A program made the position numbers and the translations under genes. Under the pieces are notes generated by a model. That model saw nothing but the letters and a program-made list of their open reading frames with translations. It had not been told where the DNA came from and did no database searches. Positions 1 through 64,000 of a stretch of 64,000 nt of DNA are shown one piece after another. Origin of the DNA: Gammaproteobacteria bacterium (GTDB lineage Bacteria; Pseudomonadota; Gammaproteobacteria; GCA-002705445; GCA-002716945); NCBI GenBank assembly GCA_038101125.1, contig JAYNVZ010000002.1, positions 2,353-66,352 on the forward strand, given 5' to 3'. Positions within the stretch are counted from its first letter, which is position 1. Each line of letters opens with the position of its first letter.

Positions 1-215
1 TAAACACGAAGAGATCTATATTTCTTTAACAAATCTCCCATTTTATTCAAAGCAATATCTTGCCAGTTTTCTACAAGTTCACCTGGATAACCAAGTGACT
101 TTTGAAATTCTTCCTTAGATTTGAATGGCGCTAAATGAGATGTAGCTTGCTCAACAAGTTTAGGTATAGGAGAGTAATCTTTTAATTCTGGTTTTTCAAA
201 TTCTTTTACTGCCAT
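1..215 (-). CDS. dsrK: DsrK-like protein, N-terminal fragment (gene continues beyond window start)
   Basis: Reverse complement from 215 gives an ATG-initiated reading frame (MAVKEFEKPELKDYSPIPKLVEQ...) that runs off the window edge. It lies immediately downstream of dsrM in the canonical dsrABEFHCMK order. The call rests on position and synteny only. Confidence 0.4.
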   Translation of the reverse strand, partial: MAVKEFEKPELKDYSPIPKLVEQATSHLAPFKSKEEFQKSLGYPGELVENWQDIALNKMGDLLKKYRSLRV

Positions 216-224
216 ATTAATCTC

Positions 225-962
225 TTATTTGTTTGATTCTAGACTCTTTGCCCAATCTGAAATATGTCTCTGGTCTCTTGCTGTATCAGTTTGATTTCTT
301 GTGGGACTAAAAAATAATCCTGGTGCATGTAACAATTTACTATAGGGAAATATTATCATTAAAAGTAAAACAAGTGAAAGATGTAAGAGCAAAATAAAAT
401 CATTAGGTAACTCTGTCCAACTAAAATACATCAGTCCAATAAAAAACTGTTTTACTGCATATATATCAGTATGAAACCACTTCATCATTAAACCAGATAT
501 AGCTATTGAAATAATTAGTATTAACATTAAATAATCTGATGGATTTGATATATATCTAACTCTGTCAACGAATATCCTTCTTGCCAAAAGTCCAAACAAA
601 CCAAAAACCATAACATAGCCTGCATAATGTCCAGCAGCTTGAACGATTTCCCATGAAACCCAAGTCCATACTGGATCTGTAAAATACTTCAAGTGTCTGA
701 AGGCTGCGAGTAAAAGTGCAAAATGAAATAACCAGCCAAATAACCATGTCCATTTAGTTGCCGAGAATAAACTCTCAAAGAACACAACTTCTCTAAAAAT
801 TCTAACCGCTACCAATGGTTTTGTTTTAGGCGCAGGAGGTGTTGGGATTTTTAAAGGGGCAGGTATTGTTGAATATTCGTATATCCTATAAGCAATACCT
901 ATAAAGAGTATTAAGGTAGCCACATAGAATGATATTCCATAGAATATAGTCACAAATGACAT
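225..962 (-). CDS. dsrM: DsrM, NarI-like dihaem cytochrome b membrane subunit of the DsrMK(JOP) complex
   Basis: 245 aa polytopic membrane protein with conserved His in TM helices. It sits directly downstream of dsrC and precedes the dsrK fragment. Confidence 0.65.
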   Translation of the reverse strand: MSFVTIFYGISFYVATLILFIGIAYRIYEYSTIPAPLKIPTPPAPKTKPLVAVRIFREVVFFESLFSATKWTWLFGWLFHFALLLAAFRHLKYFTDPVWTWVSWEIVQAAGHYAGYVMVFGLFGLLARRIFVDRVRYISNPSDYLMLILIISIAISGLMMKWFHTDIYAVKQFFIGLMYFSWTELPNDFILLLHLSLVLLLMIIFPYSKLLHAPGLFFSPTRNQTDTARDQRHISDWAKSLESNK

Positions 963-995
963 ACCTTATCTCTCCTTATATTTTTGGTATTATAA

Positions 996-1328
996 TTAAA
1001 CGCAACCAGTAGGCTTTGGTAATCCAGCAAATTTACATGCTTGTTTACCTGGACCATAAGGAAACAACTCATATAAATATTTACTGTTACCTTTATCTTT
1101 GCCAAGTTTCTTACCTACAGCTTTTGTTAATACTCTAACAGCTGGCGCTATTTGATATTCTTCGTAATATTCTCTTAAGAAATTAATAATTTCCCAGTGA
1201 TCATCACCAAGGTCAATGCCATCTTCTTTAGCCATGGCAGTAGCTAGGTCTTTCTCCCACTCACCAAGATTGGCTAAATAGCCTTCTTCGTCGGTTTCAA
1301 AAGATTTTCCATTTACTTCTATCGGCAT
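996..1328 (-). CDS. dsrC: DsrC (TusE/DsrC/DsvC family) with both conserved C-terminal cysteines
   Basis: 110 aa. The C-terminus CKFAGLPKPTGCV carries CysB and the penultimate CysA typical of bona fide DsrC. It lies in the dsr operon. Confidence 0.85.
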   Translation of the reverse strand: MPIEVNGKSFETDEEGYLANLGEWEKDLATAMAKEDGIDLGDDHWEIINFLREYYEEYQIAPAVRVLTKAVGKKLGKDKGNSKYLYELFPYGPGKQACKFAGLPKPTGCV

Positions 1329-1341
1329 AATTTACTCCTAT

Positions 1342-1644
1342 TTATAACCAGTTTTGAACTTTATCATTCTCAACTGTTAATTTAACAAATTCTTTATAAT
1401 CTATAATTTCTATATTAGAGATTAGGGAACTTTTATCAAGTCCTCTTGCTTTTAAATCTGGCCCAAGTACATAAAGTTTAATAGTTTTTTGAGCATTTGT
1501 AATTGAACTCTCAAAGGATGTATTCTGTAAAGCTCCATAAACACCATCTTCAATCAAAAGAATTGATGAATTATCTTCAGCTAATCTTAAACATGTCTCA
1601 AGACTATTTTTTTCAAATGGTGATTTATTTACAGTATGTAACAT
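1342..1644 (-). CDS. dsrH: DsrH (TusB-like sulfur relay subunit)
   Basis: 100 aa, position after dsrF, size and DsrH/TusB-like sequence. It overlaps dsrF by 1 nt. Confidence 0.65.
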   Translation of the reverse strand: MLHTVNKSPFEKNSLETCLRLAEDNSSILLIEDGVYGALQNTSFESSITNAQKTIKLYVLGPDLKARGLDKSSLISNIEIIDYKEFVKLTVENDKVQNWL

Positions 1645-2027
1645 TAGAAATTTAAAACAACCTCGCTATCGGACATTAATTTTTTCATCTCAGAACTATC
1701 AATAACTTTGACATCTACAGATAAATCATCTTCTGTGAGTCCGCGTGAATGAAGTGATTCTTTCTCAACATAGAGTTTTTCTACATCATACATTTCCAAT
1801 GCAGAATAAATTTTAGAAAAGTTCTTAGTATAGATTTCGGATGTATCTTGATTCTTTTTTAGCTGAAAAACACCATCATCTATGAAGGCCAAACTTACAT
1901 CTTGATCAAATGCAGCTCCTATCAAAACTACTTCCAGCGCTTCATGCGCATATACTGTTCCATGTGGTGCTCTACGATTTACATAGAGGAATTTTTTAAC
2001 AACACCCGTTTCTAGTTCATCTTCCAT
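1644..2027 (-). CDS. dsrF: DsrF (TusC-like sulfur relay subunit)
   Basis: 127 aa DsrE/DsrF-fold protein between dsrE and dsrH. Confidence 0.7.
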   Translation of the reverse strand: MEDELETGVVKKFLYVNRRAPHGTVYAHEALEVVLIGAAFDQDVSLAFIDDGVFQLKKNQDTSEIYTKNFSKIYSALEMYDVEKLYVEKESLHSRGLTEDDLSVDVKVIDSSEMKKLMSDSEVVLNF

Positions 2028-2420
2028 TTAATCACCAAAAGTTATCATCCTATCTGCTTGTATTCCAGCCTCTATTAGTTGACCTAATCCAGATATCCTG
2101 AATTTTTCAGCTATATTATCAGCATCTTTATTATTTCTTTTCATTTCATCAGGATCTACCATGCCACGTCTTTGAGCTGCAGCAACGCATAAAACTAAGT
2201 CGATATTATTTTCTTTTGCTAATTCAGACCATCTATTTGGGATATGTCTATCATCCTGAGGAGGTGTCGCTAATCTTGTTCCATTATTTACACCATCATG
2301 ATAGAAGAAAACTCTAAAGATTGTGTGTCCTTCTTCAATAGCAGCTTTAGCGAATAAATAAGCACTGTCAGAAGCTTGATGCTGATATGGTCCTTCATTG
2401 ACTAGTATACCAAAATTCAT
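2028..2420 (-). CDS. dsrE: DsrE (TusD-like sulfur relay subunit, conserved active Cys in LCVAAAQRRG)
   Basis: 130 aa DsrE/TusD family protein with a conserved Cys-containing motif. It lies immediately downstream of dsrB. Confidence 0.75.
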   Translation of the reverse strand: MNFGILVNEGPYQHQASDSAYLFAKAAIEEGHTIFRVFFYHDGVNNGTRLATPPQDDRHIPNRWSELAKENNIDLVLCVAAAQRRGMVDPDEMKRNNKDADNIAEKFRISGLGQLIEAGIQADRMITFGD

Positions 2421-2432
2421 AATAACCTGCTG

Positions 2433-3512
2433 TTAAAATCTAATATAAGCAGATGAATTCAATGTTTTTCTTCCACCACGCCAGTTATCGATATGATGTT
2501 TAGTAAATGGCAACTCAGTCAATTCAAAGAATCTTGGCCATCCTATTCTTTCAATCCAATCATTTATACGTTCCCAATCCTTAGCATCTTCTTTGTAAAC
2601 TTTTAAGATCCTTTTTACTATAGCAGTCGCTTCTGGCCATCTAGGTGGATTATTAGGTATACCTGCAGCTACTAATTTTTGGAAAGTTGGTTTACTTCTT
2701 GCATTAGAATGGTTGCCACCTACCCAGATAGCTAATTTACTATGCTCTGGATCATTTATTTGCATTGGTGGACACGGAGGAAAACAAGCTCCACAGCAAA
2801 TACATTTCTTTTCATCTACTTCTAGTGAGGCCTTTCCATTAACCATTGCAGGTCTAATCGCTGCAACAGGACATCTAGCTACAACAGATGGTCTCTCACA
2901 TACGTTAGAAACTAGGTCATGATTAATTTTAGGTGGTTTGGTATGTTGTATATTAATTGCAATATCACCTTGACCACCACAGTTTATTTGACAACATGAT
3001 GTAGTCATGTGAACCCTGTTTGGCATCTCATTATTTTTAAATTCATCTATTAACTCATCCATCATTGCCTTTACAACACCAGATGCATCTGTTCCTGGGA
3101 TATCACAATGCAACCATCCTTGAGTATGAGATATCATTGCGACACTATTTTTAGTTCCACCAACAATGAAGCCTTCTTTTTCTAGTGCTTCAATTAATGG
3201 CTCAACTTTTTCTGAGTCTTTGACCATGTATTCAATGTTGCTTCTTATTGTGAATCTTACAAACCCATCTGCATATTTATCACCAATATCACAAAGTGTT
3301 CTTAGGGTAAATACATCTAAAATTCTCTGAGTTCCTGCTCTAATTGTCCAGATTTCATCACCACTCTCTGCCTTATGTCTTAATACTCCAGGCTTAGGGT
3401 GATCATGCCATTTCCATTGTCCAAAATTTTTTCGCATTGTTGGATGCATGTACTGAAATCCATCAGGAGCTCCAGTCTCTATAGGTGATCTTTGTTTTTT
3501 TTGTTCTGTCAT
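2433..3512 (-). CDS. dsrB: Dissimilatory sulfite reductase beta subunit
   Basis: 359 aa. It has sirohaem/FeS-binding Cys clusters and a ferredoxin-like insert (CPVAAIRP...CICCGAC). It follows dsrA. Confidence 0.9.
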   Translation of the reverse strand: MTEQKKQRSPIETGAPDGFQYMHPTMRKNFGQWKWHDHPKPGVLRHKAESGDEIWTIRAGTQRILDVFTLRTLCDIGDKYADGFVRFTIRSNIEYMVKDSEKVEPLIEALEKEGFIVGGTKNSVAMISHTQGWLHCDIPGTDASGVVKAMMDELIDEFKNNEMPNRVHMTTSCCQINCGGQGDIAINIQHTKPPKINHDLVSNVCERPSVVARCPVAAIRPAMVNGKASLEVDEKKCICCGACFPPCPPMQINDPEHSKLAIWVGGNHSNARSKPTFQKLVAAGIPNNPPRWPEATAIVKRILKVYKEDAKDWERINDWIERIGWPRFFELTELPFTKHHIDNWRGGRKTLNSSAYIRF

Positions 3513-3527
3513 AATTACTCTTCTCTT

Positions 3528-4781
3528 TTAAGCAGTGTCTTTCTTAGCGTCTGCACGTTCATACCATTTAACTGCTTCATCATCCCAATCATCTGTTCTT
3601 ACATAACTTGACTCTCTTGGGTTTGCAATCATATTTGGCTCAACTTCTACACCAATCCCTTCTAAGAAATTTACTAAACCAATTCTTTCGATCATCTCAC
3701 CGCATCTTTCATGTTCCAGCGCATTATCTGCCCAGAAATCAATCGTTTCCTCTGCAATTTCAACTAGCCTATCCCAGTCTTCTTCAGATTCTAGTTTCAT
3801 GAATGGAACTATTACCGTCCCCATTAAGTCGCCAATCTTAAGTGTTCTTTTGCCGCCAATAAGAATTGTTGCCCCTTTATCATCACCTGGATGTAAAGCT
3901 TTTGGCACCACGTTAAGACAATGCATACATTTTACACAATTCTGGTTATCGATTGTGACAGAATCATCGTCATTGAGAGATATTGCATTAGTTGGACAAC
4001 GTGTAACTATATTATCAATTACATATTTTCTACCCTTTAATCCAACATATGCTTTGAACTCTTCTTGATCTACTTTTATGTCATCTCTCCAAGTTCCTAT
4101 GACAGACATATCTGCTCTTTCTATAGAGTTCATGCAATCATTAGCACATCCTGATACTTTAAATTTGAATTTATATGGCAATGCAGGTCTATGCATATCG
4201 TCAATAAAATTATTTACTAATAATCTATGAGCTTTGTGTTCATTAACATTAGACATTTCGCATCTTCCAGCACCTACGCATGACATTGCTGTTCTCACGC
4301 ATGGACCAGCACCACCTAAATCCCACCCTTTTTCATTGATATCGTCGAAAAAGTGTTGCGTAGAATCGGTAGTTGACCCAATAAACATAATGTTGCCGGT
4401 TTGACCATGGAAAGTGACTAAACCAGAGCCATGTTTTTCCCATGAATCTGCTAGGTCTCGTAGTGATTGTGTAGTATAAAAATTACCTGCTGGAGGCTGA
4501 ACTCTTAAAGTATGGAATTCTTTTGACTTTGGAAATGCATCTCCAACTTCAGAAAATCTTGGAATGATACCGCCACCATATCCATATACACTTACTGTTC
4601 CACCTTTCCAGTATCCTTTTCTTGTTTCGTATGAATGTTCTAATTGACCTAATAAATCATTGGTCATTTCATTAATTCTTGTCTCTGGATGCGTATCTCT
4701 TAATCTTTTGATTCCACTAATGAAACTAGGCCATGGCCCGTTTTCTAGCTCATCTAACATAGGTGTATCGTGCTTTTTCAA
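3528..4781 (-). CDS. dsrA: Dissimilatory sulfite reductase alpha subunit
   Basis: 417 aa. It has DsrA-type Cys motifs (CVGAGRCE, ferredoxin domain CPTNAI...CVKCMHC). It is the first gene of the dsr operon, and dsrEFH downstream indicate the sulfur-oxidising type. Confidence 0.9.
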   Translation of the reverse strand: MKKHDTPMLDELENGPWPSFISGIKRLRDTHPETRINEMTNDLLGQLEHSYETRKGYWKGGTVSVYGYGGGIIPRFSEVGDAFPKSKEFHTLRVQPPAGNFYTTQSLRDLADSWEKHGSGLVTFHGQTGNIMFIGSTTDSTQHFFDDINEKGWDLGGAGPCVRTAMSCVGAGRCEMSNVNEHKAHRLLVNNFIDDMHRPALPYKFKFKVSGCANDCMNSIERADMSVIGTWRDDIKVDQEEFKAYVGLKGRKYVIDNIVTRCPTNAISLNDDDSVTIDNQNCVKCMHCLNVVPKALHPGDDKGATILIGGKRTLKIGDLMGTVIVPFMKLESEEDWDRLVEIAEETIDFWADNALEHERCGEMIERIGLVNFLEGIGVEVEPNMIANPRESSYVRTDDWDDEAVKWYERADAKKDTA

Positions 4782-4907
4782 TTATAACTCCCCAACTCTG
4801 ATATATATCTTTATTATATTATCATTATTTTCTAATATAAGTCTATGGCTAAACAATATAGCATTGATAATAAATGCTTTACAAGTAATAAATATGAATA
4901 AATTCTG

Positions 4908-5756
4908 ATGAATATACTCTTAAATACTAAAGAAGATTATAAACGCTGGAAAGATAAAAAACTAGAGTCATTTACTAGAAATATCGATCATCTAACAGTC
5001 CATATTTCTAATCCGAACAGTGTGAGCAAGCCTGAAAAAAATAAGGTAATTAGCCTTTTGAGAAGTAATAACCTAGCTTTTTTCAATATTGATAATATTA
5101 GTTATAAAGATAAATCATCCATCAAAAGATTTGCCTTTCAAATTGGACTAGGTGATTATGAATTAGATTCAAGATCGGATGATGATGGCCTCACAGAGAT
5201 AAAAGAACATAAGCATAACGATAAAATATCTGAGTATATTCCATACACTGCTAAAGAGCTAAATTGGCACACAGATGGCTACTATAATACTAAAGATAAT
5301 TCCATTTTATCATGGTTATTATTCTGTAAGACACAATCCGAAAAAGGCGGAGTTAACAAATATTTAGATCATGAAATCTCATATATTTTGTTTAACGATA
5401 TTAGTAATAAAATAAAAGATCTAATGTTAGAAAACACTTGCTGTATCCCAGAAAATCGAATGACTAAAAGGAAGGGGGTTCTTAATCCAGTTTATATGTT
5501 TAATGATGAGAAATTGCATATGAAGTTTAGTATGAGAAAAAAAAATATTATTTGGAATGATGTTAGTCTGAAAGCGATCAATATCCTAAAAAGTATTATA
5601 GAAGATTCATCTGAATATCATATAACAAAAAAATTTGCTGAAGGAGAAGGTGTAATAACAAATAATGTTATTCATAAGCGTACAGCATTTACAAATTCAG
5701 AAAATAAGAATAGGCTCTTATATAGATTAAGATCCAAAAGAAGAGTAATTAAGTGA
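4908..5756 (+). CDS. TauD/TfdA-family Fe(II)/2-oxoglutarate dioxygenase
   Basis: It has the WHTDG (HxD) motif. A distal GEGVITNNVIHKRT segment aligns with TauD GDLVMWDNRCLLHRAT (second His and Arg). The gene is divergent from dsrA. Confidence 0.6.
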   Translation: MNILLNTKEDYKRWKDKKLESFTRNIDHLTVHISNPNSVSKPEKNKVISLLRSNNLAFFNIDNISYKDKSSIKRFAFQIGLGDYELDSRSDDDGLTEIKEHKHNDKISEYIPYTAKELNWHTDGYYNTKDNSILSWLLFCKTQSEKGGVNKYLDHEISYILFNDISNKIKDLMLENTCCIPENRMTKRKGVLNPVYMFNDEKLHMKFSMRKKNIIWNDVSLKAINILKSIIEDSSEYHITKKFAEGEGVITNNVIHKRTAFTNSENKNRLLYRLRSKRRVIK

Positions 5757-5947
5757 TGTTGTACCTAAGCAGTTTATTGATAGAAGAAAAACAAATCGAA
5801 ACATTTGATGAATTACTAGAAGTCATTAAACAACGGGCAAAAGATGGGGAGATCTTTTTTAGGATTGATCTCAAACCTCCATTTCCTGATACGCCAGAAA
5901 ACTGGGAAGATAAAGTAGAATCAGCCTTTAACAGTTACATAGAATAA
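5753..5947 (+). CDS. hypothetical small acidic protein (64 aa), translationally coupled to the upstream gene (ATGA overlap)
   Basis: ORF with 4-nt overlap to the TauD-like gene. No recognisable domain. Confidence 0.3.
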   Translation: MMLYLSSLLIEEKQIETFDELLEVIKQRAKDGEIFFRIDLKPPFPDTPENWEDKVESAFNSYIE

Positions 5948-5949
5948 TA

Positions 5950-6624
5950 ATGTGGGAAGAAGAAGAACAAGTTCAGCTCAATGATACATCTAAAATGATA
6001 GATGTAACTTTTAGAATAGATTGCAAAACATTACCCTATGATCATGCTTATGCTTTATCTAATGAAATAACAAAAAATATGCCCTGGCTCTTAGAGAATA
6101 ATTTAACTGGCATACATACGCTTCATGGACCTGAGTCTGGTAATGGCTGGGTAAGATCAGAAAAAGAAGAAATCTTTTTATCCAAAAGAACACGTTTAGT
6201 TCTTAGAATTCCAAGGATTGATATAGAAAAAGCTAAAGAGCTCGAGAATGTTTCTGTGAACGTATTGGGCAATACCATTAAAATTGGTAAATCTAACACT
6301 AAAGCTTTCCTTGTTGTCAGAGACTTAATTAGCAGGTTTGTGTTATGTGACGAGAATGAAACTGAAGAGGACTTTCTTTTAAGTGTAAAAAAAGAATTAT
6401 TTTCTCATGGAGTCATGATAAAAAAAGCAATATGTGGCAAAGAAAAATCTTTCACAATAAATGGTAAAAATAGATTTACTCGCAGCCTGATGATTGCCGA
6501 TCTAAGTAAAGAAAACTCTGTTTTACTCCAAGATACTGGTGTAGGCAGTGGCAGAATATTTGGATGTGGTATTTTTCTACCTCATAAATCAATTGATGCA
6601 GTTTCTGGTTTCAAAGAAGACTAG
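5950..6624 (+). CDS. Cas6-like RAMP-superfamily protein (Cmx6-like), orphan
   Basis: N-terminus MIDVTFRIDCKTLPYDHAYALSNEI resembles the Cas6/Cmx6 N-terminal signature. A C-proximal glycine-rich loop GVGSGRIFGCG matches the GhGxxxxxGhG RAMP motif. No CRISPR repeats are seen in the window. Confidence 0.4.
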   Translation: MWEEEEQVQLNDTSKMIDVTFRIDCKTLPYDHAYALSNEITKNMPWLLENNLTGIHTLHGPESGNGWVRSEKEEIFLSKRTRLVLRIPRIDIEKAKELENVSVNVLGNTIKIGKSNTKAFLVVRDLISRFVLCDENETEEDFLLSVKKELFSHGVMIKKAICGKEKSFTINGKNRFTRSLMIADLSKENSVLLQDTGVGSGRIFGCGIFLPHKSIDAVSGFKED

Positions 6625-6708
6625 ATGATTCTTAAAATCCATATAGACATATTCTGATTAGTATATTAGAATTTTCACATATACAAAATAGGTTAGATGG
6701 AGTTTTAA

Positions 6709-7047
6709 ATGAAAGTTGAACTAAATGGTGTGCAAATTGAGACAACTGAGACTGGATTTCTAGTTAATCTTGAAGATTGGAATGAAGACATTGCTAAGGT
6801 AATTGCAACACAAGAGGAAATTGAACTAACTGACAGGCATTGGGATGTCATTAATTATTTAAGAGATGAATTTATCAATAATAAAGAGAATCAACCTAAT
6901 ACAAGAAATATGGTCAAAGATATCGGTAAAATTTGGGGTGAGAAAATTGATACTAAAACATTATTTGATTTATTCCCTGGCAATCCAAGCAAACAAGCTG
7001 GTAGAATAGGTGGTTTACCAGAAAGTAGGAGAAAAGGTGGATACTAA
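6709..7047 (+). CDS. DsrC/TusE-family paralog lacking both conserved C-terminal cysteines
   Basis: 112 aa, alignable along its length to the dsrC at 996-1328 (NLEDWNEDIAKVIA, WDVINYLRDEF, LFDLFPGNPSKQAG). It ends ...GLPESRRKGGY and has no Cys anywhere. Confidence 0.65.
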   Translation: MKVELNGVQIETTETGFLVNLEDWNEDIAKVIATQEEIELTDRHWDVINYLRDEFINNKENQPNTRNMVKDIGKIWGEKIDTKTLFDLFPGNPSKQAGRIGGLPESRRKGGY

Positions 7048-7271
7048 TGAGTGATATGAAAAAACTTGAAGAAGAGAGAAAAACTATAATTACTAAAATG
7101 CTTAAAATTCAGAAGGAATTTATGGAGCTAGAAAGAAAGGATGGTATTACAGAAAAAGATATACACCTCAATCCGACTGGAATAGTAAAAGAATACAAAG
7201 AAGAGCATGAAAAACTAGCAAATAGACTAGTTGATATAGCTCATGAACTTAAGGGGTCAATTAGAACATAA
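7047..7271 (+). CDS. hypothetical coiled-coil small protein (74 aa)
   Basis: ORF overlapping the upstream stop, with a charged heptad-like sequence. Confidence 0.3.
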   Translation: MSDMKKLEEERKTIITKMLKIQKEFMELERKDGITEKDIHLNPTGIVKEYKEEHEKLANRLVDIAHELKGSIRT

Positions 7272-7465
7272 TGAATAATGATTATTTTCAAAAAGTAAGC
7301 GAATTAGAAGAAATGAATGTTTCCGATGATTATATAATTGGTTGGCAAGAAGGCTATCAGCACGCTCCAAAACTAGAAGAACAAAGATTGACAGATGCGT
7401 ATGAAGCTGGATATGAAGACGGAGAAAATAACAATATAGAAAAGGCGGAAAAATTTAAGAAGTAA
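7271..7465 (+). CDS. hypothetical small acidic protein (64 aa)
   Basis: ORF coupled to the upstream gene by a 1-nt stop/start overlap (TAATG). Confidence 0.25.
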   Translation: MNNDYFQKVSELEEMNVSDDYIIGWQEGYQHAPKLEEQRLTDAYEAGYEDGENNNIEKAEKFKK

Positions 7466-8026
7466 CTACTTGGTTAGCGAGTTATACACATCTATAATTT
7501 TCTTACATATTTCCACCGCATCAATATCTACAATCTGATCCATAACCCATTTATTAGTTTGACTTGTTCCCATGGCATCCTGAATTTTTTTCGCAAGGTG
7601 ACGATAAATAGAATAGTTTGAACCACCGTTTGTAAATTCATAGTTTGAGTACTCTTCTGATCTTAAATTCAAAGTATTAATATAACCTTTTTTGTAATCT
7701 CCAATGCCAAATAAGTCCTCGCAATTTTCCTGCATTATTCTAGAAGACTGTTTGCCTAATATGTTCATAACTGCCATTCTATAATCATCTTTTTTTTTGT
7801 CTAAAAATAGAAGCCTATCTACAATATGGACTTGGAAAGACATAAACTCAACAATGACAGCTATACGTTGATGATCAGATGAATAATCAAAATCTTCTCC
7901 ATGAAGATTGCGTGCTTTATCTAAAGATAACTTCCAAGAAATATAAGATAAAGCGCTTGCAATATCTTCGCTAGTTTTCTGACGCTTTACCGTCTTTGAC
8001 CAATTACTCTTAATTCTAATTGCCAT
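7466..8026 (-). CDS. hypothetical protein (186 aa)
   Basis: Long ORF on the opposite strand inside the accessory block. No recognisable motif. Confidence 0.35.
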   Translation of the reverse strand: MAIRIKSNWSKTVKRQKTSEDIASALSYISWKLSLDKARNLHGEDFDYSSDHQRIAVIVEFMSFQVHIVDRLLFLDKKKDDYRMAVMNILGKQSSRIMQENCEDLFGIGDYKKGYINTLNLRSEEYSNYEFTNGGSNYSIYRHLAKKIQDAMGTSQTNKWVMDQIVDIDAVEICKKIIDVYNSLTK

Positions 8027-8108
8027 ATTAATTATCTTCTATATATTTAGGTTGTATTTTATACTATACACTCAACTATTAAGAATATAAATCTAGAGGT
8101 AATATCAA

Positions 8109-8702
8109 TTGGGTATTGAGATCAACAAAAGATTAATAGAAGTCAAACCTGGGAGTTTCATTTATGAATTCCAAAATAGCTTATCCACTGATGAATGCAA
8201 GAATATTATAAATAGATTTGAAGAGTCTAAAGATGACCATTACCAAGGAAGAGTAGGTCAAAATTTTACTAAAAATGCAGATGTAAAGAAGTCCACAGAT
8301 ATGGTAATAAGTGGCAAAGACAAATGGAAAGATGTGGATGAATTATTTTTTACTAGTTTATCTAAAGCTCTGAGTACTGTTAAAAAAGAATTTGATTTTT
8401 TTTCTGGGCCTTTTAAAGATATTGGTTATGCTGTACAACGAACTAAACCAGGTGAGTACTTTCATTGGCATATTGATAGCGGGAGCCATCAATTTAGCGA
8501 TAGACAATTAGTAGCAATTTGGTATCTGAATGATGTTGACGGGCCAGGCGGAGAAACTGAGTTCTTAAATCAAGACGTTAAAGTAAAACCTGAAGCTGGG
8601 AAACTTATATTGTTTCCACCATTTTGGACTCATGAGCATCGTGGTGTTACACTTCAAAAAGGTATTAAATATATAGCAACTACATGGATAGTATTTAAAT
8701 AA
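8109..8702 (+). CDS. 2OG-Fe(II) oxygenase superfamily protein (prolyl-4-hydroxylase-like), TTG start
   Basis: HWHIDSG (HxD) plus distal THEHRG His fit a double-stranded beta-helix 2-His-1-carboxylate site. Confidence 0.55.
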   Translation: MGIEINKRLIEVKPGSFIYEFQNSLSTDECKNIINRFEESKDDHYQGRVGQNFTKNADVKKSTDMVISGKDKWKDVDELFFTSLSKALSTVKKEFDFFSGPFKDIGYAVQRTKPGEYFHWHIDSGSHQFSDRQLVAIWYLNDVDGPGGETEFLNQDVKVKPEAGKLILFPPFWTHEHRGVTLQKGIKYIATTWIVFK

Positions 8703-9820
8703 TGACGTCTAATAAAGATTTATCTAACCAAGAACTTATGAAATCTGTGATTCAGAGAATAGCTACTGGACCGGAGCTAAGTAAGAATATTTCAAGAGAA
8801 GAAGCTAAACGATCAATGTCATCAATTTTAGATGGTGACATAAGTGATGTACGCTCAGCAATTTTTTTGATTGCCCTTAGAATGAAAAGAGAAACTACAG
8901 ACGAAAATTTAGGCGTTCATGATGCCATGATAGATTCTGTTAAAACTCTTGATGTACAGGCTGAAAATTTAGTTAATATAGCAGACCCATATGATGGCTT
9001 TACTAGAAATATCCCATCATCAGCATTCATATTACCTGTATTAGCAGAATTAGGTATACCAGCCATTTCTCAAGGTGTAGAAACTGTTGGACCAAAATTT
9101 GGATGCACACATCATGCAATTTTTAAACTTTTAGGATTGGACGTAAATGCATCCCATATAAATGTTGCTGAAAGGATTAACAACAAAGATATTGGATGGG
9201 GGTATATGGATCAAAAAATTTTCTCTCCTAAATTAAATAATCTAATGTCTCTAAGAACAGAGATAATAAAAAGGCCTGTCGTCACAACCATAGAAGTTCT
9301 TGCTAACCCATTAATATCTAAAAAAAATCATTTTGTTACAGGATATGTTCATAAACCTTATCCTCCAATATATTTAAACTTGGCTAGGAATGCTAAATTT
9401 AATACAGCTATCGTCATTCGTGGAACAGAAGGTGGAGTAATACCCTCTTTGAGACAAAAGTCTAACGCTCATTTTTACAATGATATTCAAGAAGAAGATC
9501 AAATATTAGAAATTGACCCTGAGGTAGATTTAAATATAAATCAAAGCGTTAGAGCAGTTAATATACCTGAGTCAATTAAGAAAAAAAGTACTCATGATAA
9601 AATTGAAACTAAGGTAAATCCGATGGATCTTGCTAAAGAATCACTAAAGCTTGGAATGAAGGCTTTATCTGGAGAAGATGGTCCAATGGCTGACTGTATC
9701 ATCTATGGTGCATCGCTCATACTCAACCATGTTACTAGCAGTGGCATTAAATCTTCTTCAAATGAGATTAAGAAGGTACTTAAATCTGGAAGTGCCCTGA
9801 CCCGCTTCAAGCAAATATAG
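8702..9820 (+). CDS. Glycosyltransferase family 3 / TrpD-like protein (divergent, lacks canonical GTGGD)
   Basis: N-terminal helical domain LSKNISREEAKRSMSSILDGDISDVRSAIFLIALRMKRETTDE resembles TrpD. Later blocks are collinear with TrpD (RGTEGGVIPSL ~ HSGGMDEVSL; C-terminal VLKSGSALTRF ~ VLRSGSAYDRV). It has DPYDGFTRN in place of GTGGD. Confidence 0.45.
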   Translation: MTSNKDLSNQELMKSVIQRIATGPELSKNISREEAKRSMSSILDGDISDVRSAIFLIALRMKRETTDENLGVHDAMIDSVKTLDVQAENLVNIADPYDGFTRNIPSSAFILPVLAELGIPAISQGVETVGPKFGCTHHAIFKLLGLDVNASHINVAERINNKDIGWGYMDQKIFSPKLNNLMSLRTEIIKRPVVTTIEVLANPLISKKNHFVTGYVHKPYPPIYLNLARNAKFNTAIVIRGTEGGVIPSLRQKSNAHFYNDIQEEDQILEIDPEVDLNINQSVRAVNIPESIKKKSTHDKIETKVNPMDLAKESLKLGMKALSGEDGPMADCIIYGASLILNHVTSSGIKSSSNEIKKVLKSGSALTRFKQI

Positions 9821-9822
9821 TA

Positions 9823-10122
9823 ATGATTAAACTAATTAATATAAATGATCTTGATAATGATAATATGATGCAAGTAACTATTAATAGCCATAACTATTTA
9901 GTTGCTAAGATTGATGATAATTTTTATGTCACAACAGATATGTGTACTCATGAAGATGCTGAGCTAACAATGGGTTGTTTAAATGGTACCAAAGTCAAAT
10001 GTCCACTTCATGGAAGTTATTTTGATTTGAATACTGGTATTGCACTTAATGAACCTGCGGATGAGCCAATAAAAACTTATAAGACTGTGATACAAGATAA
10101 CCATTTGTATATTGATGAATAA
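9823..10122 (+). CDS. Rieske [2Fe-2S] ferredoxin
   Basis: CTHEDA...CPLHG (CxH-x15-17-CxxH) Rieske motif, 99 aa. Confidence 0.7.
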   Translation: MIKLININDLDNDNMMQVTINSHNYLVAKIDDNFYVTTDMCTHEDAELTMGCLNGTKVKCPLHGSYFDLNTGIALNEPADEPIKTYKTVIQDNHLYIDE

Positions 10123-10134
10123 TTCAGAAAAAAA

Positions 10135-10581
10135 ATGAATATGAATACTATAGAAAAATTTGACTGGGGATGCAGGCACACATGGAACCAATCTGCAGTT
10201 AACACATTATGGTGTTTATTGGGCTGCAGTATTGGAGATATTGGTACAATCTATTATTTCCAATATCACAATATAATGTGGTCAACAGCATCAATTATGT
10301 TACTGGCAATGTTTAATGGAATACTTACAAGCATTATTTTAGAGACAGTTATTTTATTAAAACAAATGAGTATAAAAAATGCATTCAAGACTGCCGTTGG
10401 AATGAGCTTAATATCAATGATCAGCATGGAGTTTGCAATGAATCTGGTTGACTATTTAATGACTGGAGGTGCCAAAATTACCCTAAGCGTTTTACCAATT
10501 ATGTTATTAGCTGGTTTTCTAACACCTTGGCCTTATAATTATTGGAGGTTAAAAAAGTATGGTGTTGGCTGTTGTGGTTAA
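10135..10581 (+). CDS. DUF4396-like small membrane protein
   Basis: 148 aa, 4 TM. The LLGCSIGDIGT motif is reminiscent of DUF4396. It ends in CCG. Confidence 0.4.
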   Translation: MNMNTIEKFDWGCRHTWNQSAVNTLWCLLGCSIGDIGTIYYFQYHNIMWSTASIMLLAMFNGILTSIILETVILLKQMSIKNAFKTAVGMSLISMISMEFAMNLVDYLMTGGAKITLSVLPIMLLAGFLTPWPYNYWRLKKYGVGCCG

Positions 10582-11207
10582 TTAAGATCTGCAGTCATAA
10601 TCTTTGTGATTGCATTCTCAAGATTAGATTTAAACCTATCGATTAAGCTCCTAAAATAAGATTCAAAAATAACTATTGGAATTGCAACAGAAAGGCCTGC
10701 TGCGGTCGTTAACAAGGCTTCCCATATACCACCAGAGAGGATTGATGGATCAACATTTTTCCCCGCAACTTCCATTTGTTGAAATGCCTCAATCATTCCA
10801 AAAACAGTCCCTAATAAACCCAATAAAGGGGCAATTGCCGCAATTACCTGAAGGCTGTTTAGCTTAGAACTATAATATGTAATCCTTTCATCTGATAATC
10901 TAGCAATTTCTTCCCTTATATCATTATCAAGTTTAACTGTCGGTTTTTTGTGTTTAAGAAGTTGATACATTGTAAACGCCACGACTTCTGTCTGTGGATC
11001 ATCAGCTTTGTTAATTTTTTCGTAAGCTTCATCTTGTTTCTTTAAAAGCCATAAACTTATACTTTCATTTAGATTTTCATTATTAAAGAAGTTAACTTTA
11101 TAAAATATATGTAATTTATAAAAGATGACTGCAGTGGCATATATTGACAGTATAATTAGAATATACACAACAGGTCCGCCAAGTGTTAATAGTGCATTAA
11201 AATCCAT
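10578..11207 (-). CDS. exbB: MotA/TolQ/ExbB proton-channel protein
   Basis: 209 aa, 3 TM with the conserved C-terminal TM pair (LSGGIWEALLTTAAGLSVAIPIV). It is downstream of a TonB-dependent receptor. Confidence 0.8.
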   Translation of the reverse strand: MDFNALLTLGGPVVYILIILSIYATAVIFYKLHIFYKVNFFNNENLNESISLWLLKKQDEAYEKINKADDPQTEVVAFTMYQLLKHKKPTVKLDNDIREEIARLSDERITYYSSKLNSLQVIAAIAPLLGLLGTVFGMIEAFQQMEVAGKNVDPSILSGGIWEALLTTAAGLSVAIPIVIFESYFRSLIDRFKSNLENAITKIMTADLN

Positions 11208-11275
11208 AATTAAAAATCCTCAAAGGTATATTCTAGTTGATTTAAATTTAATATCATTAGATAAATCGATTAATC

Positions 11276-11306
11276 GCTGCCTCTTTTTTATATCTAAAGA
11301 GGCAGC
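11276..11306 (-). other. stable hairpin (11-bp stem gctgcctcttt / aaagaggcagc) between TonB-dependent receptor gene and exbB
   Basis: A perfect inverted repeat is seen directly. It has no clean U-tract, so it is a possible partial terminator or processing site. Confidence 0.35.
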
Positions 11307-11329
11307 AAAATTGAAGTTGAAAGATTTAA

Positions 11330-13408
11330 TTAAAAATCATAGATTAATGAACCCCAAAAACTTCTTCCTGGCTCATCAACACGATCAGCAGTAGAATCTA
11401 TAGAGTTTGTGCTATTTAAATGAGTCGCATATCTTTTGTCAGTTAAATTGCTCACGCCCATACTGAATCTAATATTCGGTGTTGGCTCAAAACCAGCATA
11501 TATATCATATACTGTGTATCCTCCAGTTCTTCCGCTATCTAAAACTCTTGAATCAAAATTATCCTGAGTATCAGCAAAATTAGCTCTTATACCATAGTTA
11601 ATTGAACCAGTTTGATATTCTAGTGAAATATCCCCTGATAAAGGCATTATCTGGGGTAAAGGTCTATTTTGCGTATCATCATCTCCATGCGTATAATTTA
11701 GATTAAGTGTAGTTTTAACATTAGAAGTAATATTTTTTCTTGCTGTTAACTCATAACCCCAAATTGTAGCATCTACATTCTTATAGACTCTTGCATCATT
11801 AACAGTGTTATCGTATGTTCCATCAGAAACTCTGTAGGTTGTAATATAATCACTAACATCATTGTAATATATGGAACCATTTACATGACTGCCCATAAAC
11901 ATATTTTCGAACCCAAGCTCAAAAGTTGTATGTATCTCAGAATCTAGATTTGGGTTACCAACATGTCTTAGTCTATATTTAGCCCCGCCCATGTTTGTCA
12001 TAGAAGTTTTGGCATTAAACAACTCAGTGGCATCTGGTGTTCTTTCATTTCTACTTAAAGAAATATAAGCGCTAGACATTTGCCCATAGTTCTTCTTGAG
12101 CCTTAAGAAACCACTATAATTATTGAAGTCTCTTTTGCCAGCTGTAACAGTACCAGTGTAGTGAGCTGTGTACAATGAGTTTGCCGGAACCTGTAGCATA
12201 TTACTACCAAAATCATCAGTTGCGCGCGTAGCATTAGTCTCTACTCTGTCAAGTCTAAGGCCATAAGATACTGTTGTTTGATCAGAAACTTTATTGTCAT
12301 TTTCTAAGAAAAATCCAAGTTTAGATATTTCTGCTCCAGGCCACATATACATTAGATTCATTAGCATTCCACTCATGGTCATACTTTGTTCTGCATCTCT
12401 AGTATTATGTTCATAATCTACACCTACCTTCATGCCACTATCCATGGCACCAATTACTCTCCACCCATAAGTATCAGAAGCAGCTGGCGTCTTCATCGAA
12501 TTGGTAGTTCTCATCGTATAGTTATCCATTAAATGATCCATGTCAGAATTATGTAATTCAACTTTCATTGAAGAAAACGGACCGAATGGTGTTACGCGAT
12601 GGTATTTTAAATTATAGATATCAGTATAACTATATGCTATATCCATAGGTAACCCAGCAAACCCAATATTTTCTTGAGAGTTATTAGTATACGTGAATTC
12701 AAGCTTTGAACCATCATCCAATCTTTTGCCTAAGATTGTTGCATAATTACTAGTCTCATATTCTGTGAGCGGCTTTAAGCCTGTCCCTGTCTCATAATTA
12801 CCTGCCTCAGAATAAGATCCATTGATTCTAAAGTAAGCTTGACCTAAACCTAATGTAAAGTCACCTAAAGTAGTTTTACCTTCGGCATTTGAGTCAAATG
12901 TTTGCCCAATTTTTAATTTATAGCCTTTCGATTGAGCTTTATCACCTTTAGATAATCTAGTTTGAGCAAGTGGTTCTGTAATACGCTCATATCTTACTAC
13001 CCCTCCAGGACCACCAGCACCATAGATGACAGATTGAGACCCTTTAATTACAGTAATAGAATCATAGTTCTCAATATTTACATATGTGGACGCAGGATCC
13101 ATTTTAGATGAACAAGCTCCATAAACTATAGCACCATCAATAGATGAGTTAAGTCTTTGATCACTTTGTCCTCTTATCACAGGATCAAGGCCATGACCAC
13201 CACGCCTGATTGTATTAATACCATTGATAGATCTTAAAAGATCTCCACCATCAATAGCATTTTTAGTATTTATATCTTCTATAGCTTGACTGGTTAAGTC
13301 CTGGGTGCTCAAGACTGGCGCAGAAATTTGTATATCTGTTAAATCTTCCGCATGAAGATTGGTCACAAATAATGCCGCTATAAAGAAAACGTATTTATTT
13401 ATATTCAT
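11330..13408 (-). CDS. TonB-dependent outer-membrane receptor
   Basis: 692 aa with a signal peptide, a plug domain with TonB-box-like N-terminus, and a beta-barrel ending in the aromatic C-terminal residue (...LIYDF). Confidence 0.85.
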   Translation of the reverse strand: MNINKYVFFIAALFVTNLHAEDLTDIQISAPVLSTQDLTSQAIEDINTKNAIDGGDLLRSINGINTIRRGGHGLDPVIRGQSDQRLNSSIDGAIVYGACSSKMDPASTYVNIENYDSITVIKGSQSVIYGAGGPGGVVRYERITEPLAQTRLSKGDKAQSKGYKLKIGQTFDSNAEGKTTLGDFTLGLGQAYFRINGSYSEAGNYETGTGLKPLTEYETSNYATILGKRLDDGSKLEFTYTNNSQENIGFAGLPMDIAYSYTDIYNLKYHRVTPFGPFSSMKVELHNSDMDHLMDNYTMRTTNSMKTPAASDTYGWRVIGAMDSGMKVGVDYEHNTRDAEQSMTMSGMLMNLMYMWPGAEISKLGFFLENDNKVSDQTTVSYGLRLDRVETNATRATDDFGSNMLQVPANSLYTAHYTGTVTAGKRDFNNYSGFLRLKKNYGQMSSAYISLSRNERTPDATELFNAKTSMTNMGGAKYRLRHVGNPNLDSEIHTTFELGFENMFMGSHVNGSIYYNDVSDYITTYRVSDGTYDNTVNDARVYKNVDATIWGYELTARKNITSNVKTTLNLNYTHGDDDTQNRPLPQIMPLSGDISLEYQTGSINYGIRANFADTQDNFDSRVLDSGRTGGYTVYDIYAGFEPTPNIRFSMGVSNLTDKRYATHLNSTNSIDSTADRVDEPGRSFWGSLIYDF

Positions 13409-13449
13409 AGTTCCTCCACTATAAATTAGTTATGTTTAATTAAATTATA

Positions 13450-13770
13450 TTAAAGATAACTATGTGGAGGAGATCGAGGTGTTTTAAAAAATGATTTTGT
13501 TGTATGTTTGAATTCTTTTTTATTTTGAACTAACAAGATAGGTTTTCTAACCATAAAAATATTCATATGATCAGCATGAGATGCCATATCAAAATAATAT
13601 GAACAATGATCACAAGGAATAATGTGGTTGTTAGTAGATTGATCAGTATGAAACTTACAAATATCACTCTCGTGATCCGCAATGTCATTCGAAGAAATTA
13701 CAGCGACAGGGAATGCGCCTACGCATATCAATAAAACAATTAAGCTGTAGTATTTACGAATATTTATCAT
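13450..13770 (-). CDS. small secreted Cys/His-rich protein (106 aa), first gene of the receptor-exbB operon
   Basis: Signal peptide followed by HESDICKFHTDQSTNNHIIPCDHCSYYFDMASHADHMN (His/Cys-rich). It sits upstream of the TonB-dependent receptor on the same strand. Confidence 0.4.
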   Translation of the reverse strand: MINIRKYYSLIVLLICVGAFPVAVISSNDIADHESDICKFHTDQSTNNHIIPCDHCSYYFDMASHADHMNIFMVRKPILLVQNKKEFKHTTKSFFKTPRSPPHSYL

Positions 13771-14025
13771 CTTAAACCCCTAAAAGTATAGTACATGATT
13801 TGTAGATATTGTCTAGATAATGAGTGTTCGGATTTGAGTAACGGGGAGATTTATACACATACTCTGCAAATACTCAAATCCTTGTTTGGACATAAGATGC
13901 CCTCTTAAGATCAAGAGGGCTATCTAATGAGAAACCTTATGATGGATATCTAACCTAAGGGAGAGATTAAGAATGTTCTCTTAAGCTAGATATCCATACT
14001 TATTTCACCGGAGAATGATGAAATA

Positions 14026-16272
14026 TTAAAAGTCGAATTTCACTCCTGCCATTACAGACACCGGCTTGTTAGGACGTTTACCGTACTCATGCTCGGAAGC
14101 TACAATGATTTTGTCAAATAAGTTATCTACATTAAAAAATAACTTAGCGTTTTTAATTCCACCTGTATTCATATTAAGGTTCATAGAACTATGTAAATCA
14201 AAAATGAATGCCTTACCTGTTCTGTATGTATTGTTATCATTAGTGAATGTATCATCATGATATTTAGCCCCAAGAGCTATACTGTAATCATTTGTCTCCA
14301 TTCCTAAAGATGTGTACAGTTGGAAATCAGGTACATAAGCAATCGAATTGCCCACATAGCTTGTATTTTGACCTTTGTATTCAGAATCTTGTATCATCCC
14401 AGTTACCATAAATGGGTATCTTGTGCTAGAAGATGTAGACGGCGCGCCTTTCATCTCTGTGCCAGCAAACAAGTTATTTACACGATATTGAAATTCAATA
14501 CCTTTGACCTCTGCCTGCCCTTTGTTAGTAGTATCACCTGAACTACCAGAACATCCAGCTGCCTCAAGACAAGTTTCATTTAGCTGTTCATAATCGTTTA
14601 AGAACGCTATGATTTCCATGAAACCGCCTGCAGTTTCTTTTCTGAATCCAAGCTCATAGTTATCCGATTTTTCTGGTTCAACAGAAAGTCCTTTGCCTGC
14701 ATCTACAGGGCTATGTCCTTGGTTATAAGATGCATACAAAGAAACACCTGGTGCAGCTCTAAAAATTGTAGATGCAGCAATCATTGTTGCTGTTCTATCT
14801 AAATCTTGTTTAGAGTTACCTGGGTTTGCGTTTGTACCATCATTACTTTCCATGTCTTCATATCTAACTCCAAAAGAGTGTGTGAAAGCACCGTCAGTAA
14901 TCGTATCTTTTAAATGATATGATACTGCATCTGTATCTTTAAGTTCAGCGTCTGAGAATCTAGTACTGTCATTACCATGTTCAGATAGTAATGTCATAGT
15001 ACCGTTGCCATCAACAGTATACCTTTGACTAAATCCACTATCAGCTCTTGCTCTATAGTCTTTATGACGTCTGTATCCATATTCTAGATCATGGTTACCC
15101 ATTGTATGGTTGACGACAAATTGAACACCTGTCATTCCATAGTCACGATGACCCATAGATCTTTTTATATACTCGCCATTAACCATAGCTGTGTTATTAG
15201 TTAATATGTTACATGCTCTTAGTTCGATGCCAGAATCACCAGCACAATTTCCAGCCATATCAATAGCCGAATATTTAACAGTAGCATTATTAGTATTAGC
15301 ACCGTCACCATCTGGATCGACCATCATCTCACCACTTTTGCCCCAAAGTCTGCTATATCTAGTTTTATATAACTTAGATGTAATAGTCATATTTGAAGAT
15401 GGTTGCATTGTGTGTGTGAAGATATATCGATGATAATCATTATCCATTTGATCAACAGATGAAACGCCATATCTTTGATATGGGTCAGCTGCAAAGTCAA
15501 CGCCTGTCAATCCAATATATGTTTCATTTGATGTTTCAGAAGTATTAGAACTTGTGATTTCAAATGTTTGATTCCATGCGCTGTTCATTGGTGTGTACCT
15601 AAGTTTGAATAAGTCAGTTTGCTTATCAAAACCTGTATCAGTATTGTTGCCAGTGCCTTTAATATTTTTGTATCCATCAGCTCTATAGTCATGATATTCA
15701 AATACATAACCCACTGATCCAATATTCCCACCGTAGTATGAGTGATTTCTTGAGAAACCATCATCTCCACCGGTTATAGAATAATGACCTTCACTACCAG
15801 ATGTAGGGACCGATCTAGATAAGAAGTTAATTGTACCGGCAGTTGTTCTTGGACCTTGTCCAATAGCTGCTGCACCTTTTAAAACTTCTACACCTTCCAT
15901 ACGACCAACATCAGGGAAGAAATACATACTACCGTTAGAGTAAATAGCTGGGCCTTGTGGCACGCCATCTTCTAAAATGTTTATTTTTGTTGTTCTCAGA
16001 GCACTGGTTCCTCTCATACCTAAGTTAGTTCTTAAGCCGTAACCATCCTCAGTCTGAGAATAAACACCTGGAATTCTTCTGAGAACTCTCTCAGCATCTG
16101 TATAACCCAATGACTTCATCTCATCATCAGAGATGTAGTGGGCTGATCCTGCTTGCTGTGTTTCATCTTGAGATCCGAATACACTAACAGGACTCATTTC
16201 TTCGGCAAATATAGTAGAACTCATTAGTAACAATGAGCTAACCGCAAATACCTGAAAATGTTGTTTTTTCAT
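14026..16272 (-). CDS. TonB-dependent outer-membrane receptor
   Basis: 748 aa with a signal peptide, plug and barrel ending ...GVKFDF. It is divergent from exbD-exbD-tonB. Confidence 0.85.
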   Translation of the reverse strand: MKKQHFQVFAVSSLLLMSSTIFAEEMSPVSVFGSQDETQQAGSAHYISDDEMKSLGYTDAERVLRRIPGVYSQTEDGYGLRTNLGMRGTSALRTTKINILEDGVPQGPAIYSNGSMYFFPDVGRMEGVEVLKGAAAIGQGPRTTAGTINFLSRSVPTSGSEGHYSITGGDDGFSRNHSYYGGNIGSVGYVFEYHDYRADGYKNIKGTGNNTDTGFDKQTDLFKLRYTPMNSAWNQTFEITSSNTSETSNETYIGLTGVDFAADPYQRYGVSSVDQMDNDYHRYIFTHTMQPSSNMTITSKLYKTRYSRLWGKSGEMMVDPDGDGANTNNATVKYSAIDMAGNCAGDSGIELRACNILTNNTAMVNGEYIKRSMGHRDYGMTGVQFVVNHTMGNHDLEYGYRRHKDYRARADSGFSQRYTVDGNGTMTLLSEHGNDSTRFSDAELKDTDAVSYHLKDTITDGAFTHSFGVRYEDMESNDGTNANPGNSKQDLDRTATMIAASTIFRAAPGVSLYASYNQGHSPVDAGKGLSVEPEKSDNYELGFRKETAGGFMEIIAFLNDYEQLNETCLEAAGCSGSSGDTTNKGQAEVKGIEFQYRVNNLFAGTEMKGAPSTSSSTRYPFMVTGMIQDSEYKGQNTSYVGNSIAYVPDFQLYTSLGMETNDYSIALGAKYHDDTFTNDNNTYRTGKAFIFDLHSSMNLNMNTGGIKNAKLFFNVDNLFDKIIVASEHEYGKRPNKPVSVMAGVKFDF

Positions 16273-16349
16273 ATAATTTTCCTCATATATATAAAGTTAG
16301 TAAAATATATAGCTGTAATACCAATATTCTAACTATTCTGGTATATTAT

Positions 16350-16394
16350 ATGCGAATGATTCTCATTTGTAAATGCGAATGATTGTTATTATCG
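16350..16394. promoter_or_regulatory. two tandem Fur-box-like sites in the divergent promoter between the TonB-dependent receptor and exbD
   Basis: atgcgAATGATTCTCATTtg and aatgcgAATGATTGTTATTATCg each resemble the GATAATGATAATCATTATC Fur consensus. The unit aatgcgaatgatt is directly repeated. Confidence 0.45.
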
Positions 16395-16422
16395 TTATAA
16401 TTGCTAAATAAAATGACTTATT

Positions 16423-16899
16423 TTGCAAAATTATATAAAATTATGGGCTCATGAGGGTTATATGGTCAGAATTAGTTTAACGCCAATAATAGATGTAGTA
16501 TTTATTCTGCTAATATTTTTCATGCTTGCGACAAATTTTCAAAGTTTCAACCAAACTGATATTAAGCTATCTAATGAACAAGCAAGCACCTCACAGAGTG
16601 ATAAACGAATATATTTAGTAGAATTCAATAAAGATGGTGAATTTAAATTAAATAAAGAAACAATGTCTCAAAAGAGTATCAAAAATCATATCCTTGATGG
16701 CAAAAAAAACGATGAAGAGTATATGGTTATAATCAAAGGAGAAAAAGATACTGAAATACAAGATGTATTAAATGTTATTGCAGATTTTAAAAAAAATGAA
16801 ATCAATGAAATTACGATTGGGATATCTAAAAATGATATAGATGAAAATTATGAGAATAAAACAAAGGGTATAGATATGCCCTTGCTTGAAAAGCTATAA
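16423..16899 (+). CDS. exbD: ExbD/TolR biopolymer transport protein
   Basis: 158 aa with a single N-terminal TM (IIDVVFILLIFFMLA) and a periplasmic domain. It follows the divergent promoter. Confidence 0.75.
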   Translation: MQNYIKLWAHEGYMVRISLTPIIDVVFILLIFFMLATNFQSFNQTDIKLSNEQASTSQSDKRIYLVEFNKDGEFKLNKETMSQKSIKNHILDGKKNDEEYMVIIKGEKDTEIQDVLNVIADFKKNEINEITIGISKNDIDENYENKTKGIDMPLLEKL

Positions 16900-16902
16900 G
16901 GT

Positions 16903-17304
16903 ATGAAATTAAAAAATAAAACAAATAAAACAAATAAAACAAATAATGATGATAATTTACTTCCATTAGTAAATATCATATTTTTGTTATTAATATTCTT
17001 TATGTTGGCAGGTGTGATTGCTAAACAAAAAGAAATGTATGATATTAATTTAGCATCAGCTGTAATTGATGAATATGTAGAAAAAGATAAACATATTTTG
17101 TTTATTAAATCTAATGGAGAAGTCATTTTTAATGATGAAGCTATTACTATTAAAACTTTAGATGAAAAGTTAAAGTTAATTGATGGTAAGGATATAATAA
17201 TCGCAGCAGATAAATTAGTTACAACAGGAAAATTAAATAATATTCTAATTAAACTAAACCATAACAAGATATCAAATGTAACGCTCTTATCAAACGAAAA
17301 ATGA
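16903..17304 (+). CDS. exbD: ExbD/TolR paralog (second copy)
   Basis: 133 aa with the LPLVNIIFLLLIFFMLAG TM. An N-terminal NKTNKTNKTN tract is encoded by a 9-bp tandem repeat. Confidence 0.7.
   Translation: MKLKNKTNKTNKTNNDDNLLPLVNIIFLLLIFFMLAGVIAKQKEMYDINLASAVIDEYVEKDKHILFIKSNGEVIFNDEAITIKTLDEKLKLIDGKDIIIAADKLVTTGKLNNILIKLNHNKISNVTLLSNEK
16918..16944 (+). repeat. perfect 9-bp tandem repeat (aaaacaaat) x3 with one degenerate flanking copy, inside the exbD paralog N-terminus
   Basis: Counted directly. The repeat is in-frame and encodes (NKT)n. Confidence 0.8.
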
Positions 17305-17861
17305 ATAGAACAGACAATATCAATAAATATATTATTTTAGCTTTTATAGTCCATTCTATGTTTCTGGTATCTTTTTCAATAAATAGATCAGTAAGTGATA
17401 TTACGAAAATAGGTGAAACAGGTATGACAGTTCAGATGATAATTCTTGAAACTAGTGATGAGATATATGAGAAAAGTTTTGCATCTGAAGAAATAAGAAA
17501 TAAAACTGAAGATTCAGAAAAAGAACAACAAGTTCTCATAGATAATAGAGCGGTTGGTGATAAATCTGAAAATGTATATGATACGTATTACGGAAGAGTC
17601 AGACAGATAATTGATGGTAATAAAAGTTATCCGTTACTGGCAAGACAACGCAAACAAGAAGGGTCGCCAAAAGTTAGTTTTACAATTCTAAAAAATGGAA
17701 TAGTGGAAAAATTATCTGTTGACTCATCGGGCTATAGAATTTTAGATAGGGAAGCTAGACGCATTATCATGATTTCGTCACCTTTCCCTGAAATACCAGA
17801 TAGCATGAATAAGAATTCTATAGATTTAACTATTCCAATAAATTTTAAGTTAAATAATTAA
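17301..17861 (+). CDS. tonB: TonB energy transducer (C-terminal TonB domain)
   Basis: 186 aa with an N-terminal TM and C-terminal domain (GSPKVSFTILKNGIVEKLSVDSSGYRILDREARRII). It is last in the exbD-exbD-tonB operon. Confidence 0.65.
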   Translation: MNRTDNINKYIILAFIVHSMFLVSFSINRSVSDITKIGETGMTVQMIILETSDEIYEKSFASEEIRNKTEDSEKEQQVLIDNRAVGDKSENVYDTYYGRVRQIIDGNKSYPLLARQRKQEGSPKVSFTILKNGIVEKLSVDSSGYRILDREARRIIMISSPFPEIPDSMNKNSIDLTIPINFKLNN

Positions 17862-19252
17862 TCTGTATTATACCAGTTTAATTTCTCTCGTAGATTTACA
17901 ACAAAACCTATTATAAAAATTGTTGGCGCCATAGGTTTTTTTTCTTTTACGAGTTGACTCATGTTTTCAACTGTTGATGTATAAACTTTTTGATCTGGAG
18001 TTGTTCCTTGTTGCACTAATGCACATGGAGTTTTTGAATCTAATCCATTGGCTATTAATTGACTACAAATTATATCTATTGATACAAGTCCCATATAAAA
18101 CACGATAGTTTGATTTGGTTGTATGAGTTTCTCCCAATTTAAATCTAATTTTCCTTCTTTCAAATGACCTGTTACAAATATACATGATTGTGCATGATCT
18201 CTATGAGTTAATGGTATGCCGCTATATGCTGAGCAACCACTTGCGCTTGTAATTCCTGGAACTACTTGAAATGAAACATTATTGTCAACTAATGTATCAA
18301 TTTCCTCTCCTCCTCTTCCAAAAATAAATGGATCTCCTCCTTTTAGCCTAAGAACTCTTTTGCCTTGCTTCGCATACTTAACAAGTAAACTATTAATTTC
18401 TTCCTGTCTAACAGTATGGTTATCTCTCTGTTTTCCAACGTATATTTTTTGAGCATCTCGGCGTATCAAATCAATAATCGATGGATGAACTAACCTATCA
18501 TATAACGCAATATCGGCCTGTTGCATTAATCTTAAAGCTCTAAAAGTTAACAAATCAGGATCGCCAGGACCTGCGCCAACTAAATAAACTTCGCCTTCGC
18601 CTTTTTTTTCTTCATCAAAGCTATTTATTTCTTTATTAAGATAATTTACTGCCTCGTTATCTTGTCCACTTAAAACAAGTTCAACAAATTTACCATTCAG
18701 CATCTGCTCCCAAAAGATTCTATTAGACTTTGAATTAACTAATTTTTTTCTGACTGGTATTCTATTTTCAGAAACAATCTTAGCTAGTCGACCATAAGCA
18801 CCAGGTATCATTGTTTCAAGTTTTGTCCTTAGTAATCTTGCCAAAACTGGAGAAGAGCCTCCGGTTGATACTGCTACAGTTATAGGACCCCTCTCTAATA
18901 TAGATGGGAATATAAAATCGCAAATATTAGGCTTATCAACTACATTTACTAAAATGCCTTTATGATTTGCCTGGCTGGCTATTTCTTCATTTAAAGATTC
19001 ATCATTTGTTGCAGCTATTACAAAAGAAAAATTATTATCCATATGTTCAGTTTTATAGGTACTGCTGATAGCAGTTATATTTTTATTATTTTTAATTAAG
19101 TCAAGAATATAGTCTGTAAACTGCGGAGATATAATAGTCAGCTTGGCATTAGCTTTTAGTAATAAATCCAATTTCCTTTCAGCAACTTCTCCACCACCAA
19201 TTAATAGAACGGACTGCTTGCTGAGTTCCATGAAAAAAGGGAAGTATTTCAT
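17858..19252 (-). CDS. cysG: Sirohaem synthase (precorrin-2 dehydrogenase/ferrochelatase fused to uroporphyrinogen-III C-methyltransferase)
   Basis: 464 aa with an N-terminal Rossmann GGGEVAERK and C-terminal SUMT domain (VYLVGAGPGDPDLLTFRA...). Sirohaem is the DsrAB cofactor. Confidence 0.85.
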   Translation of the reverse strand: MKYFPFFMELSKQSVLLIGGGEVAERKLDLLLKANAKLTIISPQFTDYILDLIKNNKNITAISSTYKTEHMDNNFSFVIAATNDESLNEEIASQANHKGILVNVVDKPNICDFIFPSILERGPITVAVSTGGSSPVLARLLRTKLETMIPGAYGRLAKIVSENRIPVRKKLVNSKSNRIFWEQMLNGKFVELVLSGQDNEAVNYLNKEINSFDEEKKGEGEVYLVGAGPGDPDLLTFRALRLMQQADIALYDRLVHPSIIDLIRRDAQKIYVGKQRDNHTVRQEEINSLLVKYAKQGKRVLRLKGGDPFIFGRGGEEIDTLVDNNVSFQVVPGITSASGCSAYSGIPLTHRDHAQSCIFVTGHLKEGKLDLNWEKLIQPNQTIVFYMGLVSIDIICSQLIANGLDSKTPCALVQQGTTPDQKVYTSTVENMSQLVKEKKPMAPTIFIIGFVVNLREKLNWYNTD

Positions 19253-19692
19253 TAAGATTTTTCTATCCCAGCTTTTTTATACCAGTATTGTGATTTCTCA
19301 AGATCTTGAGGAACAAGTTTGCCTTCTTCATAAATCATAGCTAGGGTGGTTGCTGATCCCATTAAACCTTGGTTTGCAGCTTTCGTAAACCACTCGATAC
19401 TTTTATCAATGTCCTTCTCCGTGCACTCCCCTTCAAAAAACATAAAGCCGTATGCATGTTGCGCCAACGGATAACCTTTCATAGCTGCACTTTCCATATA
19501 AGTAAATGCTTTTTCTGTGCTCGCCTGACACCCTAAACCATTTTGTAGCATTATTGCCATTCGATACATAGCTTCAACATTTCCTTCAGAAGCAATTGGA
19601 GATAATAATTTAATAGCATGAGCAAAATTTTTAGTTTCAAAAGCAGCTATTCCGCTTTCTAATTCCATAGCTCTATTTTCATATTTATCCAT
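19252..19692 (-). CDS. Sel1-repeat (TPR-like) protein
   Basis: Repeated A-x-Y/F-x-L-G-x-M-Y-x-x-G blocks (AMYRMAIMLQNG..., LAQHAYGFMFFEG...). Confidence 0.55.
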   Translation of the reverse strand: MDKYENRAMELESGIAAFETKNFAHAIKLLSPIASEGNVEAMYRMAIMLQNGLGCQASTEKAFTYMESAAMKGYPLAQHAYGFMFFEGECTEKDIDKSIEWFTKAANQGLMGSATTLAMIYEEGKLVPQDLEKSQYWYKKAGIEKS

Positions 19693-19693
19693 A

Positions 19694-19948
19694 TTAATCC
19701 TTTAGTAAATCTTCTAGTTTGCCATCCATATCATGCTCAACTAAATCATCAAAACCTCCAACATGATAATCTCCGATGAATATCTGAGGGACTGATTGTC
19801 TTTTGGATTTTTCCATCATTATCTTTAGCTGTTCTTGATCCATATCAACCATAATATCTTCATATGCGATATCTCTTTTTTGGAAAAAATTTTTAGCTCT
19901 AACACAGTAAGGGCAGATTCTTGTGCTATATATTGTTACTTTTTTCAT
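19694..19948 (-). CDS. grxC: Glutaredoxin 3
   Basis: 84 aa with the CPYC active site and a GGxDD motif. Confidence 0.8.
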   Translation of the reverse strand: MKKVTIYSTRICPYCVRAKNFFQKRDIAYEDIMVDMDQEQLKIMMEKSKRQSVPQIFIGDYHVGGFDDLVEHDMDGKLEDLLKD

Positions 19949-19959
19949 AAATCTATTGC

Positions 19960-20295
19960 CTAGTTATAATGCTTAATCTTTCTATTTTCATTTTTTTGAA
20001 TAACTATTCCTATCACATCAAATGAATTATCTAATAATATATCTGGGTAAGCTGGATTGAGTGGTAATAAATATTTGTTACCATTTTTTTCTTCATATTT
20101 CCTAAACCATCTTACACCCTCATATTCAACAAATACGAACTGTCCATGATGGCACTGTCCAACAGGATCAATAATAACTATACAATTATTAGTGAACTCT
20201 GGTTCCATACTATCATCAGTAACCTGAAGTGCATATGGTTCAGAAGCTCCACAATCTGAATGTATATCGTCTAGCTTGTCTTCTTGTGTACTCAT
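19960..20295 (-). CDS. Standalone S24 (LexA/UmuD-like) peptidase domain protein without DNA-binding domain
   Basis: 111 aa with a VTDDSMEP Ser motif and downstream Lys. It has no N-terminal HTH. Confidence 0.55.
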   Translation of the reverse strand: MSTQEDKLDDIHSDCGASEPYALQVTDDSMEPEFTNNCIVIIDPVGQCHHGQFVFVEYEGVRWFRKYEEKNGNKYLLPLNPAYPDILLDNSFDVIGIVIQKNENRKIKHYN

Positions 20296-20391
20296 AAATA
20301 TCTAATGTTTATTATAATTGTTAGGACTGAAACATCAAAGGTTTAGATATCATATTCATAAAACTGATGTAAATTCTTATCTAAATGAGTA

Positions 20392-20853
20392 CTATCTTCG
20401 TAGTTTAAAGAATTGCTTTAATAAATCTGACGACTCTTTCTGCATCATACCGCTTATCACCTTTGGTTTATGATGACATGATGTAGATTCGAATATTTTA
20501 GGGCCAGATGATACACCACCGCTTTTTTGATCATCAGCGGCATAATATAGAGTATCGATTCGTGCAAAACTTATAGCTTGTGCACACATTGGGCAAGGCT
20601 CTAAACTGACATACATGTCACAACCTACCAACCTTTCATTCTTTAATATTTCCATTGATTTTTGCAATGCCAACATTTCTGCATGGGCAAGTGATGAACC
20701 TGTTGTCCTCATTTGATTAGAAAATGCTGCTAGGATTTCTGAATTACGATTCTGAACTACTACTGCTCCAACGGGTACTTCATTATTTTCAAAAGCAGTT
20801 TGAGCAAGCTCTATTGCTAATCCCATAAAAAGCTTATTATTGTCACTAGTCAT
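20392..20853 (-). CDS. tadA: tRNA adenosine(34) deaminase
   Basis: HAEMLAL...PCPMCAQA zinc-deaminase motifs, 153 aa. Confidence 0.85.
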   Translation of the reverse strand: MTSDNNKLFMGLAIELAQTAFENNEVPVGAVVVQNRNSEILAAFSNQMRTTGSSLAHAEMLALQKSMEILKNERLVGCDMYVSLEPCPMCAQAISFARIDTLYYAADDQKSGGVSSGPKIFESTSCHHKPKVISGMMQKESSDLLKQFFKLRR

Positions 20854-22210
20854 TATTATTAGGAATAGTCTCTTGGAATCTTACAGGTCTACCTATTGGT
20901 TTAATCATTTCATCTTCCCTCATAACAATATTGCCTCGAATTATAGTTGCTATCGGCCATCCAACGACATCCATACCGTCATAAGGCGTCCAACCTGTTT
21001 TTGATCTTTGTTGAGTATTAGTAATGGTATTTTTCTTGTTCATGTCTACTACTGTAAAGTCGGCATCATAGCCAACTTTGATTCTTCCTTTATTGACTAA
21101 CTTGTGGATTCTTTCGGGTCCATATGACCAAAGATCTACTAATCGTTCTAAGCTTAGTTTTCCGTTATTTACATGATTTAACATAATAGGAACTAATGTT
21201 TGAACGCCTGGAGTTCCACTTGGAGATTTAGGATACTCTTGAGATTTTTCTTCTAAAGTATGGGGTGCATGATCTGAAGCAAGTATATCAACGGTCCCAT
21301 CATTTAAGGCTTTCCATAGTGCATCTTGATGATGCTTCTCTCTGATAGGGGGATTTTGCTGTGCAAGTGTACCCAGTCTCTCATAGCAATGCGGCGCATG
21401 AAGAGTCAGATGGTTTGCTAATAATTCCACACTAGCAACATCTTTATTTTTTCTTAAAAAATCCATTTCTTCTGATGTTGTTATATGTAACACATGGACT
21501 CTTCTGTTATATTTTTTTGCTATAGCAACAACTCTCTTTGTTGCAGATAAACAGCTTTCCGGTGAACGCCAAACACTATGAAGTGATACATCTGTTTGAT
21601 CTTTTAGAATAGTCTTCATATTTTCTTGCATAATATACTGATCTTCAGCATGTACAGCCACAACTCTTTTGCCATTTGATAACACAGACTCTACTTCTTC
21701 ATCACTTGCTGTCATCAACTCACCTGTAGAGGCTCCCATGAATATTTTAATCCCACATATTCCTGGAGCATTTTCCCACTTATCAAGATTTGGGCCTGTT
21801 CTGCCAGTTCCTCCAAGATAAAAAGCATAATCAGTCCATGCTACTCTACTAGCCCTAAGTAATTTATCTTTTATGGTTTCTGGGGTAATTGTTAGAGGGT
21901 TCGTATTTGGCATTTCAAATACTGCAGTAACCCCACCTGCTGCTGCTGCCAACATTCCTGATTCTAAATTTTCCTTGTTTTCGAGACCTGGCTCTCTAAA
22001 ATGCACTTGGGAATCAATGACGCCAGGCAATATATGCAATCCTTGGCAGTCAATTACCTGATCAGTAGAATAATCTGTGCTGCGTTCTGAGAGATCACCA
22101 ATAGTAAGGATACTTTCGCCCTTGATGCCTATATCAGTTTTTACTGTCTTATCAGGAAGAACGACCGTTCCATTTTTAAGAATTAAGTCATAATGTATAT
22201 TTTTAACCAT
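20846..22210 (-). CDS. Cyclic amidohydrolase (dihydroorotase/allantoinase/hydantoinase superfamily; class-I DHOase-like)
   Basis: 454 aa with a DSQVHFREPG metal-binding motif. The exact specificity cannot be decided by eye. Confidence 0.65.
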   Translation of the reverse strand: MVKNIHYDLILKNGTVVLPDKTVKTDIGIKGESILTIGDLSERSTDYSTDQVIDCQGLHILPGVIDSQVHFREPGLENKENLESGMLAAAAGGVTAVFEMPNTNPLTITPETIKDKLLRASRVAWTDYAFYLGGTGRTGPNLDKWENAPGICGIKIFMGASTGELMTASDEEVESVLSNGKRVVAVHAEDQYIMQENMKTILKDQTDVSLHSVWRSPESCLSATKRVVAIAKKYNRRVHVLHITTSEEMDFLRKNKDVASVELLANHLTLHAPHCYERLGTLAQQNPPIREKHHQDALWKALNDGTVDILASDHAPHTLEEKSQEYPKSPSGTPGVQTLVPIMLNHVNNGKLSLERLVDLWSYGPERIHKLVNKGRIKVGYDADFTVVDMNKKNTITNTQQRSKTGWTPYDGMDVVGWPIATIIRGNIVMREDEMIKPIGRPVRFQETIPNNND

Positions 22211-22294
22211 AAGTTATCTTAGCAATATAAAGATTATTATCTATAAATATTAATAAAAACTTGTATTAATCATATAAATTGGTAGATTTAGCTT

Positions 22295-22690
22295 ATGCAA
22301 AAAATAATAGATAATATAGGAATAACTATATCAGCAGCCTGTGCAATACACTGTGTATTATTACCTGCAATTCTTATAATCGCTCCATACTCCTTTTTTG
22401 CTAGCCATGAATTTCATGAAACTTTAATTTATTTTATTCTGCCCTTTGCGGCCATCGCGTTCTATTTAGGATGTCGAAAACATGGAGATTATAAAGTTGT
22501 CTTGATGGGTGTAACAGGAATAGTTTTGTTGGCAACATCCTTGGTAATACATGAAGTTTTTCACTCAGAACAACATTCAGAAGAATTTCTGTCTATACTT
22601 ATAACAATTGGGGGAAGTTTAATATTAATTTTTTCTCATCTTAGAAATGCAAAGTTGTGCCGACAAGTAAATTTCGATTGTCATAAATAA
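22295..22690 (+). CDS. MerC-like small membrane protein
   Basis: 131 aa, 4 TM. It has an N-terminal AACAIHCVLLPAIL motif similar to the MerC metal-binding TM1. Confidence 0.4.
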   Translation: MQKIIDNIGITISAACAIHCVLLPAILIIAPYSFFASHEFHETLIYFILPFAAIAFYLGCRKHGDYKVVLMGVTGIVLLATSLVIHEVFHSEQHSEEFLSILITIGGSLILIFSHLRNAKLCRQVNFDCHK

Positions 22691-24184
22691 CTAATATTGA
22701 TCTTTCCAGCCAATTTTCTTTAAAAAATCATCATAACTTCCATCAAACATATTCACCTTATTGTCATCAAAGATAATAAGTTTATTGGCAACTTGATGTA
22801 GGAAATACTCATCATGAGTAACCATTAAGACTGCTCCACTGAAAGACTTAATTGCATTTAGTAATGAATCACACGAATCTAAATCTAAATGATTAGTTGG
22901 TTCATCTAGCAGCAACAAATTAGCTGGCTTAACTAAAATCTTTCCCAACATTACTCTACTTTTCTCACCACCTGATAAGATATTAATTTTCTTATTTGAT
23001 AAGTGATTTGAAAACATCATGTTTGCACAAGTTTTCCTAACTTCAGTTTCATGTATATCTGGAACACAATTTTGGATTTCCTCATAGATAGTATTATTTG
23101 GATCAAGTCTATCTATATTCATTTGACCAAAATAACCAATCTTAGTTTTAGCATGATGATTTACATAGCCATTAATTGGATTAAGATCCCCTGTTATTAA
23201 TTTTAGTAAGGTTGACTTGCCTTTCCCGTTTTTGCCAATTATGCAAATTTTGTCATCACTTTTTATGCTGAAAGATAAATTATTTATAAGAGGATTGTTC
23301 TGATCGTAAAAAAAATTAAGTTTACTTGAATTAATAAGATTTTCTTTACTTCCATATGGTTCATAGTTAAATTTAAAATCTAAATTAGCAACCGCTGCAA
23401 GTTTTTCTTTTACATCTTTTTTTTCTAGAGCTTTAATTTTGGATTGTGCTCTCGTTGCCATACTAGCTTTTGATTTAAATCGATTAATCCAGGCTTCTGT
23501 TTTTTCTCTTTTCTTTGCTTCATTATCAACTGTCTTGTTATAAATTTCTTCTTCACTTAGTATTTTTTCTAAAACATTTTTTGTATTTCCAGATGTTTTT
23601 TTAAATTCACCTCTATGAATATTTAATGTATGCGTAATTACACTGTTCATGAAGCTACGATCATGAGTAACTAGTATCAACTCATCTCTCCAATCATTTA
23701 AGAAATTTTTCAACCATTTAATAGAGTGGATATCTAGGTAGTTCGTTGGTTCGTCAAGCAGTAGCATATCTGGTTCGTCTAATAATAATTTAGCAAGATT
23801 AATTTTTACTTGGTTGCCGCCAGAGAAATCATTAGGGTTTTTTGACATGTCATCATAAGAGAAACCTAGACCAGTTAGAATTGATTCTCCCTTCCAAGTT
23901 TCATATTCTCTGTCTCCTGATAACACACTACATACTTCGTCAATGACAGTTTGTTCGCTAAATTTTATGTGTTGATCTAAATGACCAATTTTATAACCTT
24001 TAGGCATCATCACTTCACCAGCATCTTGTTCAAGCTTGCCGATAATAATCTTTAGAAATGTACTCTTCCCGCTACCATTCCTACCAATAAAACCAACTTT
24101 TTCTTTTTTATTGATAATTATGTTTACATCACTGAATATCTTTTGTCCTGAAAATGATATTTCTAAGTCATTTGTCTTAATCAT
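22691..24184 (-). CDS. ABC-F family ATPase (two tandem ABC domains, no TMD)
   Basis: Two Walker A motifs (GRNGSGKST, GKNGKGKST), two LSGG signatures and an inter-domain linker. 497 aa. Confidence 0.8.
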   Translation of the reverse strand: MIKTNDLEISFSGQKIFSDVNIIINKKEKVGFIGRNGSGKSTFLKIIIGKLEQDAGEVMMPKGYKIGHLDQHIKFSEQTVIDEVCSVLSGDREYETWKGESILTGLGFSYDDMSKNPNDFSGGNQVKINLAKLLLDEPDMLLLDEPTNYLDIHSIKWLKNFLNDWRDELILVTHDRSFMNSVITHTLNIHRGEFKKTSGNTKNVLEKILSEEEIYNKTVDNEAKKREKTEAWINRFKSKASMATRAQSKIKALEKKDVKEKLAAVANLDFKFNYEPYGSKENLINSSKLNFFYDQNNPLINNLSFSIKSDDKICIIGKNGKGKSTLLKLITGDLNPINGYVNHHAKTKIGYFGQMNIDRLDPNNTIYEEIQNCVPDIHETEVRKTCANMMFSNHLSNKKINILSGGEKSRVMLGKILVKPANLLLLDEPTNHLDLDSCDSLLNAIKSFSGAVLMVTHDEYFLHQVANKLIIFDDNKVNMFDGSYDDFLKKIGWKDQY

Positions 24185-24193
24185 ATTTAATAA

Positions 24194-26011
24194 TTATATT
24201 TGTTCTTTTGCTGCTTTTTTTCTTTGGTGTGGATCTAAATACTGCTTTCTAAGTCTAAGGTTTTGTGGTGTAACTTCCAAAACTTCATCTTCATTTATAT
24301 ATGCCATCATTTGTTCTAATGACATTTTTCTTGGAGTTACAAGTTTTACAGCTTCATCAGTTCCAGACGCTCTAACATTCGTTAACTGTTTTCCTTTTAG
24401 AATATTTATTTCTAAATCATTGGGTCTATTATGCTCACCCACAATCATTCCTTGATAAACCTTCGTTTGTGGGTCGATAAACATGACGCCTCTATCTTGA
24501 AGATTAAAGATAGCGTATGCAACAGCTGTCCCAGTTTGTGTTGCAATTAATGCTCCATTTCTTCTAGTTGATATCTCTCCTTTGAAAGGTCCATAAGAAT
24601 CAAATAACCTATTAACTACTCCGGTTCCTCTCGTTTCTGTTAAAAATCTACTTTGATAACCAATCAGAGCTCTTGAAGGGGCTTTAAATATTAATCTAGT
24701 TTTACCTGATGTGTTTCTCATATCTAGCATCTCAGCTTTTCTCTTATTCATGCTATCAATAACTGTGCTAGCATATTCATCATCCACATCAATTATAACT
24801 TCCTCTATGGGTTCAAGCTTTTTATCATTTTTATCAATTTTATACACAACATGTGGTCTAGATACTGTTAACTCATAACCTTCCCTTCTCATTGTTTCTA
24901 CTAAAACTCCGAGCTGTAACTCACCTCTTCCTCCAATTTCAAAAGCATCTTTTTTCTCGTTCTCTGCAAAAGAGATTGCAACATTTGTTTCAGCTTCCGC
25001 CAATAACCTCTCTCTTATAACTGTAGATGTAACTTTTTTACCTTCAAGGCCAGCAAGTGGCGAATCATTTACTGTAATAGTAATAGACATGGTTGGGGGA
25101 TCTATGGGTGTTGAAGCGATAGGTTCTGTAACATCAAGATTACAAATAGTATCAGCCACCGAAGCTTCAGCTAATCCAGCAATACATATTATGTCACCTG
25201 TTTGTACTTCATCAACGGCGACTCTCTCAGTTCCCTCAAATTTAAATAATTTAGTCAACCTGCCAGACTCGACTTGTTCTCCACTAAGATTAATAGCTTT
25301 AACATTATCGTTGACCTTAGCTGTGCCTTGTTCAACGCGACCTACTAAACATCTTCCAAGATATGGGTCTGAGTCCAATAATGTAGATAACATAGCAAAA
25401 GGTTTATTAGATTCAACTTTTGGAGGCTCGACATGATCAAGTATTAGATCTAATAATGCATGTAAATTTTCTTTTGGGTCATTTAAATCTTTAACACACC
25501 ATCCATCTCTACCTGCCGCATATAATATTGGAAAATCTAATTGTTCATCAGTTGCATCTAGTGAAACAAATAGATCAAAAACTTCATCTATAACAGCGTC
25601 TGGCCTTCCATCAGGTCTATCAATTTTATTTACTATAACAATCGGTTTTAAACCTTGAGCAAGTGCTTTTGATAATACAAATTTTGTTTGAGGCATTGGA
25701 CCTTCTGCCGCATCTGTCAGTAATATGACCCCATCAGTCATACTTAGAACTCTCTCAACCTCTCCACCAAAGTCAGCATGACCGGGTGTATCAATAATGT
25801 TAATCCTTGTATCTTTCCATTGTATAGATGTTGGTTTAGCCAATATAGTGATTCCTCTCTCTTTTTCTAGATCACCAGAATCCATAATTCTTTCATCTAC
25901 ATCTTGATTTTCTCTGAACATCCCGCTCTGCTTCATAATCGAATCGATTAGTGTAGTTTTGCCATGATCGACATGAGCTATAATTGCAATATTTCTCAAG
26001 TTTTCCATCAT
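24194..26011 (-). CDS. typA: Translational GTPase TypA/BipA
   Basis: N-terminus IRNIAIIAHVDHGKTTL, the elongation-factor family G-domain and collinearity with BipA. 605 aa. Confidence 0.9.
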   Translation of the reverse strand: MMENLRNIAIIAHVDHGKTTLIDSIMKQSGMFRENQDVDERIMDSGDLEKERGITILAKPTSIQWKDTRINIIDTPGHADFGGEVERVLSMTDGVILLTDAAEGPMPQTKFVLSKALAQGLKPIVIVNKIDRPDGRPDAVIDEVFDLFVSLDATDEQLDFPILYAAGRDGWCVKDLNDPKENLHALLDLILDHVEPPKVESNKPFAMLSTLLDSDPYLGRCLVGRVEQGTAKVNDNVKAINLSGEQVESGRLTKLFKFEGTERVAVDEVQTGDIICIAGLAEASVADTICNLDVTEPIASTPIDPPTMSITITVNDSPLAGLEGKKVTSTVIRERLLAEAETNVAISFAENEKKDAFEIGGRGELQLGVLVETMRREGYELTVSRPHVVYKIDKNDKKLEPIEEVIIDVDDEYASTVIDSMNKRKAEMLDMRNTSGKTRLIFKAPSRALIGYQSRFLTETRGTGVVNRLFDSYGPFKGEISTRRNGALIATQTGTAVAYAIFNLQDRGVMFIDPQTKVYQGMIVGEHNRPNDLEINILKGKQLTNVRASGTDEAVKLVTPRKMSLEQMMAYINEDEVLEVTPQNLRLRKQYLDPHQRKKAAKEQI

Positions 26012-27489
26012 CGCTTACTCCTTTGTTTTAAACTTAATGTTCGGTTACCTTTGTTTCTTAGGCTATTTTTTGCCTTTGTTTTTTTGTTAGCATCTGTTTT
26101 CTTATATGTTTTCTTTTTCTTAGCCTGCGTACTCCTTCTTGTTTTTTTTGATGAATTATCATGTACATCTCTTTTAGATTTTGTATTCCTTTTAGGTCTA
26201 TTTAAATTATTGTCATTATTATCATTTCTAGATTTTTTATTTCTTGATGGTTTTTTTGATGGGCTACTTTCTGAGGCTCTTCTTGGTCCTGATTTTTTTG
26301 AAAAGCTACGACTCGATTTACGTCTTGTGTTTTCACTTTTATTTCTATTATCTATTTTCTTTCTAGATGATCGTGTGCTTTTATTTATAGCTGGTTTTTT
26401 TACACTATTTGGATTTAATAAGTAGTTTATTTGATTCCATAGCTCTTCTTCTTCTGGCGAAATAAAACAGACGGCAAAGCCCTTGGATCCTGCTCTACCA
26501 GTTCTACCAATTCTATGTATGTAGTCTTCTGCAACCTGTGGTAAGTCATAATTTATTACATGTTCGATATGATCAACGTCTAGACCTCTGGCAGCTATAT
26601 CTGTAGCGACTAGCACCTTGAATTTCTTAAGTCTAAAGTTATTCATCACTTTATCTCTTTTGTTTTGATTCAAATTACCATTTAAAGCATCGGCTTTAAA
26701 TCCATCTTTAGTAAGATGCTTCGCCATGCGCTGTGTTCCATGTTTTGTTTTAGCAAAAATTAACACAGAACCTTTTCGATCAGATAATTGAGTAAGTAAT
26801 TCAGTATATTTTTTATTATGTGCAATATTAATTACTTTGTGCTTTATATTAGTTAACAATACTTTTTCGGATTCTATTGCAATTCTTTCTGGTTTATATA
26901 AATACTTATTGGATAGTTTCATTATTTTTGCTGGCACTGTAGCTGAAAATAATAGTGTTTGTTTTTCTGAAGGTAGATATTGTAATGTTTGGTCAATTTG
27001 AATTCCAAAACCCATATCCAACATACGATCTGTTTCATCTAAAACTAAATAGCCACAGTCCATTAAATCTAGTGTTTCACTTTCAAGATGATCATTTATC
27101 CTTCCTGGAGTACCAACAATAATTCTAGGCGCTTTTCTTAATTGATGTAATTGTTTACCCATGGCTTCTCCGCCAATCAAACAAGCTGATCTTATATGGG
27201 ACTTTTTTCCTATTAGCTGATTAACGACATCTAGGACTTGTCGAGCTAACTCTCTTGTCGGCGTCATTATAAGTGCAGTCATATTAGAGTTTCTAGTTAA
27301 TAACTCAACCATAGGAATGCAAAACGCAGCAGTTTTGCCAGTACCAGTTTGGGCTGAACCCAAAATATCCCTGCCTTTTAAGGCTAATGGAATAGTTTGC
27401 ACTTGTATTGGTGTTGGATTCTTGAAATCCATATCTGTAAGAGCTTTATTTAAATTGGTAGAAAGGCCAAATCTTACAAAATTAGTCAT
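26008..27489 (-). CDS. DEAD-box ATP-dependent RNA helicase (RhlE-like) with long basic low-complexity C-terminal tail
   Basis: Q-motif, GTGKT Walker A, DETD (DEAD variant), SAT and HRIGRTGR motifs. About 130 aa of K/R/S/N-rich tail. Confidence 0.85.
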   Translation of the reverse strand: MTNFVRFGLSTNLNKALTDMDFKNPTPIQVQTIPLALKGRDILGSAQTGTGKTAAFCIPMVELLTRNSNMTALIMTPTRELARQVLDVVNQLIGKKSHIRSACLIGGEAMGKQLHQLRKAPRIIVGTPGRINDHLESETLDLMDCGYLVLDETDRMLDMGFGIQIDQTLQYLPSEKQTLLFSATVPAKIMKLSNKYLYKPERIAIESEKVLLTNIKHKVINIAHNKKYTELLTQLSDRKGSVLIFAKTKHGTQRMAKHLTKDGFKADALNGNLNQNKRDKVMNNFRLKKFKVLVATDIAARGLDVDHIEHVINYDLPQVAEDYIHRIGRTGRAGSKGFAVCFISPEEEELWNQINYLLNPNSVKKPAINKSTRSSRKKIDNRNKSENTRRKSSRSFSKKSGPRRASESSPSKKPSRNKKSRNDNNDNNLNRPKRNTKSKRDVHDNSSKKTRRSTQAKKKKTYKKTDANKKTKAKNSLRNKGNRTLSLKQRSKR

Positions 27490-27793
27490 TAATTTTTCAA
27501 CTATATTATTAAATTAGTTAGTAGAAGATACCTACTATCTGTTATTTAATAACATTTTTATTGTAGCTCTTCTCATGCTACCCATCATTGTTGGTAACAG
27601 TGGCTACTTTTTAACAGTTAGTTGCATATAACGCAAGCTATTATTGACAAATAAGAAGATATTTATGGATTTAGCGTGTTTTGATAGAATTAGTGAATTG
27701 AAATTACATTATAACATGATATTTCAGGTTTGTGTAAAAAAACATTTTTTGACTGAAAAATTTTTTTAATCATACTAAATATGACAAATAGGG

Positions 27794-28555
27794 TTATTTT
27801 AGGCTATCAAGATTTTTTTGAGCTAGGGTGAAATTCGGGTCCATGTCTAATGATTTAAGAAACATCTTCGATGCATTATCATCATCATTCAATCCCTTGT
27901 AGGATACGCCTAAACTGTTATAAACTTCTTTCGATTCTAAACCGAGTTCAATCATCTCTTGTAAATATTTAAGTGAGTCATTGAATTTATTAGTTTTGAT
28001 AAAATAATTAGACATGTTCAAGCGTGGATAAATTTCATTTGGGTTTAGCTCTATTGTCTTCTTATAATGATACTCTGCCTCTGGGTTATTCAAATAACTA
28101 AATAAGTTGGCCAAGTTATTATGCGCCTCTGAAGATTCATTATTGATTTCCAAAGCTTTTATATAACTCTCGACAGCCTTATCATGTTCATTCATATCTG
28201 TATAAATAATTCCAAGTGAGTAATATGATTGAAATAATTTTTTATCTAATTTCAAAGATTTCTTAATTGAGTTAACTGCTAATTGATGTTCTCCCATAGA
28301 ATGAAGCAGACTACCATAATTACTATGGAACACTGCTTGATCGGGTGCTTTTTCTATAGCGACCTCAATATGTTTTTTTGCATTAACAAAATCACCCTCA
28401 GCCATAAATACCAAAGAAATTAAATGGTGCGCATTAGGTTCTGAATCATTTACTGTTAATATTTTATTATAAATAACTTTGGCTTCATCAAATCTATTTT
28501 GTTTATGAAGGTCCATAGCCTCTGCAAAAGCTTGCTTAATTAGAAATTTAGACAT
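27794..28555 (-). CDS. Tetratricopeptide-repeat protein
   Basis: Multiple 34-aa TPR units (AxxxYxxAL motifs). Confidence 0.55.
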   Translation of the reverse strand: MSKFLIKQAFAEAMDLHKQNRFDEAKVIYNKILTVNDSEPNAHHLISLVFMAEGDFVNAKKHIEVAIEKAPDQAVFHSNYGSLLHSMGEHQLAVNSIKKSLKLDKKLFQSYYSLGIIYTDMNEHDKAVESYIKALEINNESSEAHNNLANLFSYLNNPEAEYHYKKTIELNPNEIYPRLNMSNYFIKTNKFNDSLKYLQEMIELGLESKEVYNSLGVSYKGLNDDDNASKMFLKSLDMDPNFTLAQKNLDSLK

Positions 28556-29924
28556 CTGATAATTGATCCTCTATTTTGTTCATGACGCCTGACCAGTCAC
28601 CAGTCATCTCCTGTCTGAATAGTTTTACTGAAGGATACCATGGCGAAGTATCTTTGTAACTCAAATCCCAAGTATGCTTGGGTACTGTTGGTAGCATAAT
28701 CCAAGTATTTATATTTAGTGCACCAGCAAGATGAACTAAATCACTCTCAATAGACACAACTAAGTCTAAATTTTTCATGACTCCTGATAAATCACTAAAG
28801 TCTTTAAATTCCTCCAAATTAATTATATTGTGTCCGCTCTTCTGAAAAATTAGATTCAATGTATCTTGAGGAACGCTAATTTGCTTATAATTTGAAAGTG
28901 AACTATTTGAGTTAATCATCACTCCAATATTTTTTTGAGTATTAACTATTTCACTAGCGATATCATTTTTAATACTGAGATATGGGAAAACCTGAGTATC
29001 CATGTCAGGGCTCCACTCTAGTACTTTTGGGATTGATATGAGATAGGTGAAATAATCATAATCAGTAGTATCTCCATATTCAATAACTTCTTTAATCCAA
29101 TCTTGTTGTCTTAAAATATTTAGTGTTTCAGGCTGAGACATTAAAACAACTTCAGCGCCTTCTGCTGCAAGCTGATTAGCAAATCTTATATATTGAAAAG
29201 TTTCACCTATAGACTGTTCAGCAATAATCAGAATTCTTTTATTTAATAGTTCTTGGCCAGTCCATTCAGGGCTAGTAAGTTTTAAGTTATAAACTTCTGC
29301 TGGCAGTTTTCTTCTCCATTCATATTCTTTCCAACCCTCTTTATAATTACCTGTAAGTAATAAGCACATTCCTAGATTAATATGTGGTTCTATATAATCA
29401 GGGTATGTCTCTATACAGGATTTATAAAATTTTATGGCTTGATCAAACTTTTTTAATTCTTCATAGATTATTCCTACCATTAGCTGACACCCGATATGAT
29501 CTGGAGTTAGTGATAAACATTTTTTAAAAGAATCTAGAGCGTCATTGAATTTTTCAATCTGCCTGTATGCTTCACCTAAATAAAAATGAACCTGCGATAT
29601 ATCTTCTTTTAAATTAATGACTTTTTTGAACGCAACAATTGATTCTTGGTAATCTTTTTTAGAACTTAATGCGCAACCCAAAGATATTAGAGCTCCAATA
29701 TCATCAGGATTAATATCTAAAGACTTCTTTATAAATAAAATACTCTCCTTGTAATTGCCCTGGCTCATTCTAATGCATCCAATTATATGATTTGCATCAG
29801 CGTTGTCATTTTTGGAGAGTATTTGCGAACATATCTCTTCTGCTTTGCTATATTTTTTTTGACTGAACGCATTAATTGCGTTTGTGATTTGTTCTTTATA
29901 AAGATCGCTATTTGACATTTTCAA
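28548..29924 (-). CDS. TPR-repeat protein fused to a glycosyltransferase family 9 (heptosyltransferase-like) domain
   Basis: N-terminal TPR units. The C-terminal region RILIIAEQSIGETFQ...DLVVSIESDLVHLAGALNINTWIML resembles the GT9 donor-binding segment. Confidence 0.5.
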   Translation of the reverse strand: MKMSNSDLYKEQITNAINAFSQKKYSKAEEICSQILSKNDNADANHIIGCIRMSQGNYKESILFIKKSLDINPDDIGALISLGCALSSKKDYQESIVAFKKVINLKEDISQVHFYLGEAYRQIEKFNDALDSFKKCLSLTPDHIGCQLMVGIIYEELKKFDQAIKFYKSCIETYPDYIEPHINLGMCLLLTGNYKEGWKEYEWRRKLPAEVYNLKLTSPEWTGQELLNKRILIIAEQSIGETFQYIRFANQLAAEGAEVVLMSQPETLNILRQQDWIKEVIEYGDTTDYDYFTYLISIPKVLEWSPDMDTQVFPYLSIKNDIASEIVNTQKNIGVMINSNSSLSNYKQISVPQDTLNLIFQKSGHNIINLEEFKDFSDLSGVMKNLDLVVSIESDLVHLAGALNINTWIMLPTVPKHTWDLSYKDTSPWYPSVKLFRQEMTGDWSGVMNKIEDQLSDV

Positions 29925-29942
29925 TATTCAATAAAATTCTTG

Positions 29943-29971
29943 ATAAAAAAAAGAGGACCGAAGCCCTCTTT
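29943..29971 (-). terminator. Rho-independent terminator downstream of the DUF1326 gene
   Basis: On the minus strand: stem aagaggg/cctctt with a cttcggt loop, followed by an 8-U tract. Confidence 0.55.
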
Positions 29972-29988
29972 AAAAATTAATTTTTTAG

Positions 29989-30591
29989 TTATGCTTGATA
30001 AGCAAAAGGTCCTGACAGACCAACTCTATCTGCTGTTGTATTCCATGTTCTACCATGATCTGAATACTCTTGCTTACTGGTCATGTTTACATCAACTGGA
30101 AATCCAGGATTTATTGCAAGCGGATGATAATTACATTGTGCAACTTTGCCATCTCCACTTTCAACACCAGCCATATCCCAGCCACCTGCACCACTAACTT
30201 CTAAAGTTTGTTTTGTGCCATCTTTTTTAAAATTAATTGCTGCTCTTTTTACACCAATGACTTCACCTACTAAGCTAGCTATGACACCTAAGTGGCCGCC
30301 ATGTTTTCCACCCCATAGTTCTTCGATAGCAGTCGCTTGTTCATCTGTTGCATTTTCATCAATATACAATGCTAACTGGAATCCGCCATCAGTAAGATTT
30401 GGACCTGGCGCATGCAACCATGCTGAGACTTTTAACCCATCTAACTTAACATCACCTAGATTACCTTTACTGATATCCCATACAAGCATTGCCTCGCAAA
30501 AACCTTTTGTTGGGCTTTGTAGGTATAAACATGGGCACATTAGATCGCAATTACAGCTTTCTGCATAATCCCCTTTTAAACTCCAACTCAT
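29989..30591 (-). CDS. DUF1326-family protein (N-terminal CNCxxxCPC motif)
   Basis: 200 aa with a SCNCDLMCPC motif near the N-terminus. Its GC content is locally higher than in the flanking genes. Confidence 0.5.
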   Translation of the reverse strand: MSWSLKGDYAESCNCDLMCPCLYLQSPTKGFCEAMLVWDISKGNLGDVKLDGLKVSAWLHAPGPNLTDGGFQLALYIDENATDEQATAIEELWGGKHGGHLGVIASLVGEVIGVKRAAINFKKDGTKQTLEVSGAGGWDMAGVESGDGKVAQCNYHPLAINPGFPVDVNMTSKQEYSDHGRTWNTTADRVGLSGPFAYQA

Positions 30592-30755
30592 AATCTTCTC
30601 CCGTTAATTAACATATTAATCATCACATAATATCCATTAAAAATCTATTAAATGTAGAACTATCTATCTAAGAACATTAGAAAACTCTAATGTTTAAAAT
30701 TCAATTAATACTATGAAGAGAAATTAATTTTGCTACAGTAATAGATGGGGGAAAT

Positions 30756-32468
30756 ATGAAGAAAAGCTTTTTTAGCAGACATGCATCTGCGCTCAGTATT
30801 AATAAAGGTGTTTCAACAACTAAGAGAGATATTAAATGGTATGAAAAAAGCGTGCCTTGCAGATCAGCCTGTCCAGCAGATACGGATATACCCGGCTATT
30901 TAGAAGCAATTTATAATCATGATTATGAAAAAGCATACAAAATTAATTTAGAAGATAATGTTTTTCCAGGTATTCTTGGAAGAGTGTGTTCCCGACCTTG
31001 CGAGGATGCGTGCCGACATAGTGATGATGCAAATGGTGAATCAGTATCAATATGTTTTTCCAAAAGATCAGCGGAAACATTTCATCAATCCAAAAAATTT
31101 AAACTAAAAAACTACAGCCATAAAACTAATAAAAAAATATTAATAATTGGAGCAGGTGTAGCTGGTCTCACAGCAGCTAGAGAGTTGTCAAGATATGGCC
31201 ATGATGTAGAAATTTTTGAGAGACATAACTCTCCAGGTGGGATGCTAAATCAAGGGATTCCAATATTTAGATTACCCAGAGATGTTATCGACAGAGAAAT
31301 AGGGCAGATTTTAGAACATGGTATAAAAGTTCGCTATAATAAAAACATTAAATCTTATGATGAAATAGAAGAACTATCAAAAAAGTATCATGCAGTTGTA
31401 TTAGCGCTTGGTACATTAAAACCGAATAAAATTAATCAAGAATTTTCTAAATCTGAAGATGTTGAAGATGGATTAGATTTTTTACTTCGAGTAAATGAAT
31501 ATCAAGATAAATATGTAGGCAAGGATGTTGTTGTAATAGGTGGTGGATATACAAGTATGGATTGCGCAAGGACTGCACTCAGGTTAGGTGCAAAATCTGT
31601 AAGAACGTATTATAGACGAACAACAGATGATTTAGTCATCTTGCCTGGCGAACTAGATGAGCTTATAAATGAACATGGAAAAATGATCTTCAATGCCCAG
31701 CCACTTAATATCATTAAAAGAAATAATAAGTTAACAGGATTGGAATTAATTAACACTAAATTAATTAAACGCAATGGAGTTTATCAACTAAGAGATATTA
31801 AGGGAACAGAATTTAAAGTGAAGACTGATCATATTATTCTTGCGATTGGTCAAAAACAACATCTACCTTTATCTAAAAGTAAAAGGAAAAATATTTTTTC
31901 TGTTGGGGATTTTGCAACTGGGGCTTCTACGTTGATTAATGCTATTGCTCATTCAAAAGATATAGTCAAACAAATAGATAAGTTTTTAATGAAAAGAGAT
32001 CTGTTTAACTCTGAGATTAAAGTTACAAATATAAAGACAACTGGTAGAAATCTAAAATTGAACTATATTCCTATACATGAAATGCCCACAGTTAACATAA
32101 ATCAAAGAACATTTAAGCGCGAAGTCGAAAAAGGCTATCGAAAAGATCTATCTCATAATGAAGCTTCGAGATGTTATCTTTGTCATTATAAGTTTGAGAT
32201 TAATAATGATCTTTGCGTTCTGTGCGATGAGTGTCTGCTGGCTAAACCCATTAAAGATTGTATTGTTGAAGTCAGTGATGTCCAATCGCTCAAAGATGGA
32301 GATGTTTCATATAAGAGAATACGTCCTAAAGAAAGTATCGGTGTATATCATGGTAAATTACTAATCGATCATAAGAAATGTGTACGTTGTGGCGAATGTG
32401 AGAGAGTCTGTCCAACTAATGCAATATCAATTCAGAAAGTTGAAAAACAAGATTATGTTAAAGTCTAA
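30756..32468 (+). CDS. GltD-like NAD(P)H-dependent FAD/FeS oxidoreductase subunit with extra C-terminal 2x[4Fe-4S] ferredoxin domain
   Basis: N-terminal Cys cluster region, GAGVAGLTAARE dinucleotide fold and a second GGGYTSMDCA fold. C-terminal CVLCDEC... and CVRCGECERVCPTNAI. Confidence 0.7.
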   Translation: MKKSFFSRHASALSINKGVSTTKRDIKWYEKSVPCRSACPADTDIPGYLEAIYNHDYEKAYKINLEDNVFPGILGRVCSRPCEDACRHSDDANGESVSICFSKRSAETFHQSKKFKLKNYSHKTNKKILIIGAGVAGLTAARELSRYGHDVEIFERHNSPGGMLNQGIPIFRLPRDVIDREIGQILEHGIKVRYNKNIKSYDEIEELSKKYHAVVLALGTLKPNKINQEFSKSEDVEDGLDFLLRVNEYQDKYVGKDVVVIGGGYTSMDCARTALRLGAKSVRTYYRRTTDDLVILPGELDELINEHGKMIFNAQPLNIIKRNNKLTGLELINTKLIKRNGVYQLRDIKGTEFKVKTDHIILAIGQKQHLPLSKSKRKNIFSVGDFATGASTLINAIAHSKDIVKQIDKFLMKRDLFNSEIKVTNIKTTGRNLKLNYIPIHEMPTVNINQRTFKREVEKGYRKDLSHNEASRCYLCHYKFEINNDLCVLCDECLLAKPIKDCIVEVSDVQSLKDGDVSYKRIRPKESIGVYHGKLLIDHKKCVRCGECERVCPTNAISIQKVEKQDYVKV

Positions 32469-34533
32469 AATTAAAAAATATAAGGTGACCTGTCCGCATG
32501 ATTGTCCAGATACCTGCTCTCTGGAGGTAACAGTTGATACTAAAACTAAAAAAGCAATTAAGTTAATTGGTGATAAGACTCATCCTATAACCAAAGGCTT
32601 TCTTTGCAATAAAGTAAATCACTATCTTGACTTAGTTTATAACAAGAATCGTGTTTTGTACCCCCATGTAAGAGTAGGACCAAAAGGCAAAAAAGGAAAA
32701 CTCAAAAAAGTTTCTTGGGATTTTGCACTGAAAACAATTGCTAAAAAACTAAAAGCTATTGAAAAAAAATATGGCGCCGAAGCTATACAGCCATATAGCT
32801 ACTCTGGAACGCTAGGGATGCTAGGCTACTGGGGGATGTCTGAAAGATTTTGGAATAAGATGGGCGCGGCCAGGCTAGGCAGAACTATTTGTATAGCTGC
32901 CGCCTCAACAGCTGGTATCTATACCTATGGGGCAGCATGTGGGCCTGCAATTGATGAGGTCCCAAATAATGATTTGATAATACTATGGGGTACCAATATT
33001 GTTTCAACACATGTTCATATGGTGCCATTTGTTGAAGAAGCAAAAAAAAGAGGTGCAAAGATAATTTGTATTGATCCAAGAGAAACTAGAACAGCTGCTT
33101 TAAGTGACTGGCATATTCAACCCAAACCAGGAACTGATACAGCCTTAGCATTAGGTATGATGAATGAGATAGTTAAAAATAAAAAACATGATTTAGCTTT
33201 TTTAAAAAAACATACGACTGGATATAAGGAATTCCTAGATAAAATATTACCAAAGTATACCTTAGATAAAGTTTCAAGAATTACTGGTATACAAAAAGCA
33301 GACATTAAACAATTAGCTTTTGAATATGGTTCAACCAAGAAAACATATATACGTCCTAACTATGGATTAAACCGTCATCGTAATGGTGGCATGATGGTAA
33401 GATCAATTATGTTGCTTCCTGCGATAACAGGTGCTTGGAAGAATAAAAGCTCTGGGTGTTTTGTAGGGTCAATTGAGGAAATGTGGAACGTAGATTTAGG
33501 AAAGTTACAAAGACCAGATCTTCTAGATAATAAAAATCCAAGATCCATAAATATGATACAAATAGGAAATGCCTTAAATGATAAAAAATTGGATCCTCCA
33601 ATTAAATCATTATTTGTTTGGAATTCAGATATAGCTAATTGTGCTCCGGATAGCATCAGTGTTCGCAGAGGTTTAAAGCGAAAAGATTTGTTTACGGTTG
33701 TTCACGAAACTTTTTGGACAGATAGCTGTGATTATGCTGATATTGTTTTGCCAGCAGATACTCAACTAGAGCATATGGATCTTCATGCGCCTTACGGACA
33801 TTATTATTTTAGTCTTACACAGCCAGCGATAAAACCACTAGGAGAAAGTAAATCTAATCAAGATTTGTTTAGGGATCTTGCAAAATATATGGGCTATAAA
33901 GATAAATGTTTTAAAGAAAGTGATGAAAGTATGATTAAGAATATGATTGACCCAAAACATAATCCTCTGTTTAAAGGCGTTACTTTTGAAAAACTTAAAA
34001 AAAATGGCTGGGTTAAGGGTAATGTTGAAAATAAAAAAAGAGATTATATAAAAAAAGGTTGGCCAACTAAAGATGGTAAGATTCAAATCTATTCAAAAGA
34101 TACTGAAAAGATTGGATTAGGTGCCTACCCAGAACATATCGAAGAATTCGCTGACAAAGCATTAAGAAAAAAATATCCAATTCAGATTTTAAGTCCTGCC
34201 ACACATCAATTTATTGGTAACTCTTTTGTTCCCGTCGAAAGATTACGAAATATGGCATCAAGACCTACTATTGAAATGAGTAGTAAAGATGCAAGTAAAA
34301 GAAAAATAAAAGATGGAGACTTATGTAAAATTTATAATGATATTGGAGAGACTTATGCTCATGCCGTAATAATAGATTCTATGCTTGAAGGTGTTGCCTC
34401 AACTCAAAAACAATACAAAGGCTCTCTGATCAAAAATGGTGTAAACGTCAATGCTCTAAACACTCAAGATGTAACTGATATGGGTGATGGGCCTATCTTC
34501 TACACCGTTTTAGCTCAGATTAAGAAAGTTTAA
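32455..34533 (+). CDS. Molybdopterin (bis-MGD) oxidoreductase catalytic subunit, uncharacterised MopB subfamily (N-terminal CPHDCPDTC cluster motif)
   Basis: About 690 aa from internal ATG 32455, which gives a 14-nt overlap with the upstream gene instead of 89 nt. The KVTCPHDCPDTCSLEV FeS motif and MopB-type domain order end in a C-terminal beta-barrel. Confidence 0.7.
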   Translation: MLKSKIKKYKVTCPHDCPDTCSLEVTVDTKTKKAIKLIGDKTHPITKGFLCNKVNHYLDLVYNKNRVLYPHVRVGPKGKKGKLKKVSWDFALKTIAKKLKAIEKKYGAEAIQPYSYSGTLGMLGYWGMSERFWNKMGAARLGRTICIAAASTAGIYTYGAACGPAIDEVPNNDLIILWGTNIVSTHVHMVPFVEEAKKRGAKIICIDPRETRTAALSDWHIQPKPGTDTALALGMMNEIVKNKKHDLAFLKKHTTGYKEFLDKILPKYTLDKVSRITGIQKADIKQLAFEYGSTKKTYIRPNYGLNRHRNGGMMVRSIMLLPAITGAWKNKSSGCFVGSIEEMWNVDLGKLQRPDLLDNKNPRSINMIQIGNALNDKKLDPPIKSLFVWNSDIANCAPDSISVRRGLKRKDLFTVVHETFWTDSCDYADIVLPADTQLEHMDLHAPYGHYYFSLTQPAIKPLGESKSNQDLFRDLAKYMGYKDKCFKESDESMIKNMIDPKHNPLFKGVTFEKLKKNGWVKGNVENKKRDYIKKGWPTKDGKIQIYSKDTEKIGLGAYPEHIEEFADKALRKKYPIQILSPATHQFIGNSFVPVERLRNMASRPTIEMSSKDASKRKIKDGDLCKIYNDIGETYAHAVIIDSMLEGVASTQKQYKGSLIKNGVNVNALNTQDVTDMGDGPIFYTVLAQIKKV

Positions 34534-34643
34534 TTATACATTTAGACAATTAAATTTTGAAAATACTAATAGATATTAGGTCTAGATCTATATTTTAGTT
34601 ATACACTTATAACAAAGACTACTAATAGCTGTATACTAGAATT

Positions 34644-35129
34644 ATGAAGATTATGTCGAGAGAAAATTTATCGAACTCATCAAAAAGATCCGTAGATTCA
34701 ACCATTTCTTATAAAAACAATGATATGACAAGCGGAGTTCAAACCTTTGAAAATGGTGATATTTATACTGGAGATTTTTTAGATGGCAAAAAACATGGTA
34801 GAGGAATTTTAAAAACTGCAAGTGATAGGACATATGATGGTGGCTGGGAGAACGATCTTCCTCATGGTTATGGTGTGAATACTTTCCCAAACGGAAAGGT
34901 ATATACAGGTGAATACAAAAAAGGGAGACCTTTTGGTGACGGTCAATGGACCTATAGTGATGGTAGCACTTATACTGGAAAATGGGTCAATGGTGAGTTT
35001 GTCAATCCAGATAATAAACAAGATACTTTTCAATTTAGAATCGCAACATTTTTAATTAATATTATAGTTATAGGTTTTATGCTTTCTGTTATAGGATTCT
35101 GGTTACTAAAGTTCTTAAAGGTTATATGA
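34644..35129 (+). CDS. MORN-repeat protein with C-terminal membrane anchor
   Basis: Repeated YxGxxxxGxxxGxG units (YTGDFLDGKKHGRG, YDGGWENDLPHGYG, YTGEYKKGRPFGDG, YTGKWVNGEF) and a hydrophobic C-terminus. Confidence 0.6.
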   Translation: MKIMSRENLSNSSKRSVDSTISYKNNDMTSGVQTFENGDIYTGDFLDGKKHGRGILKTASDRTYDGGWENDLPHGYGVNTFPNGKVYTGEYKKGRPFGDGQWTYSDGSTYTGKWVNGEFVNPDNKQDTFQFRIATFLINIIVIGFMLSVIGFWLLKFLKVI

Positions 35130-35593
35130 TAAACGAATGTGTGTTTGATACGCCTTTAGCCCGGATGTTACTAAAAGAGAAAAATGGTGAAGTTATACAT
35201 TCGTCATTTACAGAAAAAAAAATTAATAAAACTTCTAGTCGAACACTCGTGCATGCTCAGAAAGAAATACTAGAGTATTTCAAAGGTCATAGAAAAAGTT
35301 TTACAATCAAAGTAAACCCAGATGGAACACATTATCAAAAAAAGGTCTGGTGGCAACTTTTACAAATTAAATATGGCTCTACAAAGTATTACTCTGATAT
35401 TGCTAATGATTTAGCAAGTTCTCCTAGAGCTATAGGAAATGCCTGTGGAGCTAATAAATGCTTGCTTATAATTCCCTGTCACCGCGTCCTGTCCAAGGAT
35501 AATAGCAGATCAGGTTATTCAAGCTTTGGTGGATTAGTTCATAAGGACCGACTCTTAGAGATTGAAAAATCAGAAAGTTTAATGCTAGATTGA
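35126..35593 (+). CDS. ogt: Methylated-DNA--protein-cysteine methyltransferase
   Basis: PCHRV active-site motif (LIIPCHRVL), 155 aa. Confidence 0.8.
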   Translation: MINECVFDTPLARMLLKEKNGEVIHSSFTEKKINKTSSRTLVHAQKEILEYFKGHRKSFTIKVNPDGTHYQKKVWWQLLQIKYGSTKYYSDIANDLASSPRAIGNACGANKCLLIIPCHRVLSKDNSRSGYSSFGGLVHKDRLLEIEKSESLMLD

Positions 35594-35649
35594 AATAAGA
35601 GAAGAATGATGAAAATTTATAAGTATCTATTATTGAACAGTAACGATAA

Positions 35650-35874
35650 TTAAATAGCACTCAAGTCATTTATTGGCTTCAAAAATGCATCCACAAGCAT
35701 AGCTTGGTTCATATAAACGAAATATAGATATAAGAATAAGGATATAACCCCAAAGATTCTCTTATCCATGATTTTGTCTAATCTACTAAATACACCAAGA
35801 CACTGTCCAAAAGTATAAGCAAAATAACCAATAGCTCCAAAAAATAAAAATCCTATTAATCCTAAAATAAACAT
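35650..35874 (-). CDS. hypothetical small membrane protein (74 aa)
   Basis: Two predicted TM helices. No motif. Confidence 0.3.
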   Translation of the reverse strand: MFILGLIGFLFFGAIGYFAYTFGQCLGVFSRLDKIMDKRIFGVISLFLYLYFVYMNQAMLVDAFLKPINDLSAI

Positions 35875-35895
35875 ATTTATACAGTAACTAGTTTC

Positions 35896-36327
35896 TTATT
35901 CTAAAACAATAGTTATATTCCTCTCTGTAATACACTCCTCATCGTCACTAGACATTAAGTTCATCAGTGAGCCCATTGGAGTTACAGCATCTACAGCTCT
36001 ATCGAAAATATAACCTATCCCAGAATTTATTATAAAATTATCTGCTGATAAATCTCTCTGTTCTTCTGTGACTCCGTATTCGCCTGTAAGCTGACCAGAT
36101 TTACAAATAATATTTATAGATGAACACTGAGTAACAAACACGAAATTTTTTGGAGCAATAATATCTAGTTTAGATGAGGATGAATATAAATTACACACAG
36201 CATCAATTGGATTTTGCTTTGAGTCTACAGTTAATAGATTAATTTTGATTTCTTTATCAGCAGGCTGTAAAGTCGCACATGATTGCATAAAAGCTGTAAA
36301 TAGGATAGCTATTGTAATATATCTCAA
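35896..36327 (-). CDS. hypothetical secreted/lipoprotein-like protein (143 aa)
   Basis: N-terminal signal peptide with Cys near the cleavage region (FMQSC). Confidence 0.35.
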   Translation of the reverse strand: MRYITIAILFTAFMQSCATLQPADKEIKINLLTVDSKQNPIDAVCNLYSSSSKLDIIAPKNFVFVTQCSSINIICKSGQLTGEYGVTEEQRDLSADNFIINSGIGYIFDRAVDAVTPMGSLMNLMSSDDEECITERNITIVLE

Positions 36328-37212
36328 CTACGAAACCCTATTTATAATATGAAAGATTAATGAATTAAAAATATTCCTCTTATCTTTAAACATAGAGGGG
36401 TGTAAGGTCGCAGAAACAGCTAAATCATTACAATATTCCTTCACTGTATCAGCAGATTTAAATTTCATAATATTTCCTTTATTTTTTTTCATATCCTTTT
36501 GAACCTTTTTGCCTAATAACTTTTTTTCTCCAGTAAAATCTAGAAGATCATCGGTCGCTTGAAATATTAGACCAAAGTTTTTACCATATGTTCTTAGATC
36601 ATTCATTTTTTTTACCGATTTACTGTTAGTAAATAGTAAGGGCGCCACCATACAAAATTCAAAAAGCTTAGCTGTTTTTAATTCATGCATCATAATTATT
36701 TCTTTTTCACTTACACGCTTATTCTTTTCATATAATAAATCATAAGATTGCCCACCAGCTAAACCCTTATACCCTGATATAATAGCTAGCTCTTGAATAA
36801 TATTTGACCTCACAAGTGCGCTAGGATGCATGTTTTTATTTGAGAGTATTTCAAATGAAAGTGTAAGTAAACTATTGCCTGCTAATATAGCTGTAGCCTC
36901 TCCATACTTTTTATGTGTTGTTGGTTTTCCTCTTCTCAAGTCATCATTATCCATTCCAGGCAAGTCATCGTGTATTAGTGAATATGCATGAACCATCTCA
37001 GTTGCTAAGGCTAGTTTCATATAATCATGTTTTTTAATTTTTAAAGCTTTTGATATCTCTATTATTAAAAAAGGTCTAATCCTCTTCCCACCATTCATAA
37101 GCCCATATTGCATGGCGCTCCAAAGGTCTGTTCTCTTTTTTTTAGAGCACAAGTACTTTTTAGCATAAAGGTTAAATTCATCTGCAGTTGATTTTATCTT
37201 TTTATCGAGCAT
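36328..37212 (-). CDS. ispA: (2E,6E)-farnesyl diphosphate synthase / polyprenyl synthetase
   Basis: First DDxxD motif (LIHDDLPGMDNDDLRRG) and second (FQATDDLLD). 294 aa. Confidence 0.85.
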   Translation of the reverse strand: MLDKKIKSTADEFNLYAKKYLCSKKKRTDLWSAMQYGLMNGGKRIRPFLIIEISKALKIKKHDYMKLALATEMVHAYSLIHDDLPGMDNDDLRRGKPTTHKKYGEATAILAGNSLLTLSFEILSNKNMHPSALVRSNIIQELAIISGYKGLAGGQSYDLLYEKNKRVSEKEIIMMHELKTAKLFEFCMVAPLLFTNSKSVKKMNDLRTYGKNFGLIFQATDDLLDFTGEKKLLGKKVQKDMKKNKGNIMKFKSADTVKEYCNDLAVSATLHPSMFKDKRNIFNSLIFHIINRVS

Positions 37213-37345
37213 TATTATTATATAAGTTATACATGAAGAATTTTAACATAGTTTTAACTGCTAATTTTTTTAAATTACGATATGATTAGAATAGATTTAT
37301 TCTTAATAAACTATAGATAATCTATTTAAAGAGTTTTGTCACAGC

Positions 37346-38014
37346 ATGAAAAACCTCAAGTTATTACTGATTGTTATATTCTTTATTATAATTGTTTCTT
37401 TGCTATTCTCAGAATTTAGAAATTATATTGTTGCCATGCTTAATGAAAACCTATTATTCATAGAGACATATAGACAAGCAAACCCCTATAAAGTTGAGTT
37501 AATTTTTTTTGCCTCTTATATCATACTGATATCTCTCTCTCTGCCAGTTGCTTTGGTGCTTGGTTTGCTTGGTGGGATGATTTTTGACAACATAATTGCA
37601 ATAATTCTTATATCCTTTGCCTCTTCATTAGGAGCGACTTTTGCTTTTCTAATTTCTAGATACTTTTTCAGAGATTTTATTGAAAATAGGTATGGCCGCC
37701 AATATCAAATTATTAATGATGGCGTAAAAAAGAATAGTGGATATTATATTTTTGCATTACGAATGTGTGTGGTGTTTCCATTTTTTTTAGTCAATCTTCT
37801 AATGGGACTAACAACTGTTAAGACGATACAGTATTACATCGTAAGCCAGATAGGAATGTTGCCGGCTACTATTATTATAGTCTCTTTGGGAGATAAACTT
37901 ATTGGCACATTGACATCAGATATTTCCATAGATGCACACTTGGTTATATTATTGACTGTCTTTGGGCTCTTGCCTTTATTATCAAGATTGCTTTTTAAAA
38001 AACTTTTAGATTAA
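37346..38014 (+). CDS. TVP38/TMEM64 (DedA-superfamily) membrane protein
   Basis: 222 aa polytopic membrane protein with DedA-like G-rich re-entrant segments. Confidence 0.6.
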   Translation: MKNLKLLLIVIFFIIIVSLLFSEFRNYIVAMLNENLLFIETYRQANPYKVELIFFASYIILISLSLPVALVLGLLGGMIFDNIIAIILISFASSLGATFAFLISRYFFRDFIENRYGRQYQIINDGVKKNSGYYIFALRMCVVFPFFLVNLLMGLTTVKTIQYYIVSQIGMLPATIIIVSLGDKLIGTLTSDISIDAHLVILLTVFGLLPLLSRLLFKKLLD

Positions 38015-38064
38015 TAATAAAGGTAATAATATTTGAAGATAGTATAATAGATATTTACTACTTA

Positions 38065-38283
38065 ATGACAATATCTACAAAAATGAGAATTATATTAAAT
38101 AAAGATGTTCAAATCATTCCTGATAGCATATCAATTGATGGTCTACTTGAACACCTAAATATTGAAATCAAATATATCGCTATCGAAGTTAATGAGACAA
38201 TAGTGCCAAAATCTGAATATGATACATTCAACTTAAAAGAGAATGATAGTGTTGAAATTATTAATGCTGTAGGAGGCGGTTAA
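38065..38283 (+). CDS. thiS: Sulfur carrier protein ThiS
   Basis: 72 aa ending in ...AVGGG (C-terminal GG). It sits immediately upstream of thiG. Confidence 0.7.
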
Positions 38284-38284
38284 G

Positions 38285-39064
38285 GTGTCCAAATTAACTC
38301 TTAATGACAAATCATATAATTCGAGACTAATCGTTGGTACTGGAAAATATAAAGATCTTGAGGAAACCAAACAGGCGATATTAAATAGCGGAGCAGAAAT
38401 GGTAACTGTTGCAATAAGGAGAATGAATATTGGGCAAGACAAAAGTTTACCAAATTTGCTAGATTATTTAGATCCAAAGATTTTTACAATTCTGCCAAAT
38501 ACTGCAGGTTGCTATAATGCGAAAGATGCTGTGAGAACTTGTCAATTAGCAGCTGAGATATTAGAAGGAGAAAAACTTGTTAAGCTTGAAGTCTTGGGCG
38601 ATGAAAAAACCCTTTATCCGAATGTAACAGAGACTTTAAAAGCTGCAGAACAATTAGTCAAAGATGATTTTAAAATAATGGTTTATACGACTGATGATCA
38701 CATAGTGGCTAAAGAATTAGAAAATATAGGATGCATCGCAATAATGCCGTTGGCTTCACCTATTGGTAGTGGTCTTGGAATACAAAATGAGTATAACCTA
38801 CTAACAATAAAAGAAAATTCTACTGTACCAATCATAGTTGATGCTGGAGTTGGAACTGCATCAGATGCCTCCAAAGTTATGGAGCTTGGTTGCGATGGAG
38901 TACTAATGAATACTGCTATAGCATGCGCTAAAGACCCACTATTAATGGCTACAGCAATGAAAAAAGCTGTCGAGTCAGGTTATGATGCCTACCATGCTGG
39001 AAGAATTCCAAAAAAATTTCATGCTAGTGCTTCCTCCCCAAAGGAAGGAAATGTCTGTGACTAA
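38285..39064 (+). CDS. thiG: Thiazole synthase
   Basis: 259 aa TIM-barrel ThiG ([15 protein letters not shown]..., [11 protein letters not shown]...). Confidence 0.9.
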
Positions 39065-39686
39065 GAATAATTTTGAAAAACCTAAATTCTACAATAGCCA
39101 TAGATCAAGACAACTATCCAAAAAAGAATCTATCGGGCCTATTAAGACTCAGAAAACTTTTATAAAAAATATAAATAATAGTGAAAAAAAAATACTCGAG
39201 ATTGGCTTTGGTACTGGATCATCTGTAATGGATCTGCAAAAGAACTTCAAAGGTAATTACTTTTGTATTGAGTCATATACTTTAGGCATAAACAATATAA
39301 ATAAGTATATAGAAGAAAATAATGTTGATAATATATATGTCTACCAAGGAGATGCTATTGAAATAATAGAAGAGTACTTTGATGATGAATCATTAGATGA
39401 GATATTAATTTTTTTCCCAGACCCATGGCCAAAATATAAACATAGAAAAAGGAGGATCCTAAACAACTTTTCTATCAGGTTGTTTTTTGAAAAACTAAAG
39501 ATTGGTGGTTTAATACATTTTGCAACTGATCATATAAATTATGCTTACAGTGCAAAAGAACTGATATCTAACTATACCCGTAGAAGCTTATCTTTTGGAA
39601 ACAGGCGAAACAGACCGATTACTAATTATGAAAAGCGTGGCAAAAAAAGAAAAAATTTTGTATTTGATATAATTGTAAGAAAATAG
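39051..39686 (+). CDS. trmB: tRNA (guanine46-N7)-methyltransferase
   Basis: [15 protein letters not shown] motif and an SAM-binding GFGTG. Start chosen at ATG 39051, which has an aaggaagga SD and a 14-nt overlap with thiG, rather than the longer ORF from 38982. Confidence 0.8.
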
Positions 39687-39687
39687 A

Positions 39688-41031
39688 TTATTCTGATTGT
39701 GCCGGATATTTTTTAGAAAAGAGTATGTGTAGAATAAAACCAAATATTATACCCGTCCATATATGAGTTTTAACTCCCTCAAATAATTCAATTGATAACA
39801 TAGGGAAAATGAGTGTGCTAAAAAATGTTAGCCATGCAATTGATCCAAGGCCTATATTTTCTCTATATAATTTATTTAATTCCTTAACTTTTATTAGTGG
39901 TATGACAGCAAAAATTACTATAATGCCCAAAGTTGCTTCAGGGAGATTATGCAACAATGGTGTAGCAAATAATAATGTTGCACCAACAACTATCATTGTT
40001 ACTATAGATGATAGCCCACTGTATGCTCCAGCAGATTCATTAACAGCAGACCTAGAAAATGAACCTGACACAGGGATACTCCCGCTAATACTAGATGTAA
40101 TATTAGATAGTCCTTGTCCAAATAACTCTTGGTTAGAGTCTACAGGCATAGGGTTTTTATAAAGCTCAACACCGTTCTGATCTTTTGGTGGTTTTTTTAC
40201 ATATAGCTGTTTTGCGATTGCGATTGCTTCCATGAATCCCACAAAGGCAATAATTACTGTATGAATAATCAACATTGGGATTGAGCCTGTAAAAACCTTC
40301 AAAGACGGCAATGTCATTTCAGGAATCCCAGACGGTATAAAACCAACAATTGGTCCATTGTAAGAATAATTTGATGCAAAGAGTATTGAAAATAAAACAG
40401 CAAAGAAAACAGCAAGGTTACTAAAAGTCATAAATTTTGTATATTTATATTTTATAACATACATAAGAGACAGAACTATTATTGAAAGCAAGAAAGCTTC
40501 AAGATTGATTGGCGTTTCAGCGAGGAGTTGATTTATATTCAATAGATCACTTAAAGATATTTTAGACAGCCCAAATACTTTACTCAACTGTGAAGTTGCT
40601 ATTATCAGAGCAGCTGCAGATGTAAAGCCTAACAAGACATGCTCCGGTATTTTATCAAAAATATTTCCAGCTCTAACCAAAGCTAATGCAATTTGAAATA
40701 CTCCTACAGTCATCGCTAAAATTACAGCATAGGCGATGTATAAAGACGTATCGCCAAATGAAAGTGAAGATATGGCAACAGATGTTAATAGGCAAACCAT
40801 AGCAACAGGGCCTGTTGCTAAGTACCTAGAAGATCCAAAAAAAGCTGCTACTGCTACTGGCAGTAAAGCTGCATATAATCCGTAGACTGGAGGTACATCC
40901 GCTAATGTTGCATATGCCATAGATTGCGGAATTATTATCATTGCTATTGTGGTGCCTGCGATGACATCCCTAGTAAGATATGATCTATTCATCAAAGACT
41001 CAGGAAGCCAGCTGCTAAAATTCAATAGCAT
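39688..41031 (-). CDS. SulP/SLC26-family anion permease without STAS domain
   Basis: WLPESLMNRSYLTRDVIAGTTIAMIIIPQSMAYATLADVPPVYGLY is the SulP signature. Start set at Met 41031 because the longer ORF overlaps the divergent AKR gene. There is no C-terminal STAS. Confidence 0.65.
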   Translation of the reverse strand: MLLNFSSWLPESLMNRSYLTRDVIAGTTIAMIIIPQSMAYATLADVPPVYGLYAALLPVAVAAFFGSSRYLATGPVAMVCLLTSVAISSLSFGDTSLYIAYAVILAMTVGVFQIALALVRAGNIFDKIPEHVLLGFTSAAALIIATSQLSKVFGLSKISLSDLLNINQLLAETPINLEAFLLSIIVLSLMYVIKYKYTKFMTFSNLAVFFAVLFSILFASNYSYNGPIVGFIPSGIPEMTLPSLKVFTGSIPMLIIHTVIIAFVGFMEAIAIAKQLYVKKPPKDQNGVELYKNPMPVDSNQELFGQGLSNITSSISGSIPVSGSFSRSAVNESAGAYSGLSSIVTMIVVGATLLFATPLLHNLPEATLGIIVIFAVIPLIKVKELNKLYRENIGLGSIAWLTFFSTLIFPMLSIELFEGVKTHIWTGIIFGFILHILFSKKYPAQSE

Positions 41032-41134
41032 TGTTTTAATGTTGATTAAAAAATTAATGTATTCACCCCTAGTTTTAATTGGCAGATATATATAAATAAG
41101 CAAATATATACTATCATAATATTTAAACACTGTC

Positions 41135-42175
41135 TTGGGGGTTATATTGAAGTATAAAATTTTAGGCGACACTGGTTTAAAAGTGAGTGCTATTTGTTTA
41201 GGCACGATGACATTTGGAGAGCAAAATACTGAAAAGGAGGCTCATGAGCAGCTATCTTTTGCTCTAGAGAATGGTATTAATTTTATAGATACAGCAGAAA
41301 TGTATGCGATACCACCAAAAAAAGAAACCCAAGGACTTACAGAAAAGTATATTGGCAGCTGGATAAAAAAGCATAATAATAGGGAGTCTTATTGCTTAGC
41401 TACGAAAATTGCTGGGCCAGGAATGGAATATGTGAGAGGTGGGTCTAGACTTAGCAAAGATCATGTTACAAAAGCAATAGATGATTCACTAAAGAGATTA
41501 AATACTGATTACATAGATTTGTATCAAACACACTGGCCAGAGAGAGACACAAACTATTTTGGCCGCCTAGGATATACTTGCTCTGACAATTTTGGTATCA
41601 CAATTGAAGAAACTTTATCTGCACTTGATGACGCAGTTAAGTCAGGCAAAATAAGATATGTAGGTATATCCAATGAAACACCATGGGGAGTTCAAGAATA
41701 TTTAAGAGTATCCAGTAACAAATCTCTAGCAAGAGTACAATCTATACAAAATCCATATGGATTATTAAATAGGATTTATGAAGTAGGTTTATCTGAAATA
41801 TCTTACAGAGAAAATATTGGATTATTAGCATATTCACCTTTAGGTTTTGGAATGTTAACAGGAAAGTACATTGATAGCATTCCCAAAGATTCAAGGTTGG
41901 GGCTGCATGGGGAATGGTTCACAAGGTATAATAATGAGAAATGCATAGCTGCGACAAAAAAATATTTGGCTGTCGCAAAAAAATATGACCTATCTTTAAC
42001 TCAGCTGGCTTTAGCTTTTGTCAACACAAGACCATTCTTGACAAGCAACATCATTGGAGCAACAACAATATCTCAGTTAAAAGAAAACATTGAGAGTATA
42101 GATATTAACCTCAGTGATGAGATAATAGATGAAATTAATAATATACATAACGATATACCAAATCCCGCACCATAG
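41135..42175 (+). CDS. Aldo/keto reductase (Tas/YajO-like)
   Basis: 346 aa AKR fold (LGTMTFGEQ, DTAEMY, active-site YxxxK region). The exact start is uncertain (possible TTG). Confidence 0.8.
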   Translation: MGVILKYKILGDTGLKVSAICLGTMTFGEQNTEKEAHEQLSFALENGINFIDTAEMYAIPPKKETQGLTEKYIGSWIKKHNNRESYCLATKIAGPGMEYVRGGSRLSKDHVTKAIDDSLKRLNTDYIDLYQTHWPERDTNYFGRLGYTCSDNFGITIEETLSALDDAVKSGKIRYVGISNETPWGVQEYLRVSSNKSLARVQSIQNPYGLLNRIYEVGLSEISYRENIGLLAYSPLGFGMLTGKYIDSIPKDSRLGLHGEWFTRYNNEKCIAATKKYLAVAKKYDLSLTQLALAFVNTRPFLTSNIIGATTISQLKENIESIDINLSDEIIDEINNIHNDIPNPAP

Positions 42176-42179
42176 AATA

Positions 42180-42719
42180 TTACTCTGATATTACAAATTC
42201 TGCAGCTGCGTAGAGATCGCTAAATATAGGGATATCATATTTATTATTTTTTTGTATCTCTCTGCCATTACCAGTTAGAACACCTAGAGCTTTACAATTA
42301 ACAGCACGAGCTGCCTCAATATCACGAGGTGAGTCTCCGATAGCGTAACAAGATTTCAAATTAATATTCATCCTATCAGCTATATCAATATACATTCCCG
42401 GTTTAGGTTTTCGGTTAAAACTATCAGAAGATGGCAATGATGGACAATATAATGAGGCAGATATTGCTCCACCAGACTTTTCAATAAGAGATATCATTTT
42501 TAAGTTAATTTGGATGAAGTTTAATGGCGATATAAGATCTTGGTTTATCCCTGACTGATTAGAGATTATTATAATAGTAAAATCATTATCTGTGAGTAAT
42601 TTAATAGCTGAAAGACTCCTTGGTAATGGTTTGAATTCATTAGGTGTTTTAATATAATCTGGACTATCATTATTAATAACTCCATCTCTATCAAGAATAA
42701 TATATTTTTGTTTTATCAC
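42180..42719 (-). CDS. gmhB: D-glycero-D-manno-heptose 1,7-bisphosphate phosphatase (HAD-IIIA)
   Basis: ILDRDGVIN motif I and HAD motifs. 179 aa. Confidence 0.75.
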
Positions 42720-44077
42720 GATAATAAAAAGTTTCTAAAATAATCTGCTACTTTAGATAATTCGAGTTTCTCCTGTTTCATTGTGTCTCTGTCTCTAATT
42801 GTAACAATATCCTTCTCTAGAGTATCAAAATCAATAGTGATGCATATAGGCGTCCCAATCTCATCATGTTTACGATAGTTTTTGCCAATATTGCCCGTAT
42901 TCTCTACAACAACTCTGCCAAGCTTCAAACCTTGCAGAATATTTTTTAAAGAAATAGCTTTGTTTACAAGATCTTCATTATTTTTTTTCAGAGGTATTAC
43001 GGCAGCCTTTATAGGAGCAAGATGTGGTTTAAGAGATAAAACTATTCTTTCTTTGCCATCATCAAGTTTTTCAACATTGAAAGATTCATTTAATACAGCT
43101 AGCACCCCACGATCAACACCTGCTGAAGGTTCAATGACATACGGAACTATAAGTTTTTTATTTTCTAAATCCTGTATAGCTAATTTAGTATTAGAAGCAT
43201 TATTTTTAAGGGTGCTAGAGGTTAAACTTAGATCGTCTTGATTTTTACTATGCGAACCTAGATCAAAATCTGTACGATTAGCAATTCCCTCTAATTCCTC
43301 AAGACCATGTGGGAATTCATACATAATATCAACTGTAGATTTGGAATAGTGTGCTAAATCATCACCAGTTATGTTTAATAATTTGATCTTATTAGAGTCA
43401 ATTCCTTGGTCTATCCACCATTTTAGACGATTATCTACCCATTTTTTATGCCAGTCATCATCTGTGCCAGGTAGTACAAAAAATTCTAATTCCATTTGTT
43501 CAAATTCTCTGACTCTAAAAATAAAATTACGAGGTGTGATTTCATTTCTGAAAGCTTTACCAATCTGAGCTATACCAAAAGGTAAAGATCTAGATGTTGA
43601 ATCGACAACATTTTTAAAATTCGTAAATATTTGCTGAGCAGTTTCAGGTCTCAAGTACGCAAAATTTTTACCATCATCTACAGGCCCCACTGATGTCTTA
43701 AACATCAAATTAAAAGGTCTTGGTTCTGTAAGATCTTTTGACCCACATGATGGACATGAAGAATCTGTAATTTGATCTAATCTCCATCTAGATTTACACT
43801 TTTTACAATCTACTAAAGGATCAGTAAAAGTATCTTCATGACCTGAAAAATGCAACACATCAGGATGAGTAAGTATAGATGCGTCTAAACCTTCAACATC
43901 ATCTCTATCATATACCATTGATGACCACCAAGATTGCTTGAGATTATTTTTTAGCTCAACACCAAGAGGGCCATAATCATATAAGCCCTGAAGTCCGCCA
44001 TAAATTTCATTAGATTGAAAAATAAAACCTCTTCTCTTACAAAGAGCGACAAGTTCGTCCATATTCTGTGCGGTCAA
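42716..44077 (-). CDS. glyQS: Glycine--tRNA ligase, dimeric alpha2 (eukaryote/archaeal/Thermus-like) type
   Basis: 453 aa. N-terminus [32 protein letters not shown] matches alpha2-type GlyRS. Class II motifs and a C-terminal anticodon-binding domain are present. Confidence 0.8.
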
Positions 44078-44307
44078 TAGAGGTACCTTTAAGATAATTT
44101 TTTATTTCATATTATAGTGTAATTTTAAATGATTTAGATTTTTTTTGTTTAATATTAATGAGTACTATAAGTCTTGATTATTCTACTATGCACTATAATG
44201 ATACATGTAGTACTTTAAAAGTGCACATAAATGATCTATAATAGTGCATATTGATATAAAACATAATGGATATGCACTAAACCATTACAATTTTTAATAA
44301 TATATGT

Positions 44308-44323
44308 TGGCATGATACATGCA
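44308..44323 (+). promoter_or_regulatory. sigma-54 (-24/-12) promoter TGGCAT-N5-ATGCA upstream of glnA
   Basis: The GG and GC elements have the correct 10-nt spacing about 38 nt upstream of the glnA ATG. Several TGCAC/GTGCA NtrC-like half-sites and TATAAT boxes lie between 44180 and 44300. Confidence 0.5.
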
Positions 44324-44361
44324 GTTATATTAGTACACAAATAACGTAGAGGAGTAAACAA

Positions 44362-45774
44362 ATGAGTGTCGAGGATGTACTAAAAATAGTAAAGGAGAAA
44401 GAGGTTAAGTTTATTGACTACCGCTTTACTAATACAAATGGGAAAGAACAGCATGTGACTGTTACTGCCAATGAAGATGGGATTAAAACAGATTTTGCTG
44501 AAGGCAAAATGTTTGATGGTTCATCTATAGCTGGATGGAAAGATATTAATGAATCGGACATGATATTAATGCCTGACCCAAGCACAGCAGTAATGGATCC
44601 ATTTTTCGATGAACCAACTCTGATAGTATCATGTGATGTTATTGAACCAGCAGATGGTAAACCATACGAAAAAGATCCGCGATCGATTGCTAAAAAAGCT
44701 GAAGCGTATCTAAAAGAAACAGGAATAGCTGATCAAGCATTCTTTGGTCCCGAAAATGAATTTTTTGTATTTGATGATGTAAAGTTTGAAGATAAGTTAG
44801 GAAGTTCATTCTTTTCTGTAGATTCTTCAGAAGCTTGTTACAACAGTGGGAAATCTTATGAGGAAGGAAATATGGGGCATAGACCTCTAGTTAAAGGCGG
44901 TTACTTCCCTGTCCCACCAGTAGATGCATTGCAAGATTGTAGGTCTGCAATGGTAACAACATGTCAAGAAATGGGTGTCCCATGTGAAGTACATCATCAT
45001 GAGGTTGCAACAGGTGGACAATGTGAGATTGGAACTGTCTTTAATACACTAGTCTCCAAAGCAGATGAAGTGCAAAAGTATAAATATGCTGTTATGAATG
45101 TGGCACATGCATATGGAAAAACAGCTACATTTATGCCGAAACCACTAGTTGGAGACAATGGAACTGGTATGCATGTTCATATGTCTCTTTCAAAAGATGG
45201 GAAAAATATTTTTGCAGGAGACAAATATGGAAATATGTCAGAAGAAGCACTGCATTATATTGGTGGAATAATAAAGCATGCTAGAGCATTAAATGCCTTT
45301 ACAAATGCTTCAACGAATAGCTATAAAAGGTTAATACCTGGTTTCGAGGCACCTGTTATCTTAACTTATTCAGCTCGAAATAGGTCCGCTGCTATCAGGA
45401 TTCCTTATGTGATGAGCGATAAAGCTAGACGTATAGAAGTAAGATTTCCTGATTCTACAGCAAACCCATATCTAGCATTTAGTGCTCTGATGATGGCTGG
45501 CCTTGATGGGATAAAAAATAAGATTAATCCTGGTGAAGCTATGGATCAAGACTTATTTGAACTGACAACTGAAGAAGAAAAAATGCTTCCAACTGTTGCC
45601 CCTGGTTTAGATGTAGCTCTTGAGGCGTTAGATAAAGATAGGGACTTTCTAAAAGCTGGTGGCGTATTCACCGATAAGATGATTAATTCTTATATTGCTC
45701 TTAAATACGAGGAAGTACAACGTCTCAGACAATCAACACATCCTTGTGAGTTTGAAATGTACTACAGCTTATAA
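44362..45774 (+). CDS. glnA: Glutamine synthetase type I
   Basis: 470 aa. GS-I signature regions are present (DGSSIAGW, the NxYxRL region, and an adenylylation-loop Tyr near NPYLAF). Confidence 0.95.
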
Positions 45775-45782
45775 CATAGTAA

Positions 45783-45804
45783 CTGCCCTCTGAAAGGAGG
45801 GCAG
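45783..45804 (+). other. hairpin (ctgccctc-tgaaag-gagggcag) between glnA and ntrB; weak terminator/attenuator
   Basis: Perfect 8-bp GC-rich stem. It is followed by an A/T-rich tract but no clean T-run, consistent with partial read-through into ntrBC. Confidence 0.4.
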
Positions 45805-45818
45805 TAAATAAAATAATT

Positions 45819-46898
45819 ATGAGTATAAATATAAACAAAAGAAATATTAAAGAAATAAACGTTAATTATGATGTTTTAGATAATTTACGAACAGCGATTT
45901 TAATCTTTGACGTAAATTTTAATTATATTTATACAAATACATCTGCAATTGACTTACTTGGATCATCTTCAACCATGAAAGATATAAAAAAGCTTCAATG
46001 CAAGAATGTTAGCCTGACAACTTATTTAAAAAAAGTAAAAGATAAATTTCAATCAGTTGTGTTGAGGGATCTTAAGTTTAAGAATTTTGATCGTTTAGAA
46101 AGAATAGTTGATTGTAATATATCAAGCTATAATTCTGAAAATGATCAGTATATTTTGATGGAGATGAATGAAACAGGAAGATTATACAATATATCGCTTG
46201 ATCAAAACTTAATAGACCAGCAGAAAGCTACAAGAGAAATGGTTAAAGGTCTATCTCATGAAATTAAGAATCCGCTGGGCGGTATAATGGGAGCAGCCCA
46301 GTTGTTAGATAAAACTCTCACAGATGAGTCTCAAGCAAAATTTACTAAAATAATTAAGAAAGAATCAGAACGATTACTAAAATTAATCAATGCAATGGCA
46401 TCTCCTTTCCCTAAGTCTGATAAAGAAATTATAAACATCCATGAAGTCACCGAACATGTCATAGAACTATTTAAATATGATGCCGATAATGTAGATGTAA
46501 ATTTCATCAAAGATTATGATCCAAGTATTCCTCAGCTTACCCTTGATAGGCATCAAATTATCCAATCATTAATTAACATACTAAGAAATGCGATCCAAGC
46601 AATCAATAAGAATGGCAATATAGTAATAAAAACAAGACCGATATTTAAATATACAATTGGTGATATAAAACATGATCTTGTTGTAAAAATTGATGTTATT
46701 GATAATGGAATTGGGATACCTGAAGATAAATTGAAAGAGATATTTTACCCTATGGTTACCACAAAAAATGAAGGAATGGGTTTAGGGCTAACTATTGCAC
46801 AATCAATAATCATTGAAAACAAAGGCATAATTGAGTGCAAGAGCAAAAATAAAGAAACTGTATTTTCAATTATTCTTCCATGGAGCGACAATGAATAA
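45819..46898 (+). CDS. glnL: Nitrogen regulation sensor histidine kinase NtrB
   Basis: H-box HEIKNPLGGI, and N, G1 and G2 boxes. It sits between glnA and ntrC. Confidence 0.8.
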   Translation: MSININKRNIKEINVNYDVLDNLRTAILIFDVNFNYIYTNTSAIDLLGSSSTMKDIKKLQCKNVSLTTYLKKVKDKFQSVVLRDLKFKNFDRLERIVDCNISSYNSENDQYILMEMNETGRLYNISLDQNLIDQQKATREMVKGLSHEIKNPLGGIMGAAQLLDKTLTDESQAKFTKIIKKESERLLKLINAMASPFPKSDKEIINIHEVTEHVIELFKYDADNVDVNFIKDYDPSIPQLTLDRHQIIQSLINILRNAIQAINKNGNIVIKTRPIFKYTIGDIKHDLVVKIDVIDNGIGIPEDKLKEIFYPMVTTKNEGMGLGLTIAQSIIIENKGIIECKSKNKETVFSIILPWSDNE

Positions 46899-48285
46899 AT
46901 ATAAGCTTTGGGTTGTTGATGACGAGGAAAGCATTAGGACTATATGTAGAAGTGCCTTGGAAGATGCTTTTGTAATTGAAACTTTCCCAAATGGATCAGA
47001 AGCTCTTCTAGCATTAAATTCTGACAAACCTGATCTCATCATTACTGATATTAAAATGCCTGGTATATCAGGCCTGGAGCTATTGCAAAAAGTATCAGAA
47101 AGATACCCGGAGTTACCTACTATTGTAATTACAGCGCACTCTGATATAGATAATGCCTTGTCGGCTTATAAAGGAGGTGCCTTTGAATATCTCCCAAAAC
47201 CTTTTGATGTTGATACTATAAAAGCATTGGCTATGAAAGCGGTAAAAAATGCTGAAAATATCGAGAATGTTTTAGAGAATTCTACAATTAAAAAACCATC
47301 AAAAATAGTAGGTCAGGCAGTATCCTTGCAAAATGTTTTCAGGGCAATAGGAAAAATATCAAACTCAGATATTACGGTATTAATAAGAGGAGAGTCAGGC
47401 ACAGGCAAAGAGTTAATAGCTCAAGCTGTTCATGATAATAGTCTAAGAAAGGACAAGCCCTTCGTAGCAATTAATGTTGCGGCTATACCACATGAACTAT
47501 TAGAGTCAGAACTCTTTGGTCATGAAAAGGGTGCCTTTACTGGAGCACAAGCACAGCGGACTGGTAGATTTGAACAAGCACTTGGTGGAACCTTATTTTT
47601 AGATGAAATAGGCGATATGCATCCTGAACTGCAAACTAGGCTGCTGAGGGTTTTGTCTAGTCAAGAATTCTATAGGGTTGGTGGACAACAACCTATAAAA
47701 TCGGATGTTAGAATAATAGCCGCAACGAATCAATCAATAGAAGAATTAATAAAGACATCAAAGTTTAGAGAAGATCTGTATCATAGATTGAATGTTTTTA
47801 AACTTGAATTACCACCCTTAAGAAAGAGGAAAGAAGACATACCTTCTCTGATTTCACACTTTTTAAACACAGCTGCTATAGAATTAAATACTGAACAAAA
47901 AACAATTAACAAAAAGACTATGGCTTTTTTAGAGTCTTATGACTGGCCTGGTAATATTAGACAGCTTGAAAACATCTGTAGATATTTAACAGTGATGTCA
48001 GCATCATCAACTATAAGCATGGATGACTTACCTCAAGACATATTTAGTGACAAAGGTGTTGACGAAAATCAAAAATCGCATGATGTAAAATGGCAAGCTA
48101 GTTTAGAAAATTTTATAAGATCAGAAATTATATCAGATAAGAATATTCTCAAAAAAGTAAATAGTGAGATCGAGAAGATACTAATAGATGAGTCTTTAAG
48201 AGCATCTAATGGAATAAAAATTGAAGCTGCTAAGTTACTTGGCTGGGGCAGAAATACTCTGGCACGTAAAGCTAAAAATACTTAG
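46891..48285 (+). CDS. glnG: Sigma-54-dependent response regulator NtrC
   Basis: Receiver domain (DDE...D), an AAA+ sigma-54 activator domain with GESGTGKE and GAFTGA, and a C-terminal Fis-type HTH. ATG 46891 overlaps the ntrB stop by 8 nt. Confidence 0.9.
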   Translation: MNKYKLWVVDDEESIRTICRSALEDAFVIETFPNGSEALLALNSDKPDLIITDIKMPGISGLELLQKVSERYPELPTIVITAHSDIDNALSAYKGGAFEYLPKPFDVDTIKALAMKAVKNAENIENVLENSTIKKPSKIVGQAVSLQNVFRAIGKISNSDITVLIRGESGTGKELIAQAVHDNSLRKDKPFVAINVAAIPHELLESELFGHEKGAFTGAQAQRTGRFEQALGGTLFLDEIGDMHPELQTRLLRVLSSQEFYRVGGQQPIKSDVRIIAATNQSIEELIKTSKFREDLYHRLNVFKLELPPLRKRKEDIPSLISHFLNTAAIELNTEQKTINKKTMAFLESYDWPGNIRQLENICRYLTVMSASSTISMDDLPQDIFSDKGVDENQKSHDVKWQASLENFIRSEIISDKNILKKVNSEIEKILIDESLRASNGIKIEAAKLLGWGRNTLARKAKNT

Positions 48286-49286
48286 TTATATAGTCCAAGT
48301 AAAATTTTTCTAGGCTCTATATGATTATATAATATGTCATAAGCAGATTTTATGATCTTGCTATCACTATAAATCACTTTATTTTTGAATAATGTCTCAG
48401 TTGACAAATATCCTTCAACTGTACCAATTTTTGAAAGAAGCTTTTTAATGTTACAGCCACTAGCTAACTTCAATCCTAGTTGACGATTTCTTGAAGTATT
48501 ATAAAAACATGTAAGTTCAAGGTCACCTAAGCATGCTGGACTAGTAAGTGTTTTTTTCATATCACTATCTGAGACCTCATAACCATGACTGGTAGCCATG
48601 ATTAATTTAGAGATTCTATATACCTCCTGTTGTGAAATTGAAATCAATTCATGTACATATTCATCAGGAAACTCATTTGCTGTTAATGAACCAGCTAATA
48701 TTGCAGAAATGTTTTTTAGGACCCCTGAAACTTCAACACCTATAAGATCATGAGTTGGGAGAAGAGTAAAATAATCTGTATCCATGGCATTAACAAATAC
48801 TTCAGTTAAAAGATCATTAGTAGATGCTATGCTAACTTTGATATTTTTTTTGTTAACCAAATCCATTGCAAAACTAGGTCCTGAAATAATGCATTTTTCT
48901 ATTTTATCTACCAGCAGTTCATCTATAACCTGATGAAATAAATAACCTGATGAATGATCTAAACCTTTTGTTAACCATGTGAGAGATTTTGATTTTTTAA
49001 AATAATTTAAATTGTCTTTGATAATATTTAGAAACCCGGAACTTGATGTGGCTATGATATTGATAGTTTCAGGATCATTGCTGATTTCACTAACTCTGTT
49101 AAGGTTAAAAAAAGATATATTCTTACCAAATTTAATATCTAGATTTTTATGAATTTTATTGGTCTTATAAAAATCTACTTTATCAATATCTCTCAAATAT
49201 ACTTCTACTAAATTATTGTGTATTGACAGATGATTGGCTACAGCTAATCCCCACTCGCCTGCTCCAAATATTCTAAACAAAGCCAT
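48282..49286 (-). CDS. gpsA: NAD(P)H-dependent glycerol-3-phosphate dehydrogenase
   Basis: N-terminal GAGEWG Rossmann fold, 334 aa. It is downstream of secB as in the E. coli yibN-grxC-secB-gpsA cluster. Confidence 0.85.
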   Translation of the reverse strand: MALFRIFGAGEWGLAVANHLSIHNNLVEVYLRDIDKVDFYKTNKIHKNLDIKFGKNISFFNLNRVSEISNDPETINIIATSSSGFLNIIKDNLNYFKKSKSLTWLTKGLDHSSGYLFHQVIDELLVDKIEKCIISGPSFAMDLVNKKNIKVSIASTNDLLTEVFVNAMDTDYFTLLPTHDLIGVEVSGVLKNISAILAGSLTANEFPDEYVHELISISQQEVYRISKLIMATSHGYEVSDSDMKKTLTSPACLGDLELTCFYNTSRNRQLGLKLASGCNIKKLLSKIGTVEGYLSTETLFKNKVIYSDSKIIKSAYDILYNHIEPRKILLGLYN

Positions 49287-49724
49287 TTATTGTTTTGTTT
49301 TTTTTGAGAGCTCTTGTTGATAAAGAGCATTAAAATCTATAGGCGCAATAAATATGGGAGGGAATCCAGCTTTTTGAATTAGAGATGAAATGGTTTCTCT
49401 TGCATATGGGAAAAGTACTTCGGGGCATCTAATATTTAAAAATCCGTCTTTTAATTCATCATCAGCACCATCAATTATAAACAATCCTGCTTGCTTGAGT
49501 TCAACCATGTAAATGACAGTATTATCAGTTTCAGCTTTTACAGTTATTTCTAAAGTTATATCATAGGAAGTTTCATTTATTTCTGTAATAGTTGTATTTA
49601 GATTGAATGCCACCTTAGGTGTCGATTTAATGTTATCGAATATTGAAGGTGATTCTGGAGATTCCAGTGATAGATCCTTCGTGAATATTCTTTTAACAAA
49701 AAATTTAATTTCTTTTGCTTCCAT
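49287..49724 (-). CDS. secB: Protein-export chaperone SecB
   Basis: 145 aa. The IRCPEVLFPYARETISSLIQKAGFPP block matches SecB CPNILFPYARECITSMV. Confidence 0.85.
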   Translation of the reverse strand: MEAKEIKFFVKRIFTKDLSLESPESPSIFDNIKSTPKVAFNLNTTITEINETSYDITLEITVKAETDNTVIYMVELKQAGLFIIDGADDELKDGFLNIRCPEVLFPYARETISSLIQKAGFPPIFIAPIDFNALYQQELSKKTKQ

Positions 49725-49725
49725 T

Positions 49726-50133
49726 TTATTTTTCTCCCGATAAAGGCATGTTATTTTCTACCCAAGAATTAATTCCGCCTTCTAAATAAAAAACTTCTTG
49801 CACACCTTTGCCAGAGAAGGCTTTTGCGGCCTTTTGGGCATCTGCATCTGATGCAGCATAGGTCACCAAGGTAATCTCATTCTTAGCCTTGTATGACTCA
49901 ATATCATCAAATGAAATATTTTTTGCAGATACAATATGACCCTTTGAATATTCATCATTATCTCTTAGATCAAACAAAGCAATCTTTGTATTATTTAATA
50001 GCTGCGTGAGCTTATCATGATTAATTGGCTTTACTTTTCCAAATAGTAGCTTTGATTCTAAACTAATTATTAAGAATAATAATATTACTAGGGCTATAAA
50101 TAAAATTATATTGTCTGCAATAAATTCTAGCAA
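49726..50133 (-). CDS. Membrane-anchored rhodanese-homology-domain protein (YibN-like), cysteine-free
   Basis: N-terminal TM then a rhodanese fold. The position of the catalytic Cys loop reads VTYAASDAD, and the protein contains no Cys at all. Confidence 0.6.
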   Translation of the reverse strand: MLEFIADNIILFIALVILLFLIISLESKLLFGKVKPINHDKLTQLLNNTKIALFDLRDNDEYSKGHIVSAKNISFDDIESYKAKNEITLVTYAASDADAQKAAKAFSGKGVQEVFYLEGGINSWVENNMPLSGEK

Positions 50134-50146
50134 TTTTCTACTCTTT

Positions 50147-50494
50147 TTATTTTGGGTGCGAACAGAATACTTCGCGCATCATTTCAATTAATTTTAATGT
50201 TTTAATATCACTTACCTTATAGAATACTTTATTAGCTGATTTCCTTGCAGATAAAATTCCCTTGTCTCTAAGTATTGCTAGGTGCTGAGATATGTTACTT
50301 TGCGAAGTTCCTACATTATCAACGATATCTTGTACGCTAAATTCATCTTCTCCTAATTTACACAAGATCATTAAGCGTAATGGATGAGACATTGCCTTCA
50401 AGGATCTTGAAGCTGTCTCTACATCATCTTGAACTTGTTGTTCTAAATGCGACAGGTTATCATTAGTATTATTTTCTAGATTTTCAGTTTCCAT
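50147..50494 (-). CDS. ArsR/SmtB-family transcriptional regulator of the BigR/SqrR (persulfide-sensing) type
   Basis: 115 aa winged-HTH protein (HPLRLMILCKLGEDEFSVQDIVDNVGTSQSNISQHLAILRD). It has only two Cys, at positions 45 and 111, the same 66-residue spacing as SqrR C41/C107 and BigR C42/C108. Confidence 0.65.
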   Translation of the reverse strand: METENLENNTNDNLSHLEQQVQDDVETASRSLKAMSHPLRLMILCKLGEDEFSVQDIVDNVGTSQSNISQHLAILRDKGILSARKSANKVFYKVSDIKTLKLIEMMREVFCSHPK

Positions 50495-50592
50495 AGTTGG
50501 TATTTATATTTATTAATATATACCTATATTAGACAAAACTAATAAGATAATAAAGGAATAAAATGGTATTATTAACTTAATATAAATATTAT

Positions 50593-51786
50593 ATGAACAT
50601 TCATTTAAAAAAAGTCCAATTTAGCCTAATTATCATAATATTGATAAGTAATATCGGCTTGCCAAATAATAATCTAAATTCATCAGAGAGAGTCCCTGCT
50701 GAAAATATTGAACAGTTTGTGGATGTCTTCAACAGAATTAAGGAACAATATGTGGATGATGTAGATGATGAAACACTATTCAAGGCTGCAATAAAAGGAA
50801 TGGTTTCTGGCTTAGATCCACATTCATCTTTTCTTACGAATGATGACTTCAATGAACTCAAGATTGGAACAACTGGTAAATTTGGAGGACTAGGTATAGA
50901 AATAACCACAGAAGATAGTTTCGTTAAAGTTATCACGCCTATAGATGACACCCCTGCTAAAAAAGCTGGCATTGAAGCTGGAGACATAATTATAAAAGTC
51001 GATGACAAATCCTTAAAAGACATGGATATTGGAGAAGCTGTTAAACTTATGAGAGGTGAGCCGGGTACAAATGTTCAAGTAACAATTCTAAGAAAAAAAG
51101 TTAGTAAACCTATAGTTATTGACCTTGTGAGACAAATCATTGTATCGAAAGGGATTAAGACAAAGATATTTAATGAGGATATTGCATATCTTAGACTTTC
51201 TAGCTTCCAAGCAAATTCTACGAATGATTTGAAAAGCGCCCTTTATTCACTTAAAAAAAATACTGATAAAGAACTTGCTGCTATTATTTTAGATCTAAGA
51301 AATAACCCTGGAGGTGTTCTAGGTTCAGCTGTAGGAATTACAGACTTGTTTTTAAAAGAGGGAAAGATTGTTTATACAAAAGGAAGAACCCTTAATTCTA
51401 AACTAGAATATAAAGCTACTGCTCAAGATATTTCAAGTGGTTTGCCATTAATAGTAATGATAAACGAAGGTTCTGCTTCGGCATCAGAAATTGTAGCAGG
51501 CGCATTACAAGATCACAAACGAGCTAAAATTGTTGGAACTAAATCTTATGGGAAAGCATCTGTTCAAACTATACAAGAGTTATCAGATGGTTCTGCTTTA
51601 AAATTAACAACTGCTAGATACTATACGCCATTTGGCAGGGATATTCATACTCAGGGTATAGAACCTGATATAGAAATAGAAAGGGAGACTGACAAAGATG
51701 TAAAACTCCCAGAGCCATATGATAAGGATAATCAATTATTTGAGGCTATCAAAATAGCTGCTAATATGAAAGCTGCTGCACTATAG
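50593..51786 (+). CDS. ctpA: Carboxyl-terminal processing protease (S41, PDZ)
   Basis: Signal peptide, PDZ domain (GIEAGDIIIKVDD), and an S41 catalytic region with the Ser/Lys dyad (GSASASEIVAGALQD...KSYGKAS). Confidence 0.85.
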   Translation: MNIHLKKVQFSLIIIILISNIGLPNNNLNSSERVPAENIEQFVDVFNRIKEQYVDDVDDETLFKAAIKGMVSGLDPHSSFLTNDDFNELKIGTTGKFGGLGIEITTEDSFVKVITPIDDTPAKKAGIEAGDIIIKVDDKSLKDMDIGEAVKLMRGEPGTNVQVTILRKKVSKPIVIDLVRQIIVSKGIKTKIFNEDIAYLRLSSFQANSTNDLKSALYSLKKNTDKELAAIILDLRNNPGGVLGSAVGITDLFLKEGKIVYTKGRTLNSKLEYKATAQDISSGLPLIVMINEGSASASEIVAGALQDHKRAKIVGTKSYGKASVQTIQELSDGSALKLTTARYYTPFGRDIHTQGIEPDIEIERETDKDVKLPEPYDKDNQLFEAIKIAANMKAAAL

Positions 51787-51799
51787 ATTTTACTTACTC

Positions 51800-52807
51800 A
51801 TGTTTAAAACTACTAAGCTAATATGGATATTACTGGTAACAATTTTAATATCAGGGTGCACAAGCAATAAAAAAAATCCATGTGATAACTCATCAAAAGT
51901 TTATGAAACAATAAATACCGAGTCTAATAAACAAATATGTTTTGAATCAGTAGATAGTTATGATTTAAATTATAATGGCAAGCCAAATATAATTATATAT
52001 GGCAACTTAAGTTTTCCTAAAGTCAAAAAAGATAAATATGATGCAGTAATTTTGTCACATGGTTCGGGTGGTGTTAGAAAATATCATAAAGCCTATGTTG
52101 AGTTACTCAATGACAATGGTTATGTAGTATTTCAACTAGATCATTATAAAGCAAGAAACATAAGATATGATAAAACATTTTCAAAAGTGTCTGGCATAAC
52201 ATTTATGAATGATGCATATAAAGCATTAAAATTGATTAAGAGTCATCCTAAGATAAATAAAGTATCATATATCGGTTGGTCCCAAGGTGGCGTAGGACCC
52301 ATACTTTCCCACTTTAAAAAAGTTACTGACTTAGTTGACAATGGTAGAAATATTTTTGATTCGAGTATTGCTATATACCCTTATTGTGGATTTACATTTG
52401 ATAAAGACTCTATATTAAATAATCCTTTATTAATGTTGACAGGTCAGGATGATGATTTAACACCAGAAAGGGCTTGTATTAATATATATGAAAAATTTAA
52501 TCGAGATGATGGCAATATCAATCTCATTTCGCTAGAGGGAGCAAGGCATGGATATGATAACCCATTTTTGTTTTTTGGTTTTGAATTCGAAAACTATCCG
52601 AGTCTTCATATAATTAATGATGACTGTACACTAACTGTTTCAGACAATGGCGAAATTATGTCTTTGTCAAATCAAAAAATTACAGGACCAAAAGAATCAG
52701 CTGCAAAACTAGCAGAATGTTCAACAAAAGGTGTATTCGTGAAATATAGTCCTCATGCTACTGAGGTTACGTTTAAAGAAATAATTAAGTTTCTAGAAAA
52801 AATCTAG
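51800..52807 (+). CDS. Alpha/beta-hydrolase (dienelactone-hydrolase-like) lipoprotein
   Basis: Lipobox LISGC, a nucleophile elbow GWSQGG, and a distal Asp/His. Confidence 0.55.
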   Translation: MFKTTKLIWILLVTILISGCTSNKKNPCDNSSKVYETINTESNKQICFESVDSYDLNYNGKPNIIIYGNLSFPKVKKDKYDAVILSHGSGGVRKYHKAYVELLNDNGYVVFQLDHYKARNIRYDKTFSKVSGITFMNDAYKALKLIKSHPKINKVSYIGWSQGGVGPILSHFKKVTDLVDNGRNIFDSSIAIYPYCGFTFDKDSILNNPLLMLTGQDDDLTPERACINIYEKFNRDDGNINLISLEGARHGYDNPFLFFGFEFENYPSLHIINDDCTLTVSDNGEIMSLSNQKITGPKESAAKLAECSTKGVFVKYSPHATEVTFKEIIKFLEKI

Positions 52808-53241
52808 GCGCTGAAATCTTTAAGCATTTTTTGAATTTCTATACTATGAATCTCTTCCGTTTTGATCATTTCACGGCCATATTCTTCCAAATATATGCTT
52901 TCTCCATTAACCTCATTGACGAGGTCCTTATATAATGAAACTGCATTTTTTTCATGAGCCGCACTTTCGTTCAGCAGTTCAATAGAATTATGTTTATTTG
53001 ATTCATCAATGATAGATATTTCTAAAGATGGATGTCCACCTAATCCAGTAACTAACTCACCAGCTTGTTGTGCATGAAGTAGAGACTCAGTTGCTTGTTC
53101 TTTAAAAAATTGTGTCAGACTCAAGCGATCCCTTCCAGTTACCATCAAAGCGTAATGTGTATATCTCACTACGCCAGAAAGCTCATATTTCATGATTTCA
53201 TTTAGGATATTTATAACCTTATCTTTGTTTTTTATAGACAT
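52804..53241 (-). CDS. bfr: Bacterioferritin-like ferritin-fold protein
   Basis: 145 aa four-helix-bundle pattern with E/H di-iron ligands (ELSGVVRYTHY..., HAQQAGE..., EEIHSIE). Confidence 0.65.
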   Translation of the reverse strand: MSIKNKDKVINILNEIMKYELSGVVRYTHYALMVTGRDRLSLTQFFKEQATESLLHAQQAGELVTGLGGHPSLEISIIDESNKHNSIELLNESAAHEKNAVSLYKDLVNEVNGESIYLEEYGREMIKTEEIHSIEIQKMLKDFSA

Positions 53242-53328
53242 GATTCATCATAGCAATATCTATTTAAATAGTAAAATCATCTTATAAATAATATAATATG
53301 ATAATGATAATTACTCTTAGTAGGATTT

Positions 53329-53640
53329 ATGAAGATGAATAAGTTTCTAATATTATTGTTAGTTTTAAGTTTTACCCTGCCTCAGGTCATTGTTGCTGAC
53401 AATGTTTCAAGGCCAAGTGCAAATAATAAAATGAATATCTCAAAGAAAACATTAGATGAAAAAGAAAATTCTTTTTTTAGTCGATTACTAAAAGGGGACT
53501 TCGATTATGGTTCTCCAGAAAGTGGCAATGAAAATATTATTAAACAAATTAAGATGCTATCAGATTTAAAGAACGATGGCATACTTACTCAAGTTGAGTT
53601 TGATGAAAAAAAGAAGCTTTTATTGGATAAGATGAAATAG
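53329..53640 (+). CDS. Secreted small protein with C-terminal SHOCT domain
   Basis: Signal peptide. The C-terminus LSDLKNDGILTQVEFDEKKKLLLDKM matches the SHOCT consensus. Confidence 0.4.
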   Translation: MKMNKFLILLLVLSFTLPQVIVADNVSRPSANNKMNISKKTLDEKENSFFSRLLKGDFDYGSPESGNENIIKQIKMLSDLKNDGILTQVEFDEKKKLLLDKMK

Positions 53641-53665
53641 CCCCGAAGCAAAAAAGGTACGAATA

Positions 53666-54547
53666 GTGAAGAAGAAACTTGGTATTATAGGCGGCAGTGG
53701 CTTATATGATATTGATGAATCTATCAAGTCCATTTGGGAAACTATAGATACTCCTTGGGGCAAACCATCAGACCAAGTGCTTACCTTAAAATTTAAGACA
53801 CATGATATATGTTTTATTCCACGACATGGAAGGAATCACACTATCTCGCCATCAAATATTAACTACCGTGCCAACATAGATGCGCTCAAACAAAAAGGTG
53901 TTACAGATATAATTTCAATATCTGCTGTAGGTTCCCTGAGAGAAGAGTTGCCACCTGGGTACTTTGTACTAGTTGATCAATTCATTGATCTGACAACTAA
54001 TAGAAAAAAAACTTTTTACGATGAAGAAATTATTGCTCATGTATCAATGGCTCATCCCACTAGTATTGATTTGATTGAACTTTGTTGTAAGTCTCTAAAA
54101 AAACAAAATATTAAGTATATAAAAGGAGCAACGTATGTTGCTATTGAAGGGCCACACTTTTCTAGCAAAGCTGAGTCAAATCTTTACAAATCATGGGGAG
54201 CAGATATTATTGGTATGACAAATATGCCTGAGGCAAAATTAGCTAAAGAGGCAGAGATGAGGTATTGCTCAGTAGGCATGGTAACTGACTATGATTCATG
54301 GAGATTTAAAGACGACCATATTGATATCGATTCGATTTTAAAAACATTATCAGACAACACCATCCTTGCAAAGAAGATGGTTAAAGATATTATTGATAAT
54401 CTTGACTTAAGTGTGAATGGCAATGATGATACTCATAGATGTTTAGATACAGCAATAATAACACCGCGTGATAAAATGACTGAAAAGACAATGAATAAAC
54501 TTAAAACTATTGCGGGTAGAGTATTGTTCAACAACAATCTAGATTAA
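53666..54547 (+). CDS. mtnP: S-methyl-5'-thioadenosine phosphorylase / purine nucleoside phosphorylase family
   Basis: N-terminus KLGIIGGSGLYDI and PNP/MTAP family collinearity. 293 aa. Confidence 0.75.
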   Translation: MKKKLGIIGGSGLYDIDESIKSIWETIDTPWGKPSDQVLTLKFKTHDICFIPRHGRNHTISPSNINYRANIDALKQKGVTDIISISAVGSLREELPPGYFVLVDQFIDLTTNRKKTFYDEEIIAHVSMAHPTSIDLIELCCKSLKKQNIKYIKGATYVAIEGPHFSSKAESNLYKSWGADIIGMTNMPEAKLAKEAEMRYCSVGMVTDYDSWRFKDDHIDIDSILKTLSDNTILAKKMVKDIIDNLDLSVNGNDDTHRCLDTAIITPRDKMTEKTMNKLKTIAGRVLFNNNLD

Positions 54548-54583
54548 TGATTTTGTGCGATAGTTTTTTGTGGCTCAACTAAT

Positions 54584-55162
54584 ATGTGTGGAAGATATAC
54601 TCTAAAAAATAAAGATGCAGTTAAGGAATTATATGGTATAGATATAAAGCCAAATTATAATGTTGCCCCATCATCGGAAGTTATTGTTTTGTCAAGCGGA
54701 CCAAATATCATGAAATGGTCATATTCCCCAAGCTGGGCAAAAAAACCTATGAATATAATTAATGCAAGAGTTGAAACCCTAGATGAAAAACCATCTTTCA
54801 GAGAATCTAAAAGATGTGTTTTTATAACAGACGGTTGGTATGAGTGGAAGAGGTGGTTTGACTGGGAGAGAAGAGAGAATAAAAAAGTCCCCTATTATCA
54901 TACGAATAATAATAAGATTATACATATTGCTGGCATATACAATAACAATGGATGTGCCGTGATTACCGAGCAGGCAGATAGTAAGTTTAAAGAGATTCAT
55001 CACAGAAAACCTGTGCTTCTAAATGACAATGAGATTAAGGTATGGCTTGAAGGCGATATAGTTAGAAATAGTAAATTGTCGAAAGATATAGAAATATTCA
55101 GAGTAAATAGCTATGTTAATTCAGTAAAAAATAATGATATTAAATGTATAGAGCGAACATAA
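54584..55162 (+). CDS. yedK: SOS-response-associated peptidase (SRAP/YedK), abasic-site processing protein
   Basis: MCGRY N-terminus (catalytic Cys2) and conserved Glu/His downstream. 192 aa. Confidence 0.8.
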   Translation: MCGRYTLKNKDAVKELYGIDIKPNYNVAPSSEVIVLSSGPNIMKWSYSPSWAKKPMNIINARVETLDEKPSFRESKRCVFITDGWYEWKRWFDWERRENKKVPYYHTNNNKIIHIAGIYNNNGCAVITEQADSKFKEIHHRKPVLLNDNEIKVWLEGDIVRNSKLSKDIEIFRVNSYVNSVKNNDIKCIERT

Positions 55163-55284
55163 TGGTTTTTATAATATGGCTTGGGTTAGTGATTATCTGG
55201 AATTATGGAGTCCCGCTTGCCTCACCAGGAGAAGATGTTTTAGTAGCTGTATTATTATCTATATTTTCTATGGTTGTGAACAGA

Positions 55285-55686
55285 TTATTTGTTAAGTGAC
55301 TCCTCAAGCTTAGATTCTAGATTTGAATCGTAAAGTTTGCACTGTGCGTACAATATCTTATCTTTAAATGGTACATTATATATTAAAGACTCAGAGTTAA
55401 TGTAAGAATGATATTTGCCACAACCATTGGCTAAACTATCTAATGAAATTAGTACCCTATCATCAATTGTCTTATAACAATGTAACGTTTTTTTAATAAA
55501 GTTTTTTCCATTACTGCTAATGAGTATATTGTACTTAACTACCTCAATATTGTTCATAAAAACAAAACCACCCTTAACTGAATGACTCTGTGTACTACAT
55601 AAAAAGCTTTTATGCTCATAATTAGACGCATAAGTACTAGATGATATCGGTAAGAATATTAACACAAAAAAAAATATGACTGGCAT
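55285..55686 (-). CDS. hypothetical secreted protein (133 aa)
   Basis: N-terminal signal peptide. No motif. Confidence 0.3.
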   Translation of the reverse strand: MPVIFFFVLIFLPISSSTYASNYEHKSFLCSTQSHSVKGGFVFMNNIEVVKYNILISSNGKNFIKKTLHCYKTIDDRVLISLDSLANGCGKYHSYINSESLIYNVPFKDKILYAQCKLYDSNLESKLEESLNK

Positions 55687-55689
55687 TAG

Positions 55690-56079
55690 TTAATCCTTGA
55701 TATTAAATTTGTCCCATCCATTATTTTTTTTAAACTCGTCTAATTCTTGATCATATTTAACAAATTCTTTATAGGCAGGATCGTTATGTGAATCTGGATT
55801 ATCACGATTAATTGAAAAGTGTGCAGCGCTTCGCTTTTTACATATCTGGGTATATGCATTCTTACCAAGAGCATCTAAACTAACATAAAACTCTTCACAT
55901 TGTTCCAGAGCACCTTTGCCAACGATACTTCTATCCTTGACAGTTAATCTTCTAAAGCTTCCTGTGAGCTCTTTAACCTGACTTAATGACCATGAGTCCC
56001 CAAGTTGATTTTTAAGATCTCTCTCTTTTCTGAGTTGATTATCCCAGTCGATAACTCTTTTTGAGCTGATTTTATTCAA
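55690..56079 (-). CDS. hypothetical protein (129 aa), TTG start, preceded by coupled 25-codon leader ORF
   Basis: The ORF runs from TTG at 56079. A hydrophobic 25-aa mini-ORF (56072-56149) with a perfect SD overlaps its start by 8 nt. Confidence 0.3.
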   Translation of the reverse strand: MNKISSKRVIDWDNQLRKERDLKNQLGDSWSLSQVKELTGSFRRLTVKDRSIVGKGALEQCEEFYVSLDALGKNAYTQICKKRSAAHFSINRDNPDSHNDPAYKEFVKYDQELDEFKKNNGWDKFNIKD

Positions 56080-56263
56080 TTTTATTTTTCCTTAAAAGCA
56101 CAACAAATAACCAAATTAAGAATAAAAATACAATAATAGATAGTATCATAAATATCCTCCTTATTTCAGTATGACCCTAATCAACTTTTTTACAAGATTG
56201 ATTTTGAGAAAATAATGATAATAAATAATCACTATTTCGCTTTAATACTAACAGATTAATTGG

Positions 56264-56665
56264 TTAGTCATTTTTGCGTACATACTTTTGTTTTGAAGGA
56301 ATAATACCTCTGACACCACCCCTTGGGTTTTCAATATCACCATTTCTCCTTGGGAATAAATGAATGTGTAGGTGAAAAATAGACTGTCCTCCATCCTTAC
56401 CATCATTGGCGCCAACATTAAATCCTGTCACAGTAGGATCGATCTCTCGAATTTGATCTCGCTGACTTTTTAGGATACTGAATACTGCTGCTTGCTCGTC
56501 TTTATTCATATCAAAATAAGAAGCAAAACATCGTCTTGGAATTATAAGTGTGTGTAGAGGTGTTACAGGATAACTGTCTCTAGTTGCTATAAAAAATTCG
56601 TTTTGATCAACAATTTCTTTTTCATAACCAGGCTGTTGTATTTTGCAAAATAAACAATCAATCAT
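56264..56665 (-). CDS. HIT-family (histidine triad) nucleotide hydrolase
   Basis: HLHIHLF histidine-triad motif. 133 aa. Confidence 0.75.
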   Translation of the reverse strand: MIDCLFCKIQQPGYEKEIVDQNEFFIATRDSYPVTPLHTLIIPRRCFASYFDMNKDEQAAVFSILKSQRDQIREIDPTVTGFNVGANDGKDGGQSIFHLHIHLFPRRNGDIENPRGGVRGIIPSKQKYVRKND

Positions 56666-56934
56666 TATAGTAAAACTCCATGTTGTATATAAGTTATTGT
56701 TGGCATATTAATTAATGCCATTAATATTGGCGATGTCAAGATGCCTAAAATGGAAAAAAGTATTCCGAGTGTGCCAGCTAAATATTCATGCTTAGTGATT
56801 GCCAGTATACCAAAAATAAACGCAAGAGGGCTAAATATAAATGATAAAATAAAAACTCCTACAAACCCAAAAATTATACTTAAGGTTCCATAATTTTGGA
56901 CTGATTCTCTAATAATAATTTTTTCTTTATCCAT
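56665..56934 (-). CDS. hypothetical small membrane protein (89 aa)
   Basis: Two to three predicted TM helices. It overlaps the HIT gene start by 1 nt. Confidence 0.3.
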   Translation of the reverse strand: MDKEKIIIRESVQNYGTLSIIFGFVGVFILSFIFSPLAFIFGILAITKHEYLAGTLGILFSILGILTSPILMALINMPTITYIQHGVLL

Positions 56935-56942
56935 AATTAGCT

Positions 56943-57152
56943 TTACTTATAATGTTTCCGTCTATCAGAGAATAACTTGACCCTCTTCCTCCAGTGTTTA
57001 TAAGAATTATGCGTAATGTTTTTTTTCATTATCTTCTTAACACTGTCCTCAGATAACCCATATTGCTCCTTAATAGATGAAAAACTAACGTCATCAGATA
57101 ATGCCATCTCAATAATTGCACTAATATCTGTTTCTGTTAAATCTTTATCCAT
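56943..57152 (-). CDS. small conserved hypothetical protein (69 aa; DUF2805/TIGR03643-like)
   Basis: Basic C-terminus WRKRVKLFSDRRKHYK. The family assignment is from memory only. Confidence 0.25.
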   Translation of the reverse strand: MDKDLTETDISAIIEMALSDDVSFSSIKEQYGLSEDSVKKIMKKNITHNSYKHWRKRVKLFSDRRKHYK

Positions 57153-57157
57153 GATCT

Positions 57158-57604
57158 TTATAATGACCCTTCTATAACGTACTTCAATATTCTAACAACC
57201 TGATGTTGATCTTTTGCTACTGCTACTGCAGATGCATCAACCTCTTTTAAAGCATGTTGATGATCATCGCTATGTATTACTATTATTGACTTACTAAGTG
57301 CCGAGGCATACCCAGCATCAAATGCTGCATTCCATTGTTTATATTTTTCCCCAAATTTTACAATAACTACATCACTTTCTTTAATAGCTTTTTTAGTTCT
57401 AATAGAATTGATACTTGCTCCTTTATTATCTTTCCAATAATTATTTTCTTCGCCACCAAGAATCTCTACACCACAGTTGTCGGATGATTCATGATCTGTA
57501 TTTGGTGATGAAAAATTAATCGAAAGATCTTCACTTTTACAAAGCTTGATTATTTCATCTCTCCAGTCAGTATGTATTTCTCCTGACAAATATACATTTA
57601 ACAT
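57158..57604 (-). CDS. YtoQ-family protein (nucleoside 2-deoxyribosyltransferase-like fold)
   Basis: 148 aa. The N-terminus MLNVYLSGEIHTDWRDEI resembles the YtoQ family signature. Confidence 0.4.
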   Translation of the reverse strand: MLNVYLSGEIHTDWRDEIIKLCKSEDLSINFSSPNTDHESSDNCGVEILGGEENNYWKDNKGASINSIRTKKAIKESDVVIVKFGEKYKQWNAAFDAGYASALSKSIIVIHSDDHQHALKEVDASAVAVAKDQHQVVRILKYVIEGSL

Positions 57605-57758
57605 TTATTTCTCCTTAGCTAATTAGATTTTGATCAGTTAGTCAATATTTTGGTTTGACATAATTTTTCGTCGACAAAATACTATTCTATTACAATTTGT
57701 TACAATTTTAACAAATGTCCTATGTTTATACTATGATTATAAATAATACATACTATAG

Positions 57759-59540
57759 TTATTCTATAGACTCTTTCTGAAGATTCCACATTTGGAAATA
57801 TAAGCCTTTTGTACTGAGAAGATAATTATGCTTTCCACTTTCAATTATTTCCCCATTATCTAGAACATAAATCTTATGAGAATCTTTAATAGTCGAGAGT
57901 CTATGTGCAATAACTAAAGATGAAATATTCTTTGAAATTGTATTCATTGAACTTAATATTTTACTTTCTGACTTAGAATCTAAACTTGAAGTAGCTTCAT
58001 CAAATAATATAATTTTAGGATTTTTTAGCACTGCTCTAGCGATAGCAACTCGTTGTTTTTCTCCGCCTGAAAGTTTTAATCCTCTTTCACCAACTACTGT
58101 TTCATATTTATCGGGTAGACTATCTATAAAGTCATGAATATTTGCAAGTCTTGCCGCTCTAATTACGTCTTCTTTGTTTGAAGCATTATCAGCATATTGT
58201 ATATTGAAGAAAATACTTTCATTGAAAAGAACGGTATCTTGAGGGACTACAGCTATATTTTTATGTAGACTATATTGGGAGCAATTAGAGATATTTTGAT
58301 CATCTATTGAAATCATACCATCGCTAACATTATAAAATCTATAAAGAAGTCTCCCTATAGTTGATTTTCCTGAAACTGATGGACCAACAATCGCAACTTT
58401 TTTGCCAGCAGGAATCTCTAAAGAAATGTCTTTTAATATGCTCCTATTTTGGTTATATGAAAAAGAAACATCTTTAAATTTTATATTACCAGTCTTAACA
58501 ACCAGATCTTTTGCATTTTCTTTGTCAACTATTTCAATTTTCTGATCTAATAATTTTAATAACATATTCATATCTGCCAAAGCATATGTAATCTGTCTAT
58601 AAACTATGCCTAAAGTATTTAGAGGTACAAATAGTTGTAACATTAATGCATTTACGAGAACTAAGTCGCCCAAAGTCAGTGACCCATCTACAACTCCTGA
58701 TGATGCAAAAATCATTATAATTGTTACGCCAATGGTAATAATTACAGCTTGGCCAAAGTTTAGCAATGACATGGTCTTTGTGCTTTGCATTGCTGCATTC
58801 TCCCACTTGAATAAAACATCGCCATACCGTTTAATTTCATATTCCTCATTATTAAAATACTTAACTGTTTCATAATTTAGCAAACTATCAACAGCAATAG
58901 AATTTGCTTTAGAGTCAAGACGGTTCATCTCATGTCTATAGTTCATCCTCCAATTAGTAACCATTAACGTAAATATAATATAAATAATAATTGTTAATAA
59001 TATTATAAGTGCAAAAGCAGACTCATAAGTTGTAAGTAAAATAGCTCCTACAAGGAGGACTTCAATAAATGTTGGCAAAATAATAAATATCATATAATTA
59101 ATTAGGGATGATAAGCTTTGAGTTCCTCTTTCAAGATCTCTTATAATTGAACCGGTTTGTCTTTCTAGATGAAATCTCAAAGACATTTTATGGAGATGAT
59201 CTAATACTCTTACTGAGATCTTATACACAGCATGGTATCTAACCTTTGCAAATAAAACATCTCTAAGCTCACTGAAAAAAGCTGTAGTGAGTCTCAATGA
59301 GCCATATGCAATTAAAAGGCCAAGCGGTAAAATTAATAAAGTATTGTCATTATTAAGAGAGTCAACTATCTCTTTTAGTAACACTGGAACTGCTACAGTT
59401 GCTACTTTTGCAATCACCAAAAATAGTAGCCCAAAGATAACTCTTGATTTAAAATCCCATATGTATGGGAACATTTTTGTAAGATTATCTAAGTTTTGTC
59501 TATCATCCTCTGATATCTCTGTCCTTGAGGTAAAAATCAT
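57759..59540 (-). CDS. ABC transporter permease/ATPase fusion, Atm1/HMT1-type (ABCB) exporter
   Basis: Six-TM N-terminal domain, then Walker A GPSVSGKST, LSGGEKQR and Walker B ILFDEATS. 593 aa. Confidence 0.8.
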   Translation of the reverse strand: MIFTSRTEISEDDRQNLDNLTKMFPYIWDFKSRVIFGLLFLVIAKVATVAVPVLLKEIVDSLNNDNTLLILPLGLLIAYGSLRLTTAFFSELRDVLFAKVRYHAVYKISVRVLDHLHKMSLRFHLERQTGSIIRDLERGTQSLSSLINYMIFIILPTFIEVLLVGAILLTTYESAFALIILLTIIIYIIFTLMVTNWRMNYRHEMNRLDSKANSIAVDSLLNYETVKYFNNEEYEIKRYGDVLFKWENAAMQSTKTMSLLNFGQAVIITIGVTIIMIFASSGVVDGSLTLGDLVLVNALMLQLFVPLNTLGIVYRQITYALADMNMLLKLLDQKIEIVDKENAKDLVVKTGNIKFKDVSFSYNQNRSILKDISLEIPAGKKVAIVGPSVSGKSTIGRLLYRFYNVSDGMISIDDQNISNCSQYSLHKNIAVVPQDTVLFNESIFFNIQYADNASNKEDVIRAARLANIHDFIDSLPDKYETVVGERGLKLSGGEKQRVAIARAVLKNPKIILFDEATSSLDSKSESKILSSMNTISKNISSLVIAHRLSTIKDSHKIYVLDNGEIIESGKHNYLLSTKGLYFQMWNLQKESIE

Positions 59541-59558
59541 ATTTGTTAATCCAAAACT

Positions 59559-60431
59559 ATTCCACTGTTACTGATTTCGTTCGTTTGGGCATGATGTTCA
59601 TCGGTCTCAACATATTGAGTTTCCTTAGTTTTTTGTATACCTTTTGCTTTATATTAGTATACCAATTTATTGCCTTTACTTAAATTGTGTCTTGCGCATA
59701 GTATTTGGATATTCTTTGGATCTTTAGACGAACCGCCTTTTGAGAAAGGAATTTTATGGTCAAAGTGTAGATTATCTTTTGCGCCACAGACAACACACTT
59801 TCCCTCATCTCTAATAAATACATCTTGCATAACATCTCCTGGGATATATCTATTATGTACTATATCAATATTATCAGATTCCTCAGGTTTAAAATTATCA
59901 AAATTAGGTCTCAAAAGAAATTTAAAAACATTTCGTTTGCCATCATGTTCTATAAACGCGTCGATTAAATCATAAAAGTCCATATCTGCCCACATTCCAA
60001 TCCTCATCTTCCTATATACTTTTATTTTTGCCGGATCTCTTTTACCGTCCTTAAATTTTTCTGCTGCTAGAAGAAATTTTCCGTTCTGAGTCAATGTCCC
60101 TGTTTTATTTTTAATTGGTTGATCAACTGTCTTTTTGAGTTCTTTCTCTATCCTATATTGATCATGCCCTTCATATTTAATTACTCCATTTTCTAGCATC
60201 TCATCTGAGTATGGAGCATTCCTTAGGGTGGACATTAGAACAATTGAGTATGATCCACGAATCCCAAAATTCATTCCTGCCTGAAGATTTATACCTCCCT
60301 CATTCATTACTAGAGTATTATATGTAATAAGTTTCATCTTTGTTTGTTACCATTCGTGATTTAATTATAGGACATGCCCACCCTTTCCAAAAGGAACTAC
60401 TCCACTGTGACTGATTTTGCTAGATTTCGTG
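59559..60431. mobile_element. Small insertion (~0.8 kb, HNH endonuclease cargo) at the glmS 3-prime end, flanked by imperfect direct repeats duplicating the last glmS codons
   Basis: 60401-60431 tccactgtgactgattttgctagatttcgtg is the functional glmS terminus (...NLAKSVTVE*). 59561-59590 tccactgttactgatttcgttcgtttggg is a decayed copy encoding ...PKRTKSVTVE*. About 20 of the first 22 nt are identical. Confidence 0.55.
59654..60337 (-). CDS. Free-standing HNH endonuclease with uncharacterised N-terminal domain
   Basis: C-terminus CVVCGAKDNLHFDHKIPFSKGGSSKDPKNIQILCARHN is a zinc-finger-bracketed HNH motif. It sits in a roughly 0.8 kb insert flanked by duplicated glmS 3-prime ends. Confidence 0.7.
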   Translation of the reverse strand: MKLITYNTLVMNEGGINLQAGMNFGIRGSYSIVLMSTLRNAPYSDEMLENGVIKYEGHDQYRIEKELKKTVDQPIKNKTGTLTQNGKFLLAAEKFKDGKRDPAKIKVYRKMRIGMWADMDFYDLIDAFIEHDGKRNVFKFLLRPNFDNFKPEESDNIDIVHNRYIPGDVMQDVFIRDEGKCVVCGAKDNLHFDHKIPFSKGGSSKDPKNIQILCARHNLSKGNKLVY

Positions 60432-62220
60432 GCTGATCAATATTTGTTTTCTTATTGATAGCTACATAATATGACAACAACTGCATAGGTATTACATAAA
60501 CCAGTGGCGCTATGTAGTGTCCGCATGCTGGCATAGATATAATATTAGTCTTATCATTTTTCTTAAGTTTCATTTTTTTGTTAGTGAAGATATAGACCAA
60601 TCCTTGTCTTGCTTTAACTTCAGCTAGATTTGATAATACTTGGGTTACTAAATTGTTATCTGGCATTAAACCTACTACAGGCATGTTCTTATCAACCAAT
60701 GCTAACGGCCCATGTTTTAATTCTCCAGCTGCATACCCTTCTGCATGGATGTAACTAATCTCTTTCAATTTCAATGCTGCCTCAAGCGCAATTGGATAAG
60801 ATGCACCTCTTCCTAAAAATAACGTATGATTTTTATTCTTAAACTGTTTTGCCATTAATTGCATTTCTTTTTCAAGCTCAAAGGTTTTTGATAATATTCT
60901 AGGTAGTGATTTAATTTGGTTAATAATTTTACTCTCTAGTTTAGAATCAGATGCTCTCGACAACGTTGTTGCAAGTAACAGAAGAGCAATTAGCTGTGAG
61001 GTGAATGCTTTAGTTGATGCAACACTGACTTCAGGGCCTGCTTGCATGAGATAACTATAATCTGAAAGTCTTGTGATTGTACTTTCTGCGACGTTACAAA
61101 TTGATAGGATAGAACTATATTTGCTCTGTTTTGCTTTTTTTAAAGAATAAATTGTATCAGCAGTTTCACCTGACTGAGAGATTGCAACAAATAAAGTGTC
61201 TTTTGGTACGTTGATTGTTCTATACCTGTATTCACTTGCAATTTCAGCAGTACACATAATATCTGAAACTTCTTCAATCCAATATTTAGCAACTAACGAT
61301 GCATTATAGCTAGTTCCACAAGCGACGAAGTGGACATGCTTAATAGATTTCAACATAGAATCAGATTTTGGTCCAAATATATTTGGCAAGATTTTTGATG
61401 TGCCTAGTTTATCTTTTATGACTCTAGTAATAATATCTTTTTGTTCAAAGATTTCTTTTTGCATAAAATGTTTATAGCCATTTTTTGAAATTGCATTTGT
61501 ATTTTGTTTAGTTACTGATGCTAAGCGTTTTATTCTTTTACCTTTTACATTGAATAGCTCTACCTTATCTTTTGTTATTATTCCAAACTCATTATCCTCA
61601 AGTGAGATATATTTTTTTGTTTTACTGACAAGTGCATTTATATCTGATGAGATATAGTTCGTATTCTTACCCATTCCAATCAATAGAGGGCTACCATTTG
61701 AAGCAACAAAAATCTTATCTGGTTCCTTTTCATAAACTATGCCTAATGCAAAAGAGCCTTTAAGTTTTTTAAATGCATTAAGGAGTATATCAGACAGCTT
61801 GTTGTGTTTTTTAGAAAAGTATTCTAGTAAGTGCGCAATAACTTCTGAGTCTGTATCTGATGAGAATTTATGTGACTTTTTAGACAGAAAGATTTTAATC
61901 TCCTCAAAGTTTTCAATGATTCCATTATGTACTATTGAAAATCCACCATAGTTGTGCGGGTGTGAGTTTTTTAAATTTGGTACACCATGCGTTGCCCATC
62001 TAGTATGGGCTATTCCACAGTAACCCGTTAGTTTATTAGAAGCTAATATTTTTTTAAGAGCAACCACCTTACCGGTGCATCTAAGTCTTTTTATTTTATT
62101 AGATTTTGAAATTAATGTAAGTCCAGCTGAATCATATCCACGATATTCAAGTTTCGACAAGCCTTCTATAAGATCTTTATGGACATGCGAAGATGACACT
62201 GCGCCAAATATCCCGCACAT
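60397..62220 (-). CDS. glmS: Glutamine--fructose-6-phosphate aminotransferase
   Basis: MCGIFGAV N-terminal nucleophile, two SIS domains and the canonical C-terminus ...DQPRNLAKSVTVE. 607 aa. Confidence 0.95.
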   Translation of the reverse strand: MCGIFGAVSSSHVHKDLIEGLSKLEYRGYDSAGLTLISKSNKIKRLRCTGKVVALKKILASNKLTGYCGIAHTRWATHGVPNLKNSHPHNYGGFSIVHNGIIENFEEIKIFLSKKSHKFSSDTDSEVIAHLLEYFSKKHNKLSDILLNAFKKLKGSFALGIVYEKEPDKIFVASNGSPLLIGMGKNTNYISSDINALVSKTKKYISLEDNEFGIITKDKVELFNVKGKRIKRLASVTKQNTNAISKNGYKHFMQKEIFEQKDIITRVIKDKLGTSKILPNIFGPKSDSMLKSIKHVHFVACGTSYNASLVAKYWIEEVSDIMCTAEIASEYRYRTINVPKDTLFVAISQSGETADTIYSLKKAKQSKYSSILSICNVAESTITRLSDYSYLMQAGPEVSVASTKAFTSQLIALLLLATTLSRASDSKLESKIINQIKSLPRILSKTFELEKEMQLMAKQFKNKNHTLFLGRGASYPIALEAALKLKEISYIHAEGYAAGELKHGPLALVDKNMPVVGLMPDNNLVTQVLSNLAEVKARQGLVYIFTNKKMKLKKNDKTNIISMPACGHYIAPLVYVIPMQLLSYYVAINKKTNIDQPRNLAKSVTVE

Positions 62221-63596
62221 TATTTTTTACCCTTGATAGTTTTATTTTTCCATTTAGGTATAGATACCTGCTTACTTCTTGCAATTGTAAGACTGCCACC
62301 ACCAGGAGTATCCTTAGTAACAGTTGATCCAGCAGCAATATATGAGCCTTGCGCAACAGTTACAGGAGCTACTAGTCTTGTGCCAGAACCAATAAATGAG
62401 TTGCTTTCGATTATTGTTTTATATTTATTTTCACCATCGTAATTACAAGTTATACAACCTGCGCCAACATTGATATTTGAACCTAATGTTGCATCACCTA
62501 TATAACTGAGGTGATTAATTTTTGTTCCTGAGCCAATCGTAGAATTTTTAACTTCAACAAAGTTACCAACCTGAGAATTATTTTTTAGAACAGCACCAGG
62601 TCTGATACGTGCATAAGGACCAACAATACAATTATCTCCTATAGTTGCACCAAATATAATTGTATTAGGTTTGATATGGACATTTTTACCAATCTTGCAT
62701 CTGTTTAGATAACAGTTATGACCTATAGTAGAATTTGAACCAATAGTGACTTTATCTTCAAAGATACAATTGATATCTATATCTACATCTTTCTGTACTT
62801 TTAAATCACCTTTGATGTCAGTTCGTTGAACATCTCTTATTAAAACACCTTTATTGAGCAGATTAGTTGCTTTTTTTACAAGGAGTTTCCTTTCTAAATC
62901 AACAAGATCTTTTTTAGAGTTAATTCCCATAGTTTCTAATTCATCCTTTATGCTATATGTTGATATCTTATGATTATTATCACTCAATAATGAGATTAAA
63001 TCAGTTAGATAAAACTCTTTCTGTTTATTATTATTATTAATCTTACCAATATATTTTCTCAGAACATGTTCTTTGATACAAATAATACCTGTATTTATCT
63101 CAGTAACCTTTTTAATTTTCTCTGAGGCATCTTTTTCTTCAACAATTTTGATTACTTTGTTTCCATCTCTAATAACACGTCCATAACCTTTTGGATTTGC
63201 TTGATTAAAAGTACCTAAACATAGATCGGATTGACTAAGTTTTTTTATCATAATGTTTAAGGACTGTGATGATATAAACGGAACATCGCCACAGAGGATC
63301 AATATGTTGTTATTGCGTTTAGATGGAATTTGCTTTAGAACTGATTTAACTGCATCAGCGGTACCAGATGGTTTTTTTTGTAATACGCTTTTTATATTAT
63401 TTTCTTTTATAAATGTAGTTAGTTCTTCTGGTGGATTGCTTAATACGCAGACTATATTGTTTGACTTTATTTTTCTTGCAGCATTATAGACATGTTGGAT
63501 AATAGGTTCGGCTGAAATCTTGAATAATATCTTAGACTTCAAAGAAAGCATTCTAGTGCTTTTACCGGCAGCCAATATAATAGTTGTCAATGACAC
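62220..63596 (-). CDS. glmU: Bifunctional GlcNAc-1-P uridyltransferase / GlcN-1-P acetyltransferase
   Basis: N-terminal LAAGKSTRM nucleotidyltransferase motif and C-terminal left-handed beta-helix hexapeptide repeats. 458 aa. Confidence 0.9.
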   Translation of the reverse strand: MSLTTIILAAGKSTRMLSLKSKILFKISAEPIIQHVYNAARKIKSNNIVCVLSNPPEELTTFIKENNIKSVLQKKPSGTADAVKSVLKQIPSKRNNNILILCGDVPFISSQSLNIMIKKLSQSDLCLGTFNQANPKGYGRVIRDGNKVIKIVEEKDASEKIKKVTEINTGIICIKEHVLRKYIGKINNNNKQKEFYLTDLISLLSDNNHKISTYSIKDELETMGINSKKDLVDLERKLLVKKATNLLNKGVLIRDVQRTDIKGDLKVQKDVDIDINCIFEDKVTIGSNSTIGHNCYLNRCKIGKNVHIKPNTIIFGATIGDNCIVGPYARIRPGAVLKNNSQVGNFVEVKNSTIGSGTKINHLSYIGDATLGSNINVGAGCITCNYDGENKYKTIIESNSFIGSGTRLVAPVTVAQGSYIAAGSTVTKDTPGGGSLTIARSKQVSIPKWKNKTIKGKK

Positions 63597-63615
63597 AATG
63601 GTCTCCTGAAAAAAA

Positions 63616-64000
63616 CTATCTTTTTCCTTTCAACTTTTTAATAAGCTTAAGCTGCGCTGCTGCTTGAGCTAATTCTGTTTTTGCTTTGACCAAGTCCATG
63701 TCAGAACCACTATTTTCCATTGCTTCTCTAGCTTTTGATTCAGCTTCTTTAGCTCTTTCTTCGTCTAGATCATCTTCTCTAATAGCAGTGTCTGATAATA
63801 TTGTTACAGAATTAGGCTGAATTTCAAGTAAACCACCACTGATAAAAAAAGTTTTTGTTTCAGTGTCTGATATTTGAGCACGTACATCACCTGCCTTTAA
63901 TTTAGTCATTAGAGGAGTATGCTGTGGTGAAACGCCTACTTCTCCCATCATCGCAGGAGCAAAGACCATCTGCACATCTGCTGAGAAAAGTTCTTCTTCA
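63616..64000 (-). CDS. atpC: F1 ATP synthase epsilon subunit (partial; start beyond window end)
   Basis: N-terminal beta-sandwich (VSPQHTPLMTKLKAGDV) and a C-terminal helical hairpin. The frame continues to the window edge. atpC-glmU-glmS synteny matches E. coli. Confidence 0.8.
   Translation of the reverse strand, partial: EEELFSADVQMVFAPAMMGEVGVSPQHTPLMTKLKAGDVRAQISDTETKTFFISGGLLEIQPNSVTILSDTAIREDDLDEERAKEAESKAREAMENSGSDMDLVKAKTELAQAAAQLKLIKKLKGKR

Follow-up and report, generated by a model that had tools for sequence, protein, structure and literature searches.

The window (the whole 64-kb stretch of gammaproteobacterial DNA that we analyzed) carries at positions 4908-7465 a string of six co-directional genes on the plus strand, divergent from dsrABEFHC. 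In order, these encode a TauD-like dioxygenase, a small protein termed sA, a Cas6-like protein termed Cas6L, a cysteine-free DsrC paralogue, a 74-aa protein termed sB, and a 64-aa protein of the Alvin_2107 family. The features of the locus, with the evidence for each, are as follows:

225..4781, minus strand: reverse dissimilatory sulfite reductase operon, transcribed away from the string (open reading frames; same Pfam architecture in relatives)
3528-4781, 2433-3512, minus strand: dsrA and dsrB, followed by dsrE, dsrF, and dsrH (open reading frames)
996-1328, 225-962, minus strand: dsrC and dsrM (open reading frames)
4782..4907, no strand assigned: divergent control region separating minus-strand dsrA from the TauD-like gene (20 distinct spacers aligned; promoter scan)
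4908..5756, plus strand: TauD/TfdA-family Fe(II)/2-oxoglutarate dioxygenase, 282 aa (PF02668)
5756..5947, plus strand: sA, 63-aa acidic protein (conserved position upstream of Cas6L)
5950..6624, plus strand: Cas6L, 224-aa Cas6/Cmx6-family RAMP protein (PF09559, TIGR02807, PADLOC Cas6 models, AF2/Foldseek)
6644..6672, plus strand: internal sigma-70-like promoter (promoter scan and conservation across loci)
6709..7047, plus strand: cysteine-free DsrC/TusE/RspA-family protein, 112 aa (PF04358, TIGR03342)
7047..7271, plus strand: sB, 74-aa neutral charged protein (homologues after the DsrC-like gene)
7271..7465, plus strand: Alvin_2107-family acidic protein, 64 aa (NF049856)

All six open reading frames are present at these coordinates. 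The sA start overlaps the TauD-like stop in a TGATG, only 2 nt separate sA from Cas6L, and TAATG overlaps couple sB translationally to the DsrC-like gene (7045-7049) and join sB to the Alvin_2107-family gene (7269-7273). As in relatives, sA most likely starts at ATG 5756 (63 aa) and not at GTG 5753, which would give the 64 aa of the first-pass annotation. The stop/start overlaps that this annotation reported for its tightly coupled operon are real, but the string probably forms two transcription units, since a conserved sigma-70-like promoter (TAGACA-N17-TAGAAT, 6644-6672) lies in the 84-nt spacer between Cas6L and the DsrC-like gene (6625-6708). This promoter matches the consensus at 10/12 positions, its core (TAGAC.TAT...AGTATATTAGAATTTTC) is kept in ∼25 distinct loci with variable flanks, and the three genes that follow are probably transcribed from it as a separate unit. 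The spacer between dsrA and the TauD-like gene contains another conserved block, TTTATTATATTATCATTATTTTCTAATAT, found by aligning 20 distinct spacers, which on the minus strand reads as a promoter-like site (TAGACT-N16-GATAAT, 4845..4818) facing dsrA.

We analyzed the sequence and the predicted structure of Cas6L. The protein matched PF09559 with 179.4 bits (E value of 1e-52, cut-off 26.7) and TIGR02807 (cas6_cmx6) with 112.2 bits (cut-off 98.85), a model on which a CRISPR-linked member scored ∼206 bits; PADLOC Cas6 models also matched, and the Cas6L profile retrieved PDB entry 8fcj_B (E value of 7e-14). The AF2 model (pLDDT 87, pTM 0.84) contains two beta-alpha-beta-beta-alpha-beta units, which form two tandem ferredoxin-like (RRM/RAMP) domains. 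Its best Foldseek matches were 8fcu_B and 8fcj_B (TM 0.75 to 0.80), ahead of other Cas6/Cse3 structures; the crRNA-bound Cas6 of the type I-B CAST was matched with TM 0.76 to 0.80, and the first 37 PDB matches were all Cas6, Cse3, or Cas6-containing Cascade (top TM 0.80). The profile and structure searches thus agree with the initial view of a Cas6/Cmx6-like RAMP protein: Cas6L is a true Cas6 homologue in sequence and fold, and by homology it may be an endoribonuclease.

To see which residues are conserved, we set 141 subfamily members against 7 CRISPR-linked Cmx6 proteins, the latter taken from cas operons with arrays. The glycine-rich loop GVGSGRIFGCG, pointed out from the sequence as a RAMP hallmark, corresponds to residues G197-G207 (nucleotides 6538-6570) and deserves the name: at least 133/141 subfamily members, and 6 or 7 of the 7 true Cmx6, retain G197, G199, G205, and G207. 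An Asp-His motif (D31-H32, nucleotides 6040-6045) lies at the start of helix 1. H32 is a candidate catalytic histidine: it aligns with a histidine in 6/7 CRISPR-linked Cmx6, and 123/141 subfamily members retain it, with tyrosine at this position in 13/141. Residues common to Cas6L and the CRISPR-linked Cmx6 are D31, H32, R86, R129, Q194, G197, G199, G205, C206, G207, and P211, and the C-terminal beta-hairpin of Cas6L retains basic residues. Further features are C162-G163, T177-R-S, P211-H-K, and an S63-G-N-G-W67 loop (nucleotides 6136-6150).

Despite this shared core, Cas6L is only 24 to 27% identical to CRISPR-linked Cmx6, and its subfamily has a median pI of ∼6.5 versus ∼9.4 (9.3 to 9.6) for the CRISPR-linked proteins. 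About 10 subfamily-specific near-invariant residues have been gained, among them R80, E139, C162-G163, R178, H212-K213, and N65-G66-W67, the last carried by an insertion of ∼10 residues that is modeled with low confidence (flexible) at positions 61 to 70. A changed ligand would fit these residues at least as well as RNA does. We conclude that Cas6L belongs to a separate, CRISPR-independent subfamily of Cas6/Cmx6. Against the subfamily profile, 170 clusters (50% identity) scored at an E value of ≤1e-30. Relatives are encoded on at least 575 metagenome contigs, and our search of viral contigs returned none.

Cas6L is under purifying selection. Its median dN/dS is 0.24, the highest of the string (0.16 for the TauD-like gene, 0.05 for the DsrC-like gene, and 0.04 for sA), and in the clade of the window Cas6L and the TauD-like gene evolve faster (48 to 70% identity) than the DsrC-like gene (82 to 92%). 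The reading frame was intact at all of ∼125 loci, without a single disrupted copy, and more than 20 residues are invariant or near-invariant across the 141 subfamily members, down to ∼30% identity.

The TauD/TfdA assignment of the first gene held (PF02668, 40.9 bits, cut-off 27). The iron triad H121-x-D123...H256 is intact, and in 34 homologues H121, D123, H256, R258, R269, and R273 each reach 95% conservation or more. No NCBIfam equivalog cut-off was reached (best score, 15 bits for a cut-off of 400), and no PDB sequence relative was found. sA (pI 4.35) has an invariant D-x2-P-x3-D-T-P-x2-W motif and no match in Pfam, NCBIfam, PADLOC, PHROG, or PDB.

The 112-aa protein is, as first noted, a cysteine-less member of the DsrC/TusE fold (115.5 bits on PF04358, 100.5 bits on TIGR03342), with Allochromatium vinosum DsrC (1yx3) as its closest PDB sequence. 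The C-terminal arm of true DsrC follows the pattern ...C...PTGCV (PMC8477390). Since the 112-aa protein has zero cysteines and ends in GGLPESRRKGGY, we consider it a cysteine-less RspA-like paralogue and not DsrC. Its own C-terminal arm, G102-L-P-x-S-x-R-K-G-G-Y112, is almost invariant. sB showed no family match in the databases searched, which included Pfam, NCBIfam, and PADLOC, and its homologues trail the DsrC-like gene down to 37% identity (locus L041). The first-pass annotation called it coiled-coil. Of the three tiny proteins taken to be acidic, sA and the last one (pI 4.34) are, whereas sB is neutral (pI 6.8). The last protein is also less anonymous than it had seemed, as it matches the Alvin_2107 family (NF049856) end to end with 83.9 bits (cut-off 60), a family that NCBIfam names "globule sulfur oxidation protein."

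We looked into the gene neighborhood of Cas6L relatives. In all eligible metagenome loci (65/65), sA immediately preceded Cas6L, of which it is the sole invariable partner. The TauD-like gene was present in 40 of the 44 metagenome loci with enough upstream DNA, the DsrC-like gene in 44 of the 51 with enough flank, and a dsrA divergent from the string in 29/31 eligible ones; the arrangement was also kept in 27/27 species-representative genome loci. The trio of TauD-like, Cas6-like, and DsrC-like genes noticed in the window is therefore a conserved one: with sA, it stands next to dsrAB from 98% down to ∼37% Cas6L identity, the distant loci (37 to 41%) included, and the dsr operons of relatives have an identical Pfam architecture. 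Beggiatoaceae-type loci have Cas6L and sA with no TauD-like, DsrC-like, or dsr genes nearby, and some lineages (loci L040, L050, L077, L085, L091, and L092) have the pair without the TauD-like gene. In other lineages, an extra 235-aa helical protein accompanies Cas6L and sA. Synteny thus ties Cas6L to dsr and not to cas. In sulfur-oxidizing Gammaproteobacteria, among them sulfur bacteria from marine and sediment habitats, the subfamily is now a permanent accessory of the reverse-Dsr locus.

The 64-kb window, in which neither an array nor a cas gene had been seen at first reading, indeed appeared free of both. A tandem-repeat scan and an interspaced k-mer scan found no CRISPR-like array; positive controls of the latter worked, arrays being detected beside true Cmx6 genes. 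No Rfam family or Cmx6-type repeat was found in the window, tblastn with type I-MYXAN cas3, cas8, cas7, cas5, cas4/1, and cas2 gave no match there, and the 20 longest of the 38 open reading frames of at least 150 aa overlapping positions 12000-64000 all belong to housekeeping or ordinary non-cas Pfam families. The same cas genes gave no match in ∼1.2 Mb of flanks at ∼125 related loci, where we found one array only: the Beggiatoaceae-type locus L050 has a true CRISPR array with 36-nt repeats 2.6 kb downstream of Cas6L. The repeat of this array shows no relation to those of the Cmx6 type, and the array is separated from Cas6L by an invertase-like gene. If "CRISPR-associated" means standing beside cas genes and an array, Cas6L is not so associated at the window or at any of the ∼125 loci, which speaks against an ordinary Cas6 with an adjacent CRISPR-cas system; these searches covered the window and the flanks of relatives, and a CRISPR locus might yet lie elsewhere in the genome.

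Our literature search found no paper linking Cas6/Cmx6 to dsr or describing this arrangement, in line with the initial impression of an undescribed system. The protein family itself is already on record, since public annotation labels such proteins Cas6/Cmx6. The non-CRISPR context of these family members, by contrast, is not on record.

As Cas6L has no CRISPR system nearby, is fixed beside dsr, and is paired with sA, it seems to be a CRISPR protein that was co-opted for a role in the host. We tentatively propose, with a little less than even confidence, that it was domesticated as a factor that binds or processes the transcripts of sulfur oxidation. Cas6L and sA would bind, and perhaps cleave, a specific structured host RNA, and would then act as a posttranscriptional regulator or processing factor for these transcripts. 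The DsrC-like, sB, and Alvin_2107-family genes would form the second, separately promoted unit, acting on the protein side of the same pathway. The Cas6 sequence and fold, the core residues shared with Cmx6, purifying selection, synteny, the size of the family, and the absence of CRISPR-cas from the loci speak for this proposal, and a precedent is found in A. vinosum, where expression of dsr is under posttranscriptional control by DsrR and DsrS. For DsrR, PMC11406059 lists Grimm et al. 2010 among its references. Points against the proposal are the lost basic charge, the newly gained subfamily-specific residues, the tyrosine in place of H32 in 13/141 members, and the outcome of the search for a target. 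When we searched the spacers of the locus for an RNA target of Cas6L, we found promoters and no conserved hairpins, hence no candidate substrate: the dsrA/TauD-like spacer has no stable or conserved RNA fold (z = +0.5), the hairpin predicted between Cas6L and the DsrC-like gene of the window is not conserved (fold z-score, −0.04), and the surrounding genes show no meaningful dip in synonymous-site variation.

These empty searches are among the points that favor a second explanation, which we regard as possible though rather doubtful, namely, that the Cas6 fold has lost RNA binding and been repurposed to bind a protein or a small ligand. Complexed with sA (elsewhere also with the 235-aa protein), Cas6L would then be an adaptor or scaffold of the TauD-like dioxygenase, of the cysteine-free DsrC paralogue, or of both, whether in the trafficking of sulfur in the cytoplasm or in the oxygen- or 2-oxoglutarate-dependent control of that trafficking. 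The subfamily-wide drop in pI, the clustering of subfamily-specific invariants in the flexible 61-70 loop, C162-G163, R178, and H212-K213, and the strict coupling to the small acidic sA would all suit such a role, as would neighbors that are sulfur relay family proteins and oxygenases, not RNA-metabolism genes. However, the elements with which Cas6 contacts RNA (glycine-rich loop, Asp-His motif, and basic beta-hairpin) have stayed conserved, we know of no Cas6-fold protein with a non-nucleic-acid ligand, and Beggiatoaceae-type loci retain the Cas6L-sA pair with none of the supposed client genes or dsr nearby.

It is very unlikely that Cas6L guides RNA modification by presenting a structured RNA (e.g., a tRNA or an mRNA leader) to the TauD-like dioxygenase for oxidation. 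The TauD-like, sA, and Cas6L genes are translationally coupled and form a single unit that ends before the internal promoter, which fits this idea, and so does a dioxygenase, present at 40/44 loci with an intact catalytic triad, that by sequence has no characterized equivalog or solved structure. Yet, to our knowledge, the substrates of TauD/TfdA-family enzymes are small molecules or carrier-tethered and not RNA, the six loci listed above keep Cas6L and sA without this gene, and no RNA target was found at the locus.

We hold it to be highly improbable that Cas6L is an ordinary CRISPR Cas6 acting in trans on an array and cas operon elsewhere in the genome. Passing the TIGR02807 "equivalog" cut-off, the Cas6/Cmx6 names given by PGAP and JGI, and the L050 array could be read in this way, but the cut-off is passed with barely more than half the bits of a CRISPR-linked member, the L050 array has a foreign repeat beyond an intervening gene, and the type I-MYXAN-free flanks, the synteny to dsr, and the lack of relatives on viral contigs all count against it. 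A functionless, decaying remnant of a lost CRISPR-cas system is next to inconceivable, because the faster evolution of Cas6L and the TauD-like gene and the top dN/dS of Cas6L in the string are outweighed by a ratio well below 1, intact frames at all loci, the near-invariant residues, and a gene order kept in distant lineages.

The proposal of a domesticated RNA factor can be extended, in a form that we consider unlikely as a whole, to a CRISPR-independent ribonucleoprotein of Cas6L and sA (with the 235-aa helical protein elsewhere). This particle would recognize a specific host RNA, couple it both to the TauD-like oxygenase and to the cysteine-free DsrC paralogue, and thereby control reverse-Dsr sulfur oxidation, with oxygen or 2-oxoglutarate as possible signals. 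In that case, Cas6L would be the first Cas6 known to have been domesticated for core energy metabolism, and marine sulfur oxidizers, which are globally abundant, would have a layer of regulation that has so far been missing from the picture.

Among known systems, the closest are the Cas6 (Cmx6) proteins of type I-MYXAN/I-B, such as that of the type I-B CAST Cascade (PDB 8FCJ/8FCU, chain B) and those encoded by cas6 of Synechocystis sp. PCC 6714 pSYLB and Gloeothece PCC 7424. Cas6L shares with them the Pfam/TIGRFAM family, the two-domain ferredoxin-like fold, the D-H motif, R86, R129, Q194, and a GxGxxRxxGCGxFxP glycine-rich loop. It differs in its own invariants (R80, E139, G163, R178, and K213), its N65-G66-W67 insertion, its lower pI, and the fixed neighbors sA, TauD-like, DsrC-like, and dsrAB in place of adjoining cas genes and array. 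In the dev operon of Myxococcus xanthus, DevT, DevR, and DevS are the type I-MYXAN Cas8, Cas7, and Cas5 proteins and have a role in fruiting-body development. There too, CRISPR proteins of the same subtype were recruited to a host function outside defense; however, the Dev proteins are effector subunits inside a CRISPR-cas locus, whereas Cas6L is a lone Cas6 outside any CRISPR context that has become part of an energy-metabolism locus.

A. vinosum DsrR, which is IscA-like, is a dsr-encoded small accessory protein with a borrowed fold that serves regulation and not catalysis (PMC11406059). DsrR and DsrS resemble Cas6L as dsr-linked small accessory proteins with a borrowed fold, but their folds are unrelated to it, their genes lie at the 3′ end of the operon, and neither has a known link to Cas6L. 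The 112-aa protein belongs to the DsrC fold family and, as an RspA-like paralogue, lacks both redox cysteines, its own features being the invariant arm GLPxSxRKGGY and a fixed place after Cas6L. Lastly, the founding gene of the Alvin_2107 family stands in A. vinosum beside a cluster with soxYZ (Alvin_2108-2112), and homologues in other lineages lie by soxYZ/tusA, not Cas6L; only in the clade of the window has a gene of this family joined the Cas6L/DsrC-like string.

Six ORFs run in the same direction on the plus strand at 4908-7465 of the window, and they diverge from a dsr operon, as listed here.

225-4781, minus strand: dsrA-dsrB-dsrE-dsrF-dsrH-dsrC-dsrM operon
4908-5756, plus strand: TauD-like gene, Fe(II)/2OG dioxygenase (PF02668, 40.9 bits in a profile search)
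5756-5947, plus strand: sA, a protein of 63 aa (64 aa with a GTG start)
5950-6624, plus strand: Cas6L, 224 aa (PF09559, E value of 1e-52, 179 bits; TIGR02807 cas6_cmx6, 112 bits for a cutoff of 98.85)
6709-7047, plus strand: DsrC-like gene (DsrC/TusE family, 115 bits)
7047-7271, plus strand: sB, a protein of 74 aa
7271-7465, plus strand: Alvin_2107-family gene (NF049856, 84 bits for a cutoff of 60)

Reading of the sequence showed that the stop codon of the TauD-like gene overlaps the start of sA (TGATG, 5754-5758), that a gap of 2 nt separates sA from Cas6L, and that TAATG overlaps join the DsrC-like gene to sB (7045-7049) and sB to the Alvin_2107-family gene (7269-7273). The gap between Cas6L and the DsrC-like gene is 84 nt (6625-6708). 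Three tiny acidic proteins had been announced for this string in the first-pass annotation, a description that suits sA (pI 4.35) and the Alvin_2107 member (pI 4.34) and does not suit sB (pI 6.84). sA and sB gave no significant match in Pfam, NCBIfam, PADLOC, or PHROG.

We then analyzed the 224-aa protein. A profile built from 12 close Cas6L homologs reached a single solved relative by sequence, 8fcj_B (E value of 7e-14), namely the Cas6 from the Cascade complex of a type I-B CRISPR-associated transposon. The AlphaFold2 model of Cas6L (61 homologs, mean pLDDT of 87, pTM of 0.84) contains two ferredoxin-like units, and its top Foldseek matches in the PDB were 8fcu_B and 8fcj_B (E value of 6e-17, TM scores of 0.75 to 0.80), followed by Pyrococcus Cas6, Thermus and E. 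coli Cse3, and archaeal Cas6. Judged by sequence profiles and predicted fold, Cas6L is thus a true Cas6; both searches bear out the first-pass view of a Cas6-like RAMP protein, as neither placed it in a non-RAMP family, and the "overwhelming" HMM and fold evidence rules out a glycine-rich loop arising by chance.

As far as the data reach, Cas6L is not associated with CRISPR. Scans of the 64 kb revealed no interspaced array, no Cmx6-type repeat (core GATGCCNNNNGGCGTTGAKCAC, 3 mismatches allowed), and no Rfam family at the gathering threshold, and tblastn of the window with queries taken from two cyanobacterial plasmids gave no match to type I-MYXAN cas3, cas8, cas7, cas5, cas4/1, or cas2, in agreement with the initial remark that no array or cas gene is visible there. 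The array scan works, since it detected arrays beside true Cmx6 genes (loci L042 and L044; L numbers designate the genomic or metagenomic loci used for comparison). The region 12000-64000 is overlapped by 38 ORFs of 150 aa or more, the 20 longest of which all belong to housekeeping or ordinary non-cas Pfam families (e.g., CysG, BipA, a DEAD-box helicase, GlnA, NtrBC, GlmS, and GlmU), and a type I-MYXAN cas homolog was found in 0 of the 80 metagenome loci that were fetched. The only array seen near any Cas6L gene is a true one in L050, a Beggiatoaceae-type locus without dsr, where about 10 copies of a 36-nt repeat (GTTTCAAGCAGCGACATTGCTGGGGTACCACTAAAC) with a spacing of about 70 occupy 10386-10991, 2.6 kb downstream of the Cas6L gene and past an invertase-like gene; this repeat is unrelated to Cmx6 repeats. 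A mobile or viral origin was rejected, with no Cas6L relative in IMG/VR viral contigs and no match in a PHROG search.

Evaluation of the genetic neighborhood revealed the same order in all 27 species-representative loci (48 to 98% identity of Cas6L), all from uncultured Gammaproteobacteria: dsrCHFEBA, then, divergently, TauD-like, sA, Cas6L, DsrC-like, sB, and Alvin_2107. More distant carriers (37 to 41% identity, often high-GC; L037, L039, L041, L048 from Kaarinaea lacus, and L049) have TauD-like, sA, a 235-aa protein, Cas6L, and DsrC-like head-to-head with dsrAB, with the DsrC-like gene missing from L037; L033 and L034 keep this order without the 235-aa protein. The latter is well conserved between sA and Cas6L (L037 11237-11941, minus strand; L039 8295-8999; L041 8290-8997; L048 6273-6980; L049 6277-6984), occurs in 13 of 56 metagenome loci, and is missing from the window's clade. 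Like the small proteins, it had no significant match in Pfam, NCBIfam, PADLOC, PHROG, or the PDB, and a CRISPR_Cse2 match of one of three copies (E value of 0.036) was treated as probable noise.

At least 575 metagenome contigs encode a Cas6L relative. Among the 80 fetched loci, each neighbor being scored only where the flank sufficed, sA was directly upstream of Cas6L in 65/65, the TauD-like gene was present in 40/44, a cysteine-free DsrC lay directly downstream of Cas6L in 44/51 (and inverted nearby in three more), and dsrA was divergent in 29/31. The trio of TauD-like, Cas6-like, and DsrC-like genes singled out at the start is therefore a conserved one. As an exception, Beggiatoaceae-type loci (Thioploca L040/L077, L050, and L091) retain no member of the string other than sA and Cas6L, whose neighbors there are a CxxCxxCC protein and a transporter. 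In Thioploca L040, the two genes are 368 nt apart (8633-9001); part of the 3' end of sA is repeated in this gap, along with short repeats of the TGATCACT type, a pattern suggestive of an insertion between sA and Cas6L.

Downstream of the string lies another conserved block, at 7466-10581.

7466-8026, minus strand: 186-aa protein, no family match, convergent with the Alvin_2107 gene
8109-8702: prolyl-hydroxylase-like 2OG oxygenase
8702-9820: TrpD2/YbiB-like protein
9823-10122: Rieske protein
10135-10581: DUF4396

The 186-aa protein accompanies Alvin_2107 homologs even beside sox genes (L035 and L037), and a third DsrC-family gene, absent from the window, follows the Rieske gene in L001 (12172-12504), L011, L013, L016 to L018, and L021. 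Further genes of the window, which fit a sulfur-oxidizing autotroph, encode two TonB-dependent receptors with ExbB (within 11330-16272), siroheme synthase CysG (17858-19252), an NAD(P)-linked Fe-S flavoprotein followed by a molybdopterin oxidoreductase (30756-34533), and a SulP sulfate permease (39688-41205).

Alignment of spacers across loci showed conservation of promoter hexamers and not of hairpins. Between Cas6L and the DsrC-like gene, a core TAGAC(A/T)TAT...AGTATATTAGAATTTTC recurs in about 25 distinct loci with variable flanks; the window copy, TAGACA-N17-TAGAAT (6644-6672, 10/12 consensus match), is a predicted sigma-70-like promoter. Because this promoter-like site is internal and conserved, the string probably forms two units, TauD-like/sA/Cas6L and DsrC-like/sB/Alvin_2107. 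The single, tightly coupled operon proposed in the first-pass annotation is thus rejected, and the shared direction and the stop/start overlaps on which it drew stand. The spacer between Cas6L and the DsrC-like gene folds no better than shuffled sequence (z = -0.04), and the small hairpin of the window copy is not conserved across loci. In the dsrA-TauD spacer of the window, a minus-strand block resembling a promoter is conserved, and no structure is (fold z = +0.5). In distant relatives (L041, L039, L048, L049, L037, and L033), this spacer, of 420 to 620 nt (157 nt in L033), carries a conserved palindromic sequence of about 16 bp, TATCYCTT|AAGRGATA, which is perfect in L041 (TATCTCTTAAGAGATA, about 6800-6830), was not seen in the window's clade, and resembles the operator of a dimeric regulator.

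The TauD-like protein is probably an active oxygenase, because H121-x-D123, H256, and several arginines are retained; sequence searches linked it to no characterized equivalog and to no solved structure. The DsrC-like protein lacks cysteine altogether and retains the DsrC fold and arm length, a near-invariant GLPxSxRKGGY replacing the cysteine-bearing C-terminal arm of DsrC. The Alvin_2107 family owes its name to an A. vinosum gene adjoining a soxYZ-holding cluster (Alvin_2108-2112; PMC3368242), and since homologs from other lineages adjoin soxYZ and tusA, the attachment of this gene to the Cas6L string is, on gene order, clade specific.

What was obtained directly is a Cas6 fold with a conserved core, under selection, without CRISPR context, and fixed beside sA, usually at the dsr promoter end. 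The most economical reading, which we favor tentatively and at somewhat less than an even chance, is that Cas6L and sA would bind or process a specific structured host RNA and may act posttranscriptionally on sulfur oxidation genes, given that Cas6 enzymes recognize and cut RNA with the residues conserved here. Its main rival, rather unlikely in our estimate, is that the fold has switched to a protein or small ligand; in its favor are the subfamily's loss of positive charge, a new invariant loop (N65-G66-W67), and the empty RNA-element searches at the locus. Indeed, spacer folds, alignments, and Rfam, repeat, and codon-entropy scans yielded no structured RNA target within the locus. The 64 kb contain no tRNA or tmRNA gene, and across 14 genes synonymous-codon entropy did not dip convincingly at any point; its minimum (TauD codons 259 to 270, n = 24) falls on codons of A/T-biased amino acids. 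An RNA-modifying pair of Cas6L and the TauD-like oxygenase is improbable, and an ordinary Cas6 acting in trans is slightly more so. The idea of a relic can hardly be maintained: the median dN/dS of Cas6L (pairwise Nei-Gojobori, ungapped equal-length pairs, dS of 0.1 to 1.5) is 0.24, and many residues are invariant. Within the string, Cas6L is under the weakest constraint (Alvin_2107, 0.17; TauD-like, 0.16; sB, 0.11; DsrC-like, 0.05; sA, 0.04; compare dsrA, 0.02) yet clearly under purifying selection, which therefore rules out a decaying pseudogene.

Our literature search found no paper tying Cas6/Cmx6 to dsr or sulfur oxidation, nor anything on this arrangement under orphan Cas6 or A. vinosum genes, and recent work on Dsr evolution makes no mention of Cas6/Cmx6 at dsr. 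What emerges is a probably domesticated Cas6 subfamily together with a conserved dsr accessory module, undescribed in the literature searched. Represented by 170 or more clusters (50% identity) and by hundreds of contigs from metagenomes, the subfamily would illustrate clearly, and on a wide scale, how a Cas6 can pass from CRISPR immunity to a host function. The unstudied module at the reverse-dsr promoter end (TauD-like oxygenase, sA, Cas6L, and cysteine-free DsrC) offers concrete knockout candidates for the regulation of stored sulfur oxidation.

The subfamily proteins are already in databases under a CRISPR name, PGAP and JGI labeling them "type I-MYXAN CRISPR-associated Cas6/Cmx6." Cas6L passes the equivalog cutoff of TIGR02807 (98.85) at 112 bits, likely a systematic overannotation, and under this label genomes of sulfur oxidizers, among them uncultured marine Gammaproteobacteria such as the window's clade, show spurious signs of CRISPR-Cas. 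A search with the subfamily profile retrieved 170 clusters (50% identity) at an E value of ≤1e-30 and 1134 at ≤1e-3. We aligned 141 members with six annotated cas6/cmx6 genes from cyanobacterial plasmids and 8fcj_B; five of the six adjoin cas3, with full cas operons in L042 and L043 and arrays in L042 and L044. Both groups share D31, H32, R86, R129, Q194, G197, G199, G205-C206-G207, and P211, which form the glycine-rich loop and the Asp-His motif that opens helix 1. Only the Cas6L subfamily has an insertion of about 10 residues with N65-G66-W67 (G66 in 140/141, W67 in 138/141), the sole internal low-confidence part of the AlphaFold2 model, and other near-invariant positions among its 141 members are R80 (140), E139 (139), G163 (139), C162 (102), R178 (121), H212 (117), and K213 (137). 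Identity between the groups is 24 to 27%, the TIGR02807 score of Cas6L compares with about 206 bits for one CRISPR-linked member, and the pI is 9.3 to 9.6 for CRISPR-linked Cmx6 versus a median of 6.5 for the subfamily, which can be separated from them by its NGW insertion, its low TIGR02807 score, and its neighbors.

Follow-up and report, generated by a model that had tools for sequence, protein, structure and literature searches.

Four tightly packed genes on the plus strand of a low-GC, SUP05-like marine sulfur oxidiser (positions 8109-10581 of the window, the 64,000-nt and approximately 95% coding stretch of DNA analysed here) raise the question of whether they encode a single pathway or a composite of several parts. 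A reading made from the sequence alone (the sequence-only reading) had favoured one nucleobase or aromatic-amine modification pathway, in which a phosphoribosyl or glycosyl transfer by a TrpD-like protein would be paired with a hydroxylation and a Rieske ferredoxin as its dedicated electron donor. Here we examine the identity, motifs and neighbours of each gene and weigh the explanations for their co-localisation.

Layout of the four-gene cluster

The four open reading frames were recovered exactly as the sequence-only reading had described them, and the tight spacing, given there as 0-13 nt, corresponded to gaps of -1, +2 and +12 nt. The quoted motifs were all present (HWHIDSG and THEHRG in the oxygenase, DPYDGFTRN in the TrpD-like protein), the membrane protein said to terminate in CCG was found to end in GVGCCG, and the TauD-like gene at 4908, which brings the number of 2OG-type oxygenases within 4 kb to two, was matched by PF02668 with 40.9 bits. 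Each of the four genes has hundreds of conserved homologues and the same arrangement of the four is seen again in SUP05-like genomes and in contigs from metagenomes, so the genes are real. Their spacing is the norm in the window, where 64% of same-strand neighbours lie no more than 13 nt apart (median 9 nt), and is therefore no evidence of a functional unit. A sigma-70-like promoter match (TTGCCA-16-TATATT, 8020..8047, plus strand) was located in the 82-nt gap that separates the cluster from the divergent gene at 7466-8026, in an AT-rich region in which such matches are not commoner than in shuffled sequence. A GAGG ribosome-binding site lies 8 nt upstream of the TTG start at 8109, and a search for internal terminator-like sites inside the cluster returned none. 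Based on the spacing, the one promoter-like match and the absence of such internal sites, the four genes are probably co-transcribed.

A TrpD-fold protein and its Rieske neighbour

The second gene (8702..9820, plus strand) encodes a 372-aa protein, here called TrpD2L, which belongs to an unnamed clade near TrpD2/YbiB. Its only Pfam match was Glycos_trans_3N (54.5 bits), and among the NCBIfam models it scored closer to PRK07394 (NF005635; 147 bits, well under the cut-off of 287) and YbiB/TrpD2 (NF006005; 101.4 bits, cut-off 185) than to TrpD (TIGR01245; 72.3 bits, cut-off 199.05). PRK07394, an uncharacterised TrpD-like family, was also the best-scoring curated model for the remote members of the TrpD2L family, which comprises 306 clusters (50% identity) at E<=1e-30. 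An AlphaFold2 model (pLDDT 87.8) gave TrpD structures as its best Foldseek matches, with TM 0.75-0.77 and E ~1e-16 to 1e-18, placing TrpD2L in the two-domain type III phosphoribosyltransferase fold and making its overall fold alike to that of TrpD (PDB 1V8G, 1ZVW).

The residues by which TrpD contacts PRPP, namely the GTGGD loop and those of the K135/N138/R139 type (residue roles according to PMC9835598), were found to be replaced. On alignment to 1V8G, DPYDGFTRN of TrpD2L fell on the GTGGDG loop of Thermus TrpD and the K-H-G-N-R positions of TrpD were occupied by S-Q-G-V-E, while the N-domain motif K-G-E-T-x-E-E of TrpD reads K-R-E-T-x-D-E. Residues D95-P96-Y97-D98-G99 are invariant across the close family; in remote members G99 alone is kept without exception, the loop reading for example DPYSG, DPFNG or DIYNG, and GTGGD was absent from every member examined, close or remote. 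Since the PRPP-binding loop has been lost, TrpD2L, judged from its sequence, is not an anthranilate phosphoribosyltransferase and is most likely no PRPP transferase of any kind. TrpD identity was thus rejected, in agreement with the earlier view of a divergent paralogue rather than the housekeeping enzyme; the phosphoribosyl or glycosyl transfer proposed for it fared less well, canonical phosphoribosyl transfer being unlikely when the PRPP-binding motif is missing throughout the family.

Among the closest known relatives is E. coli YbiB (PDB 4MUO, 8BFR), which has the same two-domain TrpD fold without a PRPP motif. In both proteins a P-x-Y-[N/D]-G loop stands in for GTGGD and G-T-E-G for the G-x-D-E metal site. 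The YbiB groove arginines named in PMC10123104 have possible counterparts in conserved basic residues at or beside their positions in TrpD2L: YbiB R92/K93 align with T101/R102, and R123 with F133 beside the invariant K132, each offset by one residue. The cleft as a whole is strongly conserved and mostly basic (R102, K132, H137, R185, K190/R191, H217, R240 and E243), R191 being the match of the anthranilate-binding R193 in M. tuberculosis TrpD. The residues of YbiB that match this cleft bind nucleic acid and an acidic peptide, and the cleft of TrpD2L may likewise receive an anionic ligand or partner. Strong conservation of the cleft would equally fit a true enzyme acting on some small molecule.

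TrpD2L differs from YbiB in its own invariant motifs (GPKxGxTH, TGYVHKxY and RGxEGGxxPSLRQ) and in its near-neutral family pI of 5.2-8.8; as most members are slightly acidic, non-specific nucleic-acid binding of the YbiB type is not favoured. The contexts differ too, YbiB having a LexA/dinG setting and TrpD2L a Rieske ferredoxin partner and a sulfur-oxidation setting. Neither the window nor 80 genome loci show a helicase gene adjoining TrpD2L; the gene immediately upstream of a single remote Nitrospirota homologue (40% identity) encodes an Lhr helicase. The score under the cut-off and the absent dinG/SOS context speak against membership of YbiB. A literature search found neither an experiment nor a paper on the TrpD2L clade and, to our knowledge, no biochemical function has been assigned to the TrpD2/YbiB superfamily since YbiB was described.

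The third gene (9823..10122, plus strand) encodes a 99-aa soluble Rieske [2Fe-2S] ferredoxin, matched by Pfam Rieske (PF00355) with 61.6 bits against a cut-off of 20.3 and by Rieske_2 with 31.4 bits. All the cluster ligands (C41-x-H43 and C60-x-x-H63) are present, with conservation of 90% or more across 65 homologues. Its best PDB and NCBIfam matches were NirD and the ferredoxins of three-component, ring-hydroxylating dioxygenases (HcaC, the NDO ferredoxin 2QPZ and CarAc), with which it shares a length of ~100 aa, solubility and the CxH...CxxH ligands. It differs from them in falling below the HcaC cut-off (77.7 vs 113) and in having a TrpD2-like protein as its constant neighbour. A three-component Rieske oxygenase system was also considered and rejected: neither an oxygenase alpha subunit nor any other Rieske-domain ORF was detected in the 64-kb window (phmmer, E<=10), and no oxygenase family is conserved beside the TrpD2L/Rieske pair across 80 loci.

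Of 80 species-level genomes, 57 have the Rieske gene directly beside TrpD2L (downstream in 45, upstream in 12), mostly at a spacing of -4 to +15 nt; 18 of these cases are 4-nt overlaps, large genomes included. The pair spans sulfur-oxidising Gamma- and Betaproteobacteria and also occurs in loci L007-L009, L095 and L097. The partnership is not obligatory, as a Rieske gene is lacking within 10 kb of TrpD2L in 19 of the 80 genomes and in two SUP05-like genomes the Rieske slot is empty. That slot is occupied in some SUP05-like genomes by a gene for a single-Cys DsrC-like protein, either instead of the Rieske gene or together with it. Co-conservation, which the sequence-only reading had set as a check, thus held for TrpD2L and the Rieske protein, and did not hold for the four genes, which are not one unit outside the SUP05-like clade. 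One clade of TrpD2L (clade 2) has the oxygenase without a Rieske gene and another (clade 3) a Rieske gene without the oxygenase. Because the Rieske gene follows TrpD2L and not the oxygenase, the Rieske protein is unlikely to be the electron donor of the neighbouring 2OG oxygenase, contrary to the role of dedicated donor first ascribed to it. Enzymes of this kind draw their electrons from 2-oxoglutarate and have no need of a ferredoxin.

The oxygenase, the DUF4396 protein and the sulfur-oxidation setting

The first gene (8109..8702, plus strand) encodes a 197-aa P4H-type 2OG-Fe(II) oxygenase (2OG-FeII_Oxy_3, PF13640; 51.9 bits against a cut-off of 27) whose closest PDB sequences are prolyl 4-hydroxylases (E ~1e-6). 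The protein retains the iron triad H121-x-D123...H177 and the 2OG-binding K187, four residues that are invariant among close homologues. Features common to this protein, the P4H enzymes of Bacillus anthracis (3ITQ/5HV0) and PBCV-1 (5C5T) and PiuC/YbiX are the double-stranded beta-helix, the HxD...H triad and, 10 residues past the distal His, a Lys. The match to the PiuC/YbiX PKHD-type hydroxylase model (NF003974) stayed at 28.8 bits, under the cut-off of 143. Unlike these known enzymes, the oxygenase is unusually conserved (identity is 77% or higher in each of its best 120 homologues, and in one clade it is 63-66% identical while TrpD2L is only 44-47% identical) and is linked to two other families, DUF6866 and a 186-aa protein, hyp186 (7466..8026, minus strand), which is divergent from the cluster and had no Pfam, NCBIfam, PADLOC or PDB match. 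Homologues of hyp186 stand beside the 2OG gene in loci L010-L022, L036, L041, L051, L054, L067, L080 and L086, and hyp186 adjoins the oxygenase gene in two clades. A small acidic ORF of 64 aa (c12; 7271..7465, plus strand) is present in 19 loci, is 45% identical to its copy in L036 and directly follows the TrpD2L gene in the Rieske-less clade. The oxygenase, hyp186 and c12, with or without the TauD-like, Cas6-like and DsrC-like genes described below, co-localise with TrpD2L in two non-sister TrpD2L clades with rearranged gene order and genome GC from 32% to 58%. The large clade in which the TrpD2L/Rieske pair occurs by itself lacks the oxygenase.

The fourth gene (10135..10581, plus strand) encodes a 148-aa DUF4396 membrane protein (PF14342; 124.4 bits vs 27) whose Cys motifs, WCLxGCSxGD inside a predicted membrane helix and a Cys-Cys pair at the C terminus, are conserved in 16 homologues. 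It adjoins TrpD2L only in the SUP05-like clade. Its stop codon overlaps the convergent exbB by 4 nt, and exbB, two TonB-dependent receptors, exbD (two copies) and tonB come directly next in every SUP05-like locus. This TonB block looks inserted between TrpD2L and the siroheme synthase CysG and Sel1-repeat genes, which are direct neighbours elsewhere.

The surroundings of the cluster belong to sulfur metabolism. The dissimilatory sulfite reductase genes dsrB (2433-3512) and dsrA (3528-4781) are encoded on the minus strand, with dsrEFH and dsrC further along that strand past dsrAB, and homologous loci gave Pfam matches to NIR_SIR, DsrE, DsrH and DsrC. Divergent from dsrA is an operon-like run on the plus strand (4908..7271) made of the TauD-like gene (4908-5756), a small ORF (c27, 5753-5947), a gene for a Cas6/Cmx6-family protein that passes its NCBIfam cut-off (5950-6624; the window contains no CRISPR array), one for a cysteine-free DsrC/TusE-like protein (6709-7047) and a second small ORF (c23, 7047-7271). 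The same set lies next to dsrAB in L036 and L051, in rearranged order and with identities of 32-75%. CysG (17858-19252) and the Sel1-repeat protein (19252-19692), both on the minus strand, were identified by Pfam and are homologous to the L036 copies; in other lineages the pair is directly divergent from TrpD2L, Sel1 being a neighbour in 26 loci and CysG in 21. Further neighbours of TrpD2L include dsrABEFHC, a rhodanese and a YeeE-type sulfur transporter, and its named hosts (Thiodiazotropha, Thiocystis, Thiorhodococcus, Sedimenticola, Thiobacillus, Acidiferrobacterales and others) are all sulfur oxidisers. Direct linkage to dsr was seen in only two clades, and in the largest clade the TrpD2L/Rieske pair lies among unrelated housekeeping genes.

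Competing explanations and a composite reading

The idea that the four genes make up one pathway for modifying a nucleobase or aromatic amine would have the TrpD-like protein transfer a (phospho)ribosyl group, the 2OG oxygenase hydroxylate, the Rieske protein supply electrons and the DUF4396 protein import or export. The recurrent four-gene order in the SUP05-like genomes and contigs examined, the intact catalytic residues of the oxygenase and Rieske cluster ligands, the enzyme-like conservation of the TrpD2L cleft and the retained anthranilate-binding Arg all speak for it. We nevertheless regard it as unlikely: the GTGGD loop and the K/N/R contacts are replaced family-wide, the genes separate outside the SUP05-like clade, where the Rieske gene goes with TrpD2L and the oxygenase occurs elsewhere without it, a 2OG oxygenase needs no ferredoxin by established enzymology, the tight spacing is that of the genome, and neither a reductase nor a further pathway enzyme is conserved alongside the four genes. 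Nor does a setting of dsr, siroheme and sulfur metabolism bear out the nucleobase or aromatic-amine theme. That TrpD2L might simply be the divergent housekeeping anthranilate phosphoribosyltransferase of the organism is suggested by its fold, by the databases, which give family members that name, and by the lack of a canonical trpD in the 64-kb window. This is highly improbable in view of its 72 bits against the equivalog cut-off of 199, the absence of the strictly conserved GTGGD and other PRPP contacts, a complete lack of trp genes (and so of a trp operon context) among its neighbours in about 90 loci, and a family that is not universal and whose named hosts all oxidise sulfur.

A role in nucleic-acid modification or repair, with TrpD2L binding DNA or RNA and the oxygenases, Cas6-like and TusE-like proteins acting on RNA or tRNA, would fit the affinity of TrpD2L to YbiB over TrpD and the matching basic residues, the Cas6/Cmx6-family protein standing without a CRISPR array in the window, the presence of a TusE/DsrC-family protein and the Lhr-linked Nitrospirota homologue; YbiB itself is a nucleic-acid binder whose gene accompanies that of the DinG helicase (PMC10123104, PMC5445326). 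We find such a role improbable, however: family members have near-neutral or acidic pI values, linkage to a helicase was a single observation, the 80 loci show no conserved repair genes in the vicinity, the YbiB model scored below its cut-off and the neighbourhood points consistently to sulfur metabolism. The cluster could also be a metal-acquisition operon of the adjacent TonB system, with a PiuC/YbiX-like oxygenase as iron-uptake factor, DUF4396 as the permease that carries a thiophilic metal across the inner membrane and the Rieske protein as a reductive helper. Besides the constant TonB genes and the weak NF003974 match, this proposal draws on the DUF4396 Cys motifs, reminiscent of MerT/MerC, on merC at 22295-22690, on an HMA-domain gene and a CC-motif membrane gene between TrpD2L and hyp186 in L051-type loci, and on a published mention of DUF4396 bordering a metal-resistance island (PMC7760498). 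We consider it quite doubtful, since the TrpD2L/Rieske pair has no nearby TonB genes in most lineages, the PiuC model lies far under its cut-off, the oxygenase is accompanied in other clades by hyp186 and DUF6866 and not by receptors, and the TonB block resembles an insertion between TrpD2L and CysG/Sel1.

The reading that we prefer, and that we judge evenly balanced between right and wrong, is that the cluster is not one pathway and is instead a composite of three parts in the accessory neighbourhood of an oxidative Dsr and siroheme system. Its core would be the two-gene module of TrpD2L and the Rieske ferredoxin, the latter acting as a redox-active partner of TrpD2L, possibly by physical pairing, as a sensor or a one-electron relay. 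The second part would be an independent P4H-type hydroxylase, probably a protein hydroxylase, that belongs with hyp186, the small acidic ORFs and the dsrA-adjacent set of TauD-like, Cas6-like and cysteine-free DsrC-like proteins. The third, DUF4396, would be a lineage-specific Cys-motif membrane protein, a probable transporter of a thiophilic metal or sulfur species placed at the edge of the TonB uptake cluster. More tentatively, oxidative (reverse) Dsr may have an accessory system, as yet undescribed, made up of TrpD2L/Rieske, the oxygenase, hyp186, the dsrA-adjacent set and the small acidic ORFs. Such a system could be a redox-gated regulator, or else a device for maturation that couples a TrpD2-fold protein to an iron-sulfur partner and hydroxylates a DsrC-like carrier or a small protein.

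As a large sister clade with a Rieske partner and a restriction to sulfur oxidisers, TrpD2L offers a testable handle on a fold without PRPP chemistry, and its mis-annotation as anthranilate phosphoribosyltransferase can corrupt reconstructions of tryptophan biosynthesis in metagenome-assembled genomes. About nine conserved uncharacterised genes lie against dsrAB in globally abundant SUP05-type bacteria and are candidates for the missing regulatory or maturation factors of reverse Dsr.

Gene content and setting of the cluster

The cluster at 8109-10581 (+) lies in a marine metagenome-assembled genome, and the window around it, which covers almost the whole of a 66.5-kb contig, has a GC content of ~32% with no compositional break. 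It is made of four adjoining plus-strand ORFs, encoding a 2OG-FeII_Oxy_3 oxygenase (8109-8702; Pfam, 51.9 bits), a 372-aa TrpD-like protein, here called TrpD2L (8702-9820; Pfam match to the glycosyltransferase family 3 N-terminal helical domain only, 54.5 bits), a Rieske protein (9823-10122; Pfam Rieske, 61.6 bits) and a DUF4396 protein (10135-10581; Pfam DUF4396, 124.4 bits). The close spacing described in the sequence-only reading was confirmed, with intergenic gaps of -1, +2 and +12 nt, and every motif quoted there was found (HWHIDSG and THEHRG, DPYDGFTRN and the CCG terminus). Such spacing says little, since the window is ~95% coding and 64% of its same-strand neighbours lie ≤13 nt apart. 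In the 82-nt gap 5' of the cluster, a single sigma-70-like match is accompanied by a ribosome-binding site (GAGG), and no terminator-like sites were found within 8109-10581. Promoter-like matches are no commoner here than in shuffled sequence and are thus weak evidence; gene spacing and promoter matches were therefore both dropped from the argument.

On the minus strand 5' of the cluster lie dsrAB, then dsrEFH and dsrC. The run divergent from dsrA consists of a TauD-like gene, a 64-aa ORF (c27; 5753-5947, +), a Cas6/Cmx6-family gene (5950-6624, +), a DsrC/TusE-family gene without cysteine codons (6709-7047, +) and two further small ORFs, c23 (74 aa; 7047-7271, +) and the acidic c12 (64 aa; 7271-7465, +). 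The three small ORFs, none of which has a family match, are conserved in a distant clade, where the copies are 45-50% identical. The run is followed by the gene for a 186-aa protein (hyp186; 7466-8026, -), which is transcribed divergently from the cluster and has no sequence relatives in the PDB. On the 3' side, exbB, two TonB-dependent receptor genes, two exbD genes and tonB are followed by cysG and a Sel1-repeat gene (17858-19692, -) and, farther away, by merC. A His/Cys-rich 106-aa ORF without family match (13450-13770, -) lies between both receptor genes; together with the MerC-family gene (22295-22690, +) and DUF4396 it makes three putative thiophilic-metal proteins in 13 kb. No Rfam families, tRNAs or CRISPR-like array were found in the 64-kb window, and PADLOC matches were limited to generic 2OG and Cas6 domains, giving no sign of a defence system.

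Identity and fold of TrpD2L

All NCBIfam scores of TrpD2L fell below the cut-offs: 147 bits against 287 for PRK07394 ('hypothetical protein'), 101 against 185 for YbiB, 77 against 257 for PRK09071 and 72 against 199 for trpD. Judged by its sequence, TrpD2L is outside all named families and closer to TrpD2 than to TrpD. Its AlphaFold2 model, a confident one (pLDDT 87.8), superposes with TrpD crystal structures at TM 0.75-0.77. The active site was compared by alignment to Thermus thermophilus TrpD, with residue roles taken from the literature (PMC9835598). The GTGGD(G) loop of TrpD is replaced by DPYDG(FTRN) and its K-H-G-N-R segment by S-Q-G-V-E, while the arginine that binds the anthranilate carboxylate in TrpD (PMC9835598) is retained as R191. 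That the PRPP loop is lost family-wide speaks against a TrpD-type phosphoribosyl transfer; a phosphoribosyl or glycosyl transfer had been suggested in the sequence-only reading. The label 'anthranilate phosphoribosyltransferase' that family members usually carry in databases is almost certainly wrong.

YbiB and TrpD2L have in common a P-x-Y-N/D-G loop and a G-T-E-G motif, and the conserved R92 and R123 of YbiB (PMC10123104) align one residue off the invariant R102 and K132 of TrpD2L. The family, which comprises 306 clusters (50% identity) at E≤1e-30, has further invariant positions at D95-G99, P131, G134, T136-H137, W166, Y168, D170, R185, K190-R191, T196, E198, H217, Y220, R240-G241 and E243-G245. 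A core of these residues is kept even at 28-40% identity, and the invariant positions map to the loops shaping the TrpD active-site cleft. Family members have a pI of 5.2-8.8 and no conserved cysteines.

Some remote members (P0347, P0359, P0375 and P0382) reach 420-450 aa through an N-terminal extension of ~100 aa that has no Pfam match and resembles a duplicate of the N-terminal helical segment; a Rieske fusion was suspected in members of this length, and Pfam gives no Rieske domain in the extension. A 1072-aa protein combining anti-phage helicase-like domains with a TrpD2L fragment (P0352) was discounted as a one-off or chimera. In a Nitrospirota metagenome-assembled genome (locus L094, 3558-9146), a member with 40% identity is encoded 40 nt 3' of a 1467-aa Lhr-type helicase, an order that recalls the dinG-ybiB operon of E. 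coli.

Conserved neighbourhoods of the cluster genes

A neighbourhood scan with one genome per species returned more than 597 loci, of which the best 80 were retained and homologues of the window proteins mapped onto them. The named hosts among these 80 are all sulfur oxidisers, and include Thiodiazotropha, Thiocystis, Thiorhodococcus, Sedimenticola, Thiogranum, Thiobacillus and Hydrogenophilaceae as well as Acidiferrobacterales, Thiohalomonadales, Thioalkalispiraceae, Chromatiaceae and Ectothiorhodospiraceae. In 57 of these 80 genomes the Rieske gene and TrpD2L are immediate neighbours on one strand (Rieske downstream in 45, upstream in 12), with a spacing mainly of -4 to +15 nt. A 4-nt overlap occurs in 18 cases, some of them in genomes of 4-5 Mb, where close packing is not usual. 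The pair is found again in otherwise unrelated gene contexts, and distant pairs adjoin a gene for a YeeE-type sulfur transporter or a periplasmic rhodanese. Rieske ORFs of ~360 aa in GC-rich loci were considered as fusions and rejected as over-extended ORF calls. In the best-supported reading, the TrpD2L/Rieske pair is the only robust functional unit within 8109-10581. The sequence-only reading had joined all four genes in one small-molecule pathway; when co-conservation of the neighbours was checked, it held for the Rieske gene, half held for the oxygenase and failed for DUF4396.

Among the best 80 of the >597 loci, DUF4396 adjoins TrpD2L in the SUP05-like clade only. The protein has a membrane CxxxC motif, a C-terminal CC pair (terminus GVGCCG) and no sequence relatives in the PDB; its one mention in the literature searched is as a flanking gene of a metal-resistance island (PMC7760498). 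From its sequence, it looks like a putative carrier of a thiophilic metal or sulfur species. What lies between TrpD2L and DUF4396 differs among SUP05-like relatives (L010, L011, L012, L016, L017, L018, L092 and L093): a Rieske gene, a gene for a single-cysteine DsrC-like protein (C-terminus ...QQACKIAGMRQPKKLWLDL), both or nothing.

The oxygenase carries H121-x-D123, H177 and, 10 residues past H177, K187, all four being invariant in close homologues. Its predicted structure is poor (pLDDT 36), since the alignment was confined to sequences ≥77% identical. Extreme conservation and the P4H-type signature suggest that its substrate may be a protein. The proposal that the Rieske protein is its dedicated electron donor fails, as 2OG oxygenases draw their reducing equivalents from 2-oxoglutarate; moreover, the Rieske gene tracks TrpD2L and not the oxygenase.

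The genes for the oxygenase, hyp186 and c12 keep company with TrpD2L in two clades. One is the SUP05-like clade, in which they lie adjacent; the second, not its sister, is represented by L036, L041, L051, L054, L067, L080 and L086. The order there is rearranged to TrpD2L, c12, hyp186, DUF6866 and 2OG oxygenase, in genomes of 36-58% GC, and none of these loci has an adjacent Rieske gene; c12 lies directly 3' of TrpD2L in genomes without one. In L036 and L051 the same 10 kb also contains dsrAB as well as genes for TauD-like, Cas6-like and cysteine-free DsrC-like proteins. From one clade to the other, identity to the window copy varies markedly from gene to gene, amounting to 74-75% for the DsrC-like protein, 63-66% for the oxygenase, 44-47% for TrpD2L, 39-41% for the Cas6-like protein, 32-35% for the TauD-like protein and 26-35% for hyp186. 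Flanking the oxygenase gene in the second clade (L036, 13003-16210) are genes for a DUF6866 protein, for another 2OG hydroxylase, of PKHD type, and for a GNAT acetyltransferase, and loci of the L051 type (L051, 11358-13193) have HMA-domain, CC-motif membrane and Cys-rich genes inserted between TrpD2L and hyp186; all of these extras are absent from the window.

The Cas6/Cmx6-family protein scores 112 bits to TIGR02807 (NCBIfam cut-off 98.85) and 179 bits to Pfam Cas6, and neither a CRISPR array nor another cas gene accompanies it in the 64-kb window. Its position beside dsrA, between the TauD-like and DsrC-like genes, is repeated in L036 and L051. The DsrC/TusE-family protein, labelled TusE in databases, has zero cysteines and a C-terminal arm, ...GRIGGLPESRRKGGY, that is identical in L010 and L036; it cannot act as a sulfur carrier of the DsrC or TusE type.

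In the second clade, cysG/Sel1 and TrpD2L are direct divergent neighbours; L082 and L087 have a Rieske gene joined to the cysG/Sel1 pair. The divergent arrangement is seen in lineages other than that of the window, often with genes for a MoxR-type AAA protein, a DUF2201 VWA protein and a 379-aa protein without assigned function between the pair and TrpD2L. In the window cysG/Sel1 is 7 kb from the cluster, past the TonB/ExbBD/receptor block, which looks like an insertion between the two.

Interpretation of the locus

The best-supported reading is that of a composite locus in a neighbourhood whose genes are accessory to oxidative Dsr and siroheme metabolism. We propose, with modest confidence, that the conserved basic cleft of TrpD2L would bind an anionic ligand or partner, whether a nucleic acid, a polyanionic cofactor or an acidic protein (c12, for example), and with similarly modest confidence that the Rieske protein would be a redox sensor or relay.

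A less likely reading, a single pathway formed by all four genes, would agree with the enzyme-like appearance of the TrpD2L cleft. Metal uptake would agree with the TonB neighbours and the metal-binding genes of L051-type loci, but leaves unexplained the wide spread of the TrpD2L/Rieske pair without such genes. The likeness to YbiB, the Cas6-like and TusE-like neighbours and the Nitrospirota homologue behind an Lhr helicase would fit a function on nucleic acids; however, the helicase linkage is one case and the pI of the TrpD2L family is not basic. Motif loss, model scores and gene context make it very unlikely that TrpD2L is a housekeeping TrpD.

In the literature searched, neither the TrpD2L clade nor its Rieske partner is mentioned, and the genes beside dsr are not described as a set. 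What is new here is the partner and the context of a fold related to TrpD2. Should the wider gene set prove to regulate or mature reverse Dsr, the locus would be considerably more interesting.

Follow-up and report, generated by a model that had tools for sequence, protein, structure and literature searches.

A two-cysteine ArsR-family regulator, a candidate sulfane-sulfur sensor, at the head of the yibN-secB-gpsA cluster of sulfur-oxidising Gammaproteobacteria

How sulfur-oxidising bacteria sense their substrates inside the cell is poorly understood (PMC10451225), and the sensors characterised so far come from Alphaproteobacteria, enterics and pathogens. The locus described here raises the question of what a small ArsR-family protein senses, and which genes it controls, at the head of a housekeeping cluster in a sulfur-oxidising gammaproteobacterium. 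The window, by which we mean the whole 64-kb stretch of DNA that was analysed, has a GC content of 32-34% and gave zero matches in an Rfam search. A sequence-only reading had described the protein as a BigR/SqrR-type persulfide sensor paired with a cysteine-free rhodanese-like protein in a sulfur oxidiser. The character of the host is borne out by the dsr genes of the window (Table 1): dsrA and dsrB score above their NCBIfam equivalog cutoffs and are accompanied by dsrE, dsrF, dsrC and a dsrM-like gene, which identifies the host as a Dsr-type sulfur oxidiser, and no ORF of at least 110 aa listed in the dsr region (225-4781) corresponds to dsrH.

Table 1. Coordinates of the features discussed, in positions of the window.
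Feature	Position	Strand	Remarks
ArsR-like regulator ORF	50147-50494	minus	115 aa; Pfam HTH_5/ArsR
YibN-type rhodanese-like ORF	49726-50133	minus	135 aa, TTG start; Pfam Rhodanese
secB	49287-49724	minus	Pfam SecB, NCBIfam
gpsA	48282-49286	minus	Pfam GpsA domains, NCBIfam
ctp, S41 C-terminal processing peptidase	50593-51786	plus	divergent, conserved neighbour of arsR
Perfect dyad TATTAG-N6-CTAATA, candidate operator	50527-50544	no strand	~33-50 nt upstream of the arsR ATG
Promoter-like TTAATA-17-TATTAT	50547-50575	minus	consensus match
Second dyad core ATTAG-N6-CTAAT	30676-30691	no strand	DUF1326/GltD-like intergenic region; candidate second operator
GltD/DsrL-like FAD/Fe-S oxidoreductase	30756-32468	plus	candidate regulon member
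Cytoplasmic molybdopterin oxidoreductase	32380-34533	plus	overlaps the flavoprotein gene; candidate regulon member
grxC, glutaredoxin 3 (CPYC)	19694-19948	minus	107 bits vs cutoff 90; unlinked here
dsrA, dsrB, dsrE, dsrF, dsrC, dsrM-like gene	225-4781	minus	oxidative-type Dsr context

The regulator and its class

Translation and Pfam (PF01022, HTH_5, 1.9e-12, above cutoff) agree that the regulator is an ArsR-fold protein of 115 aa with exactly two cysteines, C45 and C111, as had been read from the sequence; its only histidines are residues 16, 37, 71 and 113. An AlphaFold2 model (pLDDT 84) places helices at residues 5-35, 38-46, 54-61, 65-77 and 97-110 and strands at 81-86 and 89-94, with C45 inside helix 38-46 (alpha2) and C111 straight after helix 97-110 (alpha5). 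The best solved structures found by Foldseek were HlyU, NolR, BigR, YgaV and SqrR, with HlyU at the top and TM-scores of 0.8-0.9 to ArsR/SmtB family structures, and a phmmer search of the PDB ranked BigR first (3pqj, 2.7e-19), followed by HlyU, SqrR (6o8k, 5e-15), YgaV (3cuo, 1.1e-14, both cysteines aligned) and NolR. In gapless alignments C45 falls on the alpha2 cysteine and C111 on the C-terminal cysteine of BigR, SqrR, YgaV and HlyU (MILCKL against MLVCTL, MIMCYL, LILCML and QILCML; VFCS against IFCA, QFCS, VYC and LYCQ), so that the 66-residue spacing is the same as in these four proteins. The alignment with SqrR and BigR thus came out as anticipated, with both cysteines at the sensing positions. 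The pair is kept in 116 of 120 close homologues, all from the pelagic clade to which the window belongs, and most representatives of the homologue clusters formed at 50% identity have it as well.

The persulfide-sensing cluster of ArsR proteins (SSN cluster 4) is defined by this alpha2/alpha5 cysteine pair and holds all known persulfide sensors, and those of its members that have been characterised react with sulfane-sulfur donors to give a tetrasulfide within the protomer (PMC10509353; PMC12423496). Alignments and model support membership of the regulator in this two-cysteine clade, whose characterised members all sense sulfane sulfur. The label "BigR/SqrR-type" is apt for clade membership but not for orthology, with identities of 38% to BigR and 34% to SqrR. 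Against the NCBIfam BigR equivalog (NF040642) the regulator scores 84.1 bits where the cutoff is 155, and it is thus a relative of BigR rather than BigR itself. Judged by sequence, it is no orthologue of BigR or SqrR but represents a separate, highly conserved subfamily, and is a good candidate for sulfur sensing in sulfur-oxidising bacteria.

SqrR of Rhodobacter capsulatus and BigR of Xylella and Agrobacterium share the fold, cysteine positions and spacing of the regulator; they differ from it in their setting, since the window regulator has no adjoining sqr, pdo/blh or tauE-type genes, and in the recognition helix, which reads SQSNISQHL in the window and RQAAVSQQL and GQPTLSQQL in the SqrR/BigR pair. 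The SqrR operator is ATTC-N8-GAAT, the same 4-N8-4 geometry as ATTA-N8-TAAT within the inverted repeat found upstream of arsR in the window (see below). Vibrio HlyU comes closer still in its recognition helix (SQSALSQHL), which is nearly identical to that of the window, and hlyO, the HlyU operator used in experiments, contains ATTA-ATTCAGAC-TAAA (PMC10509353), again a 4-N8-4 layout, so that hlyO and the window dyad can be written together as ATTA-N8-TAA(A/T). For HlyU a persulfide-specific tetrasulfide switch has been demonstrated (PMC10509353); in contrast to the regulator described here, it activates virulence genes by counter-silencing, has no linkage to yibN-secB-gpsA and belongs to a host that is no sulfur oxidiser. 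SoxR and sHdrR of Hyphomicrobium denitrificans and Paracoccus, which we compared by description, are likewise two-cysteine ArsR repressors; they are autoregulating and couple sulfane sulfur to sulfur-oxidation genes (PMC10451225; PMC12423496), but they are alphaproteobacterial and encoded in sox or shdr clusters, whereas the subfamily described here is gammaproteobacterial and sits in a housekeeping cluster.

A conserved locus and a rhodanese-like partner that lost its cysteine

The regulator gene and the rhodanese-like gene adjoin the head of the secB-gpsA cluster, where the sequence-only reading had placed them, and arsR, the yibN-like gene, secB and gpsA follow one another on the minus strand with gaps of only 13, 1 and 0 nt. 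Terminator prediction over 48200-50700 returned no terminator-like site, and this, together with the 13-nt gap, makes it likely that all four genes are co-transcribed. On its other side, arsR is separated from ctp by a 98-nt intergenic region common to both divergent genes.

Searching a single genome for each species with aligned ArsR homologues as the query gave 80 loci, in which gene order was scored by tblastn with the window proteins. Nearly all of them belong to sulfur-oxidising Gammaproteobacteria, including Allochromatium, Chromatium, Thiocapsa, Thiodictyon, Sedimenticola, Thiodiazotropha, Parabeggiatoa, Thiothrix and Cocleimonas as well as tubeworm symbionts and Ectothiorhodospiraceae MAGs. 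The order arsR-rhodanese-(grxC)-secB-gpsA was found in 77 of the 80 loci, two of the three exceptions being contig ends, and the rhodanese gene adjoins arsR in 73. The glutaredoxin gene had been said to have moved 30 kb away in the window; its distant position was correctly given, but "moved" overstates the case, because grxC lies between the rhodanese gene and secB in only 19 loci and most relatives are without it at that position, so that its placement in the window is no special relocation. Across the 65 genomes that yielded all four proteins, pairwise identity averaged 0.85 for the ArsR core, 0.53 for SecB, 0.53 for GpsA and 0.43 for the rhodanese, the first of these values being inflated because the loci were picked as best ArsR matches. 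Sampling in its favour notwithstanding, the regulator evolves far slower than its housekeeping neighbours in these genomes.

The partner protein has the layout of YibN, an N-terminal transmembrane helix (hydrophobic residues 8-25) joined by a Lys-rich linker to a single cytoplasmic rhodanese homology domain (Pfam Rhodanese, residues 40-126), and is 29% identical to E. coli YibN in an alignment that spans both proteins from end to end. It contains no cysteine at all, which excludes canonical sulfur transfer through a Cys persulfide. Alignment with 6mxv and GlpE places Ala93, which follows Tyr92, at the position of the catalytic cysteine, and the catalytic loop is an acidic Y-A-A-S-D-A-D-A in place of the six-residue loop of catalytic rhodaneses, which begins with cysteine (C-X5-R/S). 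Cysteine is likewise missing from this position in all 98 close metagenomic homologues, which, together with the window and 10 related loci, have Ala, Gly, Ser or Asp there; among the most closely related of these, the loop is acidic and conserved as Y-A-x-(S/T)-D-S-D-A. Outside the pelagic clade, the active-site motif C-R-S-G-x-x-S is kept in 69 of the 69 rhodaneses scored. Comparison with these 69 other loci gives the active-type loop as the ancestral state in sulfur oxidisers and indicates that the catalytic cysteine was lost secondarily, in a single pelagic clade.

The absence of cysteine and the Tyr/Ala pair at the catalytic site had thus been read correctly, but the idea that a YibN without cysteine is exceptional was rejected: E. 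coli YibN also lacks cysteine at the canonical catalytic position and has Asp there (our own alignment; PMC12282094), although it retains a cysteine at the far end of the loop, unlike the protein of the window. By analogy with E. coli YibN, which has been reported, in E. coli only, as an interaction partner of the YidC insertase (PMC11997395), the rhodanese-like protein probably keeps a non-catalytic role. The yibN-grxC-secB-gpsA genes of E. coli also have the order of the window cluster, with no ArsR gene upstream. E. coli does pair a two-cysteine ArsR regulator directly with a single-domain, membrane-anchored rhodanese downstream, in YgaV-YgaP; YgaP, however, has a catalytic cysteine and a C-terminal anchor where the window partner has an N-terminal helix and no cysteine, and ygaVP lies outside any such cluster, whereas the window pair continues into secB-gpsA.

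Inverted repeats and a family-wide box upstream of arsR

An inverted repeat, which the sequence-only reading had proposed to look for between arsR and ctp (50495-50592), is present there as the perfect dyad TATTAG-N6-CTAATA, which we take as a candidate operator. It sits immediately downstream of the -10-like TATTAT hexamer of a promoter-like element. In 11 pelagic loci and one further locus (L027) the arms are invariant and the spacer is variable (TTTTGT, TTTCGG, TTTCAT and ACATAT); in the wider family the dyad is absent except in L027. The full 18-bp dyad is not improbable by itself, since 0.67 occurrences with at most one mismatch are expected in 33% GC DNA, and relaxed versions of it are not enriched. 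For the core ATTAG-N6-CTAAT, 0.21 occurrences are expected in the 64-kb window and two are present, a number that 0 of 100 shuffles reached; all 19 of its exact matches in 135 fetched loci are intergenic. Its second copy lies upstream of a GltD/DsrL-like flavoprotein gene, where ATTAG-N6-CT(A/T)AT is kept in metagenomic relatives down to about 62% protein identity, in an upstream region with few other conserved stretches. This second copy suggests that the regulator also controls the divergent DUF1326 / flavoprotein-molybdoenzyme locus.

Across the family, about 55 of 76 loci have a different element ahead of arsR, the box GnnTATTATTGTAT(T/A)A. Even genomes rich in GC carry the box GnnTATTATTGTAT, with essentially one copy per 8-kb locus; it is not palindromic and its orientation is always the same, so some of its positions may simply represent the -10 element. 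In the window, the TATTAT hexamer and the left arm of the dyad together form a local version of the box TATTATTGTATTAG; this version reads TATTATCTTATTAG, agrees with the box at 12 of 14 positions, and shares its sequence in part with that arm. We attempted to unite the pelagic dyad and the box GnnTATTATTGTAT in a single operator model, and the two proved not reducible to one. When the window was scanned with the family box and with relaxed dyads, the matches did not exceed what chance would produce; they include a two-mismatch dyad site upstream of dsrA (4820-4837), which is not counted as evidence.

Proposed mechanism, alternative readings and wider meaning

On balance, and with some reserve, we favour an autoregulated, sulfane-sulfur-responsive ArsR repressor that binds the dyad and whose release derepresses arsR, the yibN-like gene, secB and gpsA. 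The 115-aa protein would be a homodimeric winged-helix repressor from the two-cysteine branch of the ArsR family that includes SqrR, BigR, YgaV and HlyU; in its reduced form it would most likely bind TATTAG-N6-CTAATA downstream of its own promoter's -10-like hexamer and hold down transcription of the compact four-gene unit. When cytoplasmic sulfane sulfur rises, as in Dsr-based sulfur oxidation, a tri- or tetrasulfide bridge between Cys45 and Cys111 would be expected to form, and the bridged dimer would leave the DNA and derepress the unit. Control of secB and gpsA may be limited to this clade, or absent, because in most other lineages arsR and the rhodanese gene are 60-600 nt apart (median 137 nt) and these gaps hold promoter-like elements, with no copy of the family box; in those lineages the regulator may act on no genes other than its own and remote ones. 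That it is so strongly conserved, that a second conserved dyad exists and that both cysteines persisted when the rhodanese was disabled all point to a main function that is probably not confined to the adjacent genes.

Sulfane-sulfur sensing could also be put to another use. The protein may act as an activator or anti-silencer in the manner of HlyU, or as a global regulator, with the yibN-secB-gpsA synteny having no regulatory meaning: HlyU is its best structural match and has the recognition helix in common with it, the very high conservation fits a regulator with many targets, the rhodanese-secB-gpsA genes of most lineages have their own promoter-like region without a box, and a second conserved dyad lies 20 kb away. 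We nonetheless regard this as unlikely, since in the window only 13 terminator-free nucleotides separate arsR from the rhodanese gene and the dyad, just downstream of a -10-like hexamer, has the position of a repressor site. It is doubtful, too, that the conserved AT-rich elements are merely promoter elements or the sites of another factor, the regulator binding elsewhere or nowhere nearby. In favour of this reading, the box found across the family keeps one orientation and coincides in part with a -10-like hexamer, and the dyad statistics are marginal in AT-rich DNA; against it, arms are kept and spacers vary at two unrelated promoters, every exact match to the dyad core is intergenic and the layout of the dyad resembles hlyO.

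Other alternatives concern the signal itself. A general sensor of thiol oxidation, responding to peroxide, disulfide stress or electrophiles, would be freed from DNA by a simple disulfide; the same cysteine pair in HlyU was first ascribed to oxidative stress (discussed in PMC10509353), and our computed results do not discriminate among oxidants. That all biochemically tested members of the cluster are reactive towards persulfides but towards neither H2O2 nor disulfides (PMC10509353; PMC12423496), and that the subfamily is concentrated in sulfur oxidisers, makes such a sensor distinctly improbable. A classic ArsR/SmtB sensor of metals or metalloids is scarcely credible, and we rejected it, even though public annotation has the protein as "metalloregulator ArsR/SmtB family" and it reaches the generic NCBIfam HTH_metalloreg subfamily (78.9 bits against a cutoff of 55). 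The metal ligand sets of that family (CXC, alpha3N and alpha5), which the sequence-only reading had named as the finding that would count against its own assignment, are absent. Two cysteines 66 residues apart leave no CXC/alpha3N site possible, helix 97-110 (alpha5) contains no His, so that of D-x-H...H-x-x-H/E only the Asp is present, and the metal sensors CzrA, SmtB, CadC and NmtR match 4-14 orders of magnitude worse than the persulfide sensors (phmmer, PDB).

The kind of regulator and its pairing with rhodaneses are already known from ygaVP and from rhd targets (PMC12423496). A literature search with limited coverage of subscription journals returned no description of the subfamily, of its fixed position at yibN-(grxC)-secB-gpsA or of the dyad, and in the literature on Allochromatium with ArsR and on ArsR with secB, gpsA or rhodanese, with subscription journals largely uncovered, the arrangement was not described. 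If the favoured repressor proves to be an ordinary persulfide sensor that regulates its own gene and has a small regulon, the outcome is a useful re-annotation only. We also entertain, as a speculation that we think unlikely, that it is the general cytoplasmic sulfane-sulfur sensor of sulfur-oxidising Gammaproteobacteria, tying oxidation flux to biogenesis and to distal redox enzymes. Such a sensor would serve Chromatiaceae, Sedimenticolaceae, Thiotrichales, Beggiatoaceae, symbionts and the pelagic Dsr-carrying clades; it would link sulfur flux to membrane-protein and lipid biogenesis through YibN-YidC, SecB and GpsA and to the flavoprotein/molybdoenzyme pair, and it would remain essential in lineages whose rhodanese and glutaredoxin, its ancestral partners, were inactivated or relocated.

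One gene annotated as a generic "metalloregulator" thus occupies the same place, at about 85% identity, in purple sulfur bacteria, Beggiatoa, Thiothrix, Sedimenticola, invertebrate symbionts and abundant pelagic Dsr clades, and the candidate operator, together with the cultured relatives Allochromatium, Thiothrix and Sedimenticola, provides a testable entry point. The pelagic clade amounts to a natural experiment in which the sensor cysteines stayed under selection after the neighbouring rhodanese had lost its catalytic cysteine. This clade includes BAC MED13K09, which carries proteorhodopsin together with a dsr operon (also PMC1175822). A carotenoid oxygenase gene in the closest relatives (L001-L003) had prompted the idea that these are SAR86-like cells that do not oxidise sulfur, which was rejected because they match BAC MED13K09, with its proteorhodopsin and dsr operon.

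Conserved neighborhoods among pelagic relatives

The gene pair encoding the GltD/DsrL-like protein and the molybdopterin oxidoreductase is kept among the pelagic relatives. The latter missed every NCBIfam cutoff, the best match being Fdh-alpha (276 bits versus 666). The convergent arrangement of glnA-ntrB-ntrC with gpsA is likewise kept in the pelagic relatives (window and related loci L001–L006).

Genes and ORFs discussed, in window positions
Feature	Position	Strand	Arrangement
TauD/TfdA-family dioxygenase gene	4908-5756	+	divergent from dsrA
Cas6-matching ORF (224 aa)	5950-6624	+	flanked by dsr cluster and second TusE/DsrC-like gene
Second TusE/DsrC-like gene	6709-7047
DUF1326 gene	29989-30591	-	divergent to the pair below
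GltD/DsrL-like FAD/Fe-S protein, then overlapping cytoplasmic molybdopterin oxidoreductase	30756-34533	+
glnA-ntrB-ntrC	44362-48285		convergent with gpsA
ORF of 129 aa	55690-56079

Features of the rhodanese genes

Most of the Cys-containing YibN-like rhodaneses of sulfur oxidizers (L012–L087) conserve a second Cys ~11 residues past the catalytic one, in the pattern C-R-S-G-x-x-S-x-x-A-C, and these two residues could form a resolving pair. In the rhodanese gene of the window, a strong sigma-70-like match (TTGCTA-17-TATAAT, 10/12; 50105-50133, minus strand) starts on the TTG start codon; this is either an internal promoter that would serve secB-gpsA or a match arising by chance because the DNA is AT-rich.

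Further copies of the dyad and the family-wide box

A third exact copy of the ATTAG-N6-CTAAT dyad, the core of the candidate operator upstream of arsR, lies at positions 156-171 of L002 and L003. A carotenoid oxygenase (BCD) gene ends just before it, and downstream of it come a tiny hydrophobic ORF and an acetyl-CoA synthetase gene; the segment carrying it is missing from L001. The core of the family-wide box, TATTATTGTAT, recurs exactly at 56122 (minus strand), ~45 nt upstream of the 129-aa ORF, which has no Pfam match. Chance alone would give ~0.4 copies of this kind, by our rough estimate, so this one is probably a coincidence.

Near the dsr cluster, the Cas6 match (Pfam PF09559, 9.9e-53) is accompanied by neither a CRISPR array nor further cas genes in the ORF lists of the window. 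The intergenic region between dsrA and the dioxygenase gene (4782-4907) contains a version of the dyad with two mismatches (4820-4837), which is at chance level.

Follow-up and report, generated by a model that had tools for sequence, protein, structure and literature searches.

A probable cargo-only cassette inserted at the 3' end of glmS and a large serine recombinase family linked to the same terminal core

Downstream of glmS in the 64-kb stretch of DNA analysed here (the window) lies an 840-bp insert which is probably a non-autonomous, cargo-only integrative cassette, placed where a family of large serine recombinases (LSRs) has its att site. Coordinates are given for the plus strand of the window; glmS, the cargo gene and the ABC-transporter gene are all on the minus strand, and the genes upstream of the cassette are atp-glmU-glmS. 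The region is laid out as follows:

57759..59540, minus strand: ABC transporter, 593 aa (Pfam ABC_membrane and ABC_tran), the backbone neighbour of glmS in relatives without a cassette
59541..59556, minus strand: TTTTGGATTAACAAAT, separating attR from the ABC start codon and of host or older origin, judged by sequence comparison
59557-59574, minus strand: attR core TCAGTAACAGTGGAATAG, the displaced former glmS terminus, part of no gene, found by repeat comparison
59567..60406, minus strand: inserted 840-bp cassette, with limits placed, from relatives, at the presumed AC crossover in each core
59575..59619, minus strand: cassette 3' arm CTCAATATGTTGAGACCGATGAACATCATGCCCAAACGAACGAAA, including IR-L CCAAACGAAC (59579-59588) and the 4-nt spacer GAAA; the block is conserved in other cassettes
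59654..60337, minus strand: predicted SRA-HNH cargo gene, 227 aa (Pfam HNH, AF2 model, Foldseek)
60338..60396, minus strand: cassette 5' leader, with arm IR-R TTCCTTTTGG (60387-60396) inside the conserved block TTCCTTTTGGAAAGGGTGGGCATGTCCTAT (60367-60396), read from the sequence
60397-60414, minus strand: attL core TCAGTCACAGTGGAGTAG (S V T V E stop), which makes up the final 18 nt of glmS, read from the sequence
60397..62220, minus strand: glmS, glutamine-fructose-6-phosphate aminotransferase (Pfam GATase_6/7 and SIS domains), with an open reading frame ending NLAKSVTVE-stop

The glmS reading frame has the C-terminal end DQPRNLAKSVTVE followed by the stop codon, and its last 18 nt recur 840 bp downstream in unchanged orientation. 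Together with adjoining bases, the two copies form a direct repeat of 32 nt with 81% identity (59555-59586 and 60395-60426, spacing 840 bp). The distal copy reads MPKRTKSVTVE-stop and is unattached to any gene, and the ABC-transporter gene begins 16 nt past it. A degenerate 23-mer covering both copies, CTAYTCCACTGTKACTGATTTYG, has no third match in the window, and a chance repeat was ruled out by its absence from all 100 dinucleotide-preserving shuffles (chance expectation 0). The sole open reading frame between the copies is that of the 227-aa protein, in which Pfam recognises a C-terminal HNH domain (PF01844, residues 181-224, E 6e-8). Both the duplication of the glmS terminus at a distance of about 840 bp and the single HNH gene between the copies had been reported by the first-pass annotation and hold up here, its coordinates for the copies (59561-59590 and 60401-60431) being right to within a few bases. 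Rfam, promoter and terminator scans of the cassette region gave no relevant match, and an exact look-up of the window GlmS returned no record. The first 7-9 nt of TTTTGGATTAACAAAT look like the beginning of the 5' arm of a cassette. A search for a relic after the ABC gene gave one weak match, missing in the relative L176, and we do not claim it.

In ten contigs whose GlmS is 85% identical to that of the window (L176-L185), glmS is followed directly by the ABC gene, with no HNH gene. They share with the window a backbone of the atp operon, glmU, glmS, the ABC transporter, Nuc_deoxyri_tr3, DUF2805, a 91-aa gene, HIT and SRAP; in L176 the gap between glmS and the ABC gene is 116 nt, and the ABC protein is 84% identical to its counterpart in the window. 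Relatives of this kind had been predicted, and they, with the duplicate core, bear out the earlier proposal of an insertion into the glmS 3' end that brought a replacement terminus and displaced the old one. The empty site of L176 keeps an arm-like block after the glmS stop; the partner arm downstream is absent.

A closer comparison is provided by contigs with an identical GlmS (P0140): the next backbone gene stands immediately after glmS in L187 and L190, and L186, L188 and L189 have a 980-bp insert at glmS, the cargo of which is a DUF3427/NucS-type nuclease assigned to the PADLOC candidate defence family PDC-S02 (E 1e-42). The flanks of L186 and L187 are 99.95% identical (7 SNPs in 14.8 kb), the difference between them being the presence or absence of the cassette. 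Despite these near-identical flanks, the two 18-bp repeats mismatch at core position 6; therefore, the distal copy is partly element-borne and no target-site duplication took place. The same mismatch excludes a duplication made by a transposase or casposase-like enzyme. The site that in L102 holds a cassette for a 385-aa HNH_2 protein is empty in its counterpart L019, where the bases past the glmS stop are identical to those past the L102 relic; further empty sites were found in L017, L106 and L118. A different cassette, with a 175-aa ORF, occupies the site in L101 (GlmS 98% identical to that of the window), and another one again that in L193 (95% identical). On sequence comparison, these loci demonstrate site-specific insertion with presence/absence polymorphism among near-identical strains.

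Across two gammaproteobacterial clades, with a GC content of 33% and 49%, at least 20 unrelated cargo units were found directly after glmS, either single or in tandem, each ending in a displaced SVTVE-stop relic, and no recombinase gene is present in any of these at least 20 units. The nuclease cargos comprise SRA-HNH, DUF3427-NucS, HNH_2, HNH-HIT and Exo_endo_phos proteins; others are a PrsW protease, small membrane proteins or lipoproteins, and many ORFs without a Pfam match. The cargo is mostly co-oriented with glmS and differs even where GlmS is one and the same protein (P0146). L104, L194, L009 and L010 contain tandem arrays. In L194 the order is glmS, cassette A, cassette B, and in L195 cassette B adjoins glmS; new cassettes therefore enter the glmS-proximal position. 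One cassette, encoding a 49-aa membrane peptide, stands at glmS in three hosts (L009, L108 and L203). Several contigs break off only a few bases from the glmS stop, which fits a hypervariable site.

Many cassettes end in ...CCAAWCAAAAC-AAA before the relic and start with KTTTKGTTGG... after the glmS stop, and the two motifs are inverted repeats. The block TTCCTTTTGGAAAGGGTGGGCATGTCCTAT also follows the glmS stop ahead of other cargos (L101, L098, L097, L103 and L104), and the 3'-arm block of the window is conserved in cassettes with other cargo (L097, L100, L104 and L016). The general layout of the mini-cassettes is 22 nt between the arms with the centre between A and C, and the inverted-repeat arms of the window are likewise 22 nt apart, the same as in the attP sites of the recombinase elements. 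In the window, 7 of the 10 positions of CCAAACGAAC and TTCCTTTTGG pair in register, and the fold of the junction is weak (z = -1.9); the joined ends of L104 form a perfect 19-bp hairpin (z = -5.2), and those of L097 and L009c1 are strong too. Own arms pair better than arms taken from different cassettes (permutation p = 0.014), an effect that comes from about one third of the cassettes, strong arm complementarity being present in only about 4-5 of 14. Dyad symmetry is clear in the cassettes L104, L097 and L009c1 and in the LSR elements L217, L293 and L203. No 5' arm is present in L016 and L102, and the ORFs of cassettes lacking it begin 0-5 nt past the stop codon. The cassette 3' ends were too heterogeneous for an alignment to reveal a conserved secondary structure.

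A scan of viral contigs for the glmS core found the locus L203, where the glmS 3' end is followed by a 10.5-kb element with an LSR gene at its far end, then by attR and the 49-aa cassette. Besides a small resolvase and a G2P-like Rep, the element carries methyltransferases, among them a C5 DNA methylase. Its LSR is a protein of 554 aa with Resolvase, Recombinase and Zn_ribbon_recom domains; TCCATCACTGTCGAGTAA is located 34 nt past the LSR gene, ahead of the 49-aa cassette. The family has 699 homologues at E<1e-20, and all loci examined agreed with L203. In L205 and L206, where the LSR is 95% identical to that of L203, the element half, …CGAAATTTAT TCCATCAC, is the same, whereas the host half, AGTGGAGTAA with a GC-rich flank, is different; against L203, the element side remains unchanged up to and including core position 8, and variation begins on the host side at position 9. 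In L208, from Pseudidiomarina taiwanensis, the LSR is 74% identical and accompanied by Type I R-M cargo; attR is followed, exactly 25 nt on, by a Tn7-like end with tnsA and tnsB. A complete LSR element of 2.98 kb, with an LSR 61% identical to that of L203, lies between the glmS end and attR in L211, and in L215 (38% identical) the relic lies 80 nt past the LSR. Free forms without glmS were also found. The 4.2-kb contig L217 has the site GAGAATACACTAAC-ACTCACAA-AGTGTTACGGTGGAATAG-TTTG-GTTAGTGTATTCTC, where perfect 14-bp inverted repeats surround AGTGTTACGGTGGAATAG, and three circular permutations of one 8.47-kb episome (L293-L295) have the site AGAATTTCTTAAATA-CCAC-TCGGTTACGGTCGAGTAG-TATTAAAGAAATTCT.

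The link between this one LSR family and the same core holds in 8 of 8 independent loci; elements integrated at glmS and free circular forms both occur, and just after the LSR gene of every examined member there is a palindrome with a copy of SVTVE-stop at its centre. Serine-integrase sites are recognised by such dyad symmetry about a central dinucleotide, in a position beside the integrase gene (PMC6222049). Judged from these sites, the LSR family is likely to be the engine of the cassette system. Among named proteins, the LSR is closest to CcrB, XisF and the TP901-1 and A118 integrases, with scores far below the respective family cut-offs; the best NCBIfam match, CcrB, scores 103 bits against a cut-off of 900. 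No LSR homologue was found at E<1e-30 in 50,697 phage and 72,556 plasmid records, and full-text literature searches, of incomplete coverage, returned no description of a recombinase using the glmS terminus, which is a weak indication of novelty.

From these results, a scheme of integration may be proposed. The attB site would be the last six codons and the stop of glmS, and attP a palindrome in which two inverted arms of 10-18 bp, separated by 22 nt, enclose an S V T V E stop carried by the element. The crossover would fall on the central AC of the Thr codon, so that glmS is kept intact and finished by the element-borne codons (attL, 60397-60414), and the old glmS terminus would be pushed to the far end of the insert (attR, 59557-59574). 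The AC at core positions 7-8 is the probable crossover dinucleotide because the same recombinase element could be compared at attR in two hosts and because pairs of empty and occupied sites are available: the exchange point is bracketed by L203/L205, L186/L187, L102/L019 and L194/L195, and the symmetry centre, which throughout falls between core positions 7 and 8, agrees with it. The part of attL that lies 3' of the AC would accordingly be cassette-borne. A crossover to the left of core position 3, considered from the comparison of the window with L101, was ruled out: the two wobble differences are unremarkable because the glmS genes differ by 5% overall. New elements would enter glmS-proximally, and arrays would grow in this way. 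The window cassette itself may have been moved in trans, by an LSR supplied from elsewhere, or in cis, through accretion beside an LSR element followed by excision of a composite unit.

A broader reading, which we put forward tentatively and would rate somewhat below an even chance, is that of a serine-recombinase-run, integron-like system of gene capture with glmS as its platform. Small episomes would supply the LSR in trans to dozens of promoterless single-gene cassettes, each with a palindromic att site mimicking the glmS stop region and often carrying type IV restriction and other defence nucleases. The cassettes would be captured at the first position past glmS, expressed by read-through or translational coupling from glmS, an essential gene, and shuffled between distantly related marine bacteria. 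If so, this would be a second independent invention of glmS-terminus targeting besides that of Tn7 TnsD.

Among the alternatives to a mobile cassette, the one that fares best, unlikely as it is, holds that the insert of the window is a stranded, immobile deletion remnant of a larger recombinase-bearing element, and that the other cassettes are likewise. LSR elements of 3 to >10 kb do integrate at the same site, the arms of the window are imperfect, and a matching recombinase was not found: tblastn with three LSRs revealed none in the 64-kb window, Pfam none among ten uncharacterised window ORFs, and no LSR with attP arms of the window type (CCAAACRAAC / GTTYKTTTGG) turned up, the arm sequence of the mini-cassettes differing from the three LSR subtypes seen. 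Scans of viral contigs for the mini-cassette motifs 3'-arm-plus-core and core-plus-5'-arm gave no match, and no circular form of the recombinase-less cassettes was observed. Against this stand at least 20 compact cassettes of 0.3-3 kb, with cargo abutting well-conserved ends and no recombinase pseudogene in any of them, the occurrence of one cassette in first or second place in arrays and in distant hosts, and the presence/absence polymorphism among 99.95%-identical strains.

Far less probable is exchange mainly by homologous recombination or transformation, as in a replacement flexible island, or capture by an integron-like tyrosine recombinase. Frequent contig breaks at the site do imply population heterogeneity, the cassettes are promoterless, co-oriented and recombinase-free like those of integrons, and a small tyrosine recombinase of 199 aa is among the products of the circular episome L293. 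However, homologous exchange is unable to create an element-borne duplicate core, reading of the cassette ends revealed no attC signature (RYYYAAC/GTTRRRY), no intI is adjacent, and dyad symmetry about a central dinucleotide in a site right after the LSR gene is a hallmark of serine-integrase sites.

The cargo of the window was annotated earlier as an HNH endonuclease with an unknown N-terminal domain. In its C-terminal HNH (beta-beta-alpha-metal) motif, the residues C181, C184, H191, D193, H194, N209, H217 and N218 are invariant in the alignment. For the N-terminal part, the Pfam SAD_SRA match is below threshold (E 0.045), and the SRA domain becomes visible by fold search only. An AlphaFold (AF2) model built on 39 homologues (mean pLDDT 83.8) has as its best Foldseek match in the PDB the type IV enzyme ScoMcrA (SBD-SRA-HNH; E 5e-6), followed by the SRA domain of plant SUVH5 (TM on target 0.63-0.64), AspBHI and the SRA domain of UHRF1. 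A sequence search of the PDB matched the HNH motif alone, to IscB, and returned neither TagI nor ScoMcrA. Since an N-terminal SRA fold is joined to a C-terminal HNH domain, the protein is, as modelled, a modification-dependent (type IV) SRA-HNH restriction endonuclease. This architecture is that of the modification-dependent enzymes TagI, ScoA3IV and TbiR51I (PMC6212794, PMC6765204). The arrangement of domains is the same as in these enzymes and in ScoMcrA; the protein is shorter, however (227 aa), and has no sequence-level match to TagI or ScoMcrA in the PDB. Its predicted role is likely to be anti-phage defence against DNA with modified cytosines, and it would work in the cell as a defence enzyme.

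The 758 homologues of the protein come from marine bacteria and archaea. The window protein is 81% identical to its copy in L009 and 69% identical to that in L013, whereas GlmS of the respective hosts is only 44% and 36% identical; the gene therefore moves horizontally. It is found downstream of glmS in all three hosts, immediately so in the window and L013, and is present in the window once; a copy at 78% identity is located in a tRNA-Phe island and not at glmS. The first-pass annotation saw the HNH protein as a possible mobility agent, which does not agree with these data: the nuclease is cargo and has no part in mobility. It shows no sign of homing, and it is highly improbable that it is a free-standing homing endonuclease which cuts glmS-ABC junctions that lack it and is then copied into them during repair. 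HNH nucleases do include homing enzymes, and the gene is solitary and spread horizontally, but the N-terminus is a predicted base-flipping SRA reader of modified cytosines in a fold closest to that of a type IV enzyme, and homing would leave no element-borne duplicate of the target, yet a duplicate core is present. Moreover, at least 20 unrelated cargos, among them small membrane proteins, a PrsW protease and a NucS-like nuclease, are enclosed by the same junction architecture, it is LSRs that are linked to the site, and the 78%-identical copy of the gene lies in a tRNA-Phe island. Finally, a remnant of a Tn7-like transposon at attTn7 is barely credible. Tn7 classically inserts downstream of glmS, and L208 has a Tn7-like element there, but the junction lies inside the last codons and not ~25 bp downstream, TGT...ACA ends and repeated TnsB sites are absent, and flanks of 59 and 79 nt are too short. 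The repeat measures 18 bp and is element-borne, where Tn7 would leave a 5-bp duplication. The Tn7-like end of L208 lies at the canonical distance of +25 from the displaced stop, clearly apart from the LSR junction, in keeping with the earlier view that the insert is not Tn7.

By analogy, the closest known system to this family of cassettes is that of SCCmec and ECC, with Ccr recombinases acting at the rlmH 3' end by the same logic. These cassette chromosomes of staphylococci and enterococci (SCCmec, pseudo-SCC and ECC) likewise integrate in the last codons of a conserved housekeeping gene that is left intact, and tandem composite arrays and recombinase-less elements occur in both systems. In SCC composite islands, accretion beside a recombinase element and excision of composite units are known. 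SCC-type elements also have direct repeats at both ends and inverted repeats that give dyad symmetry in the element site (PMC6222049). The systems differ in the target (rlmH there, glmS here), in the hosts, which are marine Gammaproteobacteria here, and in the recombinase, which by its CcrB score is of another family. SCCmec has a ccrAB pair, whereas here one LSR stands at the att-proximal end of each element, L203 and L217 carrying a second, smaller serine recombinase. The cassettes described here are also far smaller, often of one gene and 0.3-1 kb, and some start 0-5 nt past the stop. What is new with respect to SCCmec and ECC is thus the target, the recombinase family, the hosts and the scale of the cassettes.

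Large serine integrases of phages and ICEs (A118, TP901-1, Bxb1, phiC31) have the same set of Resolvase, Recombinase and zinc ribbon domains, and likewise an attP beside the integrase gene with palindromic half-sites around a central dinucleotide; here, in contrast, the target is the glmS terminus and the carriers are small rolling-circle-Rep episomes and islands. Tn7, whose TnsD recognises the glmS 3' end at attTn7, uses the same conserved landmark and leaves glmS active. It inserts by DDE transposition ~25 bp downstream of glmS with a 5-bp duplication, whereas the cassettes would recombine conservatively within the last codons and bring a replacement terminus of their own; both types stand side by side in L208. 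Integron cassettes and the tRNA flexible islands or tycheposon satellites are similarly small, mostly single-gene, co-oriented and recombinase-less, have a structured site and admit new cassettes at the first position, as here. Where additive flexible islands occupy tRNA genes, the last ~20 nt of the target recur and mark out the arrays (PMC10872708). These systems rely on a tyrosine recombinase, not a serine one, and, unlike them, the glmS cassettes have neither an adjacent integrase gene nor attC, their target being the terminus of a protein gene and not attI or a tRNA.

For annotation, these results advise caution, as a solitary HNH gene beside a duplicated gene end need not be a homing endonuclease. 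The LSRs appear to form a large serine integrase family of about 700 homologues (E<1e-20) that is undescribed in the searched literature and whose natural attB would be the near-universal glmS terminus. To this landmark Tn7 owes its use as a broad-host-range engineering tool, and glmS-targeting integrases could give unidirectional, single-protein insertion with a broad host range. For the organisms themselves, an SCCmec-like mechanism would operate at the most conserved "safe harbour" in bacteria, and streamlined uncultured marine bacteria could gain or swap single defence genes without an integrase in the island.

In Pseudidiomarina taiwanensis (L208), where an element of the large serine recombinase (LSR) family is integrated at glmS, a Tn7-like right end begins exactly 25 nt past the displaced glmS stop codon:

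L208 (PIQG01000004) 11682-12110, Tn7-like right end, TGTGAATTAGGAATAAAGTCG..., with four repeats, followed by tnsA and tnsB

The serine-recombinase element therefore integrated later and nearer to glmS: the Tn7-like element was there first, and the newcomer landed between it and glmS. In another LSR contig (L216), a perfect 157-nt inverted duplication of the glmS core plus element flank (1228-1384 and 3000-3156) brackets the LSR gene, and reflects either a fold-back in the assembly or an inversion carried out by a recombinase. Three further contigs (L293, L294 and L295, 8470 nt each) are circularly permuted versions of one small episome, encoding the following:

L293/L294/L295, rolling-circle Rep (G2P-like), NERD/Top1-zinc-ribbon protein, 946-aa protein, 199-aa tyrosine recombinase and LSR

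Cassette ORFs that lack the 5' arm, one of the inverted repeats flanking the core, have their start codon 0-5 nt past the glmS stop, at these stop/start junctions:

L102 5776-5781, TAGATG
L016 7825-7833, TAATCAATG
L195 8825-8832, TAGACATG
L202 3225-3233, TGAGAAATG

Such spacing suggests that the arm-less ORFs are expressed via read-through or translational coupling with glmS. The metagenomic contigs L191, L192 and L200, up to 28 kb long, terminate 4-9 nt beyond the glmS stop codon, consistent with assembly breaks where strains vary.

The 'empty' glmS-ABC transporter sites (L176-L185) start with a block resembling the cassette 5' arm, GTTTCTTTGGACAGGACGGGCAGTCCTAT (8825-8855), downstream of which neither the complementary 3' arm nor the relic, i.e. 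the displaced glmS terminus, was found. The block may be the scar of a cassette since excised; alternatively, it may be a host terminator copied by cassettes. Downstream of the ABC transporter, the Nuc_deoxyri_tr3 gene of L176 (149 aa, 10874-11323) is swapped for a 124-aa ORF in L177 (10709-11083), the backbones being identical otherwise; this position is a second site of variation.

A 78%-identical SRA-HNH gene adjoins tRNA-Phe in L003 (5740-7766) and L004, accompanied by HIT, HNH_4 (309 aa) and NucS-like genes. This locus is a small nuclease island, with an integration type differing from that of the glmS cassettes.

Elsewhere in the window, a candidate orphan Cas6/Cmx6 homologue was observed at 5950-6624 (+), its product scoring 112 bits against TIGR02807 (cut-off 98.85) and matching Pfam PF09559 with an E value of 1e-52. 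The gene is flanked by one TauD-like and one dsrC/tusE-like gene, adjacent to a dsr sulfur-oxidation cluster.

Past the ABC transporter of the window, a weak core-like string was found:

window 57671-57701 (-), AAATTGTAATAGAATAGTATTTT, intergenic, between the ABC transporter stop and a 148-aa gene

Its similarity to the glmS core falls short of significance, and no counterpart to it is present in L176. The string could be a decayed older relic; if so, the ABC transporter gene would itself be an ancient cassette.
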